Assembly (NCBI GenBank): GCA_051530055.1
Contig: CM121341.1
Location: forward strand, 5,124,784-5,188,783
DNA length: 64,000 nt
Source of the DNA: Neoechinorhynchus agilis
Taxonomy: Eukaryota; Animalia; Acanthocephala
Direction of reading: 5' to 3'
The translations under genes were made by a program, and so were the position numbers. Of the stretch, positions 1-64,000 are shown piece by piece (within the stretch, counting starts at the first letter, position 1; the number at the start of each line of letters is the position of its first letter). The notes below the pieces were generated by a model. That model was given only the letters and a program-made list of their open reading frames with translations, was not told the origin of the DNA and did not search any database.

Positions 1-1545
1 AGAGAAATACTTCCATTTTTGATTGATTTCTTAAATGTCGGATAATCGTTCTATATTTTTAAGCAAAAAACCCAATCCCTTTGGAGAATATTGGAAATCC
101 GAGGAGGTATTAGAACCTACGCAAAATAATTCGTCTTTTTCCCGTTCTAAAAACGCTTAGAGAGAAAATACTTCCATTTTTGATTGATTTCTTAAATTTC
201 GTCGGATAATCGTTCTATATTTTTAAGCAAAAAACCCATCCCTTTGGAGAATATTGAAACCGAGGAGGTATTAGAACCTACGCAAAAATAAATCGCTTTT
301 TCCCGTTCTAACGCTTAGAGAGAAAATACTTCCTTGATTGATTTTAAATTTCGTCGGATAATCGTTCTATATTTTTAAGCAAAAAACCCAATCCCTTTGG
401 AGAATATTGAAATCCGAGGAGGTATTAGAACCTACGCAAAAATAAATCGTCTTTTTCCCGTTCTAAAAACGCTTAGAGAGAAAATACTTCCATTTTTGAT
501 TGATTTCTTAAATTTCGTCGGATAATCGTTCTATATTTTTAAGCAAAAAAACCCAATCCCTTTGGAGAATATTGGAAATCCGAGGAGGTATTAGAACCTA
601 CGCAAAAATAAATCGTCTTTTTCCCGTTCTAAAAACGCTTAGAGAGAAAATACTTCCATTTTTGATTGATTTCTTAAATTTCGTCGGATAATCGTTCTAT
701 ATTTTTAAGCAAAAAAACCCAATCCCTTTGGAGAATATTGGAAATCCGAGGAGGTATTAGAACCTACGCAAAAATAAATCGTCTTTTTCCCGTTCTAAAA
801 ACGCTTAGAGAGAAAATACTTCCATTTTTGATTGATTTCTTAAATTTCGTCGGATAATCGTTCTATATTTTTAAGCAAAAAAACCCAATCCCTTTGGAGA
901 ATATTGGAAATCCGAGGAGGTATTAGAACCTACGCAAAAATAAATCGTCTTTTTCCCGTTCTAAAAACGCTTAGAGAGAAAATACTTCCATTTTTGATTG
1001 ATTTCTTAAATTTCGTCGGATAATCGTTCTATATTTTTAAGCAAAAAAACCCAATCCCTTTGGAGAATATTGGAAATCCGAGGAGGTATTAGAACCTACG
1101 CAAAAATAAATCGTCTTTTTCCCGTTCTAAAAACGCTTAGAGAGAAAATACTTCCATTTTTGATTGATTTCTTAAATTTCGTCGGATAATCGTTCTATAT
1201 TTTTAAGCAAAAAAACCCAATCCCTTTGGAGAATATTGGAAATCCGAGGAGGTATTAGAACCTACGCAAAAATAATTCGTCTTTTTCCCGTTCTAAAAAC
1301 GCTTAGAGAGAAAATACTTCCATTTTTGATTGATTTCTTAAATTTCGTCGGATAATCATTCTATATTTTTAAGCAAAAAAACCCAATCCCTTTGGAGAAT
1401 ATTGGAAATCCGAGGAGGTATTAGAACCTACGCAAAAATAAATCGTCTTTTTCCCGTTCTAAAAACGCTTAGAGAGAAAATACTTCCATTTTTGATTGAT
1501 TTCTTAAATTTCGTCGGATAATCGTTCCATATTTTTAATCAAAAA
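1..1545. repeat. Tandem satellite, 166-bp monomer, ~9 copies (continues off the left edge)
   Basis: AGAGAGAAAATACTTCC recurs at 475, 641, 807, 973, 1139, 1305 and 1471, an exact 166-bp period. Confidence 0.97.
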
Positions 1546-3364
1546 AAAACAATCCGAGGAAGCGTATATTCACCGACCTCCCCCCACGCCGCCAAATACT
1601 GATTGAACCCTTAAAGAACAAGGATTTAGCTTCGTTTCTAGACATGATGATACAATGACAAGTGTTAAGCAAATCGAACAATGTTTGTAGCTGGTACTCC
1701 GAGAACTTTAATCCATTAACAACCGCCTCTAATTCATCGATTTCGCAATGATGACCGAAGCACGACAACCAAGCAAGCGTAATTTGTAAAGATGGATCAT
1801 GAGGACGTTTTGGTGCCTTTATTAGTTTTGCTACCTTAACACATAAAGCTCTCAAGTTCGTAGATTGGCAGTAGATTCGAGTGATGACTTGAGTTGCATT
1901 TGGTTCCAGTGGGCATAATGCTGCTAATTGGAGACTGTGTATAGTAGATGTCGAATTTTCTTGGTCTTGGAGCATTGCAATAGCACAATTGGCCGCATTT
2001 CCTTTCATATTCTCAACGAGAACGCTTAAAACCTTCATCGCCGTGTAAGTGGCATTCGATGTATTCTCAATCACCTTCCAATTGTTAAAAATCACATTTT
2101 GCTTCACGGAATCGACCAGAATCCTCGATACTCGATGCCCAAGTGATCTTGTGTTTTTAAATGAAAATATTCGGATCATTAAGGTTAAGATTTTGTCGCA
2201 ATACTCCGTCAATCGTCGATGTGCGATTCGTGTCAACAAACAAAGAAGACTAACGTTTCGATGAACATGCCAACCTGTTCGAATGAATTCCTCTATACGT
2301 TCTAAGGATGATTCTAAGCAGCATTCCGCAACTAGCTTTTCACATCCAATCAATGAAGATTCCTTAGTGTCCCATTCCGTCGTTTGTAACTCATCAAGAG
2401 TCAACACTCTTCTACGATCTTTAAGACATTCGTCCATGTAAGCTTGCTTAATTTCACCGTATACTTTCCACTTTTGAACACCTAAACATTTTAAATCCTG
2501 GTCGGAATCACACAACGAGTACAGGAAAACTTGAAGCATTATTCGAGAACAAGCGTGATGATCAAGGAATTTGTCAAGAAATTCAGCGCTGGACGTGTAC
2601 GCTCTTTCACGGACACTTTTATTCTCATCAAAAACTCCTAATAACAAGCATTGGCAAGCTCGGAATGCAATGGGAACTGCTTCCTGCAACAGAATACACA
2701 TCAACCCCATACAATGAACGGACACAATTCGAATCTGCGCGGATCGATTTCCTATACCCATGGAATTGATACATTCAATGAGTTCAATCGTTACACCTGC
2801 ACCGAGGTTACCCAATGAACCTTTTTCTAAAAGAGATTTTAGCGTTTTGAACACATTAATTAAAACAAAACGTTGTCTCCGGAATGCTTTAGAACTCGAT
2901 ATGAACAATTCAACGATAGGTGAGATCATTTGAATAACTTCATCAGGTTCCGTCGTTTTATCGACGATTATCCGTGAGCATATCGATTAAGCTTGTTTTA
3001 AAGATTTCGAAAACTTTTCGCTTAATCGATACTCAACTATTAAACTCATGAGCTGAAATCGCATGGATGTTAGGTCTTCTTGTTCCTCGTTTTCGTTCAA
3101 ATTCTTCATTACTTTCTCAATTAACGTACTGCTAACCTTCACGTTTTTCTCAATTAATCTTGACAATAAATTTAAAGCCATCTCACAAAGGCTAAATGAT
3201 CTTTTATTTAAAGAACATTCATAGATTTTAAAGATTGCTTCATCAGTGATGCAAATTTCATCATTAAAATCATCGACAATTTCTTCAACTTCCTTCAATA
3301 GTCTGTGTTGCTCACTAATCTTCAATTCATTTGTGCTCAACAGCAAATGCTCTATAGCATCCAT
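1535..3364 (-). CDS. DNAAF5: HEAT-repeat protein, dynein axonemal assembly factor 5 (HEATR2)-like; N-terminal part only, the 3' end probably lies beyond the satellite
   Basis: ORFs 2987-3376 and 1535-2929 are in the same frame, separated by one TAA; first ATG at 3364. FDENKSVRERA...LYSLCDSDQDLK...W..YG....DECLKDR...LIGCEKLV parallels the remembered DNAAF5 stretch FDDVPQVRRAV...LSSLNDEVPEVR...W..VG....EEDLKDK...VLGCRELV. The ORF's last codons run into the satellite, so the true end is unresolved. Confidence 0.6.
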
Positions 3365-3540
3365 ATTGTATATCAACTATAGATTACAAATACATAATAA
3401 TCAGTTGCTGGTCATGTTACCATGGCTACAGCATAAAAGACCGAAATCAATCGATTTCAAATGTTTTCTAAATAAAGTTAATTTGGTTTTCTTTTTTTAA
3501 AAGATTTTAAAAGCAAAACAACAATACAAAACCTCTCCGC

Positions 3541-4930
3541 TTCTATTCATCGGCGCTGGTCAAAATGCTGGCCGCATTGCCCGGCTGCACCGCAATGCTT
3601 TGGCTCTCCAGTCGCCGCGTTGACTCGTTTCCCCAAGTCCTTCAGGAGGGCCAGTGCCGACCCTCCCAAGGTACGTTTCCACACCGAAGGGGACAAATGG
3701 TAGTCTCGGATTAGCTCCCTGTATTTTGAGCATTTCCGATCCTCCTGGACCTTTTTTCGAGTGGCTGATGTTGGAATCCCACAACTCCAGTCGCCGCGTA
3801 AATTCGTTTCCCCAAGTCCTTCACGAGGAGGGCCAGTGCCGACCCTCCCAAGGTACTTTTCCACACCGAAGGGGACAAATGGTAATTTCGGATTAGCTCC
3901 CTGTATTTTGAGCATTTCCGATCCTCCTGGACCTTTTTTCGAGTGGCTGATGTTGGAATCCCACAACTCCAGTCGCCGCGTTGATTCGTTTCCCCAAGTC
4001 CTTCAGGAGGGCCAGTGCCGACCCTCCCAAGGTACTTTTCCACACCGAAGGGGACAAATGGTAGTTTCGGATTAGCTCCCTGTATTTTGAGCATTTCCGC
4101 TCCTCTGCCGCCGTCGCCGCTCCTCCTGGACCTTTTTCGAGTGGCTGATGTTGGAGTTTGCCAACGTGTCCACACGCGTCGCATCCCACAACAAACATTT
4201 TCCCTCCCGCCAAGGAAATACGGTCACGCCATCAGGGCGGGTTCTAGAATGTTTGGAAGGGAAAGCGTTTTTAGGGTCCTACTCAGAATGGCATTGATTC
4301 CAGCATGCCTTGGAAATCGCTGACTTCTTGCATATGAGACCGTGTCTCCCCGAAGAGTCCACTATAGTGCCGCAGCGGCAAGGCCTAATCTCAAGGATAC
4401 TGCGATCCTGACGACTGAATCAGCAAGGAGATTTCCAAGTTTCCCTACAGGGAGAGCATTCAGCCACGCCCCCGACTCCTTCGTGGAACAGGCTACCATC
4501 CGGACCTGAGACACCTCATCCAGAATATATTTGAAAGAGTTGTGAATCTTCTGACTCATTTGCGGGGAGCTGGTTGATGCCTGTCAATTGATGCCATTGA
4601 AATAATCCTGTGGCAAAGATCGAGGAAGGCAGGTAAAGCGACGTCTGAAGTGGTGCGAACTCCCAAACCACCATAAGCCTTGGGAAAAGTAGCCTGTCGC
4701 CAACCTGTGTCAGAAAATTTGACATTCAATATATGTCCCAGCTGCTTACGAACTACCCCGTCGAGCTCTCCTAACAATTTGTCTTCTCCGAAACATGGAG
4801 CTGCTCTTATGAAGCAATTTCGGCAAATAGAGGCAATTCTTGATCAAGAATAGACCCTCATGTGCCGAAAGCTCAGAAGTTCGGCCGCAGAGCAACTCCA
4901 TTTTCGGGAAAAAATCTTTAAAAAAAATTT
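3541..4930 (-). mobile_element. Decayed, 5'-truncated CRE-like (restriction-like endonuclease) non-LTR retrotransposon, family A
   Basis: Frameshifted remnants in the expected order: ELSAHEGLFLIKNCLYLPKL; QATFPKAYGGLGVR...ALPAFL; SGAWLNALP...RIAVSLRLG; CDACGH; [13 protein letters not shown]...LKDLGKRINAATGE; terminal IAVQPGNAASILT then stop. Confidence 0.85.
3606..4155 (-). repeat. Internal triplication (~180 bp) of the endonuclease segment of the CRE-like element
   Basis: CTCCAGTCGCCGCG at 3606, 3785 and 3967. Confidence 0.92.
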
Positions 4931-5205
4931 GGTTTTCTAAAAAGGTTTCACTGTTACACACGTGATAATTCGTTTTCCTCTCTTTTTTGCGTAGTCTCTG
5001 AGCATTCTACGAAACACAAAGAATCTCTCTTATAAAAAAAAGATGGTGGTTGTTCTCGTTTTTCACGTTGCCGCGTTCCAAAATCATTTGATTTTTTTTA
5101 TTTCCGATAATGAAAACGAAAAGGAAGAAAAAAACTAATTTTACAAACAATTTCTAACCGTATACAAATCATTTTTTACTCTAGATATAGAAATCACCGT
5201 TTGCG

Positions 5206-6319
5206 ATGGACATCAATAGGACGATTCGAATGAATGATGGCGTTAACATTCCGATGTTTGGTCTTGGCGTTTACATGAACGAAGAAGGTCGTCGTTGTGT
5301 AGAACTAATAAAATTTGCTCTATCGAACGGATATCGACACATTGATACTGCGGCTTTTTATGGGAATGAACATAGTGTCGCTTTGGGTATTCGCGAATCC
5401 GGATTGGACCGGTCTCAAGTGTTTGTGACCTCGAAAATTTGGTCAACTGACGGTGGCTACCAAGGTACAATCGATCACGTCAATAATACTCTAAGGAGAA
5501 CTCAGTTAGAATATTTCGATCTTTATCTTATTCATGCACCACAAGGAGGTCAAGTTCCCGAATGTTACCGAGCTTTGCATGATTTGAAGAGGAAAGGACT
5601 TATTAAAAGCGTAGGCGTCTCAAACTTTGGTGTGCATCATCTTCAAGCTCTGGCTGAAAAGGGCCTTCCAATACCGTCGAACAATCAAATTGAACTTCAT
5701 CCATGGCAACAAAAACGTGAACTAGTCAAATACTGCAAAGATAATGGAATTGTTTTAAAGTCTGGGTAAAAAAACCGGAGTTTGAGGAACTGTGGCTTCC
5801 CCACTACCGATTCATTGGTCAGGGAAAAGCGTATAAAATCACACTCACTTTATACCTGTTCTGTACATCCTTAAAGATTCTTAGATACCTCCCGAGGATT
5901 CATCAGTGAGTTTCCACCTTCATTGTCGTTTTATCCACTTCCCTGACCAATGAATCGGCAATGGAATGTGTGTCCAAAATATGATTCAGATTTCTTCTTT
6001 TTTTCGGCATATTTTTACCCAAACTATAACTGCTTACTCTCCTCTGACAAAAGGTCGAAGACTGAACGATCCTAAACTCGTTGCCATTGCAAATCGTCTA
6101 AAAGTTACGCCCGCTCAGGTTCTCATAGCTTGGTGTCTCCATAACGGATTCGTCACTATTCCGAAGACTTCTAATAATGACAGGATTTTAGAGAATCTCT
6201 GCTCACTGAATGTTGTTCTGGATAAACAGTCAATTGAAGAGCTGTATCATTTCGGAGATACCCCGTGGGGTTGTACTTGGGACCCAACAAAATCGAATTT
6301 GTATTCCGCCGGCTTGTAA
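5206..6319 (+). CDS. Aldo-keto reductase interrupted by a 269-bp insertion (disrupted allele or spliced)
   Basis: Catalytic tetrad contexts HIDTA, FYGNE, VTSKIW and LIHAP, plus GVSNF, NQIELHPW, AYSPL and IPKT. Removing 5758-6028 rejoins the halves as GIVLTAYSPL. Confidence 0.9.
5758..6026. mobile_element. MITE-like element with TA target-site duplication inside the AKR coding sequence
   Basis: TA at 5756-5757 and 6027-6028. Ends AGTCTGGGTAAAAA and TTTTTACCCAAACT are inverted. Inner perfect 20-bp inverted repeat CCGATTCATTGGTCAGGGAA / TTCCCTGACCAATGAATCGG. Confidence 0.85.
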
Positions 6320-6402
6320 CGAAATCAATTCGCGATCAATAAAACAACTTAACGTTTTGTTTGTGTAGGGCATGTTTTGTGGAGAGTTTGTATCTCTCTC
6401 GG

Positions 6403-6415
6403 GAGTATAAATAGA
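6403..6415 (+). promoter_or_regulatory. TATA box GAGTATAAATAGA upstream of Cys-rich gene 1
   Basis: Starts 48 nt before the ATG at 6451; an identical 13-mer precedes Cys-rich gene 2. Confidence 0.65.
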
Positions 6416-6450
6416 CGCGTTCATTTCTCTTTCAATCAAAGTGTCTCTCA

Positions 6451-6828
6451 ATGTTCGGTTGCAATCCTTGCTGTGCTCCTTCTCCGATGATGATGAATTC
6501 CAGCAACTGTAGAAGCGGTCAGCAGAATCAGGCTTGTTGCTGCTACAACAACAATAATAAGAATAGTCAAAACTGCTGCCGATCGAATTGCAGAAATCAT
6601 AATGCTTCTGCAAATAAGTCTGCCCGGAATCACCATTTTTATCACCATTCAACCACCACTCATTCGTCCTCAAATTGCTGCCAAGACGCTTGTGCGGATT
6701 GTTGCTCTGCAGCCAATAACGCTGCTTCCAATGCCGATTGCGCTTCGTGCACTTGCAACAATAACAGCAATTGCAGCGGTTGTTGCTCCAACGGATGCTG
6801 CAGCTCCACGGGTGGAGCTTGCTGTTAG
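6451..6828 (+). CDS. Cys/Asn/Ser-rich small protein (125 aa) with CC pairs and a His patch
   Basis: ATG-initiated ORF with many CC/CxxC motifs, HHFYHH and a GGACC end; TATA box upstream; no signal peptide. Confidence 0.7.
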   Translation: MFGCNPCCAPSPMMMNSSNCRSGQQNQACCCYNNNNKNSQNCCRSNCRNHNASANKSARNHHFYHHSTTTHSSSNCCQDACADCCSAANNAASNADCASCTCNNNSNCSGCCSNGCCSSTGGACC

Positions 6829-8058
6829 ATTATGTGGCTCACGGCTTACAATGAGCAAGTGACCACTATAGATTTAGACATTAAATTGATGCTTGAACGA
6901 GTGTTTCTGGCTGAGATCGAAAATTCTATGGCCAAAGTTACCGAACGTTTCCACCGTGATGAAAAACTCTATAAAACACAGAAAACGTTCGATTGCCTTC
7001 ATTTAAGAACAAAAAGATTGGTTTTATTATTTAAAAACAGGAGAACACAGAATCGATTATCGTATTGTCTATTTTTCCATTTTTTGAGCGTTTTACTTGT
7101 ATTCATTAATGAGTAACTTTCTCCATTGCTCAAGTGTACATGTTTTTTCAATTTCAACCTCATTTCGATAAAGAAACGTTGCTCTATAAATCATATCAGA
7201 GTCAAAGTTTTGTTTAAAAACGTACGTGAACTTAAAAACTTGTCCCCAATAATTTGGAACCTACAGTTCTCAAACTTATTGCTCTAACTGATCCTGAATT
7301 TCTGCGATTGTATTGAGCGCCAACACTTTTAGACGTCGAAATTTAAGTTGATTACTCGTATTCCTTTAAAGGTGAGGAAAGTCATAAAGTTATTCTTTAT
7401 TAAAAAAAAGTTTCAAAGTGTGTGTGATAAGTTTTTGCTAAAATGGCTCGCTTAGGAAAATCGATAAAGGCAAATCAAAGTGTGAAATAGCCATGACTTA
7501 CAATGGATTCCTCATATTGATGACCTTCGTTTGCGAAAATCCCTTACATGATATGGATTATTTAAGGAGGAATATATTTCGAATGATTTTATGAGTTGAA
7601 CAAAGCAAAAGTTTCTCTGCAACCAACTTTAGTTGGTCTAAATGCACCCATGAAGGATCTCATGTATCTTTGGGTCCTCGTGAACACTCGAATTTGGAGG
7701 AGATTGATTTGGGTCCTTTTTTTAAATTCATGCAGAGAATTGAAGAATTTTTTTCTTAGGTAAATTGGCTATGGTTGGTAGAAATGGTTTTGGTTTATTT
7801 GATTTTTTGTCGGTTAATTTGTAGTCAGAACGAAAACAATCCTATGGTGTGTTTAAGATTGTTAAAGTTCGAAATGCATTCGGGTTTAACAATCCATCTC
7901 AAGTATCTATAAACGACCTAAACAATAAAGAAAATATTACATCTATCGCAATTGGGTCTTGTTCTCGTTCATAAACATCTTGTTATTACTCGGTATTCAT
8001 AGCAACCACCTCTATGGATCTAATGTTGTGATTCAAATATCCTTGTTTTCAATTCGTT

Positions 8059-8071
8059 GAGTATAAATAGA
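8059..8071 (+). promoter_or_regulatory. TATA box GAGTATAAATAGA upstream of Cys-rich gene 2
   Basis: Starts 59 nt before the ATG at 8118; identical to 6403-6415. Confidence 0.65.
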
Positions 8072-8117
8072 ATGCGAGCAAGACTTGTAGTTGAAATTGT
8101 CGTTTCAAACACCTTCG

Positions 8118-8429
8118 ATGTGCCTCCAATCTTCGTGCAATTCGTGTGGGCCAAAATGTGGCCCATGTGGGCCAGTATGCACCCCTCGCGGATGGTGCGG
8201 ACCAATTTGTGACCCATGCGGTCCATGTGCTCCTTCATGCGGACCAATGTGCAGCCCATGCGGTCCATGCGGTCCTTCATGCGGACCAATGTGCAGCCCA
8301 TGCGGCCCATGCGGTCCTTCATGCGGACCAATGTGCAGCCCATGCGGTCCAAGTTGTGGCCCTTGCTGTATGCCATGCGGTCCCGCGTGCTCTCCTTGCG
8401 GATCTTGCTGCGGGAACAATTGTTGCTGA
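8118..8429 (+). CDS. Cys-Gly-Pro repeat protein (103 aa), resembling Mst84D/Mst87F or ODF1-type structural proteins
   Basis: First ATG at 8118 (the track used an upstream TTG). A 42-nt unit encodes GPMCSPCGPCGPSC; variation between copies is mostly synonymous in this frame. Confidence 0.8.
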   Translation: MCLQSSCNSCGPKCGPCGPVCTPRGWCGPICDPCGPCAPSCGPMCSPCGPCGPSCGPMCSPCGPCGPSCGPMCSPCGPSCGPCCMPCGPACSPCGSCCGNNCC

Positions 8430-9060
8430 ATCTCTCTCTATGATTATGGCAGCAATTTAGTTTTAATAAATTAGACGGCATTTGATTCTGCGTGGACCAT
8501 TTGTTAGTTGAGAAATTCTCGGAGGCGATTTTTACTTGGTAGACACATTTTGTATTGGGTAAAGTCACGAAATGATGGTAGATAAGCATCGTCGCCTGCT
8601 AAAATGAGGACACAAAATCTAATGATTATAATAGGATTTGGCGTGAATTATAAAAGATTTGTGGTGTATTCAACCGTTAAATGGTTTTTCGTCTTACCAC
8701 TTCACGCTTTCGAACTCTCCGAACACTTGAAGTGGCTTCGACGTAGGGTTTTCTTAGGAACTTTTAAATAGCATAATCGGAACTTTTCAATAAAGATGGA
8801 AAGGAATTGATATTATGTGTGGAATCATTCGCGACTGCTCTGAAATTCCTTTTGTCTTTTCTGAGTGCCAAAAGGCGACAAGTATACCGAGCGCCAAACC
8901 TAACACTAATAACCTTATCTAAAACACATAAGTTCATTGATCACTTTGCTCGAGAGAGATAAAAGTGTGTTGACGAGATGTTTTTGTATCTGAAAAACAA
9001 TCTTTTATTTTGAAGAGCTAAAATACGAGACATCATTCGTCTTCAACTGCGTTCAACACC

Positions 9061-9333
9061 ATGTCTTTGGGTTACGATATGTCAAATTTAACTATAGAAA
9101 ACGGAGATCAAAACTCGATCAACGCAATTGAGACACCGATCGAAGAAGCTTCAAAACCAAATAATGGTTCAAATCCACTGGAGACAATGCACCGTCAAAT
9201 TAAACGAATGGTGGCCATTACGGTTTTCACCACGGCACCGCCAATAGCTAGATTCTTAACTGTTCTAAAAGCTCGTATTGTCCACGATAAACAGCAAGTT
9301 ACCACAATTCTTGAAATGAAGACAATGAAGTGA
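9061..9333 (+). CDS. Hypothetical 90-aa protein
   Basis: ATG-initiated ORF with protein-like composition inside the Cys-rich cluster; no recognisable motif. Confidence 0.3.
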   Translation: MSLGYDMSNLTIENGDQNSINAIETPIEEASKPNNGSNPLETMHRQIKRMVAITVFTTAPPIARFLTVLKARIVHDKQQVTTILEMKTMK

Positions 9334-10360
9334 GATAAATGTAGGTCGAGAGCCTGAAACCTTGGATGTCCAGGAAACCATTTACGGCATTACACATTTA
9401 AAAAAATAAATTTGTTACCGTGCTCGTGAAATAGATTTTTATCGTCAAAAAATCGTCGATGCGATGGCATAGCATAATACACAGAGATGATCAATACCGA
9501 ATTTATTGAATATTTGTGATTAGAAATATAAATGTCTTTAATCTGTGTTGAAGTGTGAAGGTCTTTTTCACGGCTGATCATTTTCCTTAGACACACAGCT
9601 CACCAATAATGCGCTTCCTTGACCAAAAAGACCTTCAATTTAACACAGATTAAAGATAAAATCTTTTTTTATTGCTTGTGAAAAATAAAGTCGTTAGAAA
9701 CCATCGACACATTAGGCAAAGCTGGTGAGATTTGTATTCCCAAGTATTAATTTTCGAATATTTGGGTCGCGGTCTGTCTTCATTCTGAGCAGTTTATTTT
9801 TTCTACTATGCCATAATCTTGTGAAACACTACTTGATTTTCCAGAACCATGATTAAGTTTTTGTTTTTCAGAATTGAAACTTGGGAGAGAAAATCTTTAT
9901 TCCGAAAGCTACGGCTCCCTGAGGAATCTACATTAAAAACGCGTGGAGATGTGAAGTTTAGGTTAAAGTAGCGACATTGAAGTATGAAAAGTTCGTCTCT
10001 TTTGTTAAATAGTTCTGGAACTCTCCGTCGCACGACAGCGAAGGCTCTTAAAATAAAGATTTTCTTTTTGTCATCCAAAAAAACTTGACTGTATCATAAA
10101 GAAAGGACGTTCGAAGATTAAAAGGATTTATATTTAGATAAATTTTAAAAAACGATCCTGAGCATCGCAGTTTTGTCCAGCAGTTCAGGATCGGAAATGC
10201 TTTTGAAGCATCTATTTTTAATATTGGTGATTAAAAGCACATCTCAGTAATCAGTACCATTCATTGTATCAAGGTAAAACATTTAACACTGAAGTTGTCA
10301 ATAAACCAAGGTTTACGAGACCAAGATGTTTGAGATCAACACATTTAGTTTACAAAATTT

Positions 10361-10372
10361 GACTATAAGAGG
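10361..10372 (+). promoter_or_regulatory. TATA-like GACTATAAGAGG upstream of Cys-rich gene 3
   Basis: Starts 57 nt before the ATG at 10418, similar spacing to the two neighbouring genes. Confidence 0.4.
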
Positions 10373-10417
10373 ATCTCGATCAATCAGTTTACGATTCAAT
10401 CACACATCTTCAATTTG

Positions 10418-10831
10418 ATGGCTCTTTCATCGTTCAATTCGCCTTATGGTACGTGTGGACCATGTCCGGCTCCATGTGGACCATGTTTGCCTCCATGTGG
10501 ACCATGTCCGGCTCCATGCGGTCCATGTCCGGCTCCATGCGGTCCATGTCCGGCTCCATGCGGTCCATGTCCGGCTCCATGTGGACCATGTCCGGCTCCA
10601 TGTGGACCATGTCCGGCTCCATGCGGTCCATGTCCGGCTCCATGTGGACCATGTCCGGCTCCATGTGGACCATGTCCGCCAAGATGCTTACCTTATCTTT
10701 CAAGCTACGGTCCATGTTACGTTCAATGTGGACCAGCGATTATGTGCCACTATTCAACAATGTCAGTTCCATACGCTCCAGTCATCGGTACATGCGCTCC
10801 ATTTTGTGGACCGTACGGCAGGAGCTGTTAG
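10418..10831 (+). CDS. Cys-Gly-Pro repeat protein (137 aa) with ~11 GPCPAPC heptads
   Basis: 21-nt repeat in which the TGT/TGC and GGA/GGT variants are synonymous only in this frame; unique N- and C-termini stay in frame. Confidence 0.82.
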   Translation: MALSSFNSPYGTCGPCPAPCGPCLPPCGPCPAPCGPCPAPCGPCPAPCGPCPAPCGPCPAPCGPCPAPCGPCPAPCGPCPAPCGPCPPRCLPYLSSYGPCYVQCGPAIMCHYSTMSVPYAPVIGTCAPFCGPYGRSC

Positions 10832-11105
10832 ATATATTCAAGTCGACTTAGTTGACTTTAGTTCAAATAAATCTGCAATCTCTAAAACTCTTGGTGTGGC
10901 CTAAATAACATTAGCGTTTAATTTAAAGCTTTCATAAAAGAATACTTTTCTTTTGAGTGTTGATTTTATTCTTAAGATAACGAATACTTAAGAAGCAATT
11001 TATTTCTTAGAGCCATCTCGACGATGCAACTCTTCGGATCGAAGTATCTTTTAAACTCGGTTAATCGATTTTTACTATACCGTGAACCATATGAGTTTTG
11101 CATTC

Positions 11106-11232
11106 ATCCCTCGGGATTCTCAGATACCTCCTTCGAGAAAGGTTTCCTCCTCCCTTCAACGGTATTTCGCCCTCCCCATTGAAGTGCTTTTTGCTTCCGC
11201 ACACAATGTGATTCGACGGATCGAAATCCGCT
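11106..11232 (-). mobile_element. Diverged fragment of the tRNA-headed SINE-like family
   Basis: GGATTCTCAGATACCTCC...GTTTCCT...CCCTTCA...GGTATTTCG matches 31719-31802 and 33719-33790; degenerate B box on the minus strand near 11219-11229. Confidence 0.6.
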
Positions 11233-11869
11233 AATTATCGTAGGATCCAAGAGTTTCAGTTGTTGGCCTTGACTAAGGATACTCTTAGTTAAATCTAAAA
11301 ACAGTTGGACTTCATTTTTAAGGAAACTTCCAAAATATAAAAAATCGTAACGAATTAATATTGAAGGTGACTAGAAGAGTGTCATTGAATTCTTATATAC
11401 AATTTAATAGGAAAACTGTTATGAATAAAGTCATGAAAAGATAAATGCTGTCTTTTTAATTATTCTCTCTCTTAATCATTTATTTGACGGCCATTAAAAA
11501 GCATTTCGCTTTCGACTACCGTCAATCCAAACGATAATTCGAATAATTTTAGTAAACTATGCAAATCAGGGTTTTTCTTGAAAGAGTTCTTATTATTCGG
11601 CAAATTGGACAACAACTTTGGAAAGTATCTGTAACGTGACCTCGTTATTTTGATATTTGCTAACGAACAATATGATGATGATTAGGTGATATGATCAACC
11701 AATCTACATCAACTTTTCTTACGATTACTACCTCTTGTATACACATCCACATTCACCTAAAGGAAATCTTCGCAAAGACAGATATTGTTTGCCCTCAAAA
11801 AAAAGTTATCCGAACGAAAACAATTGGTTACCACCGGGAACACAAAATAACTGAACAATCGAAAGACGA

Positions 11870-13297
11870 ATGGGAGCTTGTTCTAGTAAAAACGACAGAG
11901 AATTGGATGACTTTGAGGAGGAACGGATGACCCCTCGTGCAGTTTATGAGGAAATAACGGAGTACCGGATTAAAGGCGATGTAGATGATCCTTCATATCC
12001 TCCTTTATCCACACCTGAAAAGCAACACGAAAATTCTCCTTGCCAGTATCTCATTTGCAGGAAGATTATAAAAACAACTGAATGCGTGACAACAACGATT
12101 TGTCCTTTGAACGCTCCTGAACTGCCGGGAAGTGGAGTTGGCAGCTATCGAGAACTCAGTAGCTCAGTGGACGACCTCGAAGACTTGCAAGACATGACTT
12201 GTGAGAATGTTGAAGCAACTGCGAACCAATTGACTTTCTACACTTGTGAAGATGCTGAGAGTGAAGAATGCGACACTTTAAAAACATCAAGTTGGTATTC
12301 ATTGGAGGACGTTTGTTTGCGAGAAACTGGATCCCAGTCTACAGTGGAACAAGAAATCGAAGAAGGAATCGATTCACTAGTGGAAGCAACTGTAGCGAAT
12401 TGTCTTAATGCATTAGAACAAACCGAGCCTTATTTGAGTAGTAAGGAACCTCCAGAATCAATAGATGAGAGCGACAAACCTTCCAGCCCGGAACCAAATT
12501 CTAATGTACCATCAAACAAAGTACCTGTCAAAGTGCATGAAGTCGTCTATTCATTAAATGAGGAACTGAAATGTGTAGAATTCGAGCCTGAAGTAGAAAG
12601 CGTTGCTGTTGTTCACGCTTCGGATGCAACTGAATCATTCTTGGAAGCAAATCACGAAAGCCGAGAGTTGTGCACAGAAACTTCTTCGTTGCCTCTACTG
12701 TGTGAATCTGAGTTTTCAACTGAACTCGTGGAGTTCGTTGACTCATTGGTCGACACTGTGCTCCGTATGGAAGAGCATGAAGATTACTTTGACGCAGTGG
12801 AAATGGAGAACAAGGATGTTGCTGGGAATGATAGTAAAAGTCACAGGAATGCTATACAACTGACAGCGGAGCGTAACATCGAGGAAGCCGTTGAGTTTCT
12901 CATGGGGGCTACAACTCCTTATTGCAAAGAAGCGTCCTATGTTACACTTGATACGACCGATAGACAACAACAACAATACACATCAGGTGATTATTTGGAC
13001 CCAGAAATGGTTACAATTGTACATTCACTGATTGACGAAGTTTATCGCAGAAATGAACTAGACAAGTGTTTAAATGTGGTTAGAAGACAACATGAGGACG
13101 CTAGTGAAACATTGGATTCTCTAGTAGAAATGGCACGGGATATACTTGGAAATGATGAAGAGGAAAGGAGGATTCTTAGTGGAAGGAGGGAAATGGAGTC
13201 TCAACTGGATACACAAACCAACGATTCAAATGTTTTCTCTCCCTCTTTCAATCCAAATGGTTTAACCGACCACCACCACCACCACCAGCAGCAGTAG
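11870..13297 (+). CDS. Acidic, probably disordered 475-aa protein with an N-terminal MGACSS acylation motif and amphipathic helices (AKAP-like candidate)
   Basis: Long intronless ATG ORF, Glu/Asp/Ser-rich; Gly2, Cys4 and Ser6; ends HHHHHQQQ. The ORF is well supported; the function is inferred. Confidence 0.75.
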   Translation: MGACSSKNDRELDDFEEERMTPRAVYEEITEYRIKGDVDDPSYPPLSTPEKQHENSPCQYLICRKIIKTTECVTTTICPLNAPELPGSGVGSYRELSSSVDDLEDLQDMTCENVEATANQLTFYTCEDAESEECDTLKTSSWYSLEDVCLRETGSQSTVEQEIEEGIDSLVEATVANCLNALEQTEPYLSSKEPPESIDESDKPSSPEPNSNVPSNKVPVKVHEVVYSLNEELKCVEFEPEVESVAVVHASDATESFLEANHESRELCTETSSLPLLCESEFSTELVEFVDSLVDTVLRMEEHEDYFDAVEMENKDVAGNDSKSHRNAIQLTAERNIEEAVEFLMGATTPYCKEASYVTLDTTDRQQQQYTSGDYLDPEMVTIVHSLIDEVYRRNELDKCLNVVRRQHEDASETLDSLVEMARDILGNDEEERRILSGRREMESQLDTQTNDSNVFSPSFNPNGLTDHHHHHQQQ

Positions 13298-13789
13298 TCC
13301 GTAACTCATGAACAGTTTGGTGCTAAAAAACAAAACATCTTTCCACATATATATTAGATCTTTGGCTTCAAATGTAGTATTCCTTAGCATGAGATGTAGT
13401 TATTCTGGGAACCACGTTGTATCTAACCTGCACAAAGCAAACAGAAAAAATAAATACTCAGACTACTTCTCATAATCAGGCTGTATATTTTTTTAAATTC
13501 CATATTATGCCGCTTGTTTCTGTAGGGAGAAAGGCGGATAAAAGGATGTTCCCAGACACATTAGATGTGTATTCATATCTCAAATTTATGCTGAGACGCA
13601 TTTTAGAGACATTGGGAATATTAAGGGAAAATAATTGCCCATTAAACTCCTTGTGAGTCTAAAATTAATTAGGAGAACATTTAACGCGTTTTTCCAACTC
13701 GAAAAATTATTGTATTTGACCTTTTTTAAATGCTCGACCTTCAATTTTGACTTAAAAAAATCATATTATGGAAAGCCTCGTTTCCCATA

Positions 13790-14013
13790 GTCGAGATTTT
13801 TATCCAACGAAAAATGGGTGTTTTTTATTTCTTACTCCAAATTTTTGACGCCTTGCGTCTTCGCCCGGGAGCTTCCCTTCGGTGATCTGAAAAGGATCAG
13901 AGGAGGGCTTGCTCCCATCACCGAAGGGGAGCTCCCGGACGAAGACGCAAGGCGTCAAAAATTTGAAGTAAGAAATAAAAAACACTCATTTTTCGTTGGA
14001 TAAAAATCTCGAC
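13790..14013. mobile_element. Palindromic MITE with ~97-bp arms and a ~30-bp spacer
   Basis: 13790-13887 is the near-perfect reverse complement of 13917-14013; TA dinucleotides flank it. This explains the mirror ORFs 13800-13985 and 13818-14003. Confidence 0.9.
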
Positions 14014-14310
14014 CTAAAAAAATCGATCCACTTTTTTTCTGTGATTAATCAAAAATAAGAATTATCGTGATTACGACTAAATTTTTATTTAGTTCTAAAC
14101 TTCTCAGTTTTCTAGAGTAAAAGACTAATGAGACAAGCTACTAAACAGAGCAAATGTTTTATCAACACACTTAAAACTCTCGCAAAAAAAAGTGTACATT
14201 TTTCAAACTTTTACTTTTAATAACTTCGATCAACCGAGGAAATTATTTTTTTTGGATGAAAGGTACGCTTCTAGGTTTGTCCAAACCGATTGTATTTTCA
14301 AAGTTCAACA

Positions 14311-15255
14311 TTACCTTTTTCTCATAAAATACGCCACAATTTCTTTTCGATTTTCTTTTGATTGAATCAATAAAGTATAGAATTTTAACCAATAGATGGA
14401 CATCATAATGTGGATAGATATTATGCATGCGAAAGTGGAGATTGATTGAGAAGTGCATCCACTGCCTTCGTCCACAAACAAATGATCGCATATTGTTGTT
14501 GCAATTATTGGAAGTGCAGCAACAATATTGTAAATGGAAATTATTATTAACATTTGAATGGACCGTTTCATTCCTTCATCCAACATCACACCAGCCCGAG
14601 CCTTGGATTGAATAACCGTAATGTACAGATAAATACTGCAAATAACGATTCCAATGAATGGTGCTATCATACCGAGGAAATATAAAGTTAAAGCCAACAC
14701 ATAACTAATCCACTTTTTTGGTGCCGCAATCGCAGTACACAGCAATCCAGAATTGTGGTCCGGATTTCTTGACATAGTCAATTCCAAAAATAGAATAAGT
14801 AATATGTCCAGTATTATAAGGCTACCAGATATGATTTTCGCACCTTTTTTGTTTAAATGTTTCGATTTTAATGTAGGTTTTACGATATTTAGCACCCGAT
14901 CAAGATTTGCGGCAAATAGCAGCCAGTTTGATAAAATTATGAGGAATGATACAATCGGCATGAATATTTTACAGTTCGTTAAGTTTTTTATGTGGATAAT
15001 TTTTACCGTTTGAAGCCAACGAGGTATATTAAGGAGCAACATCATAATGTCCATGATTGCAATGAATTTAAAGAAGGTTGAAAAAGACAATTCTGAGTAT
15101 AATGGCATTCGCATTGTCAAGAAGAGGAAGATGTTACCAATGATCCCTAAAGTTATCGAAAGCGGATAAATCACGATTATTGACCAAGTTGTGATCACTA
15201 AAATCGTATGAGCCACTCCACGGTTGCAACTAGAGCCCTCATCAATTTTTACCAT
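14311..15255 (-). CDS. Class A (rhodopsin-like) GPCR, intronless, 314 aa
   Basis: Seven hydrophobic segments; GIIGN in TM1, AIMD in TM2, CK...LDRV at the end of TM3, and a helix-8-like SKENRKEI. Confidence 0.85.
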   Translation of the reverse strand: MVKIDEGSSCNRGVAHTILVITTWSIIVIYPLSITLGIIGNIFLFLTMRMPLYSELSFSTFFKFIAIMDIMMLLLNIPRWLQTVKIIHIKNLTNCKIFMPIVSFLIILSNWLLFAANLDRVLNIVKPTLKSKHLNKKGAKIISGSLIILDILLILFLELTMSRNPDHNSGLLCTAIAAPKKWISYVLALTLYFLGMIAPFIGIVICSIYLYITVIQSKARAGVMLDEGMKRSIQMLIIISIYNIVAALPIIATTICDHLFVDEGSGCTSQSISTFACIISIHIMMSIYWLKFYTLLIQSKENRKEIVAYFMRKR

Positions 15256-16483
15256 TTCGAAGTGCTTGTCGGGTGAATTGGAAACACCGATTTATATGGA
15301 ATTTGGGAATCTACGCCGATCGATCAAACATCACGTTTTGTGGCTCAAAAAGACGTTCAAGATTGATTTTCAAGCGACACATTCAACGTGACTAGTTCAG
15401 ACATCCAGTTTTACAAATAGAGTTAGTCTTTTCGCATTAATAAGCAACTCTCATAAACAGCTCATGTCATTTGATGTTGGTTAGAAAAATAACCTTTAAA
15501 AAGTTTCTGTCAGCAACTTTTTTCGTTATAAATGATACATCAACCAGAACGTGAGATTCTTTAAAGTAATTTAATATTTTTGAACCTTTGGTACATTATA
15601 CGAGTGAAGTTGGCAGTTCGTCCTATTTATGAAGTTCAATGAGGTTTTTTTTGAGATCTTCGAACAGCGGCTCCTATCTTCATGTCCATACATAAAGAAG
15701 CCACAAAATTTGAGTGCAATGCTTGCGTTGAACAGTACAATGTTTCTATAATATTGACCGCTCAAAACCTGCTAATGCATAAATGCAGGTTCAAGCTTCG
15801 GTTCTTCATCATCCTCTGGACCTGTCCGCTTGGCTTATCGCCCTTTTGAGTCTCCCGTCATCCCTAGTCGTCTCCGATCGTTGATCCGTCGAGCTCCTCG
15901 ATCTCAATCTACTGTCCCAAAATTCACTATCGTCCTCAAATGATCTTCGTGGGCTTTCTAAGTCGTATTCGTAGGATCAAATCTAAAATTATAAAACCAA
16001 GTGGCAATTCGCTATAATTTGTGCTGGAGAATGTCCTGTGAGCGTACAACCTTATTTGCAAACTGTCTTCACCCCAACTTGTTTCTGAGATAACGAATTT
16101 TTTACAGTGAAAAATCCCGTTCTTGTTGCAAAAAGGTTCTCATCGTTACTTGTGGCCATTTTGAACATGGGTTGATTGCGATGAACTACGTCGAACTCGA
16201 CCTGAACTCTTTTTAGGCACCCCAAAAAAGTCCGGTTTTTTCGAAATCAACGGACTAAATCTCAATTCAAATTCGTCTTGTATATAGAACTCACAACAAT
16301 AAATTGTGCTGCTACCTTCTTTTTTTTGCTCCCTTGGCAAAATGTTGTTGCAACGCACCCAAGCACAGTGTTCTCTTCTCGAGCCTACAGCCTAATGGAT
16401 CGATTGCTGCGGATGTGCCACAAACAAGGGAGAGGAAATAGCATTTTAGTCGGGAAAACGACATACCGAAACCCAACACTTTG

Positions 16484-19400
16484 ATGGACCCAACTTCATG
16501 TAAGTCTTGTTAAAACACCAAAATAGTCCTTTGAACTATAAGTATAAAGTTGCTTCAAAGCTGCGTGTCTTGACCGATTATTATAACAACATAGCCAATA
16601 ATTCATTAGCCGCACCAAACGCTAATGATATTCTTATAGCTCTTCAATCTTTAAATGAGTACCTCCTTGGGTCAGTTCGGAAACCATCAATGCATTTGTT
16701 TAAAATATTACTATTTTTTAAAGACTCCTGGACAAATCTGCAGTAGATGTGTCGCTCAGTACAACCGTTTCGTCCAAAATAGCCAAACGAGCTTCTAGTC
16801 ACCCAACGATGGGATATGTTACATACTACAGCAGCCTTCTCGAATTTGTCGATGTCCTTTCACTTGTTCCAAGTTCAGAAATAGGTTTGGTCGAAGTATA
16901 CAGTGAAAAATTGAGCTTCAAATACTCTATAGTCCTCGTTGAAATCGCAAAAAGTCTTGCAATCATTTCACCATTCTTGGCTGAAGAACAACTCCAAAAC
17001 TACTTTGATGATTTTATCAACCTTATAGCAGTCTCCGGCACGGATCACCAAGAAGCAATCATCAATATTTTGTGCGAGTCAATAATTCCACAACTATTCG
17101 GTAACTGAAATTATTTTTATAACTATTTTGAAAAGATTGAGCTTTAAAAAGTTCACTCTAATATGGGAAGGAACCAAAAAGTCGTCGCGTCCTTTCCAGC
17201 ACTCATGTTGGCAGCCTTTGAGCATTTATCTCACTCAAATCTTCAATCCAGCCTATGTGAAGCTCTGTTAATGTCGAAACAAAATTGCATTGTTGTAAGT
17301 TACATCCTCCTCCGTTTTCACAATCTTCAACATCGTTGCTTCCTAACATAAGGATCTCATTTATGTGATTGCATTTGGTACAACCAATGCACGGATAGTC
17401 GCGACAGCTCTTTTATTTCGATACTGGCCAATGCTTAATTGCTTGGAAATCGACAAAAGAAGTTTAATTCTCAAAATACAAAGTAAATAGTTCTTTTTGT
17501 TTTCACGCATTTCATATTTTGAAAGTTAGCTCGAAACCCACCGTATTGTCAATCGTCCAAATGCATCGGCGCTTCTTCAATCGCAAGCTGGGTAAATCAC
17601 TTTCACAGTCTCGGTTAATTCCAACACTCAGTACAGATCTGTGGCGATGACTTCTTAGCAGTTCACGGAATCAATCTCCCTCCACCGTATTACCTTTGCA
17701 ATACCTGCTATAATCTCGAACCGGACGCTTTTAAAGCCAAATCTCGATTACTGGTTCAACCTGTAAACTCTATCGACCAAGAATGCGCTAATCCGGTATA
17801 CAAAAAGTCTTTTGTTTTACTCATTTAAACGATTGGATAGCAATGCCGATCCAGTGTAAAAGATACTTATGCTGTATGCTACTCAATAGAGTGCTGCCTA
17901 TCCAATCATAAGAAACCAATGAGTCTTTGTCTGGCTTGTCATGAAAATATTCACGAACAAGATGAAGATTGTGATCATGTGTACCAAACGAGCTTACCGG
18001 AATTCCCTGAACTTGACCATTCTACTCGATCGTGCCTTGTGGAGGCCATCATAAGGTCAGTTTTGATCTTAAAGAAGAAAATACTAAAGCTCACATATTT
18101 TAGTCTTCTTAAAGAATCGGTTTTGTCCAATACCAATATCCGAACATCGACCGAATCAGACAATGAGAATTCTCGACGTCTACTTTCAACGTATGGAATC
18201 AATCTTCTGATCAATTTCTTTGACCCGGCATCAATTCTACCCCCTGTAAGTCCTTTGATTCCTTTGCAAATGAGTATTAGTCGAACAAAAAACAGGAAGT
18301 CTTTGCAATGCTCCTTAGCGTCCTCTTTCAGTGGTTCACGGCCACAACCTGCCTGCCGGACGACGGTATCAGCAACTTGATGGAGAAACTAAAAGTGAAC
18401 TATGTACTCCCATGGCTCAGAACTGTCGTGGAGGAACACTCAGACCTTATAATCGCCCTACTAGTACCAAATTCAGTTGCTTTTGCTAAAATTGGATTCG
18501 TTTGGGACAATGTGACTGGTGAAAGCGCTGCTCTTCGAGAAGGACTCAATATCCTCTATAACTTGATTCCATATGATATAATTACAGAGGAAGTACTTGT
18601 TTTTTAAAGTAGAATTAAAAAATCTAACCGTCTTTATTTTAAGATTTGGAACAGCGTGATTCCATATTGGCTTGAGGTTATTTTTAAGGAAATAAATGAT
18701 AATGAGCTTCACGATTTCAAACCATTGTTCAGAAAACTTTTCGATACAGAAATGTCACCCATGCTACTATCTCAAGAAGCGTTCTACCGATTTCTGATTG
18801 AACGATTTGAATCTCCGTCTCCAGCGTCCGTTCAAGAACAAGCTCTTTGCTGGTTGCAGTTGTTGTGTCGACTGGACGTAGCGATTCCTTTTGACCTTTT
18901 ATTGGATTTCATGCACTTTGGAATTCAATCTCTTCTTAAATTAGAGTCTCGAGCAAGTAGACGAGAAGCAGTATTCTCCGGTGATCATCAAGTTATTGAC
19001 AAATCAAAAGTGCCATGCATTGTGTTCGACACCTATGAGACTTATCGAGCTCATCGAAATCAACTAATGTTGCAACAACTAACGGGTCGAGAAATGGTTT
19101 CTATCATTAAAGAAGAAGAGGAAGAGTTCATTATAAATGAAAACGAACTCAATGCAACTTGTTGCCTTCTTATGCTTGATGTTCTGTATAAACAAGTGGA
19201 AATCCAATCGTTTCCACCCCAATTTCAAGGAATGTATCATCCAATCAGTAAACGAATTGTATCGCTTCTAAATGCTCAACTCATGCTGCCTTGGTTTTTG
19301 AGACATCGATGTCAAGCAGCAAGTGCAAGTTCTGGAAAAAGCAGTACTCAAAGCTGCTTAAGTTGCGAAATTCAACTCACTTGGTACAATTTATGCAAGC

Positions 19401-22400
19401 GACTTCTTAAACACATTTCACCAAGAGATGAAGTAAAACTGCAGGACCTTGAATTCCCGAATACAACCGAATTAAAACGTTTGTATTCAGTCGTAATTGA
19501 ACCCAATTTACAGCTGATTTTAGGAAAACGTGAAGCCGACGATTACGACCGGGACGATGGTGATACCTTGATTGATTCGACCTCAGCTCAGAATATTGGT
19601 GGATTCGATCATTTGGCTGAAAACAGACCGGAGCATGGAATTTGGATCACTTCAAAAAGCGTCTATCATTTCAAATTATCCACAATACTTCCTCACATGC
19701 AATTGTTCTATTATACTTTAAAGGTTTGAGATTAAAGAATTCAATACCATTTAGGGCACATGACTTTGACCATACTCAAATATTAACCCTGGATTTAACG
19801 AAAATCGCAATCCGGAATCGCCTTGTGAACTTCCTATGGTTCAATTTGAGACATTCCCTCTTTTTCGGCCGATGCTTTAATAATCAAAATTTCGTCTATT
19901 GCAAAATTCTATTCTCAACATTTATCTTCGAGGTCGTAAAACCTTTGACTTGTCACTTAGAATATCATTTGGACAATGTGAAATTCCTGCGGTTCAATTT
20001 GAGACATTCTCTCTTTTTCGGCCGATGCTTTAATAATAAAAATTTCGTCCATTGCAAAATTCTATTCTCAACATTAGTCTTGGAGCTCGTAAAACCTTTG
20101 GCTGGTCACTTAGAATATCATTTGGACAATGTGAACTTCCTATGGTTCAAAACACCCCACAAAAAAACAACACCAACACCCCACAAAAAAAACCCAAAAC
20201 ACCACACAAAACCCCACTTAGAATATCATTTGGACAATGTGAATTCCTGGTTCAATTTGAGACATTCTCTCTTTTTCGGCGATGCTTTAATAATAAAATT
20301 TCGTCATTGCAAAATTCTATTCTCACATTTATCTTCGAGTTTGTAAAACCTTTGACTGGTCACTTAGAATATCATTTGGACAATGTGAATTCCTCGGTTC
20401 AATTTGAGACATTCTCTTTTTCGGCGATGCTTAATAATAAAAATTTCGTCATTGCAAAATTCTATTCTCAACATTTCTTGAGTGTAAAACCTTTGACTGG
20501 TCACTTAGAATATCATTTGGACAATGTGAATTCCTGGTTCAATTTGAGACATTCTCTCTTTTTCGGTCGATGCTTTAATAATCAAAATTTCGTCTATTGC
20601 AAAATTCTATTCTCAGCATTTATCTTAGAGTTTGTAAAACCTTTGACTGGTCACTTAGAATATCATTTGGACAATGTGAACTTCCTGCCTCCCTCATTCA
20701 ACGGCTTAATTTGCCGTGTATAGTTTCAGGACGGGCTCCCCGAGTTGAAATTAAACGTCAAATTCCCTTTTTTTTAACTGAACATTTACTCAAAGAATAC
20801 TGAGCAAGGATGTTTTTCACCGCTTTGTTTAGGAGATAAATCGTGTTCATCACGTCGATGCGCTCTACGATTTACTTTCGATTATCCATACATTAGTTTT
20901 GAACGATGAAGTGCTGGAAACATCCGCCAAGACGAATGTTGGATTTTTGACATACTGTGCGGAGAAAATGATAATCCCATCGTAAGTATTAACTTCTTAA
21001 CATCTTCTCCATCTTGAGAGCCATTAAGACTATGGCGAATATTCAAACTTGGCTACTGTCAACTTAATGAACTTTGTGTTACGCTGCTTTTGCATACAGT
21101 TGCTCATGAACAAGGAAAACTCGCTTGCTGGAACGCTATTGAACACGACTTTAACTCAAACGATTGGCAAGTTCGTGCGAGCGCCGTAACGGCTGTAATA
21201 TCAATTTCCGAACAACTGTCATTAAAGAAAATTAAAAGTCATTACCACGCTCTATCGCTTATTGCATTTGCTTTTATGAACATCAGTTTGGCAATTGAAG
21301 ACATTGAACCGGCAGTCAGTTTAAAAGCATTAACAATTACTGAAACAATCAGCGATCAATCGCTCAAGGCAATTTTAAATGCATTCGAATTCCAATTTGA
21401 TTCGGTCATAAACGATCGCAACTTGGTTCTTCAGCACGTTTACAAACTATTCCTTAGCCTCTTCAAACAGAACCGTCATATTCTCAACTGGGACTTCTTT
21501 ATGAACAGATTCGATACGTTGTTTTTGGAGAATCAAATACTTCTTGAAGAGTTGGGTGAGATTATCTCACCTACAAGTATTTCTGGATCTAATACCGAAA
21601 GTGAACATTTCAACAGGAAACTAAATTTGATTCGATTCGCCCTTGACAGCAGTGATGAGGTTACAAAATTAAGCGCATCGCCGAGAGCTCAATTTAGAAG
21701 ATCGCTTTTCGACTCGTCCGGAGTCGAGAAAAATGAAAAATTCGGTAAGTCAAAGTTATTTGTAGTTTAAAAATGTTGCTTGATCGAAACGAATCTCTCT
21801 CAATCGATTGCTACATTTATCTAAAGAATTCGTCAAAAATCGACTTATACTAAAAAAATTTGAAGAAATTAGTTGTGTTGCAATTTTCATTAATTTGATC
21901 ATAAACAGTGTCGACTTTTACCAAATTTCCAGTAACGATAAATCTCTTTAGATGAAAAATACCCTGCCTTTTCCTCGACCAAAAGAAGGGTTTCCAGTTT
22001 CGACACGAACATTGAAGTTCAAAGTGAGCCAAAGTGCATATATTTGGTCAAAATTTGAATTTTTTTTGCTAAGCAGGCACTCTCCAAGAAGTAGCAAACG
22101 AGTCAAGGACGACGACAACGGAAATGGTTGAGGGCAGGAATGAAAACACTCTTCATGCCTTAGTTCAGTTGCTTATGCAGGTATTTCTTTCAATAATTCA
22201 TCAAATGATGAACTACATCTATTATTAGTATATGCTTGTGAACGACCAATTAGCGGTCGAGGAAGACCGGATCGACCTGAAACATCAGGTAAAGTGTATA
22301 ATTTTTTCAACTAAACAATCCTTATAGACAATAGAATCTAGTCTTGAGGCATTTATTTAAACTCATGGGATATGAAAGGAAGAGCGATGCTTTAACAAAA

Positions 22401-25400
22401 CCACCAATCAAATTAAGGTCTGTGTTCTACTTCGATCAATCGATTACTATTTGACTTTAGAAGGAGCGCCGTTTTTAGGGCGTTTTTAGCGGATTTGTCA
22501 AAAGTCTTGGACAACAACTTCAGACTAGGAAACGTCTTACTTCCTTATGTCCTTAAGCTCCTTCATTACTGTCCAGCACCTAACTCTTCGGCCAATTGTA
22601 TTCGAATGAACGCCTATTCCATTTGCAATATGGAAGTTTCATTGCGGTTGGCATGGGCAAATGCCGTGTGCGTTATTCTCTACAAGGTACTAAATTTCGA
22701 TTTCCTTATTTTCTAAGCGGCAACTATCAAATCTTCAGATCAAAATCTTTTAAAAGTGTTTGAACATTGAATTATTTAGATAGGTTGTTTTCTAGCATAA
22801 AAACTAAAATGATTTTTTATAATTTTGGTAATCTCGCCTCATCAGTCATTGATTCGCAAGTTTTCTGCAATTTAAGAGATCCGAGCTTAAATTGTTGAAA
22901 ACTTGCGAATCAATAACTGATGAGGCAAGGTTACCTCTTTCGAAATATTTCCCTTATAAATCAAAATCAAAGTGGTTATGACCAAGAGTATGTTCACCAA
23001 AATAATACTTTGACTGATAAAATGATTTTATTTTTAAAATCCGATATTTCGGCCAAACAACCTTGATCAAAAGGCGTACAAGATTGCGCCGAATTATCAG
23101 AGTTTAAAAATAAAATCATTTTAATTTCTACGCCAGAAAACAACCCTGTAAAAGTGTAACTAGATCTTGTTCTTTGCCAATCGCCTTTATAAGAGAAAAT
23201 GCTACTCTCATCATTTTAAATTTCGTATTCGAATATCTTCGGAATTTCACCCAAAAGCCTCAACGATTTCTTGTAATTTTTAGTTGGTCAATCTTAACGT
23301 GGCCTTATTTTCCATTATGTCTTCTGATTGGCCGACTGTATTATTTAAGTGTTTAGAACATCCCTAACTCGTTTTTTTCCTTTCTAGGCACTCAACCAAC
23401 CGATATCTTAGACCTGAGCGATGTACAAACTCATAACCGTATGTTTCACAGTCTATCGGTTGGCTGAATGCCTACAAAGGAAAATAAGCCGAGCACCAAG
23501 AAGGTCCTAATTCCTAAAATCCGGTACAAATTGGAGTAATGTAATAGATCGTAAATTGCTTGCCGCTTATGATAAGTTTTAACAAATTGTTGGAATTTCT
23601 TCGTATCATTTAATGTGTATATAGTACCAAATCAACATGCCCGAATACGAGTTGCTGATTAATCGAATATTGAAAATCATGATAAACTCTATTAACACTT
23701 TTTCTCATGATTGTTCATGCTTCAAATGTACTGAAAGCCATGCCCTTGGAGTTGAGTATCGACAAGGTTGGTAGACCACTAATGAAGTTATTTTATTCAT
23801 TCAAAGTCTTTAAGATTCTAAGGAAACTGAAGGTAAGAAGTTTGAATGGCTCACCTTTCTTTAGTTAATTTCTTGTCCAAAAAAATTAGACGGTGCTCCA
23901 ACTGACCGTAGTACGAGCGTCGTCAACGAGAAGGCTTCAGTTTTACCCAGCGACAGTCCAAAAAAGATGAGGTGGTTCTTTTCGAAACCCCAGCGATTTC
24001 AAGATACTTCAAGTCTTACAGTCGCGACCTCTCCGTTCATAATAAATAAAAAGGAAACTGTGCGTCCATTTATTCCGTTAGAATCGATTCCCATAATCAT
24101 TGTGAGCTTTAGGGATCTTCCAAATTGAAAGCGACAAGCAGCTACGCAGACTTCAATCGCGATCCAAATACCAGTGTCGATCCAAGAATCTTAGAAAAAC
24201 GTTTGTATAATTCGCACACATTTGCCATTTCCAATTGCATTCAGATTCTATGGAGTCAGGCAGAGGCATATTCTCATATAAAGCGGATTCTTTAAGAATG
24301 AAGAATCCCATGCATAGAGTTCCATCAGATTTGTTTCATGTAAAATCGAAGAGATCCCGAAATGTCGAACAACTTATGTCCAAAAATAAGACAAAGTAAG
24401 TCTTTGTTGCAATTATCACGATTTAAGCTTTTTTCAACTTATGAACTAGACTCAGTAGAACTTCTGTTCATAAAATATCACATATTAAGCCAAAAAACGA
24501 GCTAAGTGGATCGTGCGAACTTTGTGGTGCAGAAATCGAAAACATACACATGAGTTCTTACTTTAAAGATAAAATCCATGAGTATGTGGAAGTCGGGAAA
24601 AATTATATATATCCAAGAATCACTTTAATTGAAATATTTCGTCCAATCGCACTGGACTTCCTTAGTCAATTATCTAAAAGGGAATTTGGCAACCTCATTG
24701 TCTTATCCAAAGGTATCCTCAACTTTATATCAAAAAATCACTTTAATTGAAATATTTCGTCCAATCACGCTGGACCTCTTTAGTCAATTATCTAAAAGGG
24801 AATTTGGCAACCTCATTGTCTTATCCAAAGGTATCCTCAACTTTATATCAAAAAATCACTTTAATTAAAATATTTCGTCAATCGCACTGGACTTCTTTAG
24901 TCAATTATCTAAAAGGGAATTTGGCAACCTCATTGTCTTATCCAAAGGTATCCTCAACTTTATATCAAAAAATCACTTTAATTGAAATATTTCGTCCAAT
25001 CGCATTAAACTTCTTTAGTCAATTATCTAAAAGGGAATTTGGCAACCTCATTGTCTTATCCAAAGATATCCTCAACTTTATATCAAAAAATCACTTTAAT
25101 TGAAATATTTCGTCCAATCGCACTGGACTTCTTTAGTCAATTATCTAAAAGGGAATTTGGCAACCTCATTGTCTTATCCAAAGATATCCTCAACTTTATA
25201 TCAAAAAATCACTTTAATTAAAATATTTCGTCCAATCGCACTGGACCTCTTTAGTCAATTATCTAAAAGGGAATTTGGCAACCTCATTGTCTTATCCAAA
25301 GGTATCCTCAACTTTATATCAAAAAATCACTTTAATTAAAATATTTCGTCCAATCACGCTGGACTTCCTTAGTCAATTATTGTTTGCAAGTGTTTACGAC

Positions 25401-28400
25401 GTTATCAATTAAAGTGATTCTTGGATATATAATTTTCCCCCACTTTCACATAGTTCTTACTTTCAAAAAAATCTCGTTTGCTTTAAAATTAAAAACTTTG
25501 GACGAGCCTAAAGTACATTTGATTTATTCTACACCCGCGATAAAAGAATAATTTATCAAAAAGACGTTCTGTAAACAACAAACGGAGATGATGAAGAGCC
25601 TACGAGGTTCTCAGAACGTCTTTTTGACTTTTAAACCTCCTTATTTATTCAATAACCTTGTTTTAGATATAAATGGTTGTCCCTATTTCGTGAGAAAGCG
25701 TCACATTAATCGCTTGATTTGTTTTTTTTTCCAAAAAAAGGTTAATCTTTTCAAGAACTCATGGATAGACGAAGAATCCGGCGGTCTGTGCATAATCGCT
25801 TGTCTCACTTTGGTACATAACGAGCCAACATTATCGGCATCGCTATTAATCGATATGTATGCCGCCATGAGCAGGTAAAAAAACTCTTGTGTCCATCGCT
25901 TCCATTTTCGTTAGAGTTGCTGGATCATTTCTTTACACGTGGCAAGATCGTAACTCAACATTTATTCCTGGAAACTGCAAGAGCATAGCACGCCAGTTTA
26001 TTCGTTGCTCACTTCTCCAATTAGCTCCTAATGGAGTTTTCTATCAGCTATTTCAGCATCCGTACGGTAAGACGAAATCAACAAAATACTCTTTAAAAAA
26101 ATTCACTTTAGATGAAAGCTTTTTTGAAACAATGGCAAACTCCATATCTGAATTCCCTGAACTTCCACCTCATGCCGCACTTAAACGCTTATTAAATGTT
26201 AGTTTGTTAGAATATTTTTAAAAATTTCGACGAACATAATCCCGAGTATGATGTGTGACCCTAGAATCTAAAAGTTAACATAAGATTTCGATAGAAACAA
26301 TTTTACCGAAAACAGTAGATGGGGCATATTTCCTGAAGATACAAAGTCTTTCAATCTTGAGACAATCTCCGAATTCCTTTGTCGTGTAAACCCGGGTCTC
26401 TCAACAAAGCTAATTTTCTCGGCGACGTGCAAAATACTGTCGAAAAAGGAAGGCAACCGGGATGGTAAAACTCGTTTTGTGAACCACTTTGAAACCCACA
26501 TTCGAAAAAAAAGTTGACACAAATTCCGGAAACAACCCAAAAATGTCATGCTCATGATTATGTCCGTCGAAATTATAACTTGATTATCCCGATGGATTTT
26601 ATGTGTCGATGATTAACAGGACTTTTGTGCCCAAAAACTGATAGCACCTCCTATTTACAATCAAATCATAGCAAACTTGGCCATTTACATGCAGCATGTT
26701 CCAATTGAAGGATTTGTCGCTTCTTGGTCTCCGTTGTTTGAAGAATTCGAACGATTCTTTACAAAACTCATAAGTACAATCGTAAAGCCAGCAACTGAAC
26801 TTAATCCGATTCTCCAAATTGTGAAGAGACTTTTAAGTGTTCCTCATGTCAGCACCGCGAAGGTCAGTGCCTCGTTTCAATCTTCTTAAGACAAGCTTCA
26901 ATGTAGACTTTAACTGAGCCGCTAACGAAGATCCTCTGTCATGTACTTCAAGATTCCAATTTTTCATTTGAAGACCTCCTCGATCTTAGCAACCTTTGTT
27001 ATAAAGCTTTCTTAAAGGTAAGCATTTTGGAATAAAGTCTCGGTTAAATGATTATTTCGATTAAAAAGACGACCTCGTAAGACGAAGCATTTTATGAAAA
27101 CGTGGTTCTAAAACTTAATTCCTCAATTTATCTTTTTAACCAAACAAGCCCTCAACGGTCACGATTCATAAGTCCAGTGTAGGCGGCGAGGTGTTTATAT
27201 TTTAATCCTCTACACGGATACTGAATGGTTCAAAGTATTAGCGAGTTTATTCACTTCCGTGATCGAAATCGGTGGATTCTGTGTGGCAAAATCAGTTTTT
27301 TTAGGTGATAGTGCGTTAAAATCACAATAGAATACGATTATCCATTATGCGATTTTTATTTATTTCAATAGATGCCACTATTGGACCAGGCAGCTGATTC
27401 GCTGCAGTGCTTGTGGTTAATTATAGTATTCACATCGCTCACATTTTAGGATCGAGATCGATTCTTCATAGCAAGAGCAGTCATATCGACTTTCTTCGAT
27501 TATATAAACGCAAGAGAAATCTGTGCTGATCGGAATGTTCTTCTTATGATACAGGTATTTTTGTTAATGTTTAACCGACTAAAAATTAAAAATGTTCATA
27601 AGTTTATCCTTGTTGATATTGGTGGCGTAATATATTCTTCACCGGTGATATCAAATGAAATGGAGAAGCTTAATTTAAATGAAATCGTGAGATTTGTTTT
27701 CGCGATTTCGATAGACCCACATTTACGTCCACTTAGACCATTCAAACTCTCGGTGCCGAATATATGCGATCTTTCACAAATGAGATCATAACGTTCATTA
27801 GCGATGTCCATGCCGTGTCCAGACTAAAGGTTTCAAAACTATCTCAAATAAATTGTTTTAACAACTTGCGTCTTTCTTAAACACAGACCTTTATATGTGA
27901 AGGACATGCGAACTCAATAAACCTCTCGATCGATACACTCGGTGGTCAAATCAAAGCAGGACTTGCCCAGTATCTTTCTCTTGAGTTTACCAAATACAGA
28001 GATAGCAAAATGATTACTCGGCTACTTCCATGGCTGTACACTCCACCATCTCCAGTTCACGGGTAAGAACTTTGTATTGTTTATCGTGATTTAGTTCATT
28101 ATTATTGAATCGTAGGGTTGAAGATTATCAGGCATGTATTGACCATCTCCGATTCCTCTCATGGTTGTTGGCCGGGTCTTTGACTCACACCGCAATAACC
28201 AAAAACGAGGCAGCAGTTATAAGCCAACCGATACCAATCGATGCCAGTTTGCCAATCAGTGATAGGGTCATGTACGTCATTACTGAATTTACTGATCAAA
28301 GCAAGAAGTCAGTTGCTCATATGAGTGCTCTGTTTCATTCAGTAGTGCTATGCCAAGTGAGTAACAACTCATTTAGACTTTTGAGAAAATCTAATTTCTG

Positions 28401-28927
28401 TAAAGCTATGGACGATGTACTGTGAACAGTTTCAAGCCGATACCAGTGCTCTCGACGCCATAATGGCATTTTGGACACGCATCACACCGGGAATTCTTCA
28501 ACTGCTCGCTAATTCCAAATCAGTTAGTGAATCTACTTTAAAAAAAGTTCGATATTCATTCGTCTTATCAGCTTGCAGACATGATGAACTTACATTTCCT
28601 TAACTTAATTGAAGCTCTTCAAGAGAGCAACTCAGTAGTGTTAGCGAAGGTATCTACCAAAAAAGGAAGGCAATCCTTGAAATGATTCGCAACTTTTTTT
28701 AGCTCTTCCCACTCTGGGAACCAGTCCTTCACACGCATCCGTCTAATCTGCCATCTCACATACTCATCAGATTGCAAGCATGTCTTAATTTCAAGCCTTC
28801 AATAGAATCTCATAATGCATCGATGTTCAAGTATACGATTTTGCTCAAATGGCTTCAACGTCTTCAGTTCAAGATGGTTCAAATTGAATTACAATCATCT
28901 CATGCATCGCAGTTCTACACCCTTTAG
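16484..28927 (+). CDS. UNC79: UNC79, NALCN channel complex subunit (multi-exon)
   Basis: ATG at 16484 and intron 16500-16549 give MDPTSFASKLRVL. Motifs follow the remembered UNC79 order: FQWF...LMEKLK, SVQEQALCWL, FNSNDWQVR, LNWDFFMNRFDTL, LGNVLLPYVLKLL, PGNCKSIARQFIRCSLLQLAPNG, LRFLSWLLAGSLTH, FWTRITPGILQLL, and terminal QFKMVQIELQSSHASQFYTL-TAG (28925-28927). Not every exon boundary was traced. Confidence 0.95.
19822..20690. repeat. Intronic tandem array, ~153-bp monomer, ~6 copies
   Basis: GGACAATGTGAA at 19971, 20124, 20232, 20378, 20519 and 20669. It lies between the donor AAG|GTTTGA (~19724) and the acceptor TTTAG (~20832) of UNC79. Confidence 0.92.
23018..23123. mobile_element. Small MITE (ATATTTCGG family) in a UNC79 intron
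   Basis: TAAAATGATTTTATTTTTAAA arms are inverted; the interior matches 56644-56753 in opposite orientation. Confidence 0.75.
24620..25380. repeat. Intronic tandem array, 118-bp monomer, ~6.5 copies
   Basis: CTAAAAGGGAATTTGGCAACC recurs every 118 bp, between the UNC79 exons encoding CELCGAEIEN and DEESGGLCII. Confidence 0.95.
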
Positions 28928-29075
28928 ACTTTAGTATGATTCGAGTAAAAGAACAATTATTTACCACTTTTGTTTGTATGGCTTCCCGGACCAATTGTTC
29001 CATTTAACAACACGTTTTATTTTGTTTAAGAAGAGGACCCATGAACCTCTGGATCCTCGTGATCATTTTAGAGTG

Positions 29076-29146
29076 GATGACGGATCCGAAGAGGTGGATG
29101 AGGGATCCGGTTCGAATGACGGATCCGGGGTGGATGACGGATGCCG
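29076..29146. repeat. Short decayed GGATGACGGATCCG repeat
   Basis: About four imperfect copies abutting the truncated SINE-like copy. Confidence 0.6.
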
Positions 29147-29284
29147 GACTCATCATTGAGTTTCCTTTTCCCTTCATCGAGGTATTTCGGCCCCTTTCGT
29201 TGTGGGTAATCGGTCATTGTGGATTTTGAACCCGCTGACCCTGGAACAGGGAGCAGGAGCTTTAGTCCACTTGACCACCTCAGC
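29146..29284 (-). mobile_element. 3'-truncated tRNA-headed SINE-like copy
   Basis: A box TGGTCAAGTGG (29277-29267) and B box GGTTCAAAATCC (29232-29221). Confidence 0.6.
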
Positions 29285-29399
29285 ACAACTACGGAATGTA
29301 CAAACTTCGCCACACATTGACCCGGATTAGCTTTCCGATTTAAGCATTCTTATGAGTGGCTCAGCCGTATCATAACATTGTATTAACAACAACACCCAC

Positions 29400-31607
29400 A
29401 TAAACGTGCTGCCACACTACTACCACAAAATAATCAATGGCACACTCTACATTAGTCTCTCGTTACCGCATTATCGATCACCACCTCAATCAATTTTGAA
29501 ACGTTGAGGAGGTCGCTCTTGTGCTTCTCCACAGTAGCTTCTCTGGATCCTTTTTTGGCACTAGTTTCTCCTGTTTCTCAGGATCGTCGACGGCCTCTCC
29601 TTCTTTTTCAGACACTCCCCCTTCACTGAATCCCCTTCGTTCCTTGATGACGACTCCTCATCTGTCTCTGTGGATCTCGATCCATCCATCCTATTCTCTG
29701 TGGTTCTATCTTAGAGAATTTTGTTTCATCCGACTCTGCACTGCTAGTATCTTTTCCCCATCTGTACCGTAAGTAGTCCCCCACCATGGATCCTCTGCCC
29801 TTTACCGTTTTCACCAAAAACACGATAGGATACCGGCCGTGTCCTGCGCTCTATCTTTCCTTCCATGTATCATCTATAGATCGCTTATACCAAATCAAGT
29901 CCTTGTCTTGAAATTGGTGCTCTTTCTTTAAATCGAACTTCACTTTCGAATTTTCTGAACCGTCTGTTTCGTCAATTGATGCATATTGTCTCGAACGACG
30001 TGGACAAACGTCTGCCTATTAATTTTTCAGCTGCTGTTATTTTAGTGACATTGTTCTCGGAATTTCTATAATAAAAAAGAAACGCCCATAATTCCTCTTG
30101 ATTAATATCCCCGATTTTGTCCATCGCTCTTCGTTTGAAAGTACCAACCATTCGTTCTACCAACCCATTGGTCTGAGTGTGATATGGACTCGATTTGATT
30201 TGTTGAATTCCCTGTCCTTCACAAAATACTTCAAACTGTTCTGACGTGAATTGGGGACCATTGCCGGAGACAATGTGGTTTGGAATTCCGAATCTGGCAT
30301 AGCAATCTTTAAGTTCGGTTATCACAGCACCGGTCGTTGCTCAACTTCCCAAGTTCCAAATCTAAGGCCACTTACTCGTGGCATCCACTAACAGCAAAAA
30401 CATCTTACCATAGATGGGCCCTGTCAAATCGATGTGAAATCTTCTCCATGGTGTTGCTGGACTTCGCCCCTGGCAGTGTTCGCATTGATTGACGAAGATT
30501 TCCACGTCTGCTCCAATTTTCGGCCACCAAACATAATGTATTGATAGGTTTCTCATGGCCTCGATGCCCGGAAGGGCGCAATTACTTAGGAATGACAATT
30601 CTTTGTTGCACCATGAGCATGCCGTTTTCCTGTGACAATTCGCTTCTTCGGTCCCAGTATTTCTTTTCATCTCCATCCATCTTGGCTCCCAACCGTATTT
30701 CAAAAACCTAACTATTCGTTGAGTCTCATCATCGTAGCCTCGATAATCTTCCTTCTTGATAGCTGACATTGTTTGGCACCTTCGTTCTGAATCGTGAACG
30801 TCCTGGCGTCGACAGTGCTCTCCTTTGCTTCAAGACTTTGTGGGTTGGATAAGCGAGATAGACAATCGGTGTACAAATTCGTTTTGCCCTTCACATATCT
30901 CACATCGTAATCGTACTCGCCCAAAATGATCGCCCAACGTACTATCCGTCCATTGGTCATCTTGCTTAATATTCTGTTTTCTCCAAATATATGCCTTAAC
31001 GGCTGATGATCCGTTTCGATCGTGAAGTGTCGGCCAAAAAGATATGAAATCTCTTAACAACATATACGATAGCCACCGCTTCCTTATCCAACGTTGAATA
31101 TTTTAGCTCTGCTGGGCTGATTTTCTTGCAAGCAAACATGATAGGCATATTTTTCTGGTTTCGCTCGTCAAATTGGAAAATAGCAGCTCCAACTCCTTTC
31201 TCCCTAGAATCACAATCTAGGGTCACTGGTTTCGTTTCATCGAATAGGATCAAACTGATAAGATTCGAAAAGGCCTCCTTTACATCAATAAACGCATTTT
31301 TTTCATTTTTGCCTTATTTCCACTTGACATTCACTGTTAGCGAATCCTGCAGCGGTGCACAAATTGTTTGTAAATGTGGTATGAATTTGTCTAAGAAGTT
31401 CACCGCGCCTAAAAAGGATCTCAACTCTTTCTTATAAACAGGATCTGCCGCCAGTTTCATATCATTCACTCGTTCTGCACTTGCCTGTCATTTCTCCTTC
31501 ATCAGAGAGTGTCCCAAATAACTAACATGCTCTTCTAGAAATTGACACTTGTCCTTCTTTACTCGCACTCCCGCCGATTCCAGCAGCCGATAGTCTCTTT
31601 TATAGAT
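29400..31607 (-). mobile_element. Dead Ty3/Gypsy pol fragment (RT C-terminus, RNase H, integrase), copy 1
   Basis: AGVRVKKDKCQFLEEHVSYLGH; LDCDS...GVGA; KYSTLDKEAVAIV; RIVRWAIILGEYDY; YVWWPKI..DVE..V..C..CQ; FGIP..IVSGNGPQF...PYHTQTNGLVERMV. Many frameshifts, no YxDD motif, and SDNG has become SGNG. Confidence 0.92.
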
Positions 31608-31896
31608 ATTTTTCCATACACGGCCGAATGGACATCCACAATCCACCGCGAATTCGGTCTGGACAATGCTGGTCTGCGCCGAATGCCCCAAGACCGTACG
31701 GTAATAGAGTTTGTAAGAATCCCTCCGGATTCTCAGATACCTCTCCAGGAGGAGGCGGGACTCATCATTGAGTTTCCTTTTCCCTTCATCGAGGTATTTC
31801 GGCCCCTTTCGTTGTGGGTAATCGGTCATTGTGGATTTTGAACCCGCTGACCCTGGAACAGGGAGCAGGAGCTTTAGTCCACTTGACCACCTCAGC
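31608..31896 (-). mobile_element. Most complete tRNA-headed SINE-like copy (~290 bp)
   Basis: Head GCTGAGG-TGGTCAAGTGG (A box 31889-31879) and B box 31844-31833; the body is shared with 11106-11232, 5876-5925 and 33934-34068. The 3' boundary is approximate. Confidence 0.55.
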
Positions 31897-32009
31897 ACAA
31901 CTACGGAATGTACAAACTTCGCCACACATTGACCCGGATTAGCTTTCCGATTTAAGCATTCTTATGAGTGGCTCAGCCGTATCATAACATTGTATTAACA
32001 ACAACACCC

Positions 32010-33650
32010 ACATAAACGTGCTGCCACACTACTACCACAAAATAATCAATGGCACACTCTACATTAGTCTCTCGTTACCGCATTATCGATCACCACCTCA
32101 ATCAATTTTGAAACGTTGAGGAGGTCGCTCTTGTGCTTCTCCACAGTAGCTTCTCTGGATCCTTTTTTGGCACTAGTTTCTCCTGTTTCTCAGGATCGTC
32201 GACGGCCTCTCCTTCTTTTTCAGACACTCCCCCTTCACTGAATCCCCTTCGTTCCTTGATGACGACTCCTCATCTGTCTCTGTGGATCTCGATCCATCCA
32301 TCCTATTCTCTGTGGTTCTATCTTAGAGAATTTTGTTTCATCCGACTCTGCACTGCTAGTATCTTTTCCCCATCTGTACCGTAAGTAGTCCCCCACCATG
32401 GATCCTCTGCCCTTTACCGTTTTCACCAAAAACACGATAGGATACCGGCCGTGTCCTGCGCTCTATCTTTCCTTCCATGTATCATCTATAGATCGCTTAT
32501 ACCAAATCAAGTCCTTGTCTTGAAATTGGTGCTCTTTCTTTAAATCGAACTTCACTTTCGAATTTTCTGAACCGTCTGTTTCGTCAATTGATGCATATTG
32601 TCTCGAACGACGTGGACAAACGTCTGCCTATTAATTTTTCAGCTGCTGTTATTTTAGTGACATTGTTCTCGGAATTTCTATAATAAAAAAGAAACGCCCA
32701 TAATTCCTCTTGATTAATATCCCCGATTTTGTCCATCGCTCTTCGTTTGAAAGTACCAACCATTCGTTCTATCAACCCATTGGTCTGAGTGTGATATGGA
32801 CTCGATTTGATTTTTTGAATTCCCTGTCCTTCACAAAATACTTCAAACTGTTCTGACGTGAATTGGGGACCATTGCCGGAGACAATGTGGTTTGGAATTC
32901 CGAATCTGGCATAGCAATCTTTAAGTTCGGTTATCACAGCACCGGTCGTTGCTCAACTTCCCCCAATTCAAATCTAAGGCCACTTACTCGTGGCATCCAC
33001 TAACAACAAAAAACATCTTACCATGGATGGGCCCTGTCAAATCGATGTGAAATCTTCTCCATGGTGTTGCTGGACTTCGCCCCTGGCAGTGTTCGCATTG
33101 ATTGACGAAGATTTCCACGTCTGCTCCAATTTTCGGCCACCAAACATAATGTATTGATAGGTTTCTCATGGCCTCGATGCCCGGAAGGGCGCAATTACTT
33201 AGGAATGACACTTCTTTGTTGCACCATGAGCATGCCGTTTTCCTGTGACAATTCGCTTCTTCGGTCCCAGTATTTCTTTTCATCTCCATCCATCTTGGCT
33301 CCCAACCGTATTTCAAAAACCTAACTATTCGTTGAGTCTCATCATCGTAGCCTCGGTAATCTTCCTTCTTGATAGCTGACATTGTTTGGCACCTTCGTTC
33401 TGAATCGTGAACGTCCTGGCGTCGACAGTGCTCTCCTTTGCTTCAAGACTTTGTGGGTTGGATAAGCGAGATAGACAATCGGTGTACAAATTCGTTTTGC
33501 CCTTCACATATCTCACATCGTAATCGTACTCGCCCAAAATGATCGCCCAACGTACTATCCGTCCATTGGTCATCTTGCTTAATATTCTGTTTTCTCCAAA
33601 TATATGCCTTAACGGCTGATGATCCGTTTCGATCGTGAAGTGTCGGTCGG
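32010..33650 (-). mobile_element. Dead Ty3/Gypsy pol fragment, copy 2, with a ~620-bp internal deletion
   Basis: Near-identical to copy 1 at a 2612-bp offset (ORFs 29521 vs 32133); RNase H and RT are lost at the TGTCGG-TCGGTCTGG junction near 33645. Confidence 0.92.
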
Positions 33651-34068
33651 TCTGGACAATGCTGGTCTGCGCTCAATGCCCCAAGACCGTACGGTAAAAG
33701 AGTTTGTAAGAATCCCTCCGGATTCTCAGATACCTCCAGGAGGCGGGACTCATCATTGAGTTTCCTCTTCCCTTCATCGAGGTATTTCGGCCCCTTTCGT
33801 TGTGGGTAATCAGTTATTGTGGATTTTGAACCCGATGACCCTGAAACAGACTCAGCACAACTACGGAATTTACAAACTTCGCGACACATTGACCCGGATT
33901 AGCTTTCCGATTTAAGCATTCTTATGAGTGGCTAGGAAGTATCTGAGAATCCGAATAGAACTCTTTTACCGTACAGTCATGAGCATTGAGCGCAGACCAG
34001 CGCTTTCATAGACCGAAATCAACGGACCGTGTGTCCGTATTTCAGCCGTGTGTATGGTGGGAAAAAAG
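33650..34068. mobile_element. Rearranged SINE-like remnants forming a fold-back
   Basis: 33650-33933 is a minus-strand copy lacking the A box; 33934-34068 is the body in the opposite orientation. Confidence 0.6.
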
Positions 34069-34121
34069 AATAACTTTAAAACATATATCCATGAAAAAAC
34101 TAATAATTTTTTCGATTAAAG

Positions 34122-35222
34122 ATGTGTGACGAAGAAGTTGCCGTCCTTGTATTGGACAATGGATCTGGAATTAGCAAAGCTGGATTTGCAGGGGACGATT
34201 TGCCCAGGGCCGTGTTCCCTTCAATTGTCTGCATTGATCAAAAGGACTCTTACGTTGGAGACGATGCTGAAAGCAAACGTGGAATCTTGACCCTCAAATA
34301 TCCGATTGAACATGGGATTGTCACTAATTGGGACGATATGGAGAAGATTTGGCACCACACATTTTACAACGAGCTTCGTGTGGCACCGGAGGAGCATCCT
34401 ATCCTATTGACCGAGGCCCCTTTAAATCCCAAAGCCAACCGAGAAAAAATGACACAAATAATGTTTGAAACTTTTAATGCTCCTGCAATGTACTTAGCAA
34501 TTGATACCGTTTTGTCATTGTTCGCTTTTGGTCGAACGACTGGGATCGTTTTGGATTCAGGGTATGGTGTTACTCATGCTGTACCCATTTACGAAGGATA
34601 CACACTTCCTAATGGGATACAGCGTCTTGAATTCGGAGGTCGAGATTTGACAGAGAATCTTATGAAGATTATGACGGAAGGTGGGTATACTTTTATGACT
34701 ACCACAGAGCGAGAAATTGTACGAGATATCAAAGAGAAACTTTGCTACGTTGCATTGGACTTTGAATTGGAAATGGAAGATGCTGCTTCGTCGAGCACTC
34801 TTGAAAAGAGTTATGAACTACCTGATGGACAAATAATTACTATTGGTAATGAAAGATTTAGGTGCCCAGAAGCTCTATTTCAACCTTCTTTCCTCGGAAT
34901 GGAGATTGTAGGAATCCACGAAGCTTGCTATAATTCAATTGTGGATTGCGATATAGACATACGTAAAGATCTCTATTCAAACATTGTCCTTTCTGGAGGT
35001 TCTACAATGTTTCCAGGAATCGCTGATCGAATGCAAAAGGAGATGACGTCTTTGGCTCCGAGCAATGTCGAAATCAAGATCATCGCTCCACCAGAGCGTA
35101 GATATTCTGTTTGGATCGGTGGATCTATTCTAGCGTCATTGCCTACTTTCGAATCAATGTGGATTTCAAAGGAGGAATACGACGAAAGTGGACCTTCGAT
35201 CGTGCATAGAAAGTGCTTCTAA
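34122..35222 (+). CDS. Divergent actin (366 aa), intronless CDS, with a 10-aa deletion at the D-loop
   Basis: [38 protein letters not shown] and the HRKCF terminus; intact ORF. Confidence 0.97.
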
Positions 35223-36864
35223 AAAAGTGGCACTCGTAGTGATGATAGGTAGAGTAGCCTTACGCAAATAAAACGAAATGCATTCGTTGATCGGTGATGA
35301 TTTTGCGAGAAATCTCAGAAACGGAATTTCAGTGTTAATACAAAATTATGCTTACTCGTTTTTGGAAATTCATAATGTTCACGATATTTGTTTGTGCCGT
35401 CATTGTGCCAGACTTGATCTTTTTTGGCGAACGGTGTATATTCCAAATATTTTTGAATAAGATTAACTTTTCAATCCTCATGCGAATCCTTATAGGATTT
35501 CCTCATGAGTTAGAAATCCAACTCCGCGTAGTGCGAAACAGTAAAGTAAGCTAAATTTTGAAAGCCTTTCGCCGCTGCTAGCAAACCTGAACATTAGTAG
35601 GCTATAAGCTAACCCATGCAGGAATTATGGTAACTTTCGGTGGCTTGTCGATACTGCCTTTCACAGTTCCAACCGGGAGCTTGATATTCCGTGATCAAAC
35701 ATTCGTAGGATTCGGGATCAGTTCGCTAGCGAAAGGAAAAATGGAAAAACCAGCTTGTAAAATGTCCCCCAGAGTGGTAAGAACTAAAATTCCAAAAATT
35801 CGAAGAAATCTAGAACCTCCAGCTTTTTGGGTCCCGAAACGAAGAAAATCTCAAAGCTTTCTACCGTTCTTGTAGGAATGACTCCTCCCGAACAAAACCG
35901 AATCTGATCTCCGTCTTGGATTAACGCAAATGTTCATCCGCGACATTTTACTTACAAAAATCGGGGCGCAAAATGTTTCTTGTTGTCGTCCACCCCTGAA
36001 TTAGGTTTTGTGGAGATTTTATTCATTCCACGCTCTATAAATGCTTTCAGGGTGAATCGAAAGTTACTTTGATTACTTCAGAATAAAGGCACTAGTAAGT
36101 TCGATGTGATTTCAAATAATTCTGCGAAGAAAATATACGCTTTAGTGACCATTAGAATTGTAGAAACATAATAAACCAATCGCCAGCAATGGAAAAAGTT
36201 TTCTTAGATTTTTCAGCACTGGCGGCAATCGCTTAATGGAACTGTCGACAACCATCCAACAAAAGTAATCTATCGATACAATGACAACTATTGAGGGATT
36301 TGTGGGGCGTCGAGACGACGAATTAAGGACAAGTCGCCAATCTATCAATAAAAACAAGTACTCTTGATTCGCTGTGACTCCATTTGTAAAATATATGCCA
36401 AATCCCAATCATTCTACAATCAAAAAATGTAATCCACAAACCAAAGTAACGCATTAAAACTGATCGTTTAGATCACTTAGTAACCTGGATAATTTAGTGG
36501 CTTCGTCGCAGCTGGGAATAAAAGCGAGTAAAAGAAACCAAGGCATTCTATAAGAGCGATCACCTCGAGCAATTTGATACCGGTGACCTGAAACATTTAA
36601 CCGTAATGATTACGATATTGAAACGGATACGAACGTGTGAAAACGGGAGAGTCAAGATGGTTGGCGAGTGCTTTGAGTTCCTTGGTAGCATCAATAGATG
36701 GTTCGATAAACGATAAATCGTTCAATATCTCTATTGCCTTCTCGTTTTCGGAAATAAAGAGACAAAACGAAAAACATTAAACCGGATCACATTGCCAAAC
36801 AGTCAATATTTCTGTCACATCGTCTATCTTTATGGGAAAATAAAACGAACGAGGCTTATATGAC

Positions 36865-37230
36865 TCACCTTCTTCCTTGTAAATTGCTGTCTAACTGTTT
36901 CCATTTTAGTATGAGGTTGTATGTAAGCGATTTCACTGCAGGCACAAGTTGAACGTTTTTCAGATCACATAACACATGATTTGCGACGGCGTTGTATAAA
37001 TCAAAACCTCCAACTACACATAACTTCCTGCAAAAATAAGACGGCTTAATAGTCGAGCGCAGCCAAACATACTCTAGAATCGATTTGCAATATTTTACAA
37101 TTTGTCTTAGTTCATTGATAGTACTTTGATCATATAAGGTCACGCGGCTCCGGTTGTCCATTAGTGCTTCCCCTATGGCAATAATCGTATCTGTCACTTG
37201 ATTCGGCTGAAACATTTTAAGTTGAGAATT
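36865..37230 (-). CDS. Probable exon of an unidentified multi-exon gene
   Basis: Open frame bounded by a TTTCAG acceptor upstream and AG|GTGAGT at its end; more splice-like signals lie between 35.9 and 37.45 kb. I could not assemble a full frame. Confidence 0.35.
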   Translation of the reverse strand, partial: NSQLKMFQPNQVTDTIIAIGEALMDNRSRVTLYDQSTINELRQIVKYCKSILEYVWLRSTIKPSYFCRKLCVVGGFDLYNAVANHVLCDLKNVQLVPAVKSLTYNLILKWKQLDSNLQGRR

Positions 37231-37909
37231 CTGAAAGGTGATTTAACGCTTAAAGACATTATTTGAACAGAAAATTAAGCCCAATTAAGTGTCTAAGTAC
37301 ACTCTGAGCTTTTAGTTCAGCGATCTTCGAGCACAACGAGGAACCGAATGGTTAGATCTTAGGGTCCTGATGAAAAACAAGTAAAAAATCATTGAACATT
37401 TAGAATCTTGCAAAAGTAGGCTTACCGCAGACTGCAGATTCTCCGTCCTATCATGCACGAAGGTAAACAGTAAGTGATTGGAATTAAAAAAAATTTATGG
37501 ATGTGATAATCCAAGAGTGACTATTATTGTAGATTGATTTAGAAGGCGAATTATTAAATATCGATCGTCATGGCATGAGATTATGATTGAATTTTTGTTA
37601 GTAAACCGGAAACATCCTACGCCTTATTTCAAATCACTTTATGAAAATTTCGCAAGATAATTCAAAAAGAGAAATAAGAACAATAGAGGCAATGTAGGGA
37701 CGGGCAATGTTGGGACGAAATCGGGTACATTTTTGTTCTTTCAATTCTACGTAAAAGGGAATTTAACTGTATCATGAAAATAAACGAACGAAAGTCAAAT
37801 GACGGCACAAAAGATACCCCATCCTGGGATAGACTTAGACAACATGTTGAAGCTGGGCGAATGTTCCAGTGATTCCTGTAGCAAAGGGACATACCGAAAT
37901 CAGGTTAGG

Positions 37910-40900
37910 AAGGTGGCCCTGGCGTATCCGAGTATTTGGTTCAAAAGAGGGTCTGGCGTAACCGAGTATCCGGCTCAAAGAAAAACCTAGCGTATCTGGG
38001 TAATTGGTTTAAAGGAGGACCTGGCGTATCTGAGTATCCGGCTCAAAGGAAAACCTAGCGTATCTGAGTATTTGGCTCAAGGGAGGACCTGGAGTATCTG
38101 AGTATTTGGCTCAACGGAGGACCTGGCGTATCTGAGTATCCGGCTCAAATTAAAACCTAGCGTATCTAGGTATCCGGCTCAAAGAAAAACTTTCGTATCT
38201 GGGTATTTGGTTCAAGGGAGGACCTGGAGTATCTGAGTATTTGGTTCAAAGGAGGACCTGGCGTATCTGAGTATCCGGCTCAAAGGAAAACCTGGTGTAA
38301 CGGAGTATCCGGCTCAAATTAAAACCTAGCGTATCTGGGTATTTGGTTCAAAGGACGACCTGGCGTATCTGAGTATCCGGCTCAAAGGAGGACCTGGTGT
38401 AGCGGAGTATCCGGCTCAAAGATCTACCTGGCGTATCTGAGTATTTGGCTCAAAGGAGGACCTGGCGTATCTGAGTATCCGGCTCAAGGAAAACCTGGTG
38501 TAACGGAGTATCCGGCTCAAATTAAAACCTAGCGTATCTGGGTATTTGGTTCAAAGGACGACCTGGCGTATCTGAGTATCCGGCTCAAAGGAGGACCTGG
38601 TGTAGCGGAGTATCCGGCTCAAAGATCTACCTGGCGTATCTGAGTATTTGGCTCAAAGGAGGACCTGGCGTATCTGAGTATCCGGCTCAAAGGAAAACCT
38701 GGTGTAACGGAGTATCCGGCTCAAATTAAAACCTAGCGTATCTGGGTATTTGGTTCAAAGGACGACCTGGCGTATCTGAGTATCCGGCTCAAAGGAGGAC
38801 CTGGTGTAGCGGAGTATCCGGCTCAAAGATCTACCTGGCGTATCTGAGTATTTGGCTCAAAGGAGGACCTGGCGTATCTGAGTATCCGGCTCAAAGGAAA
38901 ACCTGGTGTAACGGAGTATCCGGCTCAAATTAAAACCTAGCGTATCTGGGTATTTGGTTCAAAGGACGACCTGGCGTATCTGAGTATCCGGCTCAAAGGA
39001 GGACCTGGTGTAGCGGAGTATCCGGCTCAAAGATCTACCTGGCGTATCTGAGTATTTGGCTCAAGGGAGGACCTGGAGTATCTGAGTATCCGGCTCAAAG
39101 ATCCACCTGGCGTATCCGAGTATTTGGCTCAACGGAGGACCTGGCGTATCTGAGTATCCGGCTCAAATTAAAACCTAGCGTATCTAGGTATCCGGCTCAA
39201 AGAAAAACTTTCGTATCTGGGTATTTGGTTCAAGGGAGGACCTGGAGTATCTGAGTATTTGGTTCAAAGGAGGACCTGGCGTATCTGAGTATCCGGCTCA
39301 AAGGAAAACCTGGTGTAACGGAGTATCCGGCTCAAATTAAAACCTAGCGTATCTGGGTATTTGGTTCAAAGGACGACCTGGCGTATCTGAGTATCCGGCT
39401 CAAAGGAGGACCTGGTGTAGCGGAGTATCCGGCTCAAAGATCTACCTGGCGTATTTGAGTATTTGGCTCAAAGGAGGACCTGGCGTATCTGAGTATCCGG
39501 CTCAAAGGAAAACCTGGTGTAACGGAGTATCCGGCTCAAATTAAAACCTAGCGTATCTGGGTATTTGGTTCAAAGGACGACCTGGCGTATCTGAGTATCC
39601 GGCTCAAAGGAGGACCTGGTGTAGCGGAGTATCCGGCTCAAAGACTACCTGGCGTATCTGAGTATTTGGCTCAAGGGAGGACCTGGAGTATCTGAGTATT
39701 TGGCTCAACGGAGGACCTGGCGTATCTGAGTATCCGGCTCAAAGGAAAACCTAGCGTATCTAGGTATCCGGCTCAAAGAAAAACTTTCGTATCTGGGTAT
39801 TTGGTTCAAGGGAGGACCTGGAGTATCTGAGTATTTGGTTCAAAGGAGGACCTGGCGTATCTGAGTATCCGGCTCAAAGGAAAACCTGGTGTAACGGAGT
39901 ATCCGGCTCAAATTAAAACCTAGCGTATCTGGGTATTTGGTTCAAAGGACGACCTGGCGTATCTGAGTATCCGGCTCAAAGAAAAACTTTCGTATCTGGG
40001 TATTTGGTTCAAGGGAGGACCTGGAGTATCTGAGTATTTGGTTCAAAGGAGGACCTGGCGTATCTGAGTATCCGGCTCAAAGGAAAACCTGGTGTAACGG
40101 AGTATCCGGCTCAAATTAAAACCTAGCGTATCTGGGTATTTGGTTCAAAGGACGACCTGGCGTATCTGAGTATCCGGCTCAAAGGAGGACCTGGTGTAGC
40201 GGAGTATCCGGCTCAAAGATCTACCTGGCGTATCTGAGTATTTGGCTCAAAGGAGGACCTGGCGTATCTGAGTATTTGGCTCAAGGAGGACCTGGCGTAT
40301 CTGAGTATCCGGCTCAAAGAAAACCTAGCGTATCTGAGTATTTGGCTCAAAGGAGGACCTGGCGTATCTGAGTATCCGGCTCAAAGATCCACCTGGCGTA
40401 TCCGAGTGTTTGGTTCAAAGGAGGACCTGGCGTATCTAGGTATCCGGCTCAAAGAAAAACCTAGCGCATCTGAGTATTTGGCTCAAAGGAGGACCTGGCG
40501 TATCTGAGTATCCGGCTCAAAGATCGACCTGGCGTATCTGAGTATCCGGCTCAAAGATCACCTGGCGTATCGAGAGTATCCGGCTCAAAGGAGGACCTGG
40601 CGTATCTGAGTATCCGGCTCAAAGATCCACCTGGCGTATCCGAGTGTTTGGTTCAAAGGATGACCTGGCGTATCTGAGTATCCGGCTCAAAGGAGGACCT
40701 GGTGTAGCGGAGTATCCGGCTCAATCGGCTCAAAACCTCGATCGGTCAAAAACCCACACCCAAAGATCTACCTGGCGTATCTGAGTATCCGGCTCAAAGG
40801 AACCTGCGTATCTGAGTAAAGAACCTGCGTATCGAGTATCCGGCTCAAAGGAAAACCTGGCGTATCTGAGTATCCGGCTCAAAGGAGGACCTGGCGTATC

Positions 40901-41883
40901 TGAGTATCCGGCTCAAAGATCCACCTGGCGTATCCGAGTGTTTGGTTCAAAGGATGACCTGGCGTATCTGGGTATCCGGCTCAAAGGAGGACCTGGTGTA
41001 GCGGAGTATCCGGCTCAAAGATCTACCTGGCGTATCTGAGTATTTGGCTCAAAGGAGGACCTGGCGTATCTGAGTATCCGGCTCAAAGGAGGACCTGGCG
41101 TATCTGAGTATCCGGCTCAAAGGAAAACCTAGCGTATCTGAGTATGGCTCAAAGACCTGGGTACGAGTATGGCTCAAGACCTGGCGTATCTGAGTATCCG
41201 GCTCAAAGAAAAACCTAGCGTATCTGGTATCCGGCTCAAAGAAAAACTTCGTATCTGAGTATCCGGCTCAAAGGAACCTGGCGTATCTGAGTATTTGGTT
41301 CAAAGGAGGACCTGGCGTATCTGAGTATCCGGCTCAAAGGACAACCTGGCGTATCTGAGTATCCGGCTCAAAGAAAAACCTAGCGTATCTGGGTATTTGG
41401 TTCAAAGGAGGACCTGGCGTATCTGAGTATCCGGCTCAAAGAAAACCGTACGGTATGGTCAGAACCTGGCGTATCTGAGTATTTGGTTCAAAGGAGGACC
41501 TGGCGTATCTGAGTATCCGGCTCAAAGGAAAACCTGGCGTATCTGAGTATCCGGCTCAAAGAAAAACCTAGCGTATCTGGGTATTTGGTTCAAAGGAGGA
41601 CCTGTCGTATCTGAGTATCCGGCTCAAAGGAACCTGGGTACGAGTATCCGGCTCAAAGACACCTGCGTATTGGTATGGTCAAAGAACCTGCGTATCTGAG
41701 TATGGCTCAAAGGAGGACCTGGCGTATCTGAGTATCCGGCTCAAAGGAAAACCTAGCGTATCTGGGTATTTGGTTCAAAGGAGGACCTGTCGTATCTGAG
41801 TATCCGGCTCAAAGATCCACCTGGCGTATCCGAGTGTTTGGTTCAAAGGAGGACCTGGCGTATCTGAGTATCTGGGTCAAAGG
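37910..41883. repeat. Minisatellite, 34-bp monomer, ~115 copies, with a ~204-bp (6-mer) higher-order repeat
   Basis: Consensus AAAGGAGGACCTGGCGTATCTGAGTATCCGGCTC; the variant GGTGTAACGG occurs at 38294, 38497, 38701, 38905 and 39313. Confidence 0.97.
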
Positions 41884-42470
41884 CGAATATTTTTTATATA
41901 GCAGAAAAATTGAAATCGATATTTCAGCATTCTCAAGGTCTAAAAACACACAAAAATTGCGTTAATATAAATGGCAAAATATCCTTGCTAGCAAATTTAC
42001 TCGATTTTAGCATCTGATAGTTTACTTTGTTAAACAAAATTCGACTATCCCACCTTTATTGATTGGGTATTGATATTTTTTATATGACAGAAAAGATTTG
42101 AATGGATATTTCTTAACTATCAAGGTCTAAAAACCGCACGTAAGATATTGAGATTGTACTTAGATTCAATTTAAAGTCTACTTCATTTCCTACTGCAGTT
42201 TCAACCTTGAGAATGAATACGACCTCCACTATCACGCGATTCCATTTTGATTTCGTAAAAATGGTAACTTTGTAATTGACGTAAAATAGTGCAGTGATTG
42301 TGACGTCGACGATTCTGTCGTATTTTTGTATTATGTCATCAAACCTCGTGATGTTCGTCTTTTCGCATTTGCGAATATTCAGGCATTTTGACGCCCGCGT
42401 GTATTTCGTGTGGCATAATAAGAGTTTTCCTCGTCTTAAAATCTCTTCGTCTCTTATTGCAGCCGTCGTA

Positions 42471-43061
42471 ATGTTCTTCTCTACAGTCTTTGTCTTAGCT
42501 GCTTTCGTCTCGGTTTCGTTTTCGTTGGATAATGCAGAAGTTACTGACAAGGTTACATTTGAGATCAGTCAGAGTTCAAAAGTACTCGGTCGGGTGACTA
42601 TTGGCCTTTTTGGTAATGTGGTTCCCAAAACGGTTAAGAACTTTGTTGAACTTTCAAGTGATAAATCTAACGGATACAAGGGAAGTCGATTTCATCGTGT
42701 AATCAAAGATTTTATGATCCAAGGCGGAGATATGACTAAAGGAGACGGAACTGGAGGTCGTAGCATCTACGGACACAAATTTGACGATGAGAATTTCAAA
42801 CTAAATCATTTGGGCGCTGGATACGTTTCCATGGCCAATGCTGGGCCGGACTCAAATGGATCACAGTTCTTCATTACGGTCGTAAAAACTCCTTGGCTCG
42901 ATGGCCGTCATGTTGTCTTTGGTAAAGTATTAGAGGGCATGGATGTTGTGAAACAAATCGAAACAGTGAAGACCGACAAAACGGATCGACCGGTTCATGA
43001 TGTCGTCATCAGTGACGTCATTGTCACTAAAGTCAATCCACCCATTAACATCAATCTGTGA
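42471..43061 (+). CDS. PPIB: Cyclophilin B-type peptidyl-prolyl isomerase with signal peptide (196 aa)
   Basis: [31 protein letters not shown] and [12 protein letters not shown]; hydrophobic N-terminus from the ATG at 42471 (the track start at 42294 is an upstream GTG). Confidence 0.9.
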
Positions 43062-43164
43062 TCATGAGTACGCCAACGAATTCTAAAAAATCATTGGTTT
43101 TATTGGTTCAACGTTATCCGGAGCCACAATCTTATATCCTGTAAAGATGTTCATCATTTACTTT

Positions 43165-43260
43165 TTTTTACAGCGTATTATCAAATAATTAATCGATTTG
43201 ATAATTTTCGGCCTTCGCGTAGGCCTTCTTCAGTCTATTGTTTGCAAGCTTTTTTCTTGG
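43165..43260. mobile_element. Half copy of the GGCCTTCGCG MITE family
   Basis: Matches the left arm of 44733-44903. Confidence 0.7.
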
Positions 43261-43884
43261 AACAGAGCATCGTCAGTTCTGCGATTGGGTTTGCCAAATC
43301 ACCAGCGCTAATGAAGTCGCTTGGGGAACTCATTGAAGATGGAGAACGCTTGCAAAGGTGGATAAATGGACCAATTGACGAAAATCAGAACAACCTACCG
43401 AATTGGTTGAATGAAAAATAGATTCCATAGTAGAGAGCTTGATTTCAAGCGAAATTATTAGCACTCAAAATTTAGAAAGCAACACTGTTTTTTATCCTAA
43501 CGCATTTCGATTTCTCATGAAAAAACTCCACAAACCGGTTTATAAATATCTCTTTTTATAAGCCAAAATCAAGAAGATAATTCTCAAAAAGAAACGTCTT
43601 ATTCCTAATGTCCAAACCGTCGGCAAGACTGGATTTCCCACAGAAAAAAACCCAAATGCTGCTTCTTTTTATGCTCCCAGAGAGAAGCTTAATTTTTGTC
43701 AAACAAAACTCCATAAAGATTTTGAATGCCTAAAAGTTTCCATTTCGTTTAGAGATTTTAGCTGTTGGAAGACAAGAAAGTGGTGGTGAAACCGAAATTA
43801 TTTGAACAAAAGGAAAATCAATATCTGGCACATTTTAGATTTTTCAAAGGAACCCGACGTAAGCAATAGGAGTTCTACGTGGCT

Positions 43885-44265
43885 TTAATTCAAACGATTT
43901 GGCCAAAGAATGGCGAAAATGGTGACAATAATATTAAAATGTTCATTGCAATAGACAACGTTAGTTGAGCTGTCGGTTTTGGGATCAAATCGCAATTGGT
44001 TCCCACAAATCATACTGCAATTCAGCGGCACAATTGACGTTTCCTCGGCTGATCGCCTTCGTGAAGCATTCGCTTGAATTATTGTCTTATAAGCCGAATT
44101 CGGATCAATGTTTTCTTCGTCCAGGACTTCAAATAAACGGCCGCACAAATCTCTCATATCCTCCGGATATGCCGAAGCGTCTTTTCCATCGAAACGACCA
44201 TTCAAATATCGACGAACAACTTTCTCAACACGATCCTTGTGAAACACTGGTCCATCCGCGTTCAT
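43885..44265 (-). CDS. Tctex1-domain dynein light-chain-like protein (126 aa)
   Basis: F....VEKVVRRYL; YKTII; FDPKTDSSTNVVYCNEHFNIIVTIFAI fits the remembered Tctex1 pattern WD..TD.....F.N..LF.V.TVF. Confidence 0.65.
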   Translation of the reverse strand: MNADGPVFHKDRVEKVVRRYLNGRFDGKDASAYPEDMRDLCGRLFEVLDEENIDPNSAYKTIIQANASRRRSAEETSIVPLNCSMICGNQLRFDPKTDSSTNVVYCNEHFNIIVTIFAILWPNRLN

Positions 44266-44732
44266 TTGAATTCAGAACGACAATGGGAACTTGGTTTAAG
44301 GTGGCGTTGTCATAGCAACCTTGAAGCGATCATTGGTGAGGCTCTACGAAAATATTATAAAATGTGCAGTTCAATTTTCCTGCTTTTTATATTACTTTTT
44401 CTAAATTCGTATAATTTTTAAAGAAATATTGATTTAAGCATTGAATATCTATCAGAATGTTTGTAAACAATTGCAATATCAGACTTTGGTTCCAGATTAA
44501 AAACCGTTAGTTGGATATTGCTAAGAGTGCACACGTTGCGTAGAACTTTGGCACGAGATTGTGCCTAAATATTGGATTCAATAAAATTCCTTCACTTTCT
44601 CCGTCATAAACAAACATAAAGATAAGCATCGATAGAAAATCCGCGTTGTCATTACTGGAAAAAACGAAATGTTAAAATTATTAGTATAACTTTAAACAAA
44701 ATCTATCAGAATGCCCAACGTTAGTCTTTCGA

Positions 44733-44903
44733 TTTTTTATAGCGAATTATCAAATAATTTATGGATTTGTTTGATAATTTTCGGCCTTCGCGTAGACCTT
44801 CAGTCTATTGCTTGCAAGAAAAAAACTTGCAGGCAATTGACTGGAGGTTTACGCGAAGGCCGAAAATTATGAAATCAATTATTTGATAATTCGCTATAAA
44901 AAA
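44733..44903. mobile_element. Palindromic MITE (GGCCTTCGCG family)
   Basis: TTTTTATAGCGAATTATCAAATAATT and ATAATTTTCGGCCTTCGCGTA are both mirrored; a further fragment lies at ~47893-47950. Confidence 0.85.
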
Positions 44904-45449
44904 AGTCGTTCGATTGTCCATCTTTGATGGGCAGGCCTGTTTTGTAAGACGACCGAAATGGTTCTAAGGAAATCGTTTCTGTGCCAATAGCAATATCTCT
45001 CCTTAGGTTTTCGCCTTTATAGCGGCCATTCTATAGTTTGAATCTCAACTTTTTGCAACAATTTCTCAAACATTTTGATTGACACTTCTTATAAATATCA
45101 TCGTCTTAATCTTTCTCTACAGTCGAAATATCGACTTATTAGCACTTTACGATGCATCGTGGAATCAATTTTCTATTTAGCTCGAATCTCAAAACAAATC
45201 GGCAGTTTCCTGGTATATTTAGGAGCATTCTCACAATACTTTTTTCTTTTTAATCAGTTGGTAGATTTTCGACTGACTTCTCAACCCCACGTTATCTTTT
45301 TCATTGTCTTTAAGTTGGACCGTACCCGAACGCTTTTTTGTTAGAATGACCCATTTGGTTTGCGATTGAGGATCGCTGTAAAGTATCAAAAGTCCAAAAA
45401 TTTCTCACCCGAGTCGACACAAAAAAAGTTTTGATTTAGTTTTATTGTA

Positions 45450-45974
45450 TTAACATTTTTTCAAAAAGGCGGTTAATAATGACAAAAGTACAACAAGTCC
45501 GTTCACAGCACGTAAATCTGAAGCACTCCGTAGCCTCCATGCACCCAAAGATCCACCGACGACAAAGACGAGATACGCCGAGAATGCTAATTGTGACCTG
45601 AGGTCGTACAATAGAACATTCAGTGCTACGGCGGTCAATAGTAAAATCATGAGTGTCCATATGAAAGCACTTTTAAACGTGAGTATTGAAATGGACCAAA
45701 GAAGTACATACATCCATAGACCTAACGAAAGATGAAGTGAGTTACTTATAAATATCCGAAGCAAAAAAGGTTCATTGACAATTATACGTTTATGGATACG
45801 ATTGTGTACCAAATAAATGAGACTTGTATTAATGGCAGCACTTACACTTCCGATTGCCATGTAATTGTATGAAACAAGAATGAACCATAGTGGTGTATTT
45901 AGTAAAAACGCAACCCATGGAGCAAAGCATTTTTGTGTTCCATCGACAACATAGTGTGCTTTCCATCCTCTCAT
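45450..45974 (-). CDS. Multi-pass membrane protein (174 aa), possibly a distant TspO/MBR family member
   Basis: About five hydrophobic segments; PLWFIL...YMAIG and AFSAYLVFV loosely echo TSPO PVWGTLY..MG and LLYPYLAW. Confidence 0.45.
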   Translation of the reverse strand: MRGWKAHYVVDGTQKCFAPWVAFLLNTPLWFILVSYNYMAIGSVSAAINTSLIYLVHNRIHKRIIVNEPFLLRIFISNSLHLSLGLWMYVLLWSISILTFKSAFIWTLMILLLTAVALNVLLYDLRSQLAFSAYLVFVVGGSLGAWRLRSASDLRAVNGLVVLLSLLTAFLKKC

Positions 45975-45999
45975 CGAGCAGTTGATATGAGTCTAAAGA

Positions 46000-46329
46000 C
46001 TAAACCTTCTCAAAACTACTGCTAATCCGTAGGAATGTCCAAGTGGAGAATGCGAGAGTCACGAAGAGGTTCACTACACTTGAAGGAATGAAGAAAATTT
46101 GAAGCACTGGTTCTAATAGTAACAAATTATCATTGTTCGCGATATTGACCACCAATGCAGTACTGCTATAGTCAGGGTCAATTGTAATGATAAAAGCAGC
46201 TATAAAGGTAGCGAAATTAACGATAAATGCACTTATCATCCATAGACACGTTAGAGGCTGAAGTGTAATCTCACGGATGATTGCTGACTTCAATTTGTAC
46301 AATGTATCGTTTATCTCAGTGATTTGCAT
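46000..46329 (-). CDS. Small membrane protein, unknown family (109 aa)
   Basis: ATG at 46329 and two hydrophobic stretches; its stop lies 25 nt upstream of the next ATG. Confidence 0.4.
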   Translation of the reverse strand: MQITEINDTLYKLKSAIIREITLQPLTCLWMISAFIVNFATFIAAFIITIDPDYSSTALVVNIANNDNLLLLEPVLQIFFIPSSVVNLFVTLAFSTWTFLRISSSFEKV

Positions 46330-46493
46330 GAGCGACGTGTATGGGAAAAGTAGAATGCAGTACAATGACGGTTTTGACTCACTTTAACAATTTTTCTCGC
46401 AGACGGAAAGGACGCTTTTTGTGCAATGCTTTTTGCTCATTTGTGACGGATATTGACGATTAAAAATAATATTGAAAAATGCTCATGATTGTT

Positions 46494-46621
46494 GCGACAA
46501 AAATTATGTAGATTTATTTAATCAATATTTCGGCTCAACCCAAAGCCTCCATCAAGATTGATTGTAAGTCTGTGGGTTGAGCCGAAATATCGATTAAATA
46601 AATTTACATAATTTGTGTCGC
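46494..46621. mobile_element. MITE (ATATTTCGG family) with ~49-bp arms
   Basis: 46494-46542 is the near reverse complement of 46573-46621. Confidence 0.85.
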
Positions 46622-48032
46622 CATTACACAACAATTAAAAAATAATGCAAATGTGCCTTTATCAAGATTGTTGAAAGTTTTTTCAATGATGCATTCACAG
46701 TAGAAAAAAAACTTTCAAGCAACCTCGATAAACGCGTTAATTTTAAAAATAAAATCGTTTTAATTTCTATGCTAGAAACCAACTTATATGAATAATTCAA
46801 AGTAACCAGCCCGGTCATCACTATGAAATAGAACTCGACCTGGAACAAGCGAGATTTGTTCTCCTAAACCTTAATCCACAGCTTTACAAAGTCGTAGATG
46901 CGTCTTGTCCTTAAAGATAGCAATGAACCAGAAAATATGGAACTAGTAGCAATGAATACTTTCTTCAAAAAAGTGAAATATATCTAAAATTAAAGCTTCA
47001 ATACGTCTGGTGTAATTTATTTAGTAATCGATGTTTTACAAGCGTTTCAAGTACTTGCCAATTACCAAAGCTCCAAAAATGTTTGCCCAATGTCTTAGAA
47101 TCCTGGATATTTGTTTTATCGTGATACATTGGATCTTGTTCGAGCATTTAATTTTACGTTTAATCCAGTTTGAGTACACAGGCAGTTTTATCAATCGAAC
47201 ACTAAATCCATTTGATCGACAGTTAAAAAAAGCTCGGACTCGTCTCTCTTGGACGCAAATGGCGAACTTGTAAAGCAAATCAGTGTCAATGTTAATCAGC
47301 GCATCACCTCTTGATAAGATAATCCAAAGCTGATCCACTGATATATATCATTATAAAATTTAATAAAAACACTGCCATGAATGCGGGTACTACAGCACAT
47401 CTCAATGAAGTCATTTCGACTTTGGTAATTGAGAACGATCCTTGTACTGAGTGTTGTCTTAGTAACCGGGAAATAACTTTTAGGTTTTTTAATGGAATGC
47501 AGACTATCATCACTCGGAATGTCAGGAAATGTGCGGAAAGGTTTTTTTACAATCGAGATTGAGTGATCTAAAGGAACGAAGATTTCAAAGTTCTTGTCCA
47601 CTTTTATTGCAATGTTAATTGTTCTCGTTTGCTTAGTTTTGCAAAGACGTACAATGAGTACGCTTAGAGGCTGAAACGTCTATGCTCAACATTAAAGAAT
47701 TTTAAAATACAAAAAAAAACGTTCAATAAGAAAAAGCATAATTTTGTTAAAGAAGAGGAAAAAGAAATTATTCATTATAGTGTCAATTAGCAATGTTTGA
47801 TTCAGAAAATAGATTTATATTATTTAGTCAATTGCTTGTAAGTTTTTAAATATTCAAATACGAACTCTAATATTTAAAAACTTACAACCAATGGACTGAA
47901 GAAGGCCAACGAAAAGGCCGAAAATTTTCAAATCTATTTCTGAATTATTAAAAACTTCTTTATGAAAAAATTTTACTCGGCTATGTTTTTTTGAACTTTG
48001 ATTTAATTTATAACAATCTGTTTGAAGCACAC

Positions 48033-48240
48033 TCACCACCTCCCGCCGAATTCCAGCTTTTGTCCTTTCTCGACCGTCGCCATCACGCTGGCAGCATTGC
48101 CTCGTTGTACTGCAAACGAAATATTTTGTCGAAGGAATACGCCTGCCCCTGAGTCTCGGTTGCCTCCATCAATTTCTTCGAGACATCCTAGAGCAGAGAG
48201 AGTGCCGATCTGCCGAGCGCTCCATACGTATGGAATTTTT
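48033..48240 (-). mobile_element. 3'-end fragment of CRE-like non-LTR family B
   Basis: FLRQNISFAVQRGNAASVMATV...GGRW then stop. Confidence 0.8.
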
Positions 48241-49260
48241 GAATTATTATATTCAGTTTTCCCTTGACAAACAACAACGACCGATTGATTGTTTTTTTGC
48301 CCAAGCTTTCGCCGTTTAACGGCTTCTTCAGGGGATTTCCGAATCAAATATCTCTGGTTCCTTGTGAACACTTGAACCAATGAACACTTGAGTACTGACA
48401 GGATAAATGAATGTGATTGTCTACTTTAGAGTTGATGGCGGATCTGGAATTTGGAGTGGGTGACTTATCCGGAACGTGGATGGCGGAAGGTCGACGTTTG
48501 CCGACGATCTTTAGAGGACCATCAAATCTGGTTATCCTGGGAATGTACTGAGCAGACTTTAAAAAGCAGTCTTACGAAGAATTTGATCTTAATTTATTAT
48601 GCGATCTTTGAACACGGCATGCATTTTTTACTAGTGATTTTCCAAACAAAACGATACAATCCGCATTGATAATCTTTAATGACGATCAATTGTAAAAAAA
48701 ATATATTGTGTTTAGAATTCTTAATAGTTTTTCGATTGGAGACTATACATTTCTTATTAAAGAAACTCAGCTAACAGGGTCCTTAGATTCCGAGGGAATG
48801 TGATTGCGAGTATGAAAATTAGGCATAAAAACTGCTATCATTCATTGGGGAAACTTAGAATCATTTGTGGAAATCATAAGAACTTGATGGATTCTTGGCT
48901 TTAATCATCTCGTATACTATTTTCGTTGGCTGGGGCCAGTGTTGGCAGAAGTGACCAACAAAGATCAGTGTGGTGTGCCTCGTATTTTCGCGCAACCTCT
49001 GCATTCCGATCGCAGATTTCCCAGAATCTTTTGAACTTCTTCGCAGCTCTTGAACTCTCCTCATCTCTTTTTTCCTTAAAGACTTCTTCAGTGAGTGTTT
49101 TATCCCATACATCTGATTCAAACATTCAAGTTTTATGTTGTTTAGCACACAATCAACTTCTGTTGAGCTCTAAACACCCAAATATTTGGCACTATTGGAC
49201 CGATACAATTCCAAGTGTAGAACAAGTCGATACAGTTCAATCAATTGTTAACCGAATCTA

Positions 49261-50633
49261 ATGTTGCTCTTAATTTTGATCACAAATGCCCTAAGTATAG
49301 GTGAGTATATCCTTTTCGTTTGATTGAACGTTAACTACTTTAAAAAGTTCTGGGACTATACCCGATTATACACCAAATCGCCTACAAATTCAGTTTTAAA
49401 CCACCTCAAATAACTGCGTCCGACCATACGATCCCATTTTGGACGGGAGGCCAAAATGTTGAAGTGCATCCTGACTTTATCCGCTTATCCGGTCCAGAAT
49501 GCAGTGAAACCGGACGAATTTGGTGTAATCGACTCTTTGAAGGCGAAAGTTGGACGTTCGAGAGCAGATTTCGAATTTCCGGAATTATCGGTGGATACGG
49601 TATGGCTTTCTGGTTCACAAAAGCGGAATTAACGAGAGGAAGTGCTTTCGGCGCATCCAGTATCTTCGAAGGACTGTCTGTAGTGCTAGACACGTACAGT
49701 AAAACGTGGAAGGATAAAACTGAGATGATTGGAGTAGTTGTGAACAACGGTACGCATATTCCATCAAATGGCGGATTTGAACTCGGTCATTTTGCTTCGG
49801 CGGCGATGCTGAAATTCAGAAATTCACTCAAACCATGCACATTGAGAGTGACTTACTTGGATCGGACACTGATTGTTGAGTTTAAATCGGACAAAAGTTC
49901 CGTATTCACTCCTTGCGCTCGAATCGAAAGCGTAGATTTGCCGCGAAAGGGGTATTTTGGTATCAGTGTTGGCTCGAAACGACATTCTAAAGACTCTTAC
50001 GACCTTTACTCATTTGTCGTTCATAAGTTGATCAAGTCCGAGAGGAAATCAATAATCGACGACGGTGATGATGATGATGATGATCAACGGCGACAAAAGG
50101 TGTCATACCATCGTCGGTCAATGCAATTGAACAATGAACTCGAGGCAAGAGCTGAAGATGCAAACAAAAATTTAGACAACTTATTGAGTGGTGATATCCA
50201 ATATTTGCTAGATCGATTGAAGGACATTCAATGGCAGAATAGCGAGGAAAAAGCGACCGAAATCAAAGCGACGTGGCAAAAGATAATGGCATTGGCCTTA
50301 GAGCATAGTGAACTCGACAAAGAAGGCATTGCTCAAATGCAGAGTTTTTTTGAACTGATGTTAGAAAACGTATCTCCTGCCGATTTGCCGACAAATCTTG
50401 ATTTTCTTTTTTCCCAATTGGACAGTGCAATCCATGGGAAATCGGAAGATAGATTGGAACGCGTTCAGCACGATACGGAACGAATGTTCTTATTTTTGCA
50501 AAAGTTGAACAAAATGATAGATCGTTTGGATATGCTTGGGTTCGAAAGAGAAATGTATCGACAACAAGGAGCCATGATGGTTAAACACAAGGAATTATTG
50601 GAGAAAGAGCAGGAAATGATTAAGAAAATGTAA
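49261..50633 (+). CDS. L-type lectin, ERGIC-53/LMAN1-like
   Basis: Signal-peptide exon 49261-49300 and intron 49301-49347 (GTGAGT...AAAAAG), then YKFSFKPP...TIPFW...DFIRL, GMAFWF, FEGLSVVLD and GYFGIS, followed by a helical stalk. The 3' end is uncertain (possible donor at 50630). Confidence 0.85.
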
Positions 50634-51297
50634 GTACTATGTGTATATAAAATCGTTAGTGGATTCATTTTGCTCGTTGTATAGTCATCAAAACCAACAG
50701 ATCCTTTGGGAAGGCTTAAAGGAAATACAAACGGTATTTTTCTTAGTCTAAATAACTGCTCCATCTATAAAAATATTTAGGAATATGAAGATCTAAGTTA
50801 CTTACGAACCTTTTTTTACTGGATACTCTTATTCGTTATAGTTTTCATCATTTACGAAGTTCTCAGTTCTTGTAACTACTTTCAGGATAGCTCTAGACAA
50901 ATTGAAAAAAAGTACTGTTAGATATTTAGATGTCAACGAATAAATACAATATTTATACTTAAGAAAGAAGAGTTGATCTCGATAATTTTCCGTCATCGTA
51001 TTGGTTTTTTTATGGTCGGATGTTTTCGTCAATTCTGTTCCTAGGGTGGTGGACTTGAGAAGGTTTTATCAATTTTGATTTAGACGGATTCTACAATGCA
51101 TCAATTCCATTTAAATTCCAGAATTCTTCGTTGTTTCGCATAATAATCTCGAAAATTCGATATCATTAAATTTTCAAAATCTCCTCTCTCTCTCAATTCT
51201 GATTGGTGGTCGGCTTTGCACTAAACGATTAAGCTCTTTTTCGCGATGCAGACTCAAAGTATGCAAGAATGCTGTTTTTTTATTGACATATTAAATT

Positions 51298-52425
51298 TTA
51301 AATAGTAGTTCTCTTACGCCCAACAGTTCGATTTTTGGAGCGTCTTGAGGACAAATTATCCCACGAATTTCTCCTCGTTTTCGAACCTTTACATTGTCCA
51401 CACATTTCACATTTAAATGCGCATTTGCTGTTCAAAAAGGTGCAAATAAGGCAATTCCACGATTCCGCTCGTATTTTACACGTCGAAGCTCTCTCATTTT
51501 CACTAGAATTCGTCTTTGCCACATTCGCACTTTGCTCATTTACCGTAAAAGACTTGGGGATTTCATTGGATCGGACACTGTAATCTTCAGTGCTGCTCAA
51601 CGTCGCCGAGGGTTTGAAAAGCGATTTAGTTGGATGAATATCCGGATTAAGCAACATTCTACGTTTTCTTTTCACTGGAACGACATCCTTATTCAAGGTT
51701 TTGTCAATTACAACGTCGTCGGCATTTCCGAGGCTCTTATCTAATTCTATGGACGAAGATCGAATTGAACTTATTCGGATGCCTTGACAGATTTCGCACT
51801 TAAAACTTTTGTTAAAGTTTTCAAACGTGCATTTAGAACACTTCCAACTCTTGTTGTTGTTCGCCTTATCGTCATTTTCTTCTTTATTTATGATTTTATC
51901 AGAACTCCGAGAGAGTTTTGACTCGCTAGAGTTGGTAGAAATAACGGATAACTCCAATCCACTTGGATCTGATGAAATTGTCCTTCGTGAACTACGACGT
52001 ACACCGCTGCAGATTTCACACCTGAAACTCTGATCCACGTTAACAAAAGTACATTTGGGACAAGTCCAACTTGTTTTGTTCATTGATTTCTTTTTGGTTC
52101 GTTGAATCGTACGCTCTTTTTTATTGAGAGATACAGCCAAAACGTGGGAAATGCAGAACTCATCTGATTTACGGACTTGAAGCTGATTTTCAAGAATTTC
52201 CGAAGACCGATTAGGCGTCCGAGGTTCGCTTGGTTCCACCGAAGACAATCGACGGGAACTTTGACGAACGCACTCACATATCTCGCATTTGAAACTATTT
52301 TTCAAATTTATGAACGTACATCTAAGACACGTCCAACCCTCGGGCGTAATCTTCAGTTTTAGCTTCTTCGTCTTCTTAGATTCGGAATTGATTTTGACCG
52401 ATGGCTTCTCTTCTGAGTATTCCAT
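51298..52425 (-). CDS. Protein with four RanBP2/NZF-type zinc fingers
   Basis: Four W-x-C-x2-C-T-F-x-N-x6-C-E-x-C units with Ser/Arg/Lys-rich linkers. TTTTAG directly precedes the ATG and there is a GTAAGA donor near the end, so this may be one exon of a longer gene. Confidence 0.85.
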   Translation of the reverse strand: MEYSEEKPSVKINSESKKTKKLKLKITPEGWTCLRCTFINLKNSFKCEICECVRQSSRRLSSVEPSEPRTPNRSSEILENQLQVRKSDEFCISHVLAVSLNKKERTIQRTKKKSMNKTSWTCPKCTFVNVDQSFRCEICSGVRRSSRRTISSDPSGLELSVISTNSSESKLSRSSDKIINKEENDDKANNNKSWKCSKCTFENFNKSFKCEICQGIRISSIRSSSIELDKSLGNADDVVIDKTLNKDVVPVKRKRRMLLNPDIHPTKSLFKPSATLSSTEDYSVRSNEIPKSFTVNEQSANVAKTNSSENERASTCKIRAESWNCLICTFLNSKCAFKCEMCGQCKGSKTRRNSWDNLSSRRSKNRTVGRKRTTI

Positions 52426-52674
52426 CTAAAACCAATGGAGAAAGAGGCGTTTTTGCATTAAAAATACGAGGAATATTCGTAAAAACCGAAAAGCCTCTTC
52501 TGCGTGAGTGTGAATCGGCCCACTTCTTAGTCTGACGTCAAAATCGTTTTCGCCAGTTGCACCAAACGCTTCGCAAAAACACTGACGCACACACACAACA
52601 CAGATACAGGAATTTTCTCGCACGTGACGTAATCGACGAAACGATTCGAAAGGAACACTGCATTTTTGTAGTGT

Positions 52675-55600
52675 TCCTTCAAATCGACCGAGTAAATTGG
52701 CCAATGACGTCATTTTGAAAGCTATAAATGTGACGTGCGATTTCGGTGACGACTTTCGCTCAAAAAATCTAGAGTTTAGGGTTCGTTGTTTTGGATTAAG
52801 GAACTTTGCTCTCTCTCTCGGTTGTTTCAATAAATTTGCCAAAGAAACCTTTTATACGTCATCGATGTAAACAAAGTCTTTTGCCAAAAACAAATCACTA
52901 AGGAGGGGAAACGATCCTTCCATTTCCTTCGTTCAAATCGACCGCGTAAATTGGCCAATGACGTCATTTTGAAAGCTATAAATGTGACGTGCGATTTCTG
53001 TGACGAATTTCATTCAAAAAATCAGAGTTTAGGTTCGTTTTGGATTAAGGAACTTTGCCCTCTCTCGGTTGTTTCAATAAATTCAAAGAAACCTTTTATA
53101 CGTCATCGATGTAAACAAAGTCTTTTGCCAAAAACAAATCATTAAGGAGGGGAATCGAACCTTCCATTTCCTTCGTTCAAATCGACCGCGTAAATTGGCC
53201 AATGACGTCATTTTGAAAGCTATAAATGTGACGTGCGATTTCTGTGACGAATTTCATTCAAAAAATCTAGAGTTTAGGGTTCGTTGTTTTGGATTAAGGA
53301 ACTTTGCTCTCTCTCGGTTGTTTCAATAAATTTGCCAAAGAAACCTTTTATACGTCATCGATGTAAACAAAGTCTTTTGCCAAAAACAAATCACTAAGGA
53401 GGGGAACGATCCTTCCATTTCCTTCGTTCAAATCGACCGCGTAAATTGGCCAATGACGTCATTTTGAAAGCTATAAATGTGACGTGGATTTCTGTGACGA
53501 ATTTCATTCAAAAAATGACAGAGTTTAGGGTTCGTTGTTTTGGATTAAGAAACTTTGCTCTCTCTCTCGGTTGTTTCAATAAATTTGCCAAAGAAACCTT
53601 TTATACGTCATCGATGTAAACAAAGTCTTTTGCCAAAAACAAATCACTAAGGAGGGGAATCAACCTTCCATTTCCTTCGTTCAAATCGACCGCGTAAATT
53701 GGCCAATGACGTCATTTTGAAAGCTATAAATGTGACGTGCGATTTCTGTGACGAATTTCATTCAAAAAATCAGAGTTTAGGGTTCGTTGTTTTTGATTAA
53801 GAAACTTTGCCCTCTCTCGGTTGTTTCAATAAATTTGCCAAAGAAACCTTTTATACGTCATCGATGTAAACAAAGTCTTTTGCCAAAAACAAATCACTAA
53901 GGAGGGGAATCGAACCTTCCATTTCCTTCGTTCAAATCGACGTAAATTGGCCAATGACGTCATTTTGAAAGCTAAAAATGTGACGTGCGATTTCTGTGAC
54001 GAATTTCATTCAAAAAATACAGAGTTTAGGGTTCGTTGTTTTTGATTAAGAAACTTTGCCCTCTCTCGGTTGTTTCAATAAATTTGTCAAAGAAACCTTT
54101 TATACGTCATCGATGTAAACAAAGTCTTTTGCCAAAAACAAATCATTAAGGAGGGGAATCGAACCTTCCATTTCCTTCGTTCAAATCGACCGCGTAAATT
54201 GGCCAATGACGTCATTTTGAAAGCTATAAATGTGACGTGCGATTTCTATGACGAATTTCATTCAAAAAATCTAGAGTTTAGGGTTCGTTGTTTTCGATTA
54301 AGGAACTTTGCTCTCTCTCTCGGTTGTTTCAATAAATTTGTCAAAGAAACCTTTTATACGTCATCGATGTAAACAAAGTCTTTTGCCAAAAACAAATCAC
54401 TAAGGAGGGGAATCGAACCTTCCATTTCCTTCGTTCAAATCGACCGTAAATTGGCCAATGACGTCATTTTGAAAGCTATAAATGTGACGTGCGATTTCTA
54501 TGACGAATTTCATTCAAAAAATCTAGAGTTTAGGGTTCGTTGTTTTGGATTAAGGAACTTTGCTCTCTCTCGGTTGTTTCAATAAATTTGCCAAAGAAAC
54601 CTTTTATACGTCATCGATGTAAACAAAGTCTTTTGCCAAAAACAAATCACTAAGGAGGGGAATCGAACCTTCCATTTCCTTCGTTCAAATCGACCGCGTA
54701 AATTGGCCAATGACGTCATTTTGAAAGCTATAAATGTGACGTGCGATTTCTGTGACGAATTTCATTCAAAAAATCTAGAGTTTAGGGTTCGTTGTTTTGG
54801 ATTAAGGAACTTTGCTCTCTCTCGGTTGTTTCAATAAATTTGCCAAAGAAACCTTTTATACGTCATCGATGTAAACAAAGTCTTTTGCCAAAAACAAATC
54901 ACTAAGGAGGGGAATCGAACCTTCCATTTCCTTCGTTCAAATCGACCGCGTAAATTGGCCAATGACGTCATTTTGAAAGCTATAAATGTGACGTGCGATT
55001 TCTATGACGAATTTCATTCAAAAAATCTAGAGTTTAGGGTTCGTTGTTTTGGATTAAGAAACTTTGCTCTCTCTCTCGGTTGTTTCAATAAATTTGCCAA
55101 AGAAACCTTTTATACGTCATCGATGTAAACAAAGTCTTTTGCCAAAAACAAATCACTAAGGAGGGGAATCGAACCTTCCATTTCCTTCGTTCAAATCGAC
55201 CGCGTAAATTGGCCAATGACGTCATTTTGAAAGCTATAAATGTGACGTGCGATTTCTATGACGAATTTCATTCAAAAAATCTAGAGTTTAGGGTTCGTTG
55301 TTTTTGATTAAGAAACTTTGCTCTCTCTCTCGGTTGTTTCAATAAATTTGCCAAAGAAACCTTTTATACGTCATCGATGTAAACAAAGTCTTTTGCCAAA
55401 AACAAATCACTAAGGAGGGGAATCGAACCTTCCATTTCCTTCGTTCAAATCGACCGCGTAAATTGGCCAATGGCGTCATTTTGAAAGCTATAAATGTGAC
55501 GTGCGATTTCTATGACGAATTTCATTCAAAAAATCTAGAGTTTAGGGTTCGTTGTTTTGGATTAAGAAACTTTGCTCTCTCTCGGTTGTTTCAATAAATT

Positions 55601-55997
55601 TGCCAAAGAAACCTTTTATACGCCATCGATGTAAACAAAGTCTTTTGCCAAAAACAAATCACTAAGGAGGGGAATCGAACCTTCCATTTCCTTCGTTCAA
55701 ATCGACCGCGTAAATTGGCCAATGACGTCATTTTGAAAGCTATAAATGTGACGTTCGATTTCTGTGACGAATTTCATTCAAAAAATCGACAGAGTTTAGG
55801 GTTCCCTTGTTTTGGATTAAGAAACTTTGCCTCTCTCTCTCGGTTGTTTCAATAAATTTGTCAAAGAAACCTTTTATACGTCATCGATGTAAACAAAGTC
55901 TTTTGCCAAAAACAAATCATTAAGGAGCGGAAACGATCCTTCAATTTCCTTCGTTCAAATCGACCGCGTAAATTGGCCAATGACGTCATTTTGAAAG
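52675..55997. repeat. Tandem satellite, ~252-bp monomer, ~13 copies
   Basis: GGCCAATGACGTCA at 52699, 52953, 53197, 53448, 53701, 53949, 54201, 54453, 54705, 54957, 55211, 55717 and 55975; a GGCGTCA variant at 55465. Confidence 0.97.
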
Positions 55998-56359
55998 TTC
56001 CATTGATTTTCCGGACTAAGAACCATAAGAGAGTTGTCGGGTGGCGATTGGAACGGAACTCCTCCTTCGGTACACTCACTGAGCTCAAGAAGGGACACCA
56101 TTTGGAATAGCATGGGAGTCTGCTAAAAGTGAACGATTTTTGTGACTACTTTGAAGATTTTTCGAGTTCAAATTTGATAGAATTGAACTTTTAATGGGTG
56201 GTCTGTAAGAGGAGTGAACTAGTCAGATCGATGCACAAAACCCGCTTTCCTTTCGCCCGCTTTTTATGTTACATTCCCTCACCTCCTATAATCCCGTATT
56301 TTGCAACCTTTGCAAATCACAAATTCGCCACTTTGAAACGTTTCACAGAAGAGCCATGC

Positions 56360-56527
56360 CAGAGACGTATGGAGCGCTTGACAGCTCGGCACTCTGCTCC
56401 AAGATCTCTCGAAGAAATTGAGAGAAACGACCGGCTACACACGAGCAGGTGTATTCCTTCGACAAAATATCTCGCAGTACAACGAGGCAATGCTCGTGAG
56501 AAGCTAAGATTTTGCGGACGGTGGTGA
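56360..56527 (+). mobile_element. 3'-end fragment of CRE-like family B
   Basis: Nucleotide match to 48033-48240 (CGTATGGAGCGCT...TCTCGAAGAAATTGA...GCAGTACAACGAGGCAATGCT...GGTGGTGA). Confidence 0.8.
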
Positions 56528-56643
56528 TTGCATTGTTAATATTGGAATGTATAATAGTGGCTTTTTATTTGGCGGCAGCAAAATTAAAGTAATTTGTTCG
56601 AAGATTGAAATGTTCTGATGTTGGTATCTGACGTAAAAGTTAA

Positions 56644-56753
56644 AAGAAATTATTGATTCCAATATTTCGGCACGATCTTGTGCATTTATCAAGGTTGTTT
56701 AAGTGCTTTTATACTCACCGAATAACCGAAATATCGAATTAAATAAATTTCTT
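56644..56753. mobile_element. Diverged MITE (ATATTTCGG family)
   Basis: Imperfect inverted arms; the interior ATCAAGGTTGTTT is the reverse complement of AAACAACCTTGAT in 23018-23123. Confidence 0.65.
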
Positions 56754-56996
56754 CAATTTTACACAGATCGAAATATCGTCAAATATGGCACTCGAATTCA
56801 AAGATCTGAATTTACCGTCCAATGTTTTTACTTGCGTTATTATTTAGGTCGCTTATGAGCACCCGAGAGAGATCGTTGAAGAAGAATGTATTAAAGTAGA
56901 CTCAGATTTTATCGGTCATTTTATCAATTTGCCGAGTTCTGAAACTATCATTAATTATGTTATTAAGTTCTCCTTTGGTTTAATTGATTGTTTAAC

Positions 56997-57127
56997 CTAC
57001 CGGCGACGAACGAGCAGGTGTATTCCTGCGACAAAATATCCCATTCGCTGTACAACGAGGCAATGCTGCTAACGCGATAGCGGCAGTCCAGGAAGGAGAG
57101 AAGCTAAGATTTTACGGACGGTGGTGA
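56997..57127 (+). mobile_element. 3'-end fragment of CRE-like family B
   Basis: GAGCAGGTGTATTCCTGCGACAAAATATC...GTACAACGAGGCAATGCTGCT...GGACGGTGGTGA. Confidence 0.8.
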
Positions 57128-57249
57128 TTGTACGTTTTATGCTTTGTTATGTATAGATTTTCAACAAACCAGTAAAACGTCTCTTAATCTTACCACCACA
57201 ATTTTCCCCACATATTATTCCCCTGTTTACATGAGCACAACACTCGTAA

Positions 57250-58345
57250 TCCCAATTCGTTTCATCCTCCTTCGACCTCGTACCTCCCTTTCGCTCATGC
57301 CAACTGGCAAGTCGGTTATATTAATCCCCTTACTCTGCTATTCCTTAAAATTAATCGATAAATTATTGGAATTATTAGAATGCGATCAACGCAAATTCGG
57401 CTCTTATTACTGATTTTGCAATGTAAAATTCTTTAACGCGCTATGTCTCAACCTTTGTACGATGATTTATAGTTAAGATAATTGATGTTCTAATGTAATC
57501 CGCTCGCCAAATACCTTTATAAAATTTTTTAACAAGTCAGTATAATGCCTAAAAAACCTTGAACCACAATTTCTTCTACATATCGCCTTCTTTTAACATG
57601 AGCCATCACCACAATTTCTTTCATTCTCCTTCGACCCCGCACCTTCCTATACCTACGCTCCTATTCCACACTGGCAAATCTTCTCTCGGATATCATAATC
57701 TGAAATGAACCTGAGGAAAGACTCAACTTCACAAACTCTCCAACAAATAATAACTTTCATACCCGACCGGAGTCGCTATTCACTCCAAAATCAAAAGCCA
57801 CATTCATTTATTCCATCAGTGCTCGCAACTCCCTCTTCTATCTTTTCCATACTGGCAAATCTTCTCTCGGATATCATAATCCGAAATGAACCTGAGGAAA
57901 GACCCAACTTCACAAACTCTCCAACAAACAATAACCACAAATTCCTACCAGAGCGAACCTTCGAACCCGATCGGAAATTCTCAAACGAACGGACATATTA
58001 TTCCCTTTGCCCGATCTCTACAAATTTTACTTCTGCTTTATTTTACACTCTCTCACCTACGGTTACCCCGTCTTCAGCAACCTTTCCAAATCTCGAATCC
58101 GTCGTCTTTAAATATTTCACGGAGAAGAACATCTAAAATTTGCACAGCTGACTTTCCCCCTCTCACTGAATGCCTTTATAAAATTTTCATAAAACAATCA
58201 AAACGCCAATCAAAATCACCACAATTTCTTTCATTCTCCTTCGACCTCGCACCTCCCTATACCTACGCTCCTTTTTCCATGCAGCCAAATCTTCTCTCGG
58301 ATATCATAATCTGAAATGATTTTGAGGAAAGACCCAACCTTACAA
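57250..58345. repeat. Decayed, irregularly spaced direct repeats (pyrimidine-rich)
   Basis: AAATCTTCTCTCGGATATCATAATC near 57676, 57856 and 58287; CACAATTTCTTTCATTCTCCTTCGACC near 57609 and 58219. Confidence 0.75.
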
Positions 58346-58701
58346 GCTCTCTTGTAAACAATAACCACCAATTCCCTCCAATCCAATCGGATATTCCCAC
58401 ATGACCGATGCCGTAATCCACTTCCAAATGAGAACTCGAGTGTTTTTGTGAGGACTCAAACGAGGACATGAGTCCCATTATTCGTGTATTAACAAATAAA
58501 CGTGTTCATTTAGTAAATCTCGAAGAACGGATTCCGCAAATGTTTTCAGATTTACGATAGTTGAGACAATGGTTAACATGAAGCTACAATAAAGCTTCTT
58601 TGGTTATTTTAACTAATGTCGTTGAAATGTCCTAAAGTTAAAGCAGATTATTAATTGAGTTCAGTGAGTGTTAGGAAACGACTAATCAATACAGAATGTA
58701 T

Positions 58702-59583
58702 TTAATCATTTTCCAGCAAGATAAGGCAACAGAGCTCAGGCAGGATATCAACGTATTCACTCAGAGGACTTTGGTCGGTCGACAGTTCACAGGCATAGTC
58801 CTGAATGATTTCTTTTATGGTGGACTGTTCCACTCGTCCTAATTTCCGTTCGGTATATTTGTCCAATTCTTCAATTATTTGTCTTTTGGATAGTTCATTA
58901 TGCTTCGCCAAGCTCGCTAGAAGACTTTTCCTATCGCACGTCGATTCGCTAATCTTGGCTATTGCACTAACTTTCATACGCCGAAAACGCATCTCTGATT
59001 TATTGACTTCATCATTAAATCTACTAATTGAACGCTGATCGATACTATTCATGCTGTTTTCTTTAACTCTTAAGGAATATTGGTCAAATGGTAAACTCGG
59101 AATCGCGACTCTATCGCAACCATTTTCGTATTGTTGGGGGGTATCTTTTATCGAAGAACAGTATACCTTCTTGTGGCTTAGACATGGACCAGGAAAACCT
59201 TTTTTTGAAGCCTGACGAGAAAGTGCATAGAGACACAAAGTGACTTGAGCAATGTTTCGTTTCTCAAACAAATCCATCGGATGAAACAGTTCTCCGTCCG
59301 GCACTCCATACGCACGAGCAGCTCTTTGAAATGATTGAATGTTTTCTCGGAAAGCAAAAGCACTTCCCTTTGAATTTATTTTTGAGATTGATCCAGGACT
59401 AAGGATATTCATCAAACGACACAGGTAAACGCCATTCTTAAGGGCATCCTCAAACAAAATATCAGTTGGAAATTTCTCGCCCAATATGTCCTCGAGCCAC
59501 TCTTGAGCTTGTTGTTCCATTCTCTGATCTCGTTTGGATGCCATCTTCTTCGCAATCGCAATGTCCATTCCATACAGAGGCAT
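58702..59583 (-). CDS. Transgelin/MP20-type calponin-homology protein with a novel C-terminal half (293 aa)
   Basis: YG....KKMASK.D..ME.QA.EW; LKNGVYLCRLMN; RENI..F..AA.AYGV; LF...DLFEKRN..QV..CL.AL.R. Confidence 0.88.
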   Translation of the reverse strand: MPLYGMDIAIAKKMASKRDQRMEQQAQEWLEDILGEKFPTDILFEDALKNGVYLCRLMNILSPGSISKINSKGSAFAFRENIQSFQRAARAYGVPDGELFHPMDLFEKRNIAQVTLCLYALSRQASKKGFPGPCLSHKKVYCSSIKDTPQQYENGCDRVAIPSLPFDQYSLRVKENSMNSIDQRSISRFNDEVNKSEMRFRRMKVSAIAKISESTCDRKSLLASLAKHNELSKRQIIEELDKYTERKLGRVEQSTIKEIIQDYACELSTDQSPLSEYVDILPELCCLILLEND

Positions 59584-60139
59584 TCCTTAAAAGATTTTCG
59601 GCTTCCGGGAAGATTGGTGTATTCTATATATGTTTGTGGGAGAGTTCTTATATATTGACTGCGAAAATGATGCAATAATCTACTTCTTGGAAGAGCGACT
59701 GGGAATAAGAAGAGGAAATCGAGAAAATCCGTAGCATTACAACGTCGATTAGGAGGAGAGCAGTCTGCAGTCGCATGGCGTGCAAGAGAAGGAGCATGGA
59801 AGGGTGTACCCAAGGACTCTTTGTTGTAAATGACTGAAGAATGAAAGTGGGACGAAGCATCTGTTAATTTAGTCCGATATTAAGAACATCGCTCCGTAGG
59901 CGGACAAACTCAATCCATTGATTGGACTAACGATTTATAAACTAAGATTTTCCTTGTCCATACGCGAAGAACCTCGGTCATAAAAAGACGTTGATAGATC
60001 GTTAGTGGATGCGTTAAGGAAACAATTCACGTTTCCAGCACGTAAAACGCCCATTTCTGGATTAATGAGAATGGGGGGGAAATTAAACAAATGGAAAATT
60101 AAAACCTAAAAAAGGCTAATACAAAAATTGAAACCGTTT

Positions 60140-60272
60140 TCTTTGGTTATGAGAAAAATAGAGATTGTTTTTTATCTCAATATTTCGTTTGTTTCGTCCG
60201 ACTTCTTCAGGTTGCTGGTAATCTGAAGAAGTCCGACGAGAAGGGCGAGTCAATTTTTCTCATAACCAAAGA
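60140..60272. mobile_element. Small MITE-like inverted repeat
   Basis: TCTTTGGTTATGAGAAAAAT and ATTTTTCTCATAACCAAAGA form a perfect 20-bp pair, with an inner GACTTCTTCAG / CTGAAGAAGTC pair. Confidence 0.75.
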
Positions 60273-60429
60273 CCACATATATAAATAAACAACTTCTTCA
60301 TGACTACATTTAAGAAGCTAAAAAGATTCCAATTGTCTAAGAATTTATCTGTTAAAATCGAACCGATTTAGGCCAATTAGGTGTAAAAATATGTACTAAT
60401 TAACTTGTGAATTGGTTGTTTCTTGCGAA

Positions 60430-61462
60430 GCAATTAAAAGGATTTTATTTTAAAATCCGATATTTCGGCACAATCTTCTGCCTTAAAAAATTTGCACAAG
60501 AAATTAAAATGATTTTATCTTAAGATCCGATATTTCGAAGACGCAATCTTCTGCCTTTAAAAATTTACACAAGAAATTAAAATGATTTTATCATAAAATC
60601 CGATATTTCGAAGACGCAATCTTCTGCCTTTAAAAATTTGCACAAGAAATTAAAATGATTTTATTTTAAAATCCGATATTTCGAAGGCGCAATCTTCTAA
60701 TTTGTACAAGAAATTAAAATGATTATATTTTAAAATCCGATATTTCGAAAACGCAATCTTCTCCCATTAAAAAATTTGCACAAGAAATTAAAATGATTTT
60801 ATTTTAAGATCCGATATTTCGAAGGCACAATCTTCTACCTTTAAAAATTTACACAAGAAATTAAAATGATTTTATCATAAAATCCGATATTTCGAAGACG
60901 CAATCTTCTGCCTTTAAAAATTTGCACAAGAAATTAAAATGATTTTATTTTAAAATCCGATATTTCGAAGGCGCAATCTTCTAATTTGTACAAGAAATTA
61001 AAATGATTTTATTTTAAAATCCGATATTTCGAAAACGCAATCTTCTCCCATTAAAAAATTTGCACAAGAAATTAAAATGATTTTATTTTAAGATCCGATA
61101 TTTCGAAGGCACAATCTTCTGCCTTTAAAAATTTACACAAGAAATTAAAATGATTTTATCATAAAATCCGATATTTCGAAGACGCAATCTTCTGCCTTTA
61201 AAAATTTGCACAAGAAATTAAAATGATTTTATTTTAAAATCCGATATTTCGAAGGCGCAATCTTCTAATTTGTACAAGAAATTAAAATGATTTTATTTTA
61301 AAATCCGATATTTCGAAAACGCAATCTTCTCCCATTAAGAAATTTGCACAAGAAATTAAAATGATTTTATTTTAAGATCCGATATTTCGAAGGCACAATC
61401 TTCTGCCTTTAAAAATTTGCACAAGAAATTAAAATGATTTTATTTTAAAATCCGATATTTCG
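60430..61462. repeat. Tandem satellite, ~73-bp monomer, with a 284-bp 4-mer higher-order repeat
   Basis: CCGATATTTCG spacings cycle 73, 73, 64, 74. Confidence 0.96.
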
Positions 61463-61711
61463 AATTGATTCAATGCACAATTCACTCAGTGATCATTTGC
61501 CTCTCATCCTTTACTATTTTGATTGAGTGAAATTCGAAATCATCATAACTTGCACAAAATGAAGACGTCGACGCTAAAGAGTTATCTGCACTTCGAGTTG
61601 ACTTTTGCTATTGAGCATTCTGAACTTTGCTATAAAAATCGTCGAGAAGAAAGAAACGTTTGCGAATTCACCATGATGATTGGCCGGCTATAGAACCATT
61701 CACTTTTTGCC

Positions 61712-64000
61712 AAGATCTTTTAAGTGCGTTCTTCAGAGTGTATTTTAAAAGGTCTTGCAACCAAAAGTTCTGGTTCAACTTAAAGTTCTCAGGCCTCTCG
61801 ATTAAAATGCGATTTAATTATATTGGTGAGCTTCCGAGATATTCTCTTCATTCGAGAGGCACGAGAACTTTGAAATGAATCGGAGGCAAGAACTTTTAAG
61901 TGCGTTCTTCAGAGTGTATTTTAAAAGGTCTTGCAACCAAAAGTTCTGGTTCAACTTAAAGTTCTCAGGCCTCTCGATTAAAATGCGATTTAATCAAAAC
62001 TTTATTGGTGAGCTTCCGAGATATTCTCTTCATTCGAGAGGCACGAGAACTTTGAAATGAATCGGAGGCAAGAACTTTTAAGTGCGTTCTTCAGAGTGTA
62101 TTTTAAAAGGTCTTGCAACCAAAAGTTCTGGTTCAACTTAAAGTTCTCAGGCCTCTCGATTGAAAAGCGATTTAATTTTATTGGTGAGCTTCCGAGATAT
62201 TCTCTTCATTCGAGAGGCACGAGAACTTTGAAATGAATCGGAGGCAAGAACTTTTAAGTGCGTTCTTCAGAGTGTATTTTAAAAGGTCTTGCAACCAAAA
62301 GTTCTGGTTCAACTTAAAGTTCTCAGGCCTCTCGATTAAAATGCGATTTAATTTTATTGGTGAGCTTCCGAGATATTCTCTTCATTCGAGCGGCACGAGA
62401 ACTTTGAGGTGGAATTGTAAGACATTACGGAACAAAGATCTTTTAAGTGCGTTCTTCACATTGTATTTTAAAAGATCTTGCAACCAAAAGTCTTGGTTCA
62501 ACCTAAAGTTCTCAGGCCTCTCGATTGAAAAGCGATTTAATTTTATTGGTGGATTTCCGAGATATTCTCTTCATTCGAGAGGCACGAGAACTTTGAAATG
62601 AATCGGAGGCAAGAACTTTTAAGTGCGTTCTTCAGAGTGTATTTTAAAAGGTCTTGCAACCAAAAGTTCTGGTTCAACTTAAAGTTCTCAGGCCTCTCGA
62701 TTGAAAAGCGATTTAATTTTATTGGTGAGCTTCCGAGATATTCTCTTCATTCGAGAGGCACGAGAACTTTGAGGTGGAATTGTAAGACATTACGGAACAA
62801 AGATCTTTTAAGTGCGTTCTTCACATTGTATTTTAAAAGATCTTGCAACCAAAAGTCTTGGTTCAACCTAAAGTTCTCAGGCCTCTCGATTGAAAAGCGA
62901 TTTAATTTTATTGGTGGGTTTCCGAGATATTCTCTTCATTCGAGAGGCACGAGAACTTTGAAATGAATCGGAGGCAAGAACTTTTAAGTGCGTTCTTCAG
63001 AGTGTATTTTAAAAGGTCTTGCAACCAAAAGTCTTGGTTCAACCTAAAGTTCTCAGGCCTCTCGATTGAAAAGCGATTTAATTTTATTGGTGAGCTTCCG
63101 AGATATTCTCTTCATTCGAGAGGCACGAGAACTTTGAAATGAATCGGAGGCAAGAACTTTTAAGTGCGTTCTTCAGAGTGTATTTTAAAAGATCTTGCAA
63201 CCAAAAGTCTTGGTTCAACCTAAAGTTCTCAGGCCTCTCGATTGAAAAGCGATTTAATTTTATTGGTGGGTTTCCGAGATATTCTCTTCATTCGAGAGGC
63301 ACGAGAACTTTGAAATGAATCGGAGGCAAGAATTTAAGTGCGTTCTTCAGAGTGTATTTTAAAAGGTCTTGCAACCAAAAGTCTTGGTTCAACCTAAAGT
63401 TCTCAGGCCTCTCGATTGAAAAGCGATTTAATTTTATTGGTGAGCTTCCGAGATATTCTCTTCATTCGAGAGGCACGAGAACTTTGAAATGAATCGGAGG
63501 CAAGAACTTTTAAGTGCGTTCTTCACATTGTATTTTAAAAGGTCTTGCAACCAAAAGTCTTGGTCCAACCTAAAGTTCTCAGGCATCTCGATTGAAAAGC
63601 GATTTAATTTTATTGGTGAGCTTCCGAGATATTCTCTTCATTCGAGAGGCACGAGAACTTTGAAATGAATCGGAGGCAAGAACTTTTAAGTGCGTTCTTC
63701 AGAGTGCATTTTAAAAGATCTTGCAACCAAAAGTCTTGGTTCAACCTAAAGTTCTCAGGCCTCTCGATTGAAAAGCGATTTAATTTTATTGGTGGATTTC
63801 CGAGATATTCTCTTCATTCGAGAGGCACGAGAACTTTGAAATGAATCGGAGGCAAGAACTTTTAAGTGCGTTCTTCAGAGTGTATTTTAAAAGGTCTTGC
63901 AACCAAAAGTCTTGGTCCAACCTAAAGTTCTCAGGCATCTCGATTGAAAAGCGATTTAATTTTATTGGTGAGCTTCCGAGATATTCTCTTCATTCGAGAG
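61712..64000. repeat. Tandem satellite, 176-bp monomer (189-bp variant), ~13 copies, continues off the right edge
   Basis: ATGAATCGGAGGC at 62057, 62233, 62598, 62963, 63139, 63315, 63489, 63665 and 63841. Confidence 0.97.

Follow-up and report, generated by a model that had tools for sequence, protein, structure and literature searches.

A divergent actin gene and its surroundings

The window, a stretch of 64 kb from the genome of the acanthocephalan Neoechinorhynchus agilis (GCA_051530055.1), contains a single actin gene, which lies downstream of a retrotransposon array. The features of the locus and of the encoded protein are as follows.

29138..33980, minus strand: tandemly duplicated LTR-retrotransposon pol fragment with RNase H and integrase-like ORFs (period 2612, 99% identity)
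34099..34121, plus strand: CTAAT...TTAAAG, putative, resembling a branch point and 3' splice acceptor (letters upstream of the ATG)
34122..35222, plus strand: intronless ORF of the divergent actin, 366 aa, TAA included (ORF translation, alignment, genome annotation)
34227..34238, plus strand: D-loop remnant GTC TGC ATT GAT, V-C-I-D, with the loss of 30 nt (10 codons) at 34229/34230 (alignment)
34272..34478, plus strand: residues 60-128, base of subdomain 2 and core of subdomain 1, with one conservative change, V103I (alignment)
34503..34529, plus strand: hinge helix 137-145, with four of nine residues changed, Q137D, A138T, Y143F and S145F (boundaries from 10.1101/309534)
34554..34568, plus strand: second phosphate loop DSGYG, with D154, G156 and G158 kept and D157Y encoded by TAT at 34563-34565 (alignment)
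34611..34637, plus strand: residues 173-181, HAILRLDLA replaced by NGIQRLEFG, with six of nine residues changed and R177 kept (alignment)
35267..35272, plus strand: AATAAA, polyadenylation-type signal, 45 nt past the stop codon (sequence)

The initial annotation had described an intact reading frame, and we found that the ORF indeed runs from ATG to TAA without internal stops and corresponds to an annotated gene model (CM121341.1:5158905-5160005, on a chromosome of 19.4 Mb). The motifs noted immediately 5' of the ATG are likewise present (CTAAT at 34099-34103 and TTAAAG at 34116-34121), and an in-frame TAA is located 18 nt 5' of the start codon. Elsewhere, a TTTTAAG-type acceptor adjoins an UNC-79 exon. 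The retrotransposon array, which is young, stops about 140 bp before the ATG, leaving a promoter region of only about 140 bp. The codon usage of the gene equals the local background (GC3 0.385). An Rfam scan of the 64-kb window gave no match. The neighbouring gene ACOME3_001100 encodes a lectin; no actin was found within 10 kb of the paralogous lectin locus at 13.26 Mb. For N. agilis, 74 RNA-seq libraries are deposited under PRJNA1223661.

The gene shows no hallmarks of retroposition, since neither a downstream A-run of at least 6 nt nor flanking direct repeats of at least 9 nt were found around the ORF. Its intronless state is not diagnostic because many genes in the window consist of one long exon. 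We rejected a processed pseudogene or retrocopy, given the missing poly(A) tract and target-site duplications, the unbroken frame and a strongly non-neutral pattern of substitutions.

The ORF aligns end to end (phmmer, residues 1-366, E ~1e-207) with solved actins such as that of C. elegans (1d4x, E=1.2e-206) and Drosophila Act5C, and the only gap in the full-length alignment comprises 10 residues in the D-loop. The product is annotated with PF00022. Identity to conventional actins is about 83% across animal phyla (range 80-84%, or 80-81% with the gap counted). Judged by its sequence, the protein is a member of the actin family (PF00022) and an actin proper, nearer to actins than to any Arp class. 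Conserved Arp classes are typically no more than 55% identical to actin. A canonical Arp (Arp1-Arp10) was rejected, as conventional actins, with about 83% identity, are its closest relatives and there is no Arp-class orthology. The residues T160 and I287 are present in the divergent actin.

Conventional actins rarely differ among themselves by more than a few per cent. None of 5.8 billion proteins searched was more than 84% identical to the divergent actin, and neither this library nor one of 1.84 billion proteins contained a group closer than the conventional actins (~83%). No orthologue is known. For the neighbouring cyclophilin, the best match other than itself is 66% identical, with insect and nematode matches mixed, so that a close relative of N. 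agilis is seemingly unsampled.

Loss of the D-loop and changes around the nucleotide

The most conspicuous alteration is located in the D-loop, where a segment of 13 residues in the divergent actin corresponds to 23 residues in conventional actin. The in-frame loss of 30 nt at 34229/34230, resulting in a protein of 366 aa, was verified in the ORF and in the alignment. It can be read as a loss of residues 35-44 or 36-45 because V35 and V45 are both valine, and the three surviving loop residues are all changed (G46C, M47I, G48D). A D-loop of canonical length with P38, R39, H40, V43, M44 and M47 is thus absent. Among 110 actin domains in the best 120 database matches, the divergent actin is the only one with a shortened D-loop. 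The spacing between I34 and K50 is 5 residues, compared to 15 in 90 of 122 representative clusters; short D-loops occur in 7 other clusters of the 122, all of divergent actin-like proteins. A literature search on natural or engineered D-loop-deleted actins returned nothing relevant. Slippage between two Val-Gly codon pairs, V35-G36 and V45-G46, is the probable origin of the deletion.

Could the 30-nt loss be an assembly or consensus error that hides a true gene with a full D-loop? A single assembly underlies the junction, and its long reads are mostly Nanopore R9.4. The assembly is, however, a hybrid MaSuRCA build that includes about 17 Gbp of Illumina data for a genome of 46 Mb (PMC12690905), the loss measures exactly 30 nt, and the 59 substitutions elsewhere reflect real divergence. 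An artefact is highly improbable because the site is neither a homopolymer nor a simple repeat and the three adjoining codons are all substituted as well.

Apart from the deletion, the protein carries 62 substitutions relative to the consensus of 29 distinct conventional actins, which served as reference. Twenty-five of these lie at positions that are invariant in the panel, and 41 give a residue not seen in any of the 29 actins. The individual replacements listed by the initial annotation hold against this consensus: Q137D (GAT, 34503-34505) with the adjacent A138T, D157Y, and the loss of basic surface residues in R196G, K284D and K326E. Q137D, A138T, D157Y, R196G and K284D all fall on panel-invariant columns, while K326 is found in 28 of the 29 sequences. 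The densest cluster of unique changes comprises residues 173-181.

The nucleotide-binding core itself is intact. All superfamily-invariant nucleotide-binding residues are kept, and the retained positions include D11, S14, G15, K18, H73, D154, G156, G158, H161, R177, E214, G301 and G302. Changes inside the phosphate loops are M16I, C17S and D157Y. With respect to the catalytic pair, H161 is kept, while Q137, which is present in all 29 panel actins, and the hinge helix are altered. Actin carrying Q137A has a low ATPase activity (PMC10062479).

We additionally inspected these two positions in representatives of 78 clusters of divergent actin-family proteins. Q137 is kept in 47 and replaced in 31 of them, and D157 is kept in 41 and replaced in 37 (~40-47% replaced), with tyrosine at position 157 in 5. 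The description of Q137D and D157Y as active-site changes is thus correct as far as the replacements themselves are concerned and overstated in its implication, as both residues are invariant only within conventional actins. As judged from these comparisons, the substitutions have not broken the protein; they shift it into the sequence space of Arp-like or actin-like proteins.

Probable selection on the divergent copy

A plain test for changes at columns invariant in conventional actins was uninformative (25 of the 41 unique changes compared to 71% expected, P=0.17), and superfamily conservation was therefore used as the yardstick for the substitution pattern. From the least (<0.3) to the most conserved bin (at least 0.9), changes were found at 32 of 65, 20 of 116, 9 of 105, 1 of 40 and 0 of 40 positions (Mann-Whitney P=1.2e-14), i.e. 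49% of the least conserved positions are changed. The same test on the 41 changes unseen in the panel gave P=2.8e-8. The ancestral state is beyond doubt at the 260 positions without variation among conventional actins; of these, 0 of the 56 highly conserved sites are changed, compared to 11 of the 60 with weak conservation (P=1.4e-4). The replacements are also conservative, with a mean BLOSUM62 score of +0.35 compared to -0.45 for random non-synonymous mutation (P ~3e-4) and of +0.05 for the 41 unique changes alone.

Three regions, all chosen after inspection of the data, deviate from this gradient in conservation-adjusted comparisons: residues 60-128 contain 1 change instead of 6.5 expected (P=0.007), the hinge helix 137-145 contains 4 instead of 0.76 (P=0.004), and residues 173-181 contain 6 instead of 1.8 (P=0.001). 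Gene conversion from a conventional actin could instead account for the frozen block 60-128, whose GC3 of 0.48 does not differ significantly from that of the remaining gene (0.36, P=0.10-0.15).

These data bear on the young-pseudogene alternative that had been raised initially, according to which the gene is a recently inactivated, decaying duplicate that by chance still has neither a stop codon nor a frameshift. The lack of a known orthologue, the young transposon array 140 bp upstream, the codon usage indistinguishable from background and the 25 changes at sites where conventional actins do not vary, Q137 and D157 among them, would all fit such a decay. Moreover, a stop-free ORF despite 62 replacements is not negligible under neutrality (simulated probability 0.04, or 0.13 if only 38 count), and the gene may have been functional for a long time and have lost its function only very recently. 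Against this stands that the changes track the superfamily constraint gradient from the least to the most conserved positions, also where the ancestral state is certain, that the replacements are conservative, that the only indel is in frame, and that a block of 69 residues contains a single change. In addition, the genome is very compact, with 31.6% of its 46 Mb coding (PMC12690905). We consider decay improbable; the pattern of change points to upkeep by selection, so that the gene is probably not a dead copy and encodes a specialised actin-like protein. Both the derivation from actin and selection on the divergent copy are supported by these sequence comparisons.

Overall, the divergent actin is probably a selection-maintained, putatively lineage-specific paralogue of conventional actin in N. 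agilis, which would have shifted to actin-like or Arp-like constraints and lost both D-loop-mediated polymerisation and polymerisation-coupled ATPase activity.

Likely consequences for polymerisation and comparison with known systems

The D-loop provides a major long-pitch contact of F-actin (10.1101/309534), in which P38, R39, H40, V43 and M44 are named longitudinal or lateral contacts (10.1101/309534; PMC12674126). The initial annotation had proposed a non-polymerising actin, and a loss of normal polymerisation is a reasonable inference from the published F-actin structures because the deletion removes exactly these contacts. The capping, germ-line or ciliary roles that it also suggested would be speculative. 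The divergent actin would still adopt the actin fold and bind nucleotide, and would offer no D-loop to a neighbouring subunit: insertion of M44 into its pocket, packing of P38 on Y169 and of V43 with F375, pairing of R39 with D286 and E270, and the contact of H40 with the W-loop would all be lost. At the same time, Q137D, the remodelled hinge, D157Y and the altered neighbours of R177 may uncouple filament-type flattening from ATP hydrolysis. The acceptor residues of the barbed face are kept (E167, Y169, D286, D288, R290), so that docking on the D-loop of conventional actin or binding of barbed-face-cleft ligands is possible, and Y143F would remove the hydroxyl that closes the M44 pocket. The protein would most likely act as a monomer or as a chain terminator (an actin-like filament-end or weak-link protein), and not as a regular subunit.

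A more specific version is put forward tentatively and with considerable doubt: the D-loop-less actin may be expressed and act as a dedicated chain terminator or weak-link subunit which docks via its barbed face, with an M44 pocket ungated by Y143F, onto the pointed-end D-loops of conventional filaments, while lacking a D-loop to present in turn and without normal polymerisation-coupled ATP hydrolysis. The idea of docking and termination is based on published roles of the individual residues. Structure predictions with alignments of 12 and 40 sequences reached a mean pLDDT of 32.6 and 33.8, values that are low because the homologues in the alignments are all at least 70% identical.

The opposite reading, a filament-forming isoform with an unusually short D-loop that polymerises with itself or copolymerises through a co-evolved interface, could draw on the filament contacts that are kept (K61, R62, K113, E167, Y169, E195, D244, E270, D286, D288, R290) and on the intact hydrophobic plug 262-270. 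Furthermore, the longitudinal interface is changed on one face at T201M, A204T and V247I and on the other at M283V, K284D, V287I, T324N, M325V and K326E, and co-evolution could explain both sets. We regard this isoform as unlikely, since M44, P38, V43, R39 and H40 are all deleted from the major long-pitch contact and oxidation of M44 and M47 by itself leads to fast filament disassembly (10.1101/309534), a single D-loop residue, together with subdomain 3, decides the incorporation of Plasmodium actin into filaments (PMC6055528), and the catalytic Gln137 and the hinge are altered.

Few eukaryotic proteins are as constrained as conventional actin, whose D-loop, Gln137 and hinge play a central part in the prevailing models of polymerisation and of the ATP hydrolysis that it triggers. 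The N. agilis gene encodes a natural actin of about 83% identity in which the D-loop is deleted and Gln137 replaced, and yet it is apparently under selection. It may thus illustrate which parts of actin are dispensable once filament formation is not needed, the nucleotide core and residues 60-128 not being among them, and could serve as a reagent, namely a D-loop-less subunit for probing filament ends. If the chain-terminator reading were true, the protein would regulate actin filaments while being derived from actin itself, and would provide a natural test of what the D-loop does.

Compared to conventional metazoan actin (ACT-1/3, PDB 1D4X; Act5C), the divergent actin has the same N-terminus MCDEEV and C-terminus HRKCF, and keeps the phosphate-1 loop DNGSG, H73, D154, G156, H161, the SGG adenosine motif, the hydrophobic plug and most inter-subunit polar residues. 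It differs in Q137D, D157Y, Y143F, S145F, R196G, K284D, K326E, K336R and S350P. Pointed-face contacts are disturbed in the non-polymerising AP-actin A204E/P243K (PDB 2HF3/2HF4) and in subtilisin-cleaved actin. The pointed-face contacts hit in these proteins and in actin oxidised by MICAL at M44 and M47 (10.1101/309534), i.e. the D-loop and subdomain 4 around residues 204 and 243, have counterparts in N. agilis in the D-loop deletion, M47I and A204T. Whereas the former are laboratory or enzymatic changes, those in N. agilis are natural and accompanied by about 60 other substitutions.

Short D-loops are also found in actin-like proteins such as P0382 (JGI "actin-related protein"), P0315, P0348 and P0339 (Amphiura filiformis "actin, cytoplasmic 1-like"), a group with 5-11 residues between I34 and K50 instead of the conventional 15, several of them without Q137 or D157. 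The seven short-D-loop proteins are only 55-59% identical to the N. agilis actin, with no orthologue among them, come from unrelated or unidentified organisms and comprise 477-796 aa compared to 366 aa; those above about 600 aa must include additional sequence. That a subdomain-2 loop altered in length or sequence can lead, in the course of evolution, to specialised function within the actin superfamily is documented for Arp2, with its D-loop microexon and its testis paralogue Arp2D (10.1101/2025.10.12.681909; PMC10002617). Unlike the N. agilis actin, the Arp2 variants act inside the Arp2/3 complex and are not derived from actin, and their length difference is five residues.

Divergent non-canonical Arps are reported to be encoded by mammals, and the non-canonical Arps D-ActL1-3 of the Drosophila obscura group and Arp53D are described as lineage-restricted young actin duplicates that diverge fast and keep their ORF (PMC7038667, PMC8291977), a kind to which the N. 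agilis actin may belong. The reported identities of D-ActL1-3 to Act5C (96.8, 66.8 and 57.1%) bracket the 83% of the N. agilis actin. The text searched documents testis expression and mentions no D-loop deletion for these proteins, which belong to a different phylum and, unlike the N. agilis actin, reportedly keep the motif for ATP binding and hydrolysis. The present gene would add an example from a spiralian parasite to the lineage-specific actin-derived paralogues of Drosophila. It has evolutionary precedents, since both divergent actin-like paralogues and shortened D-loops occur repeatedly among eukaryotes.

The actin reading frame and its D-loop

The divergent actin is encoded by an uninterrupted ATG-to-TAA frame of 366 codons (34122-35222, forward strand), called as a gene on the 19.4 Mb chromosome CM121341.1 of assembly GCA_051530055.1. 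In a phmmer search against all solved structures, it aligned with actin from end to end (C. elegans actin 1d4x, E=1.2e-206; also Drosophila Act5C and vertebrate beta, gamma and alpha actins), and the sole gap, of 10 residues, falls into the D-loop. Compared to the consensus of a panel of 29 distinct conventional actins drawn from database matches, D-loop residues 36-45 are missing, or alternatively 35-44, because V35 and V45 are both valine. The remaining three D-loop residues are all substituted (G46C, M47I, G48D). We counted 62 substitutions relative to the consensus, 25 of them at panel-invariant columns, and among the 110 actin domains within the 120 best database matches only this protein has a shortened D-loop. 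The initial annotation had proposed a D-loop loss within an intact frame, on which phmmer and the panel consensus agree. The claimed replacements Q137D, D157Y, R196G, K284D and K326E are borne out by the consensus, A138T is likewise present, and CTAAT and TTAAAG are seen upstream of the ATG; the description was right wherever the sequence allows a check.

The best-scoring solved "actin" was PDB 8rx1 chain 7, the actin chain of a gamma-tubulin ring complex. Residues 40-49 are missing from its deposited sequence, and it ranks above full-length actins only because the query also lacks the loop; we rejected it as a natural relative.

Slippage between the codon pairs V35-G36 and V45-G46 may have produced the deletion. 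The lost segment also covers a widely conserved intron site at codon 41/42, where read-through of the intron is apparent in three database actin gene models (P0018, P0063 and P0075) as insertions exactly between Q41 and G42. An origin via aberrant splicing or imprecise intron loss at this site is therefore conceivable.

Genomic setting

N. agilis, an eoacanthocephalan, parasitises mullets. Its hybrid Illumina, Nanopore and Hi-C assembly comprises 46.2 Mb in three large scaffolds with 31.6% coding sequence; gene models were built by BRAKER with RNA-seq evidence, many metazoan core genes are missing, and expressed Ty3 elements were reported (PMC12690905). This description implies a fast-evolving lineage with few sequenced relatives. 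Public data comprise 74 RNA-seq libraries (PRJNA1223661), a Zenodo transcriptome and the JBMGUZ reads. The surroundings of the actin frame are as follows.

End near 28927, upstream of actin: multi-exon UNC-79 gene
29138 to about 33980, minus strand: tandem array of LTR-retrotransposon pol fragments, period 2612, 99% identity
45 nt past the actin stop codon: AATAAA
Downstream of actin, in this order: small orphan gene, 34-bp minisatellite, cyclophilin B
37910-41000: the 34-bp minisatellite, consensus AAGGAGGACCTGGCGTATCTGAGTATCCGGCTCA, at least 83 copies, about 78% matches, GC raised to 0.48-0.50
49261-50921, 15 kb downstream of actin: ERGIC-53-type L-type lectin, [quoted passage not shown]

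The pol-fragment array consists of two 2612-bp copies (99% identical) and a partial third (94-97%), encodes RNase H and integrase-like fragments (minus-strand ORFs at 32984-33889) and leaves a gap of about 140 bp to the actin ATG downstream. Around the actin frame, we found neither an A-run nor flanking direct repeats as signs of retroposition. Single long exons are common among the genes of the window, so the intronless state of the frame is uninformative. There is no second actin within the 64-kb window. A search with the cyclophilin gave a best match of 66% identity, within a mixture of insect and nematode proteins.

At a distance of 8 Mb, the chromosome carries a paralogue of the lectin, ACOME3_003098 (85% identical; 10001-11652 of locus L004), which adjoins a retroviral-type aspartic protease gene; no actin lies within 10 kb of it. 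The UNC-79 introns contain ORF-like tandem repeats (19642-20723 and 24629-25339; peptides ...LEYHLDNVN... and MKYFVQSHWTSLVNYLKGNL...). At 18630-18660, the 3' splice acceptor beside an UNC-79 exon is TTTTAAG, not TTTCAG, and TTTAAG and TTTTAG are twofold commoner than TTTCAG in the window. The TTAAAG before the actin ATG (34116-34121) matches this type of acceptor.

Selection, decay and the nucleotide site

Selection was judged by sequence-internal tests. The open frame is weak evidence against neutrality on its own (probability of no stop codon in neutral simulations from a reconstructed ancestor, 0.04 for 62 replacements and 0.13 if 38 count). The replacements exchange more similar residues than random non-synonymous mutation would (mean BLOSUM62 +0.35 vs -0.45, P about 3e-4; +0.05 for the 41 changes absent from every conventional actin). 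In the test that carried most weight, superfamily conservation was measured by scoring each position for the frequency of the consensus residue among 78 divergent representatives of the actin family (full-length, with 38-72% identity to the actin consensus), which were drawn from 1.84 billion cluster representatives searched exhaustively. Changes affected 32 of 65 positions at conservation below 0.3, 20 of 116 at 0.3-0.6, 9 of 105 at 0.6-0.8, 1 of 40 at 0.8-0.9 and 0 of 40 at 0.9 or more (Mann-Whitney P=1.2e-14; P=2.8e-8 for the 41 unique changes alone). The gradient persisted at the 260 positions that do not vary among conventional actins, chosen because the ancestral state there is beyond doubt (0 of 56 highly conserved vs 11 of 60 weakly conserved positions changed, P=1.4e-4). 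Since neutral decay would not respect such a gradient, we infer that purifying selection on the protein kept the actin fold and nucleotide core, while those constraints that apply only to conventional actin became looser or changed direction. In post hoc tests, V103I was the sole change in the 69 residues 60-128 (P=6e-4 for uniform scatter, P=0.007 conservation-adjusted), and changes clustered in the hinge helix 137-145 (4 vs 0.76 expected, P=0.004) and at residues 173-181 (6 vs 1.8, P=0.001).

Q137 and D157, invariant in the panel, are kept in 47 and 41 of the 78 divergent representatives, respectively, and Tyr157 occurs in five. All residues invariant or nearly so across the superfamily are present here (D11, S14, K18, G156, E214, G301, G302), as are D154, H161, R177 and H73. 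Short D-loops (at most 11 residues from I34 to K50; normally 15) occur in seven other clusters among 122 representatives, from unidentified metagenomic eukaryotes, a Mortierella-type fungus, a foraminiferan and a brittle star, which are 55-59% identical to the N. agilis protein. The combination is thus typical of actin-like or Arp-like proteins; what is unusual is that a protein which has stayed about 83% identical to actin shows it.

Possible role and known systems

In the filament, M44 enters a pocket of L142, Y143, T148 and I165, P38 packs against Y169, V43 completes the pocket for F375 at the neighbouring subunit's C-terminus, R39 pairs with D286 longitudinally and E270 laterally, and H40 touches the W-loop. 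The D-loop accounts for a major share of the 1180 A2 long-pitch interface, and filaments disassemble fast when just M44 and M47 are oxidised (10.1101/309534; PMC12674126). In Plasmodium, a single D-loop residue together with subdomain 3 decides actin filament incorporation (PMC6055528). With the contact residues deleted, the published roles imply that the normal pointed-face contact would be impossible. On the barbed face, E167, Y169, D286, D288 and R290 are kept, and Y143F removes the hydroxyl that closes the M44 pocket by hydrogen-bonding G168 (PMC12674126). The protein could accept the D-loop of conventional actin, or bind cleft ligands. Q137A actin shows low ATPase activity (PMC10062479), and Q137D is accompanied here by three further substitutions of the hinge helix, by K336R of the hinge loop, by D157Y and by six replacements near R177; the protein has probably abandoned ATP hydrolysis coupled to polymerisation. 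The frozen 60-128 block and the unaltered N- and C-termini suggest that subdomain 1-binding partners are still engaged.

The best reading would be an actin-like protein that binds nucleotide and either stays monomeric or terminates chains. That it is a maintained, functionally shifted actin paralogue seems reasonably probable; a specific terminator or weak-link mode is a tentative suggestion. A filament-forming isoform with a co-evolved interface would fit the retained plug, the majority of polar contact residues, which are also kept, and the changes on both sides of the subdomain 4/subdomain 3 interface, but is unlikely, as the missing D-loop and the altered hinge and Q137 speak against normal assembly. 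A decaying copy is a little less likely again: it is disfavoured by the selection tests, although a very recent inactivation is conceivable, and a genome as compact as this should hold few pseudogenes. Given the hybrid assembly, an artefactual 30-nt loss is very improbable. The GC3 of the 60-128 block, 0.48 vs 0.36 elsewhere, speaks neither clearly for nor clearly against gene conversion as its cause (P=0.10).

By its sequence, the gene is an actin family member, but it lacks the D-loop and Gln137, both of them features that define conventional filament-forming actin. No canonical Arp is its orthologue. The closest described phenomenon is that of the lineage-specific, actin-derived paralogues D-ActL1-3 of the Drosophila obscura group and Arp53D; D-ActL1-3 are 96.8, 66.8 and 57.1% identical to Act5C and expressed in testis (PMC7038667). 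Retention of the ATP-hydrolysis motif is reported for these proteins, and the portions of the literature searched mention no D-loop loss in them. Variation of the subdomain-2 loop as a path to specialisation is documented for Arp2.
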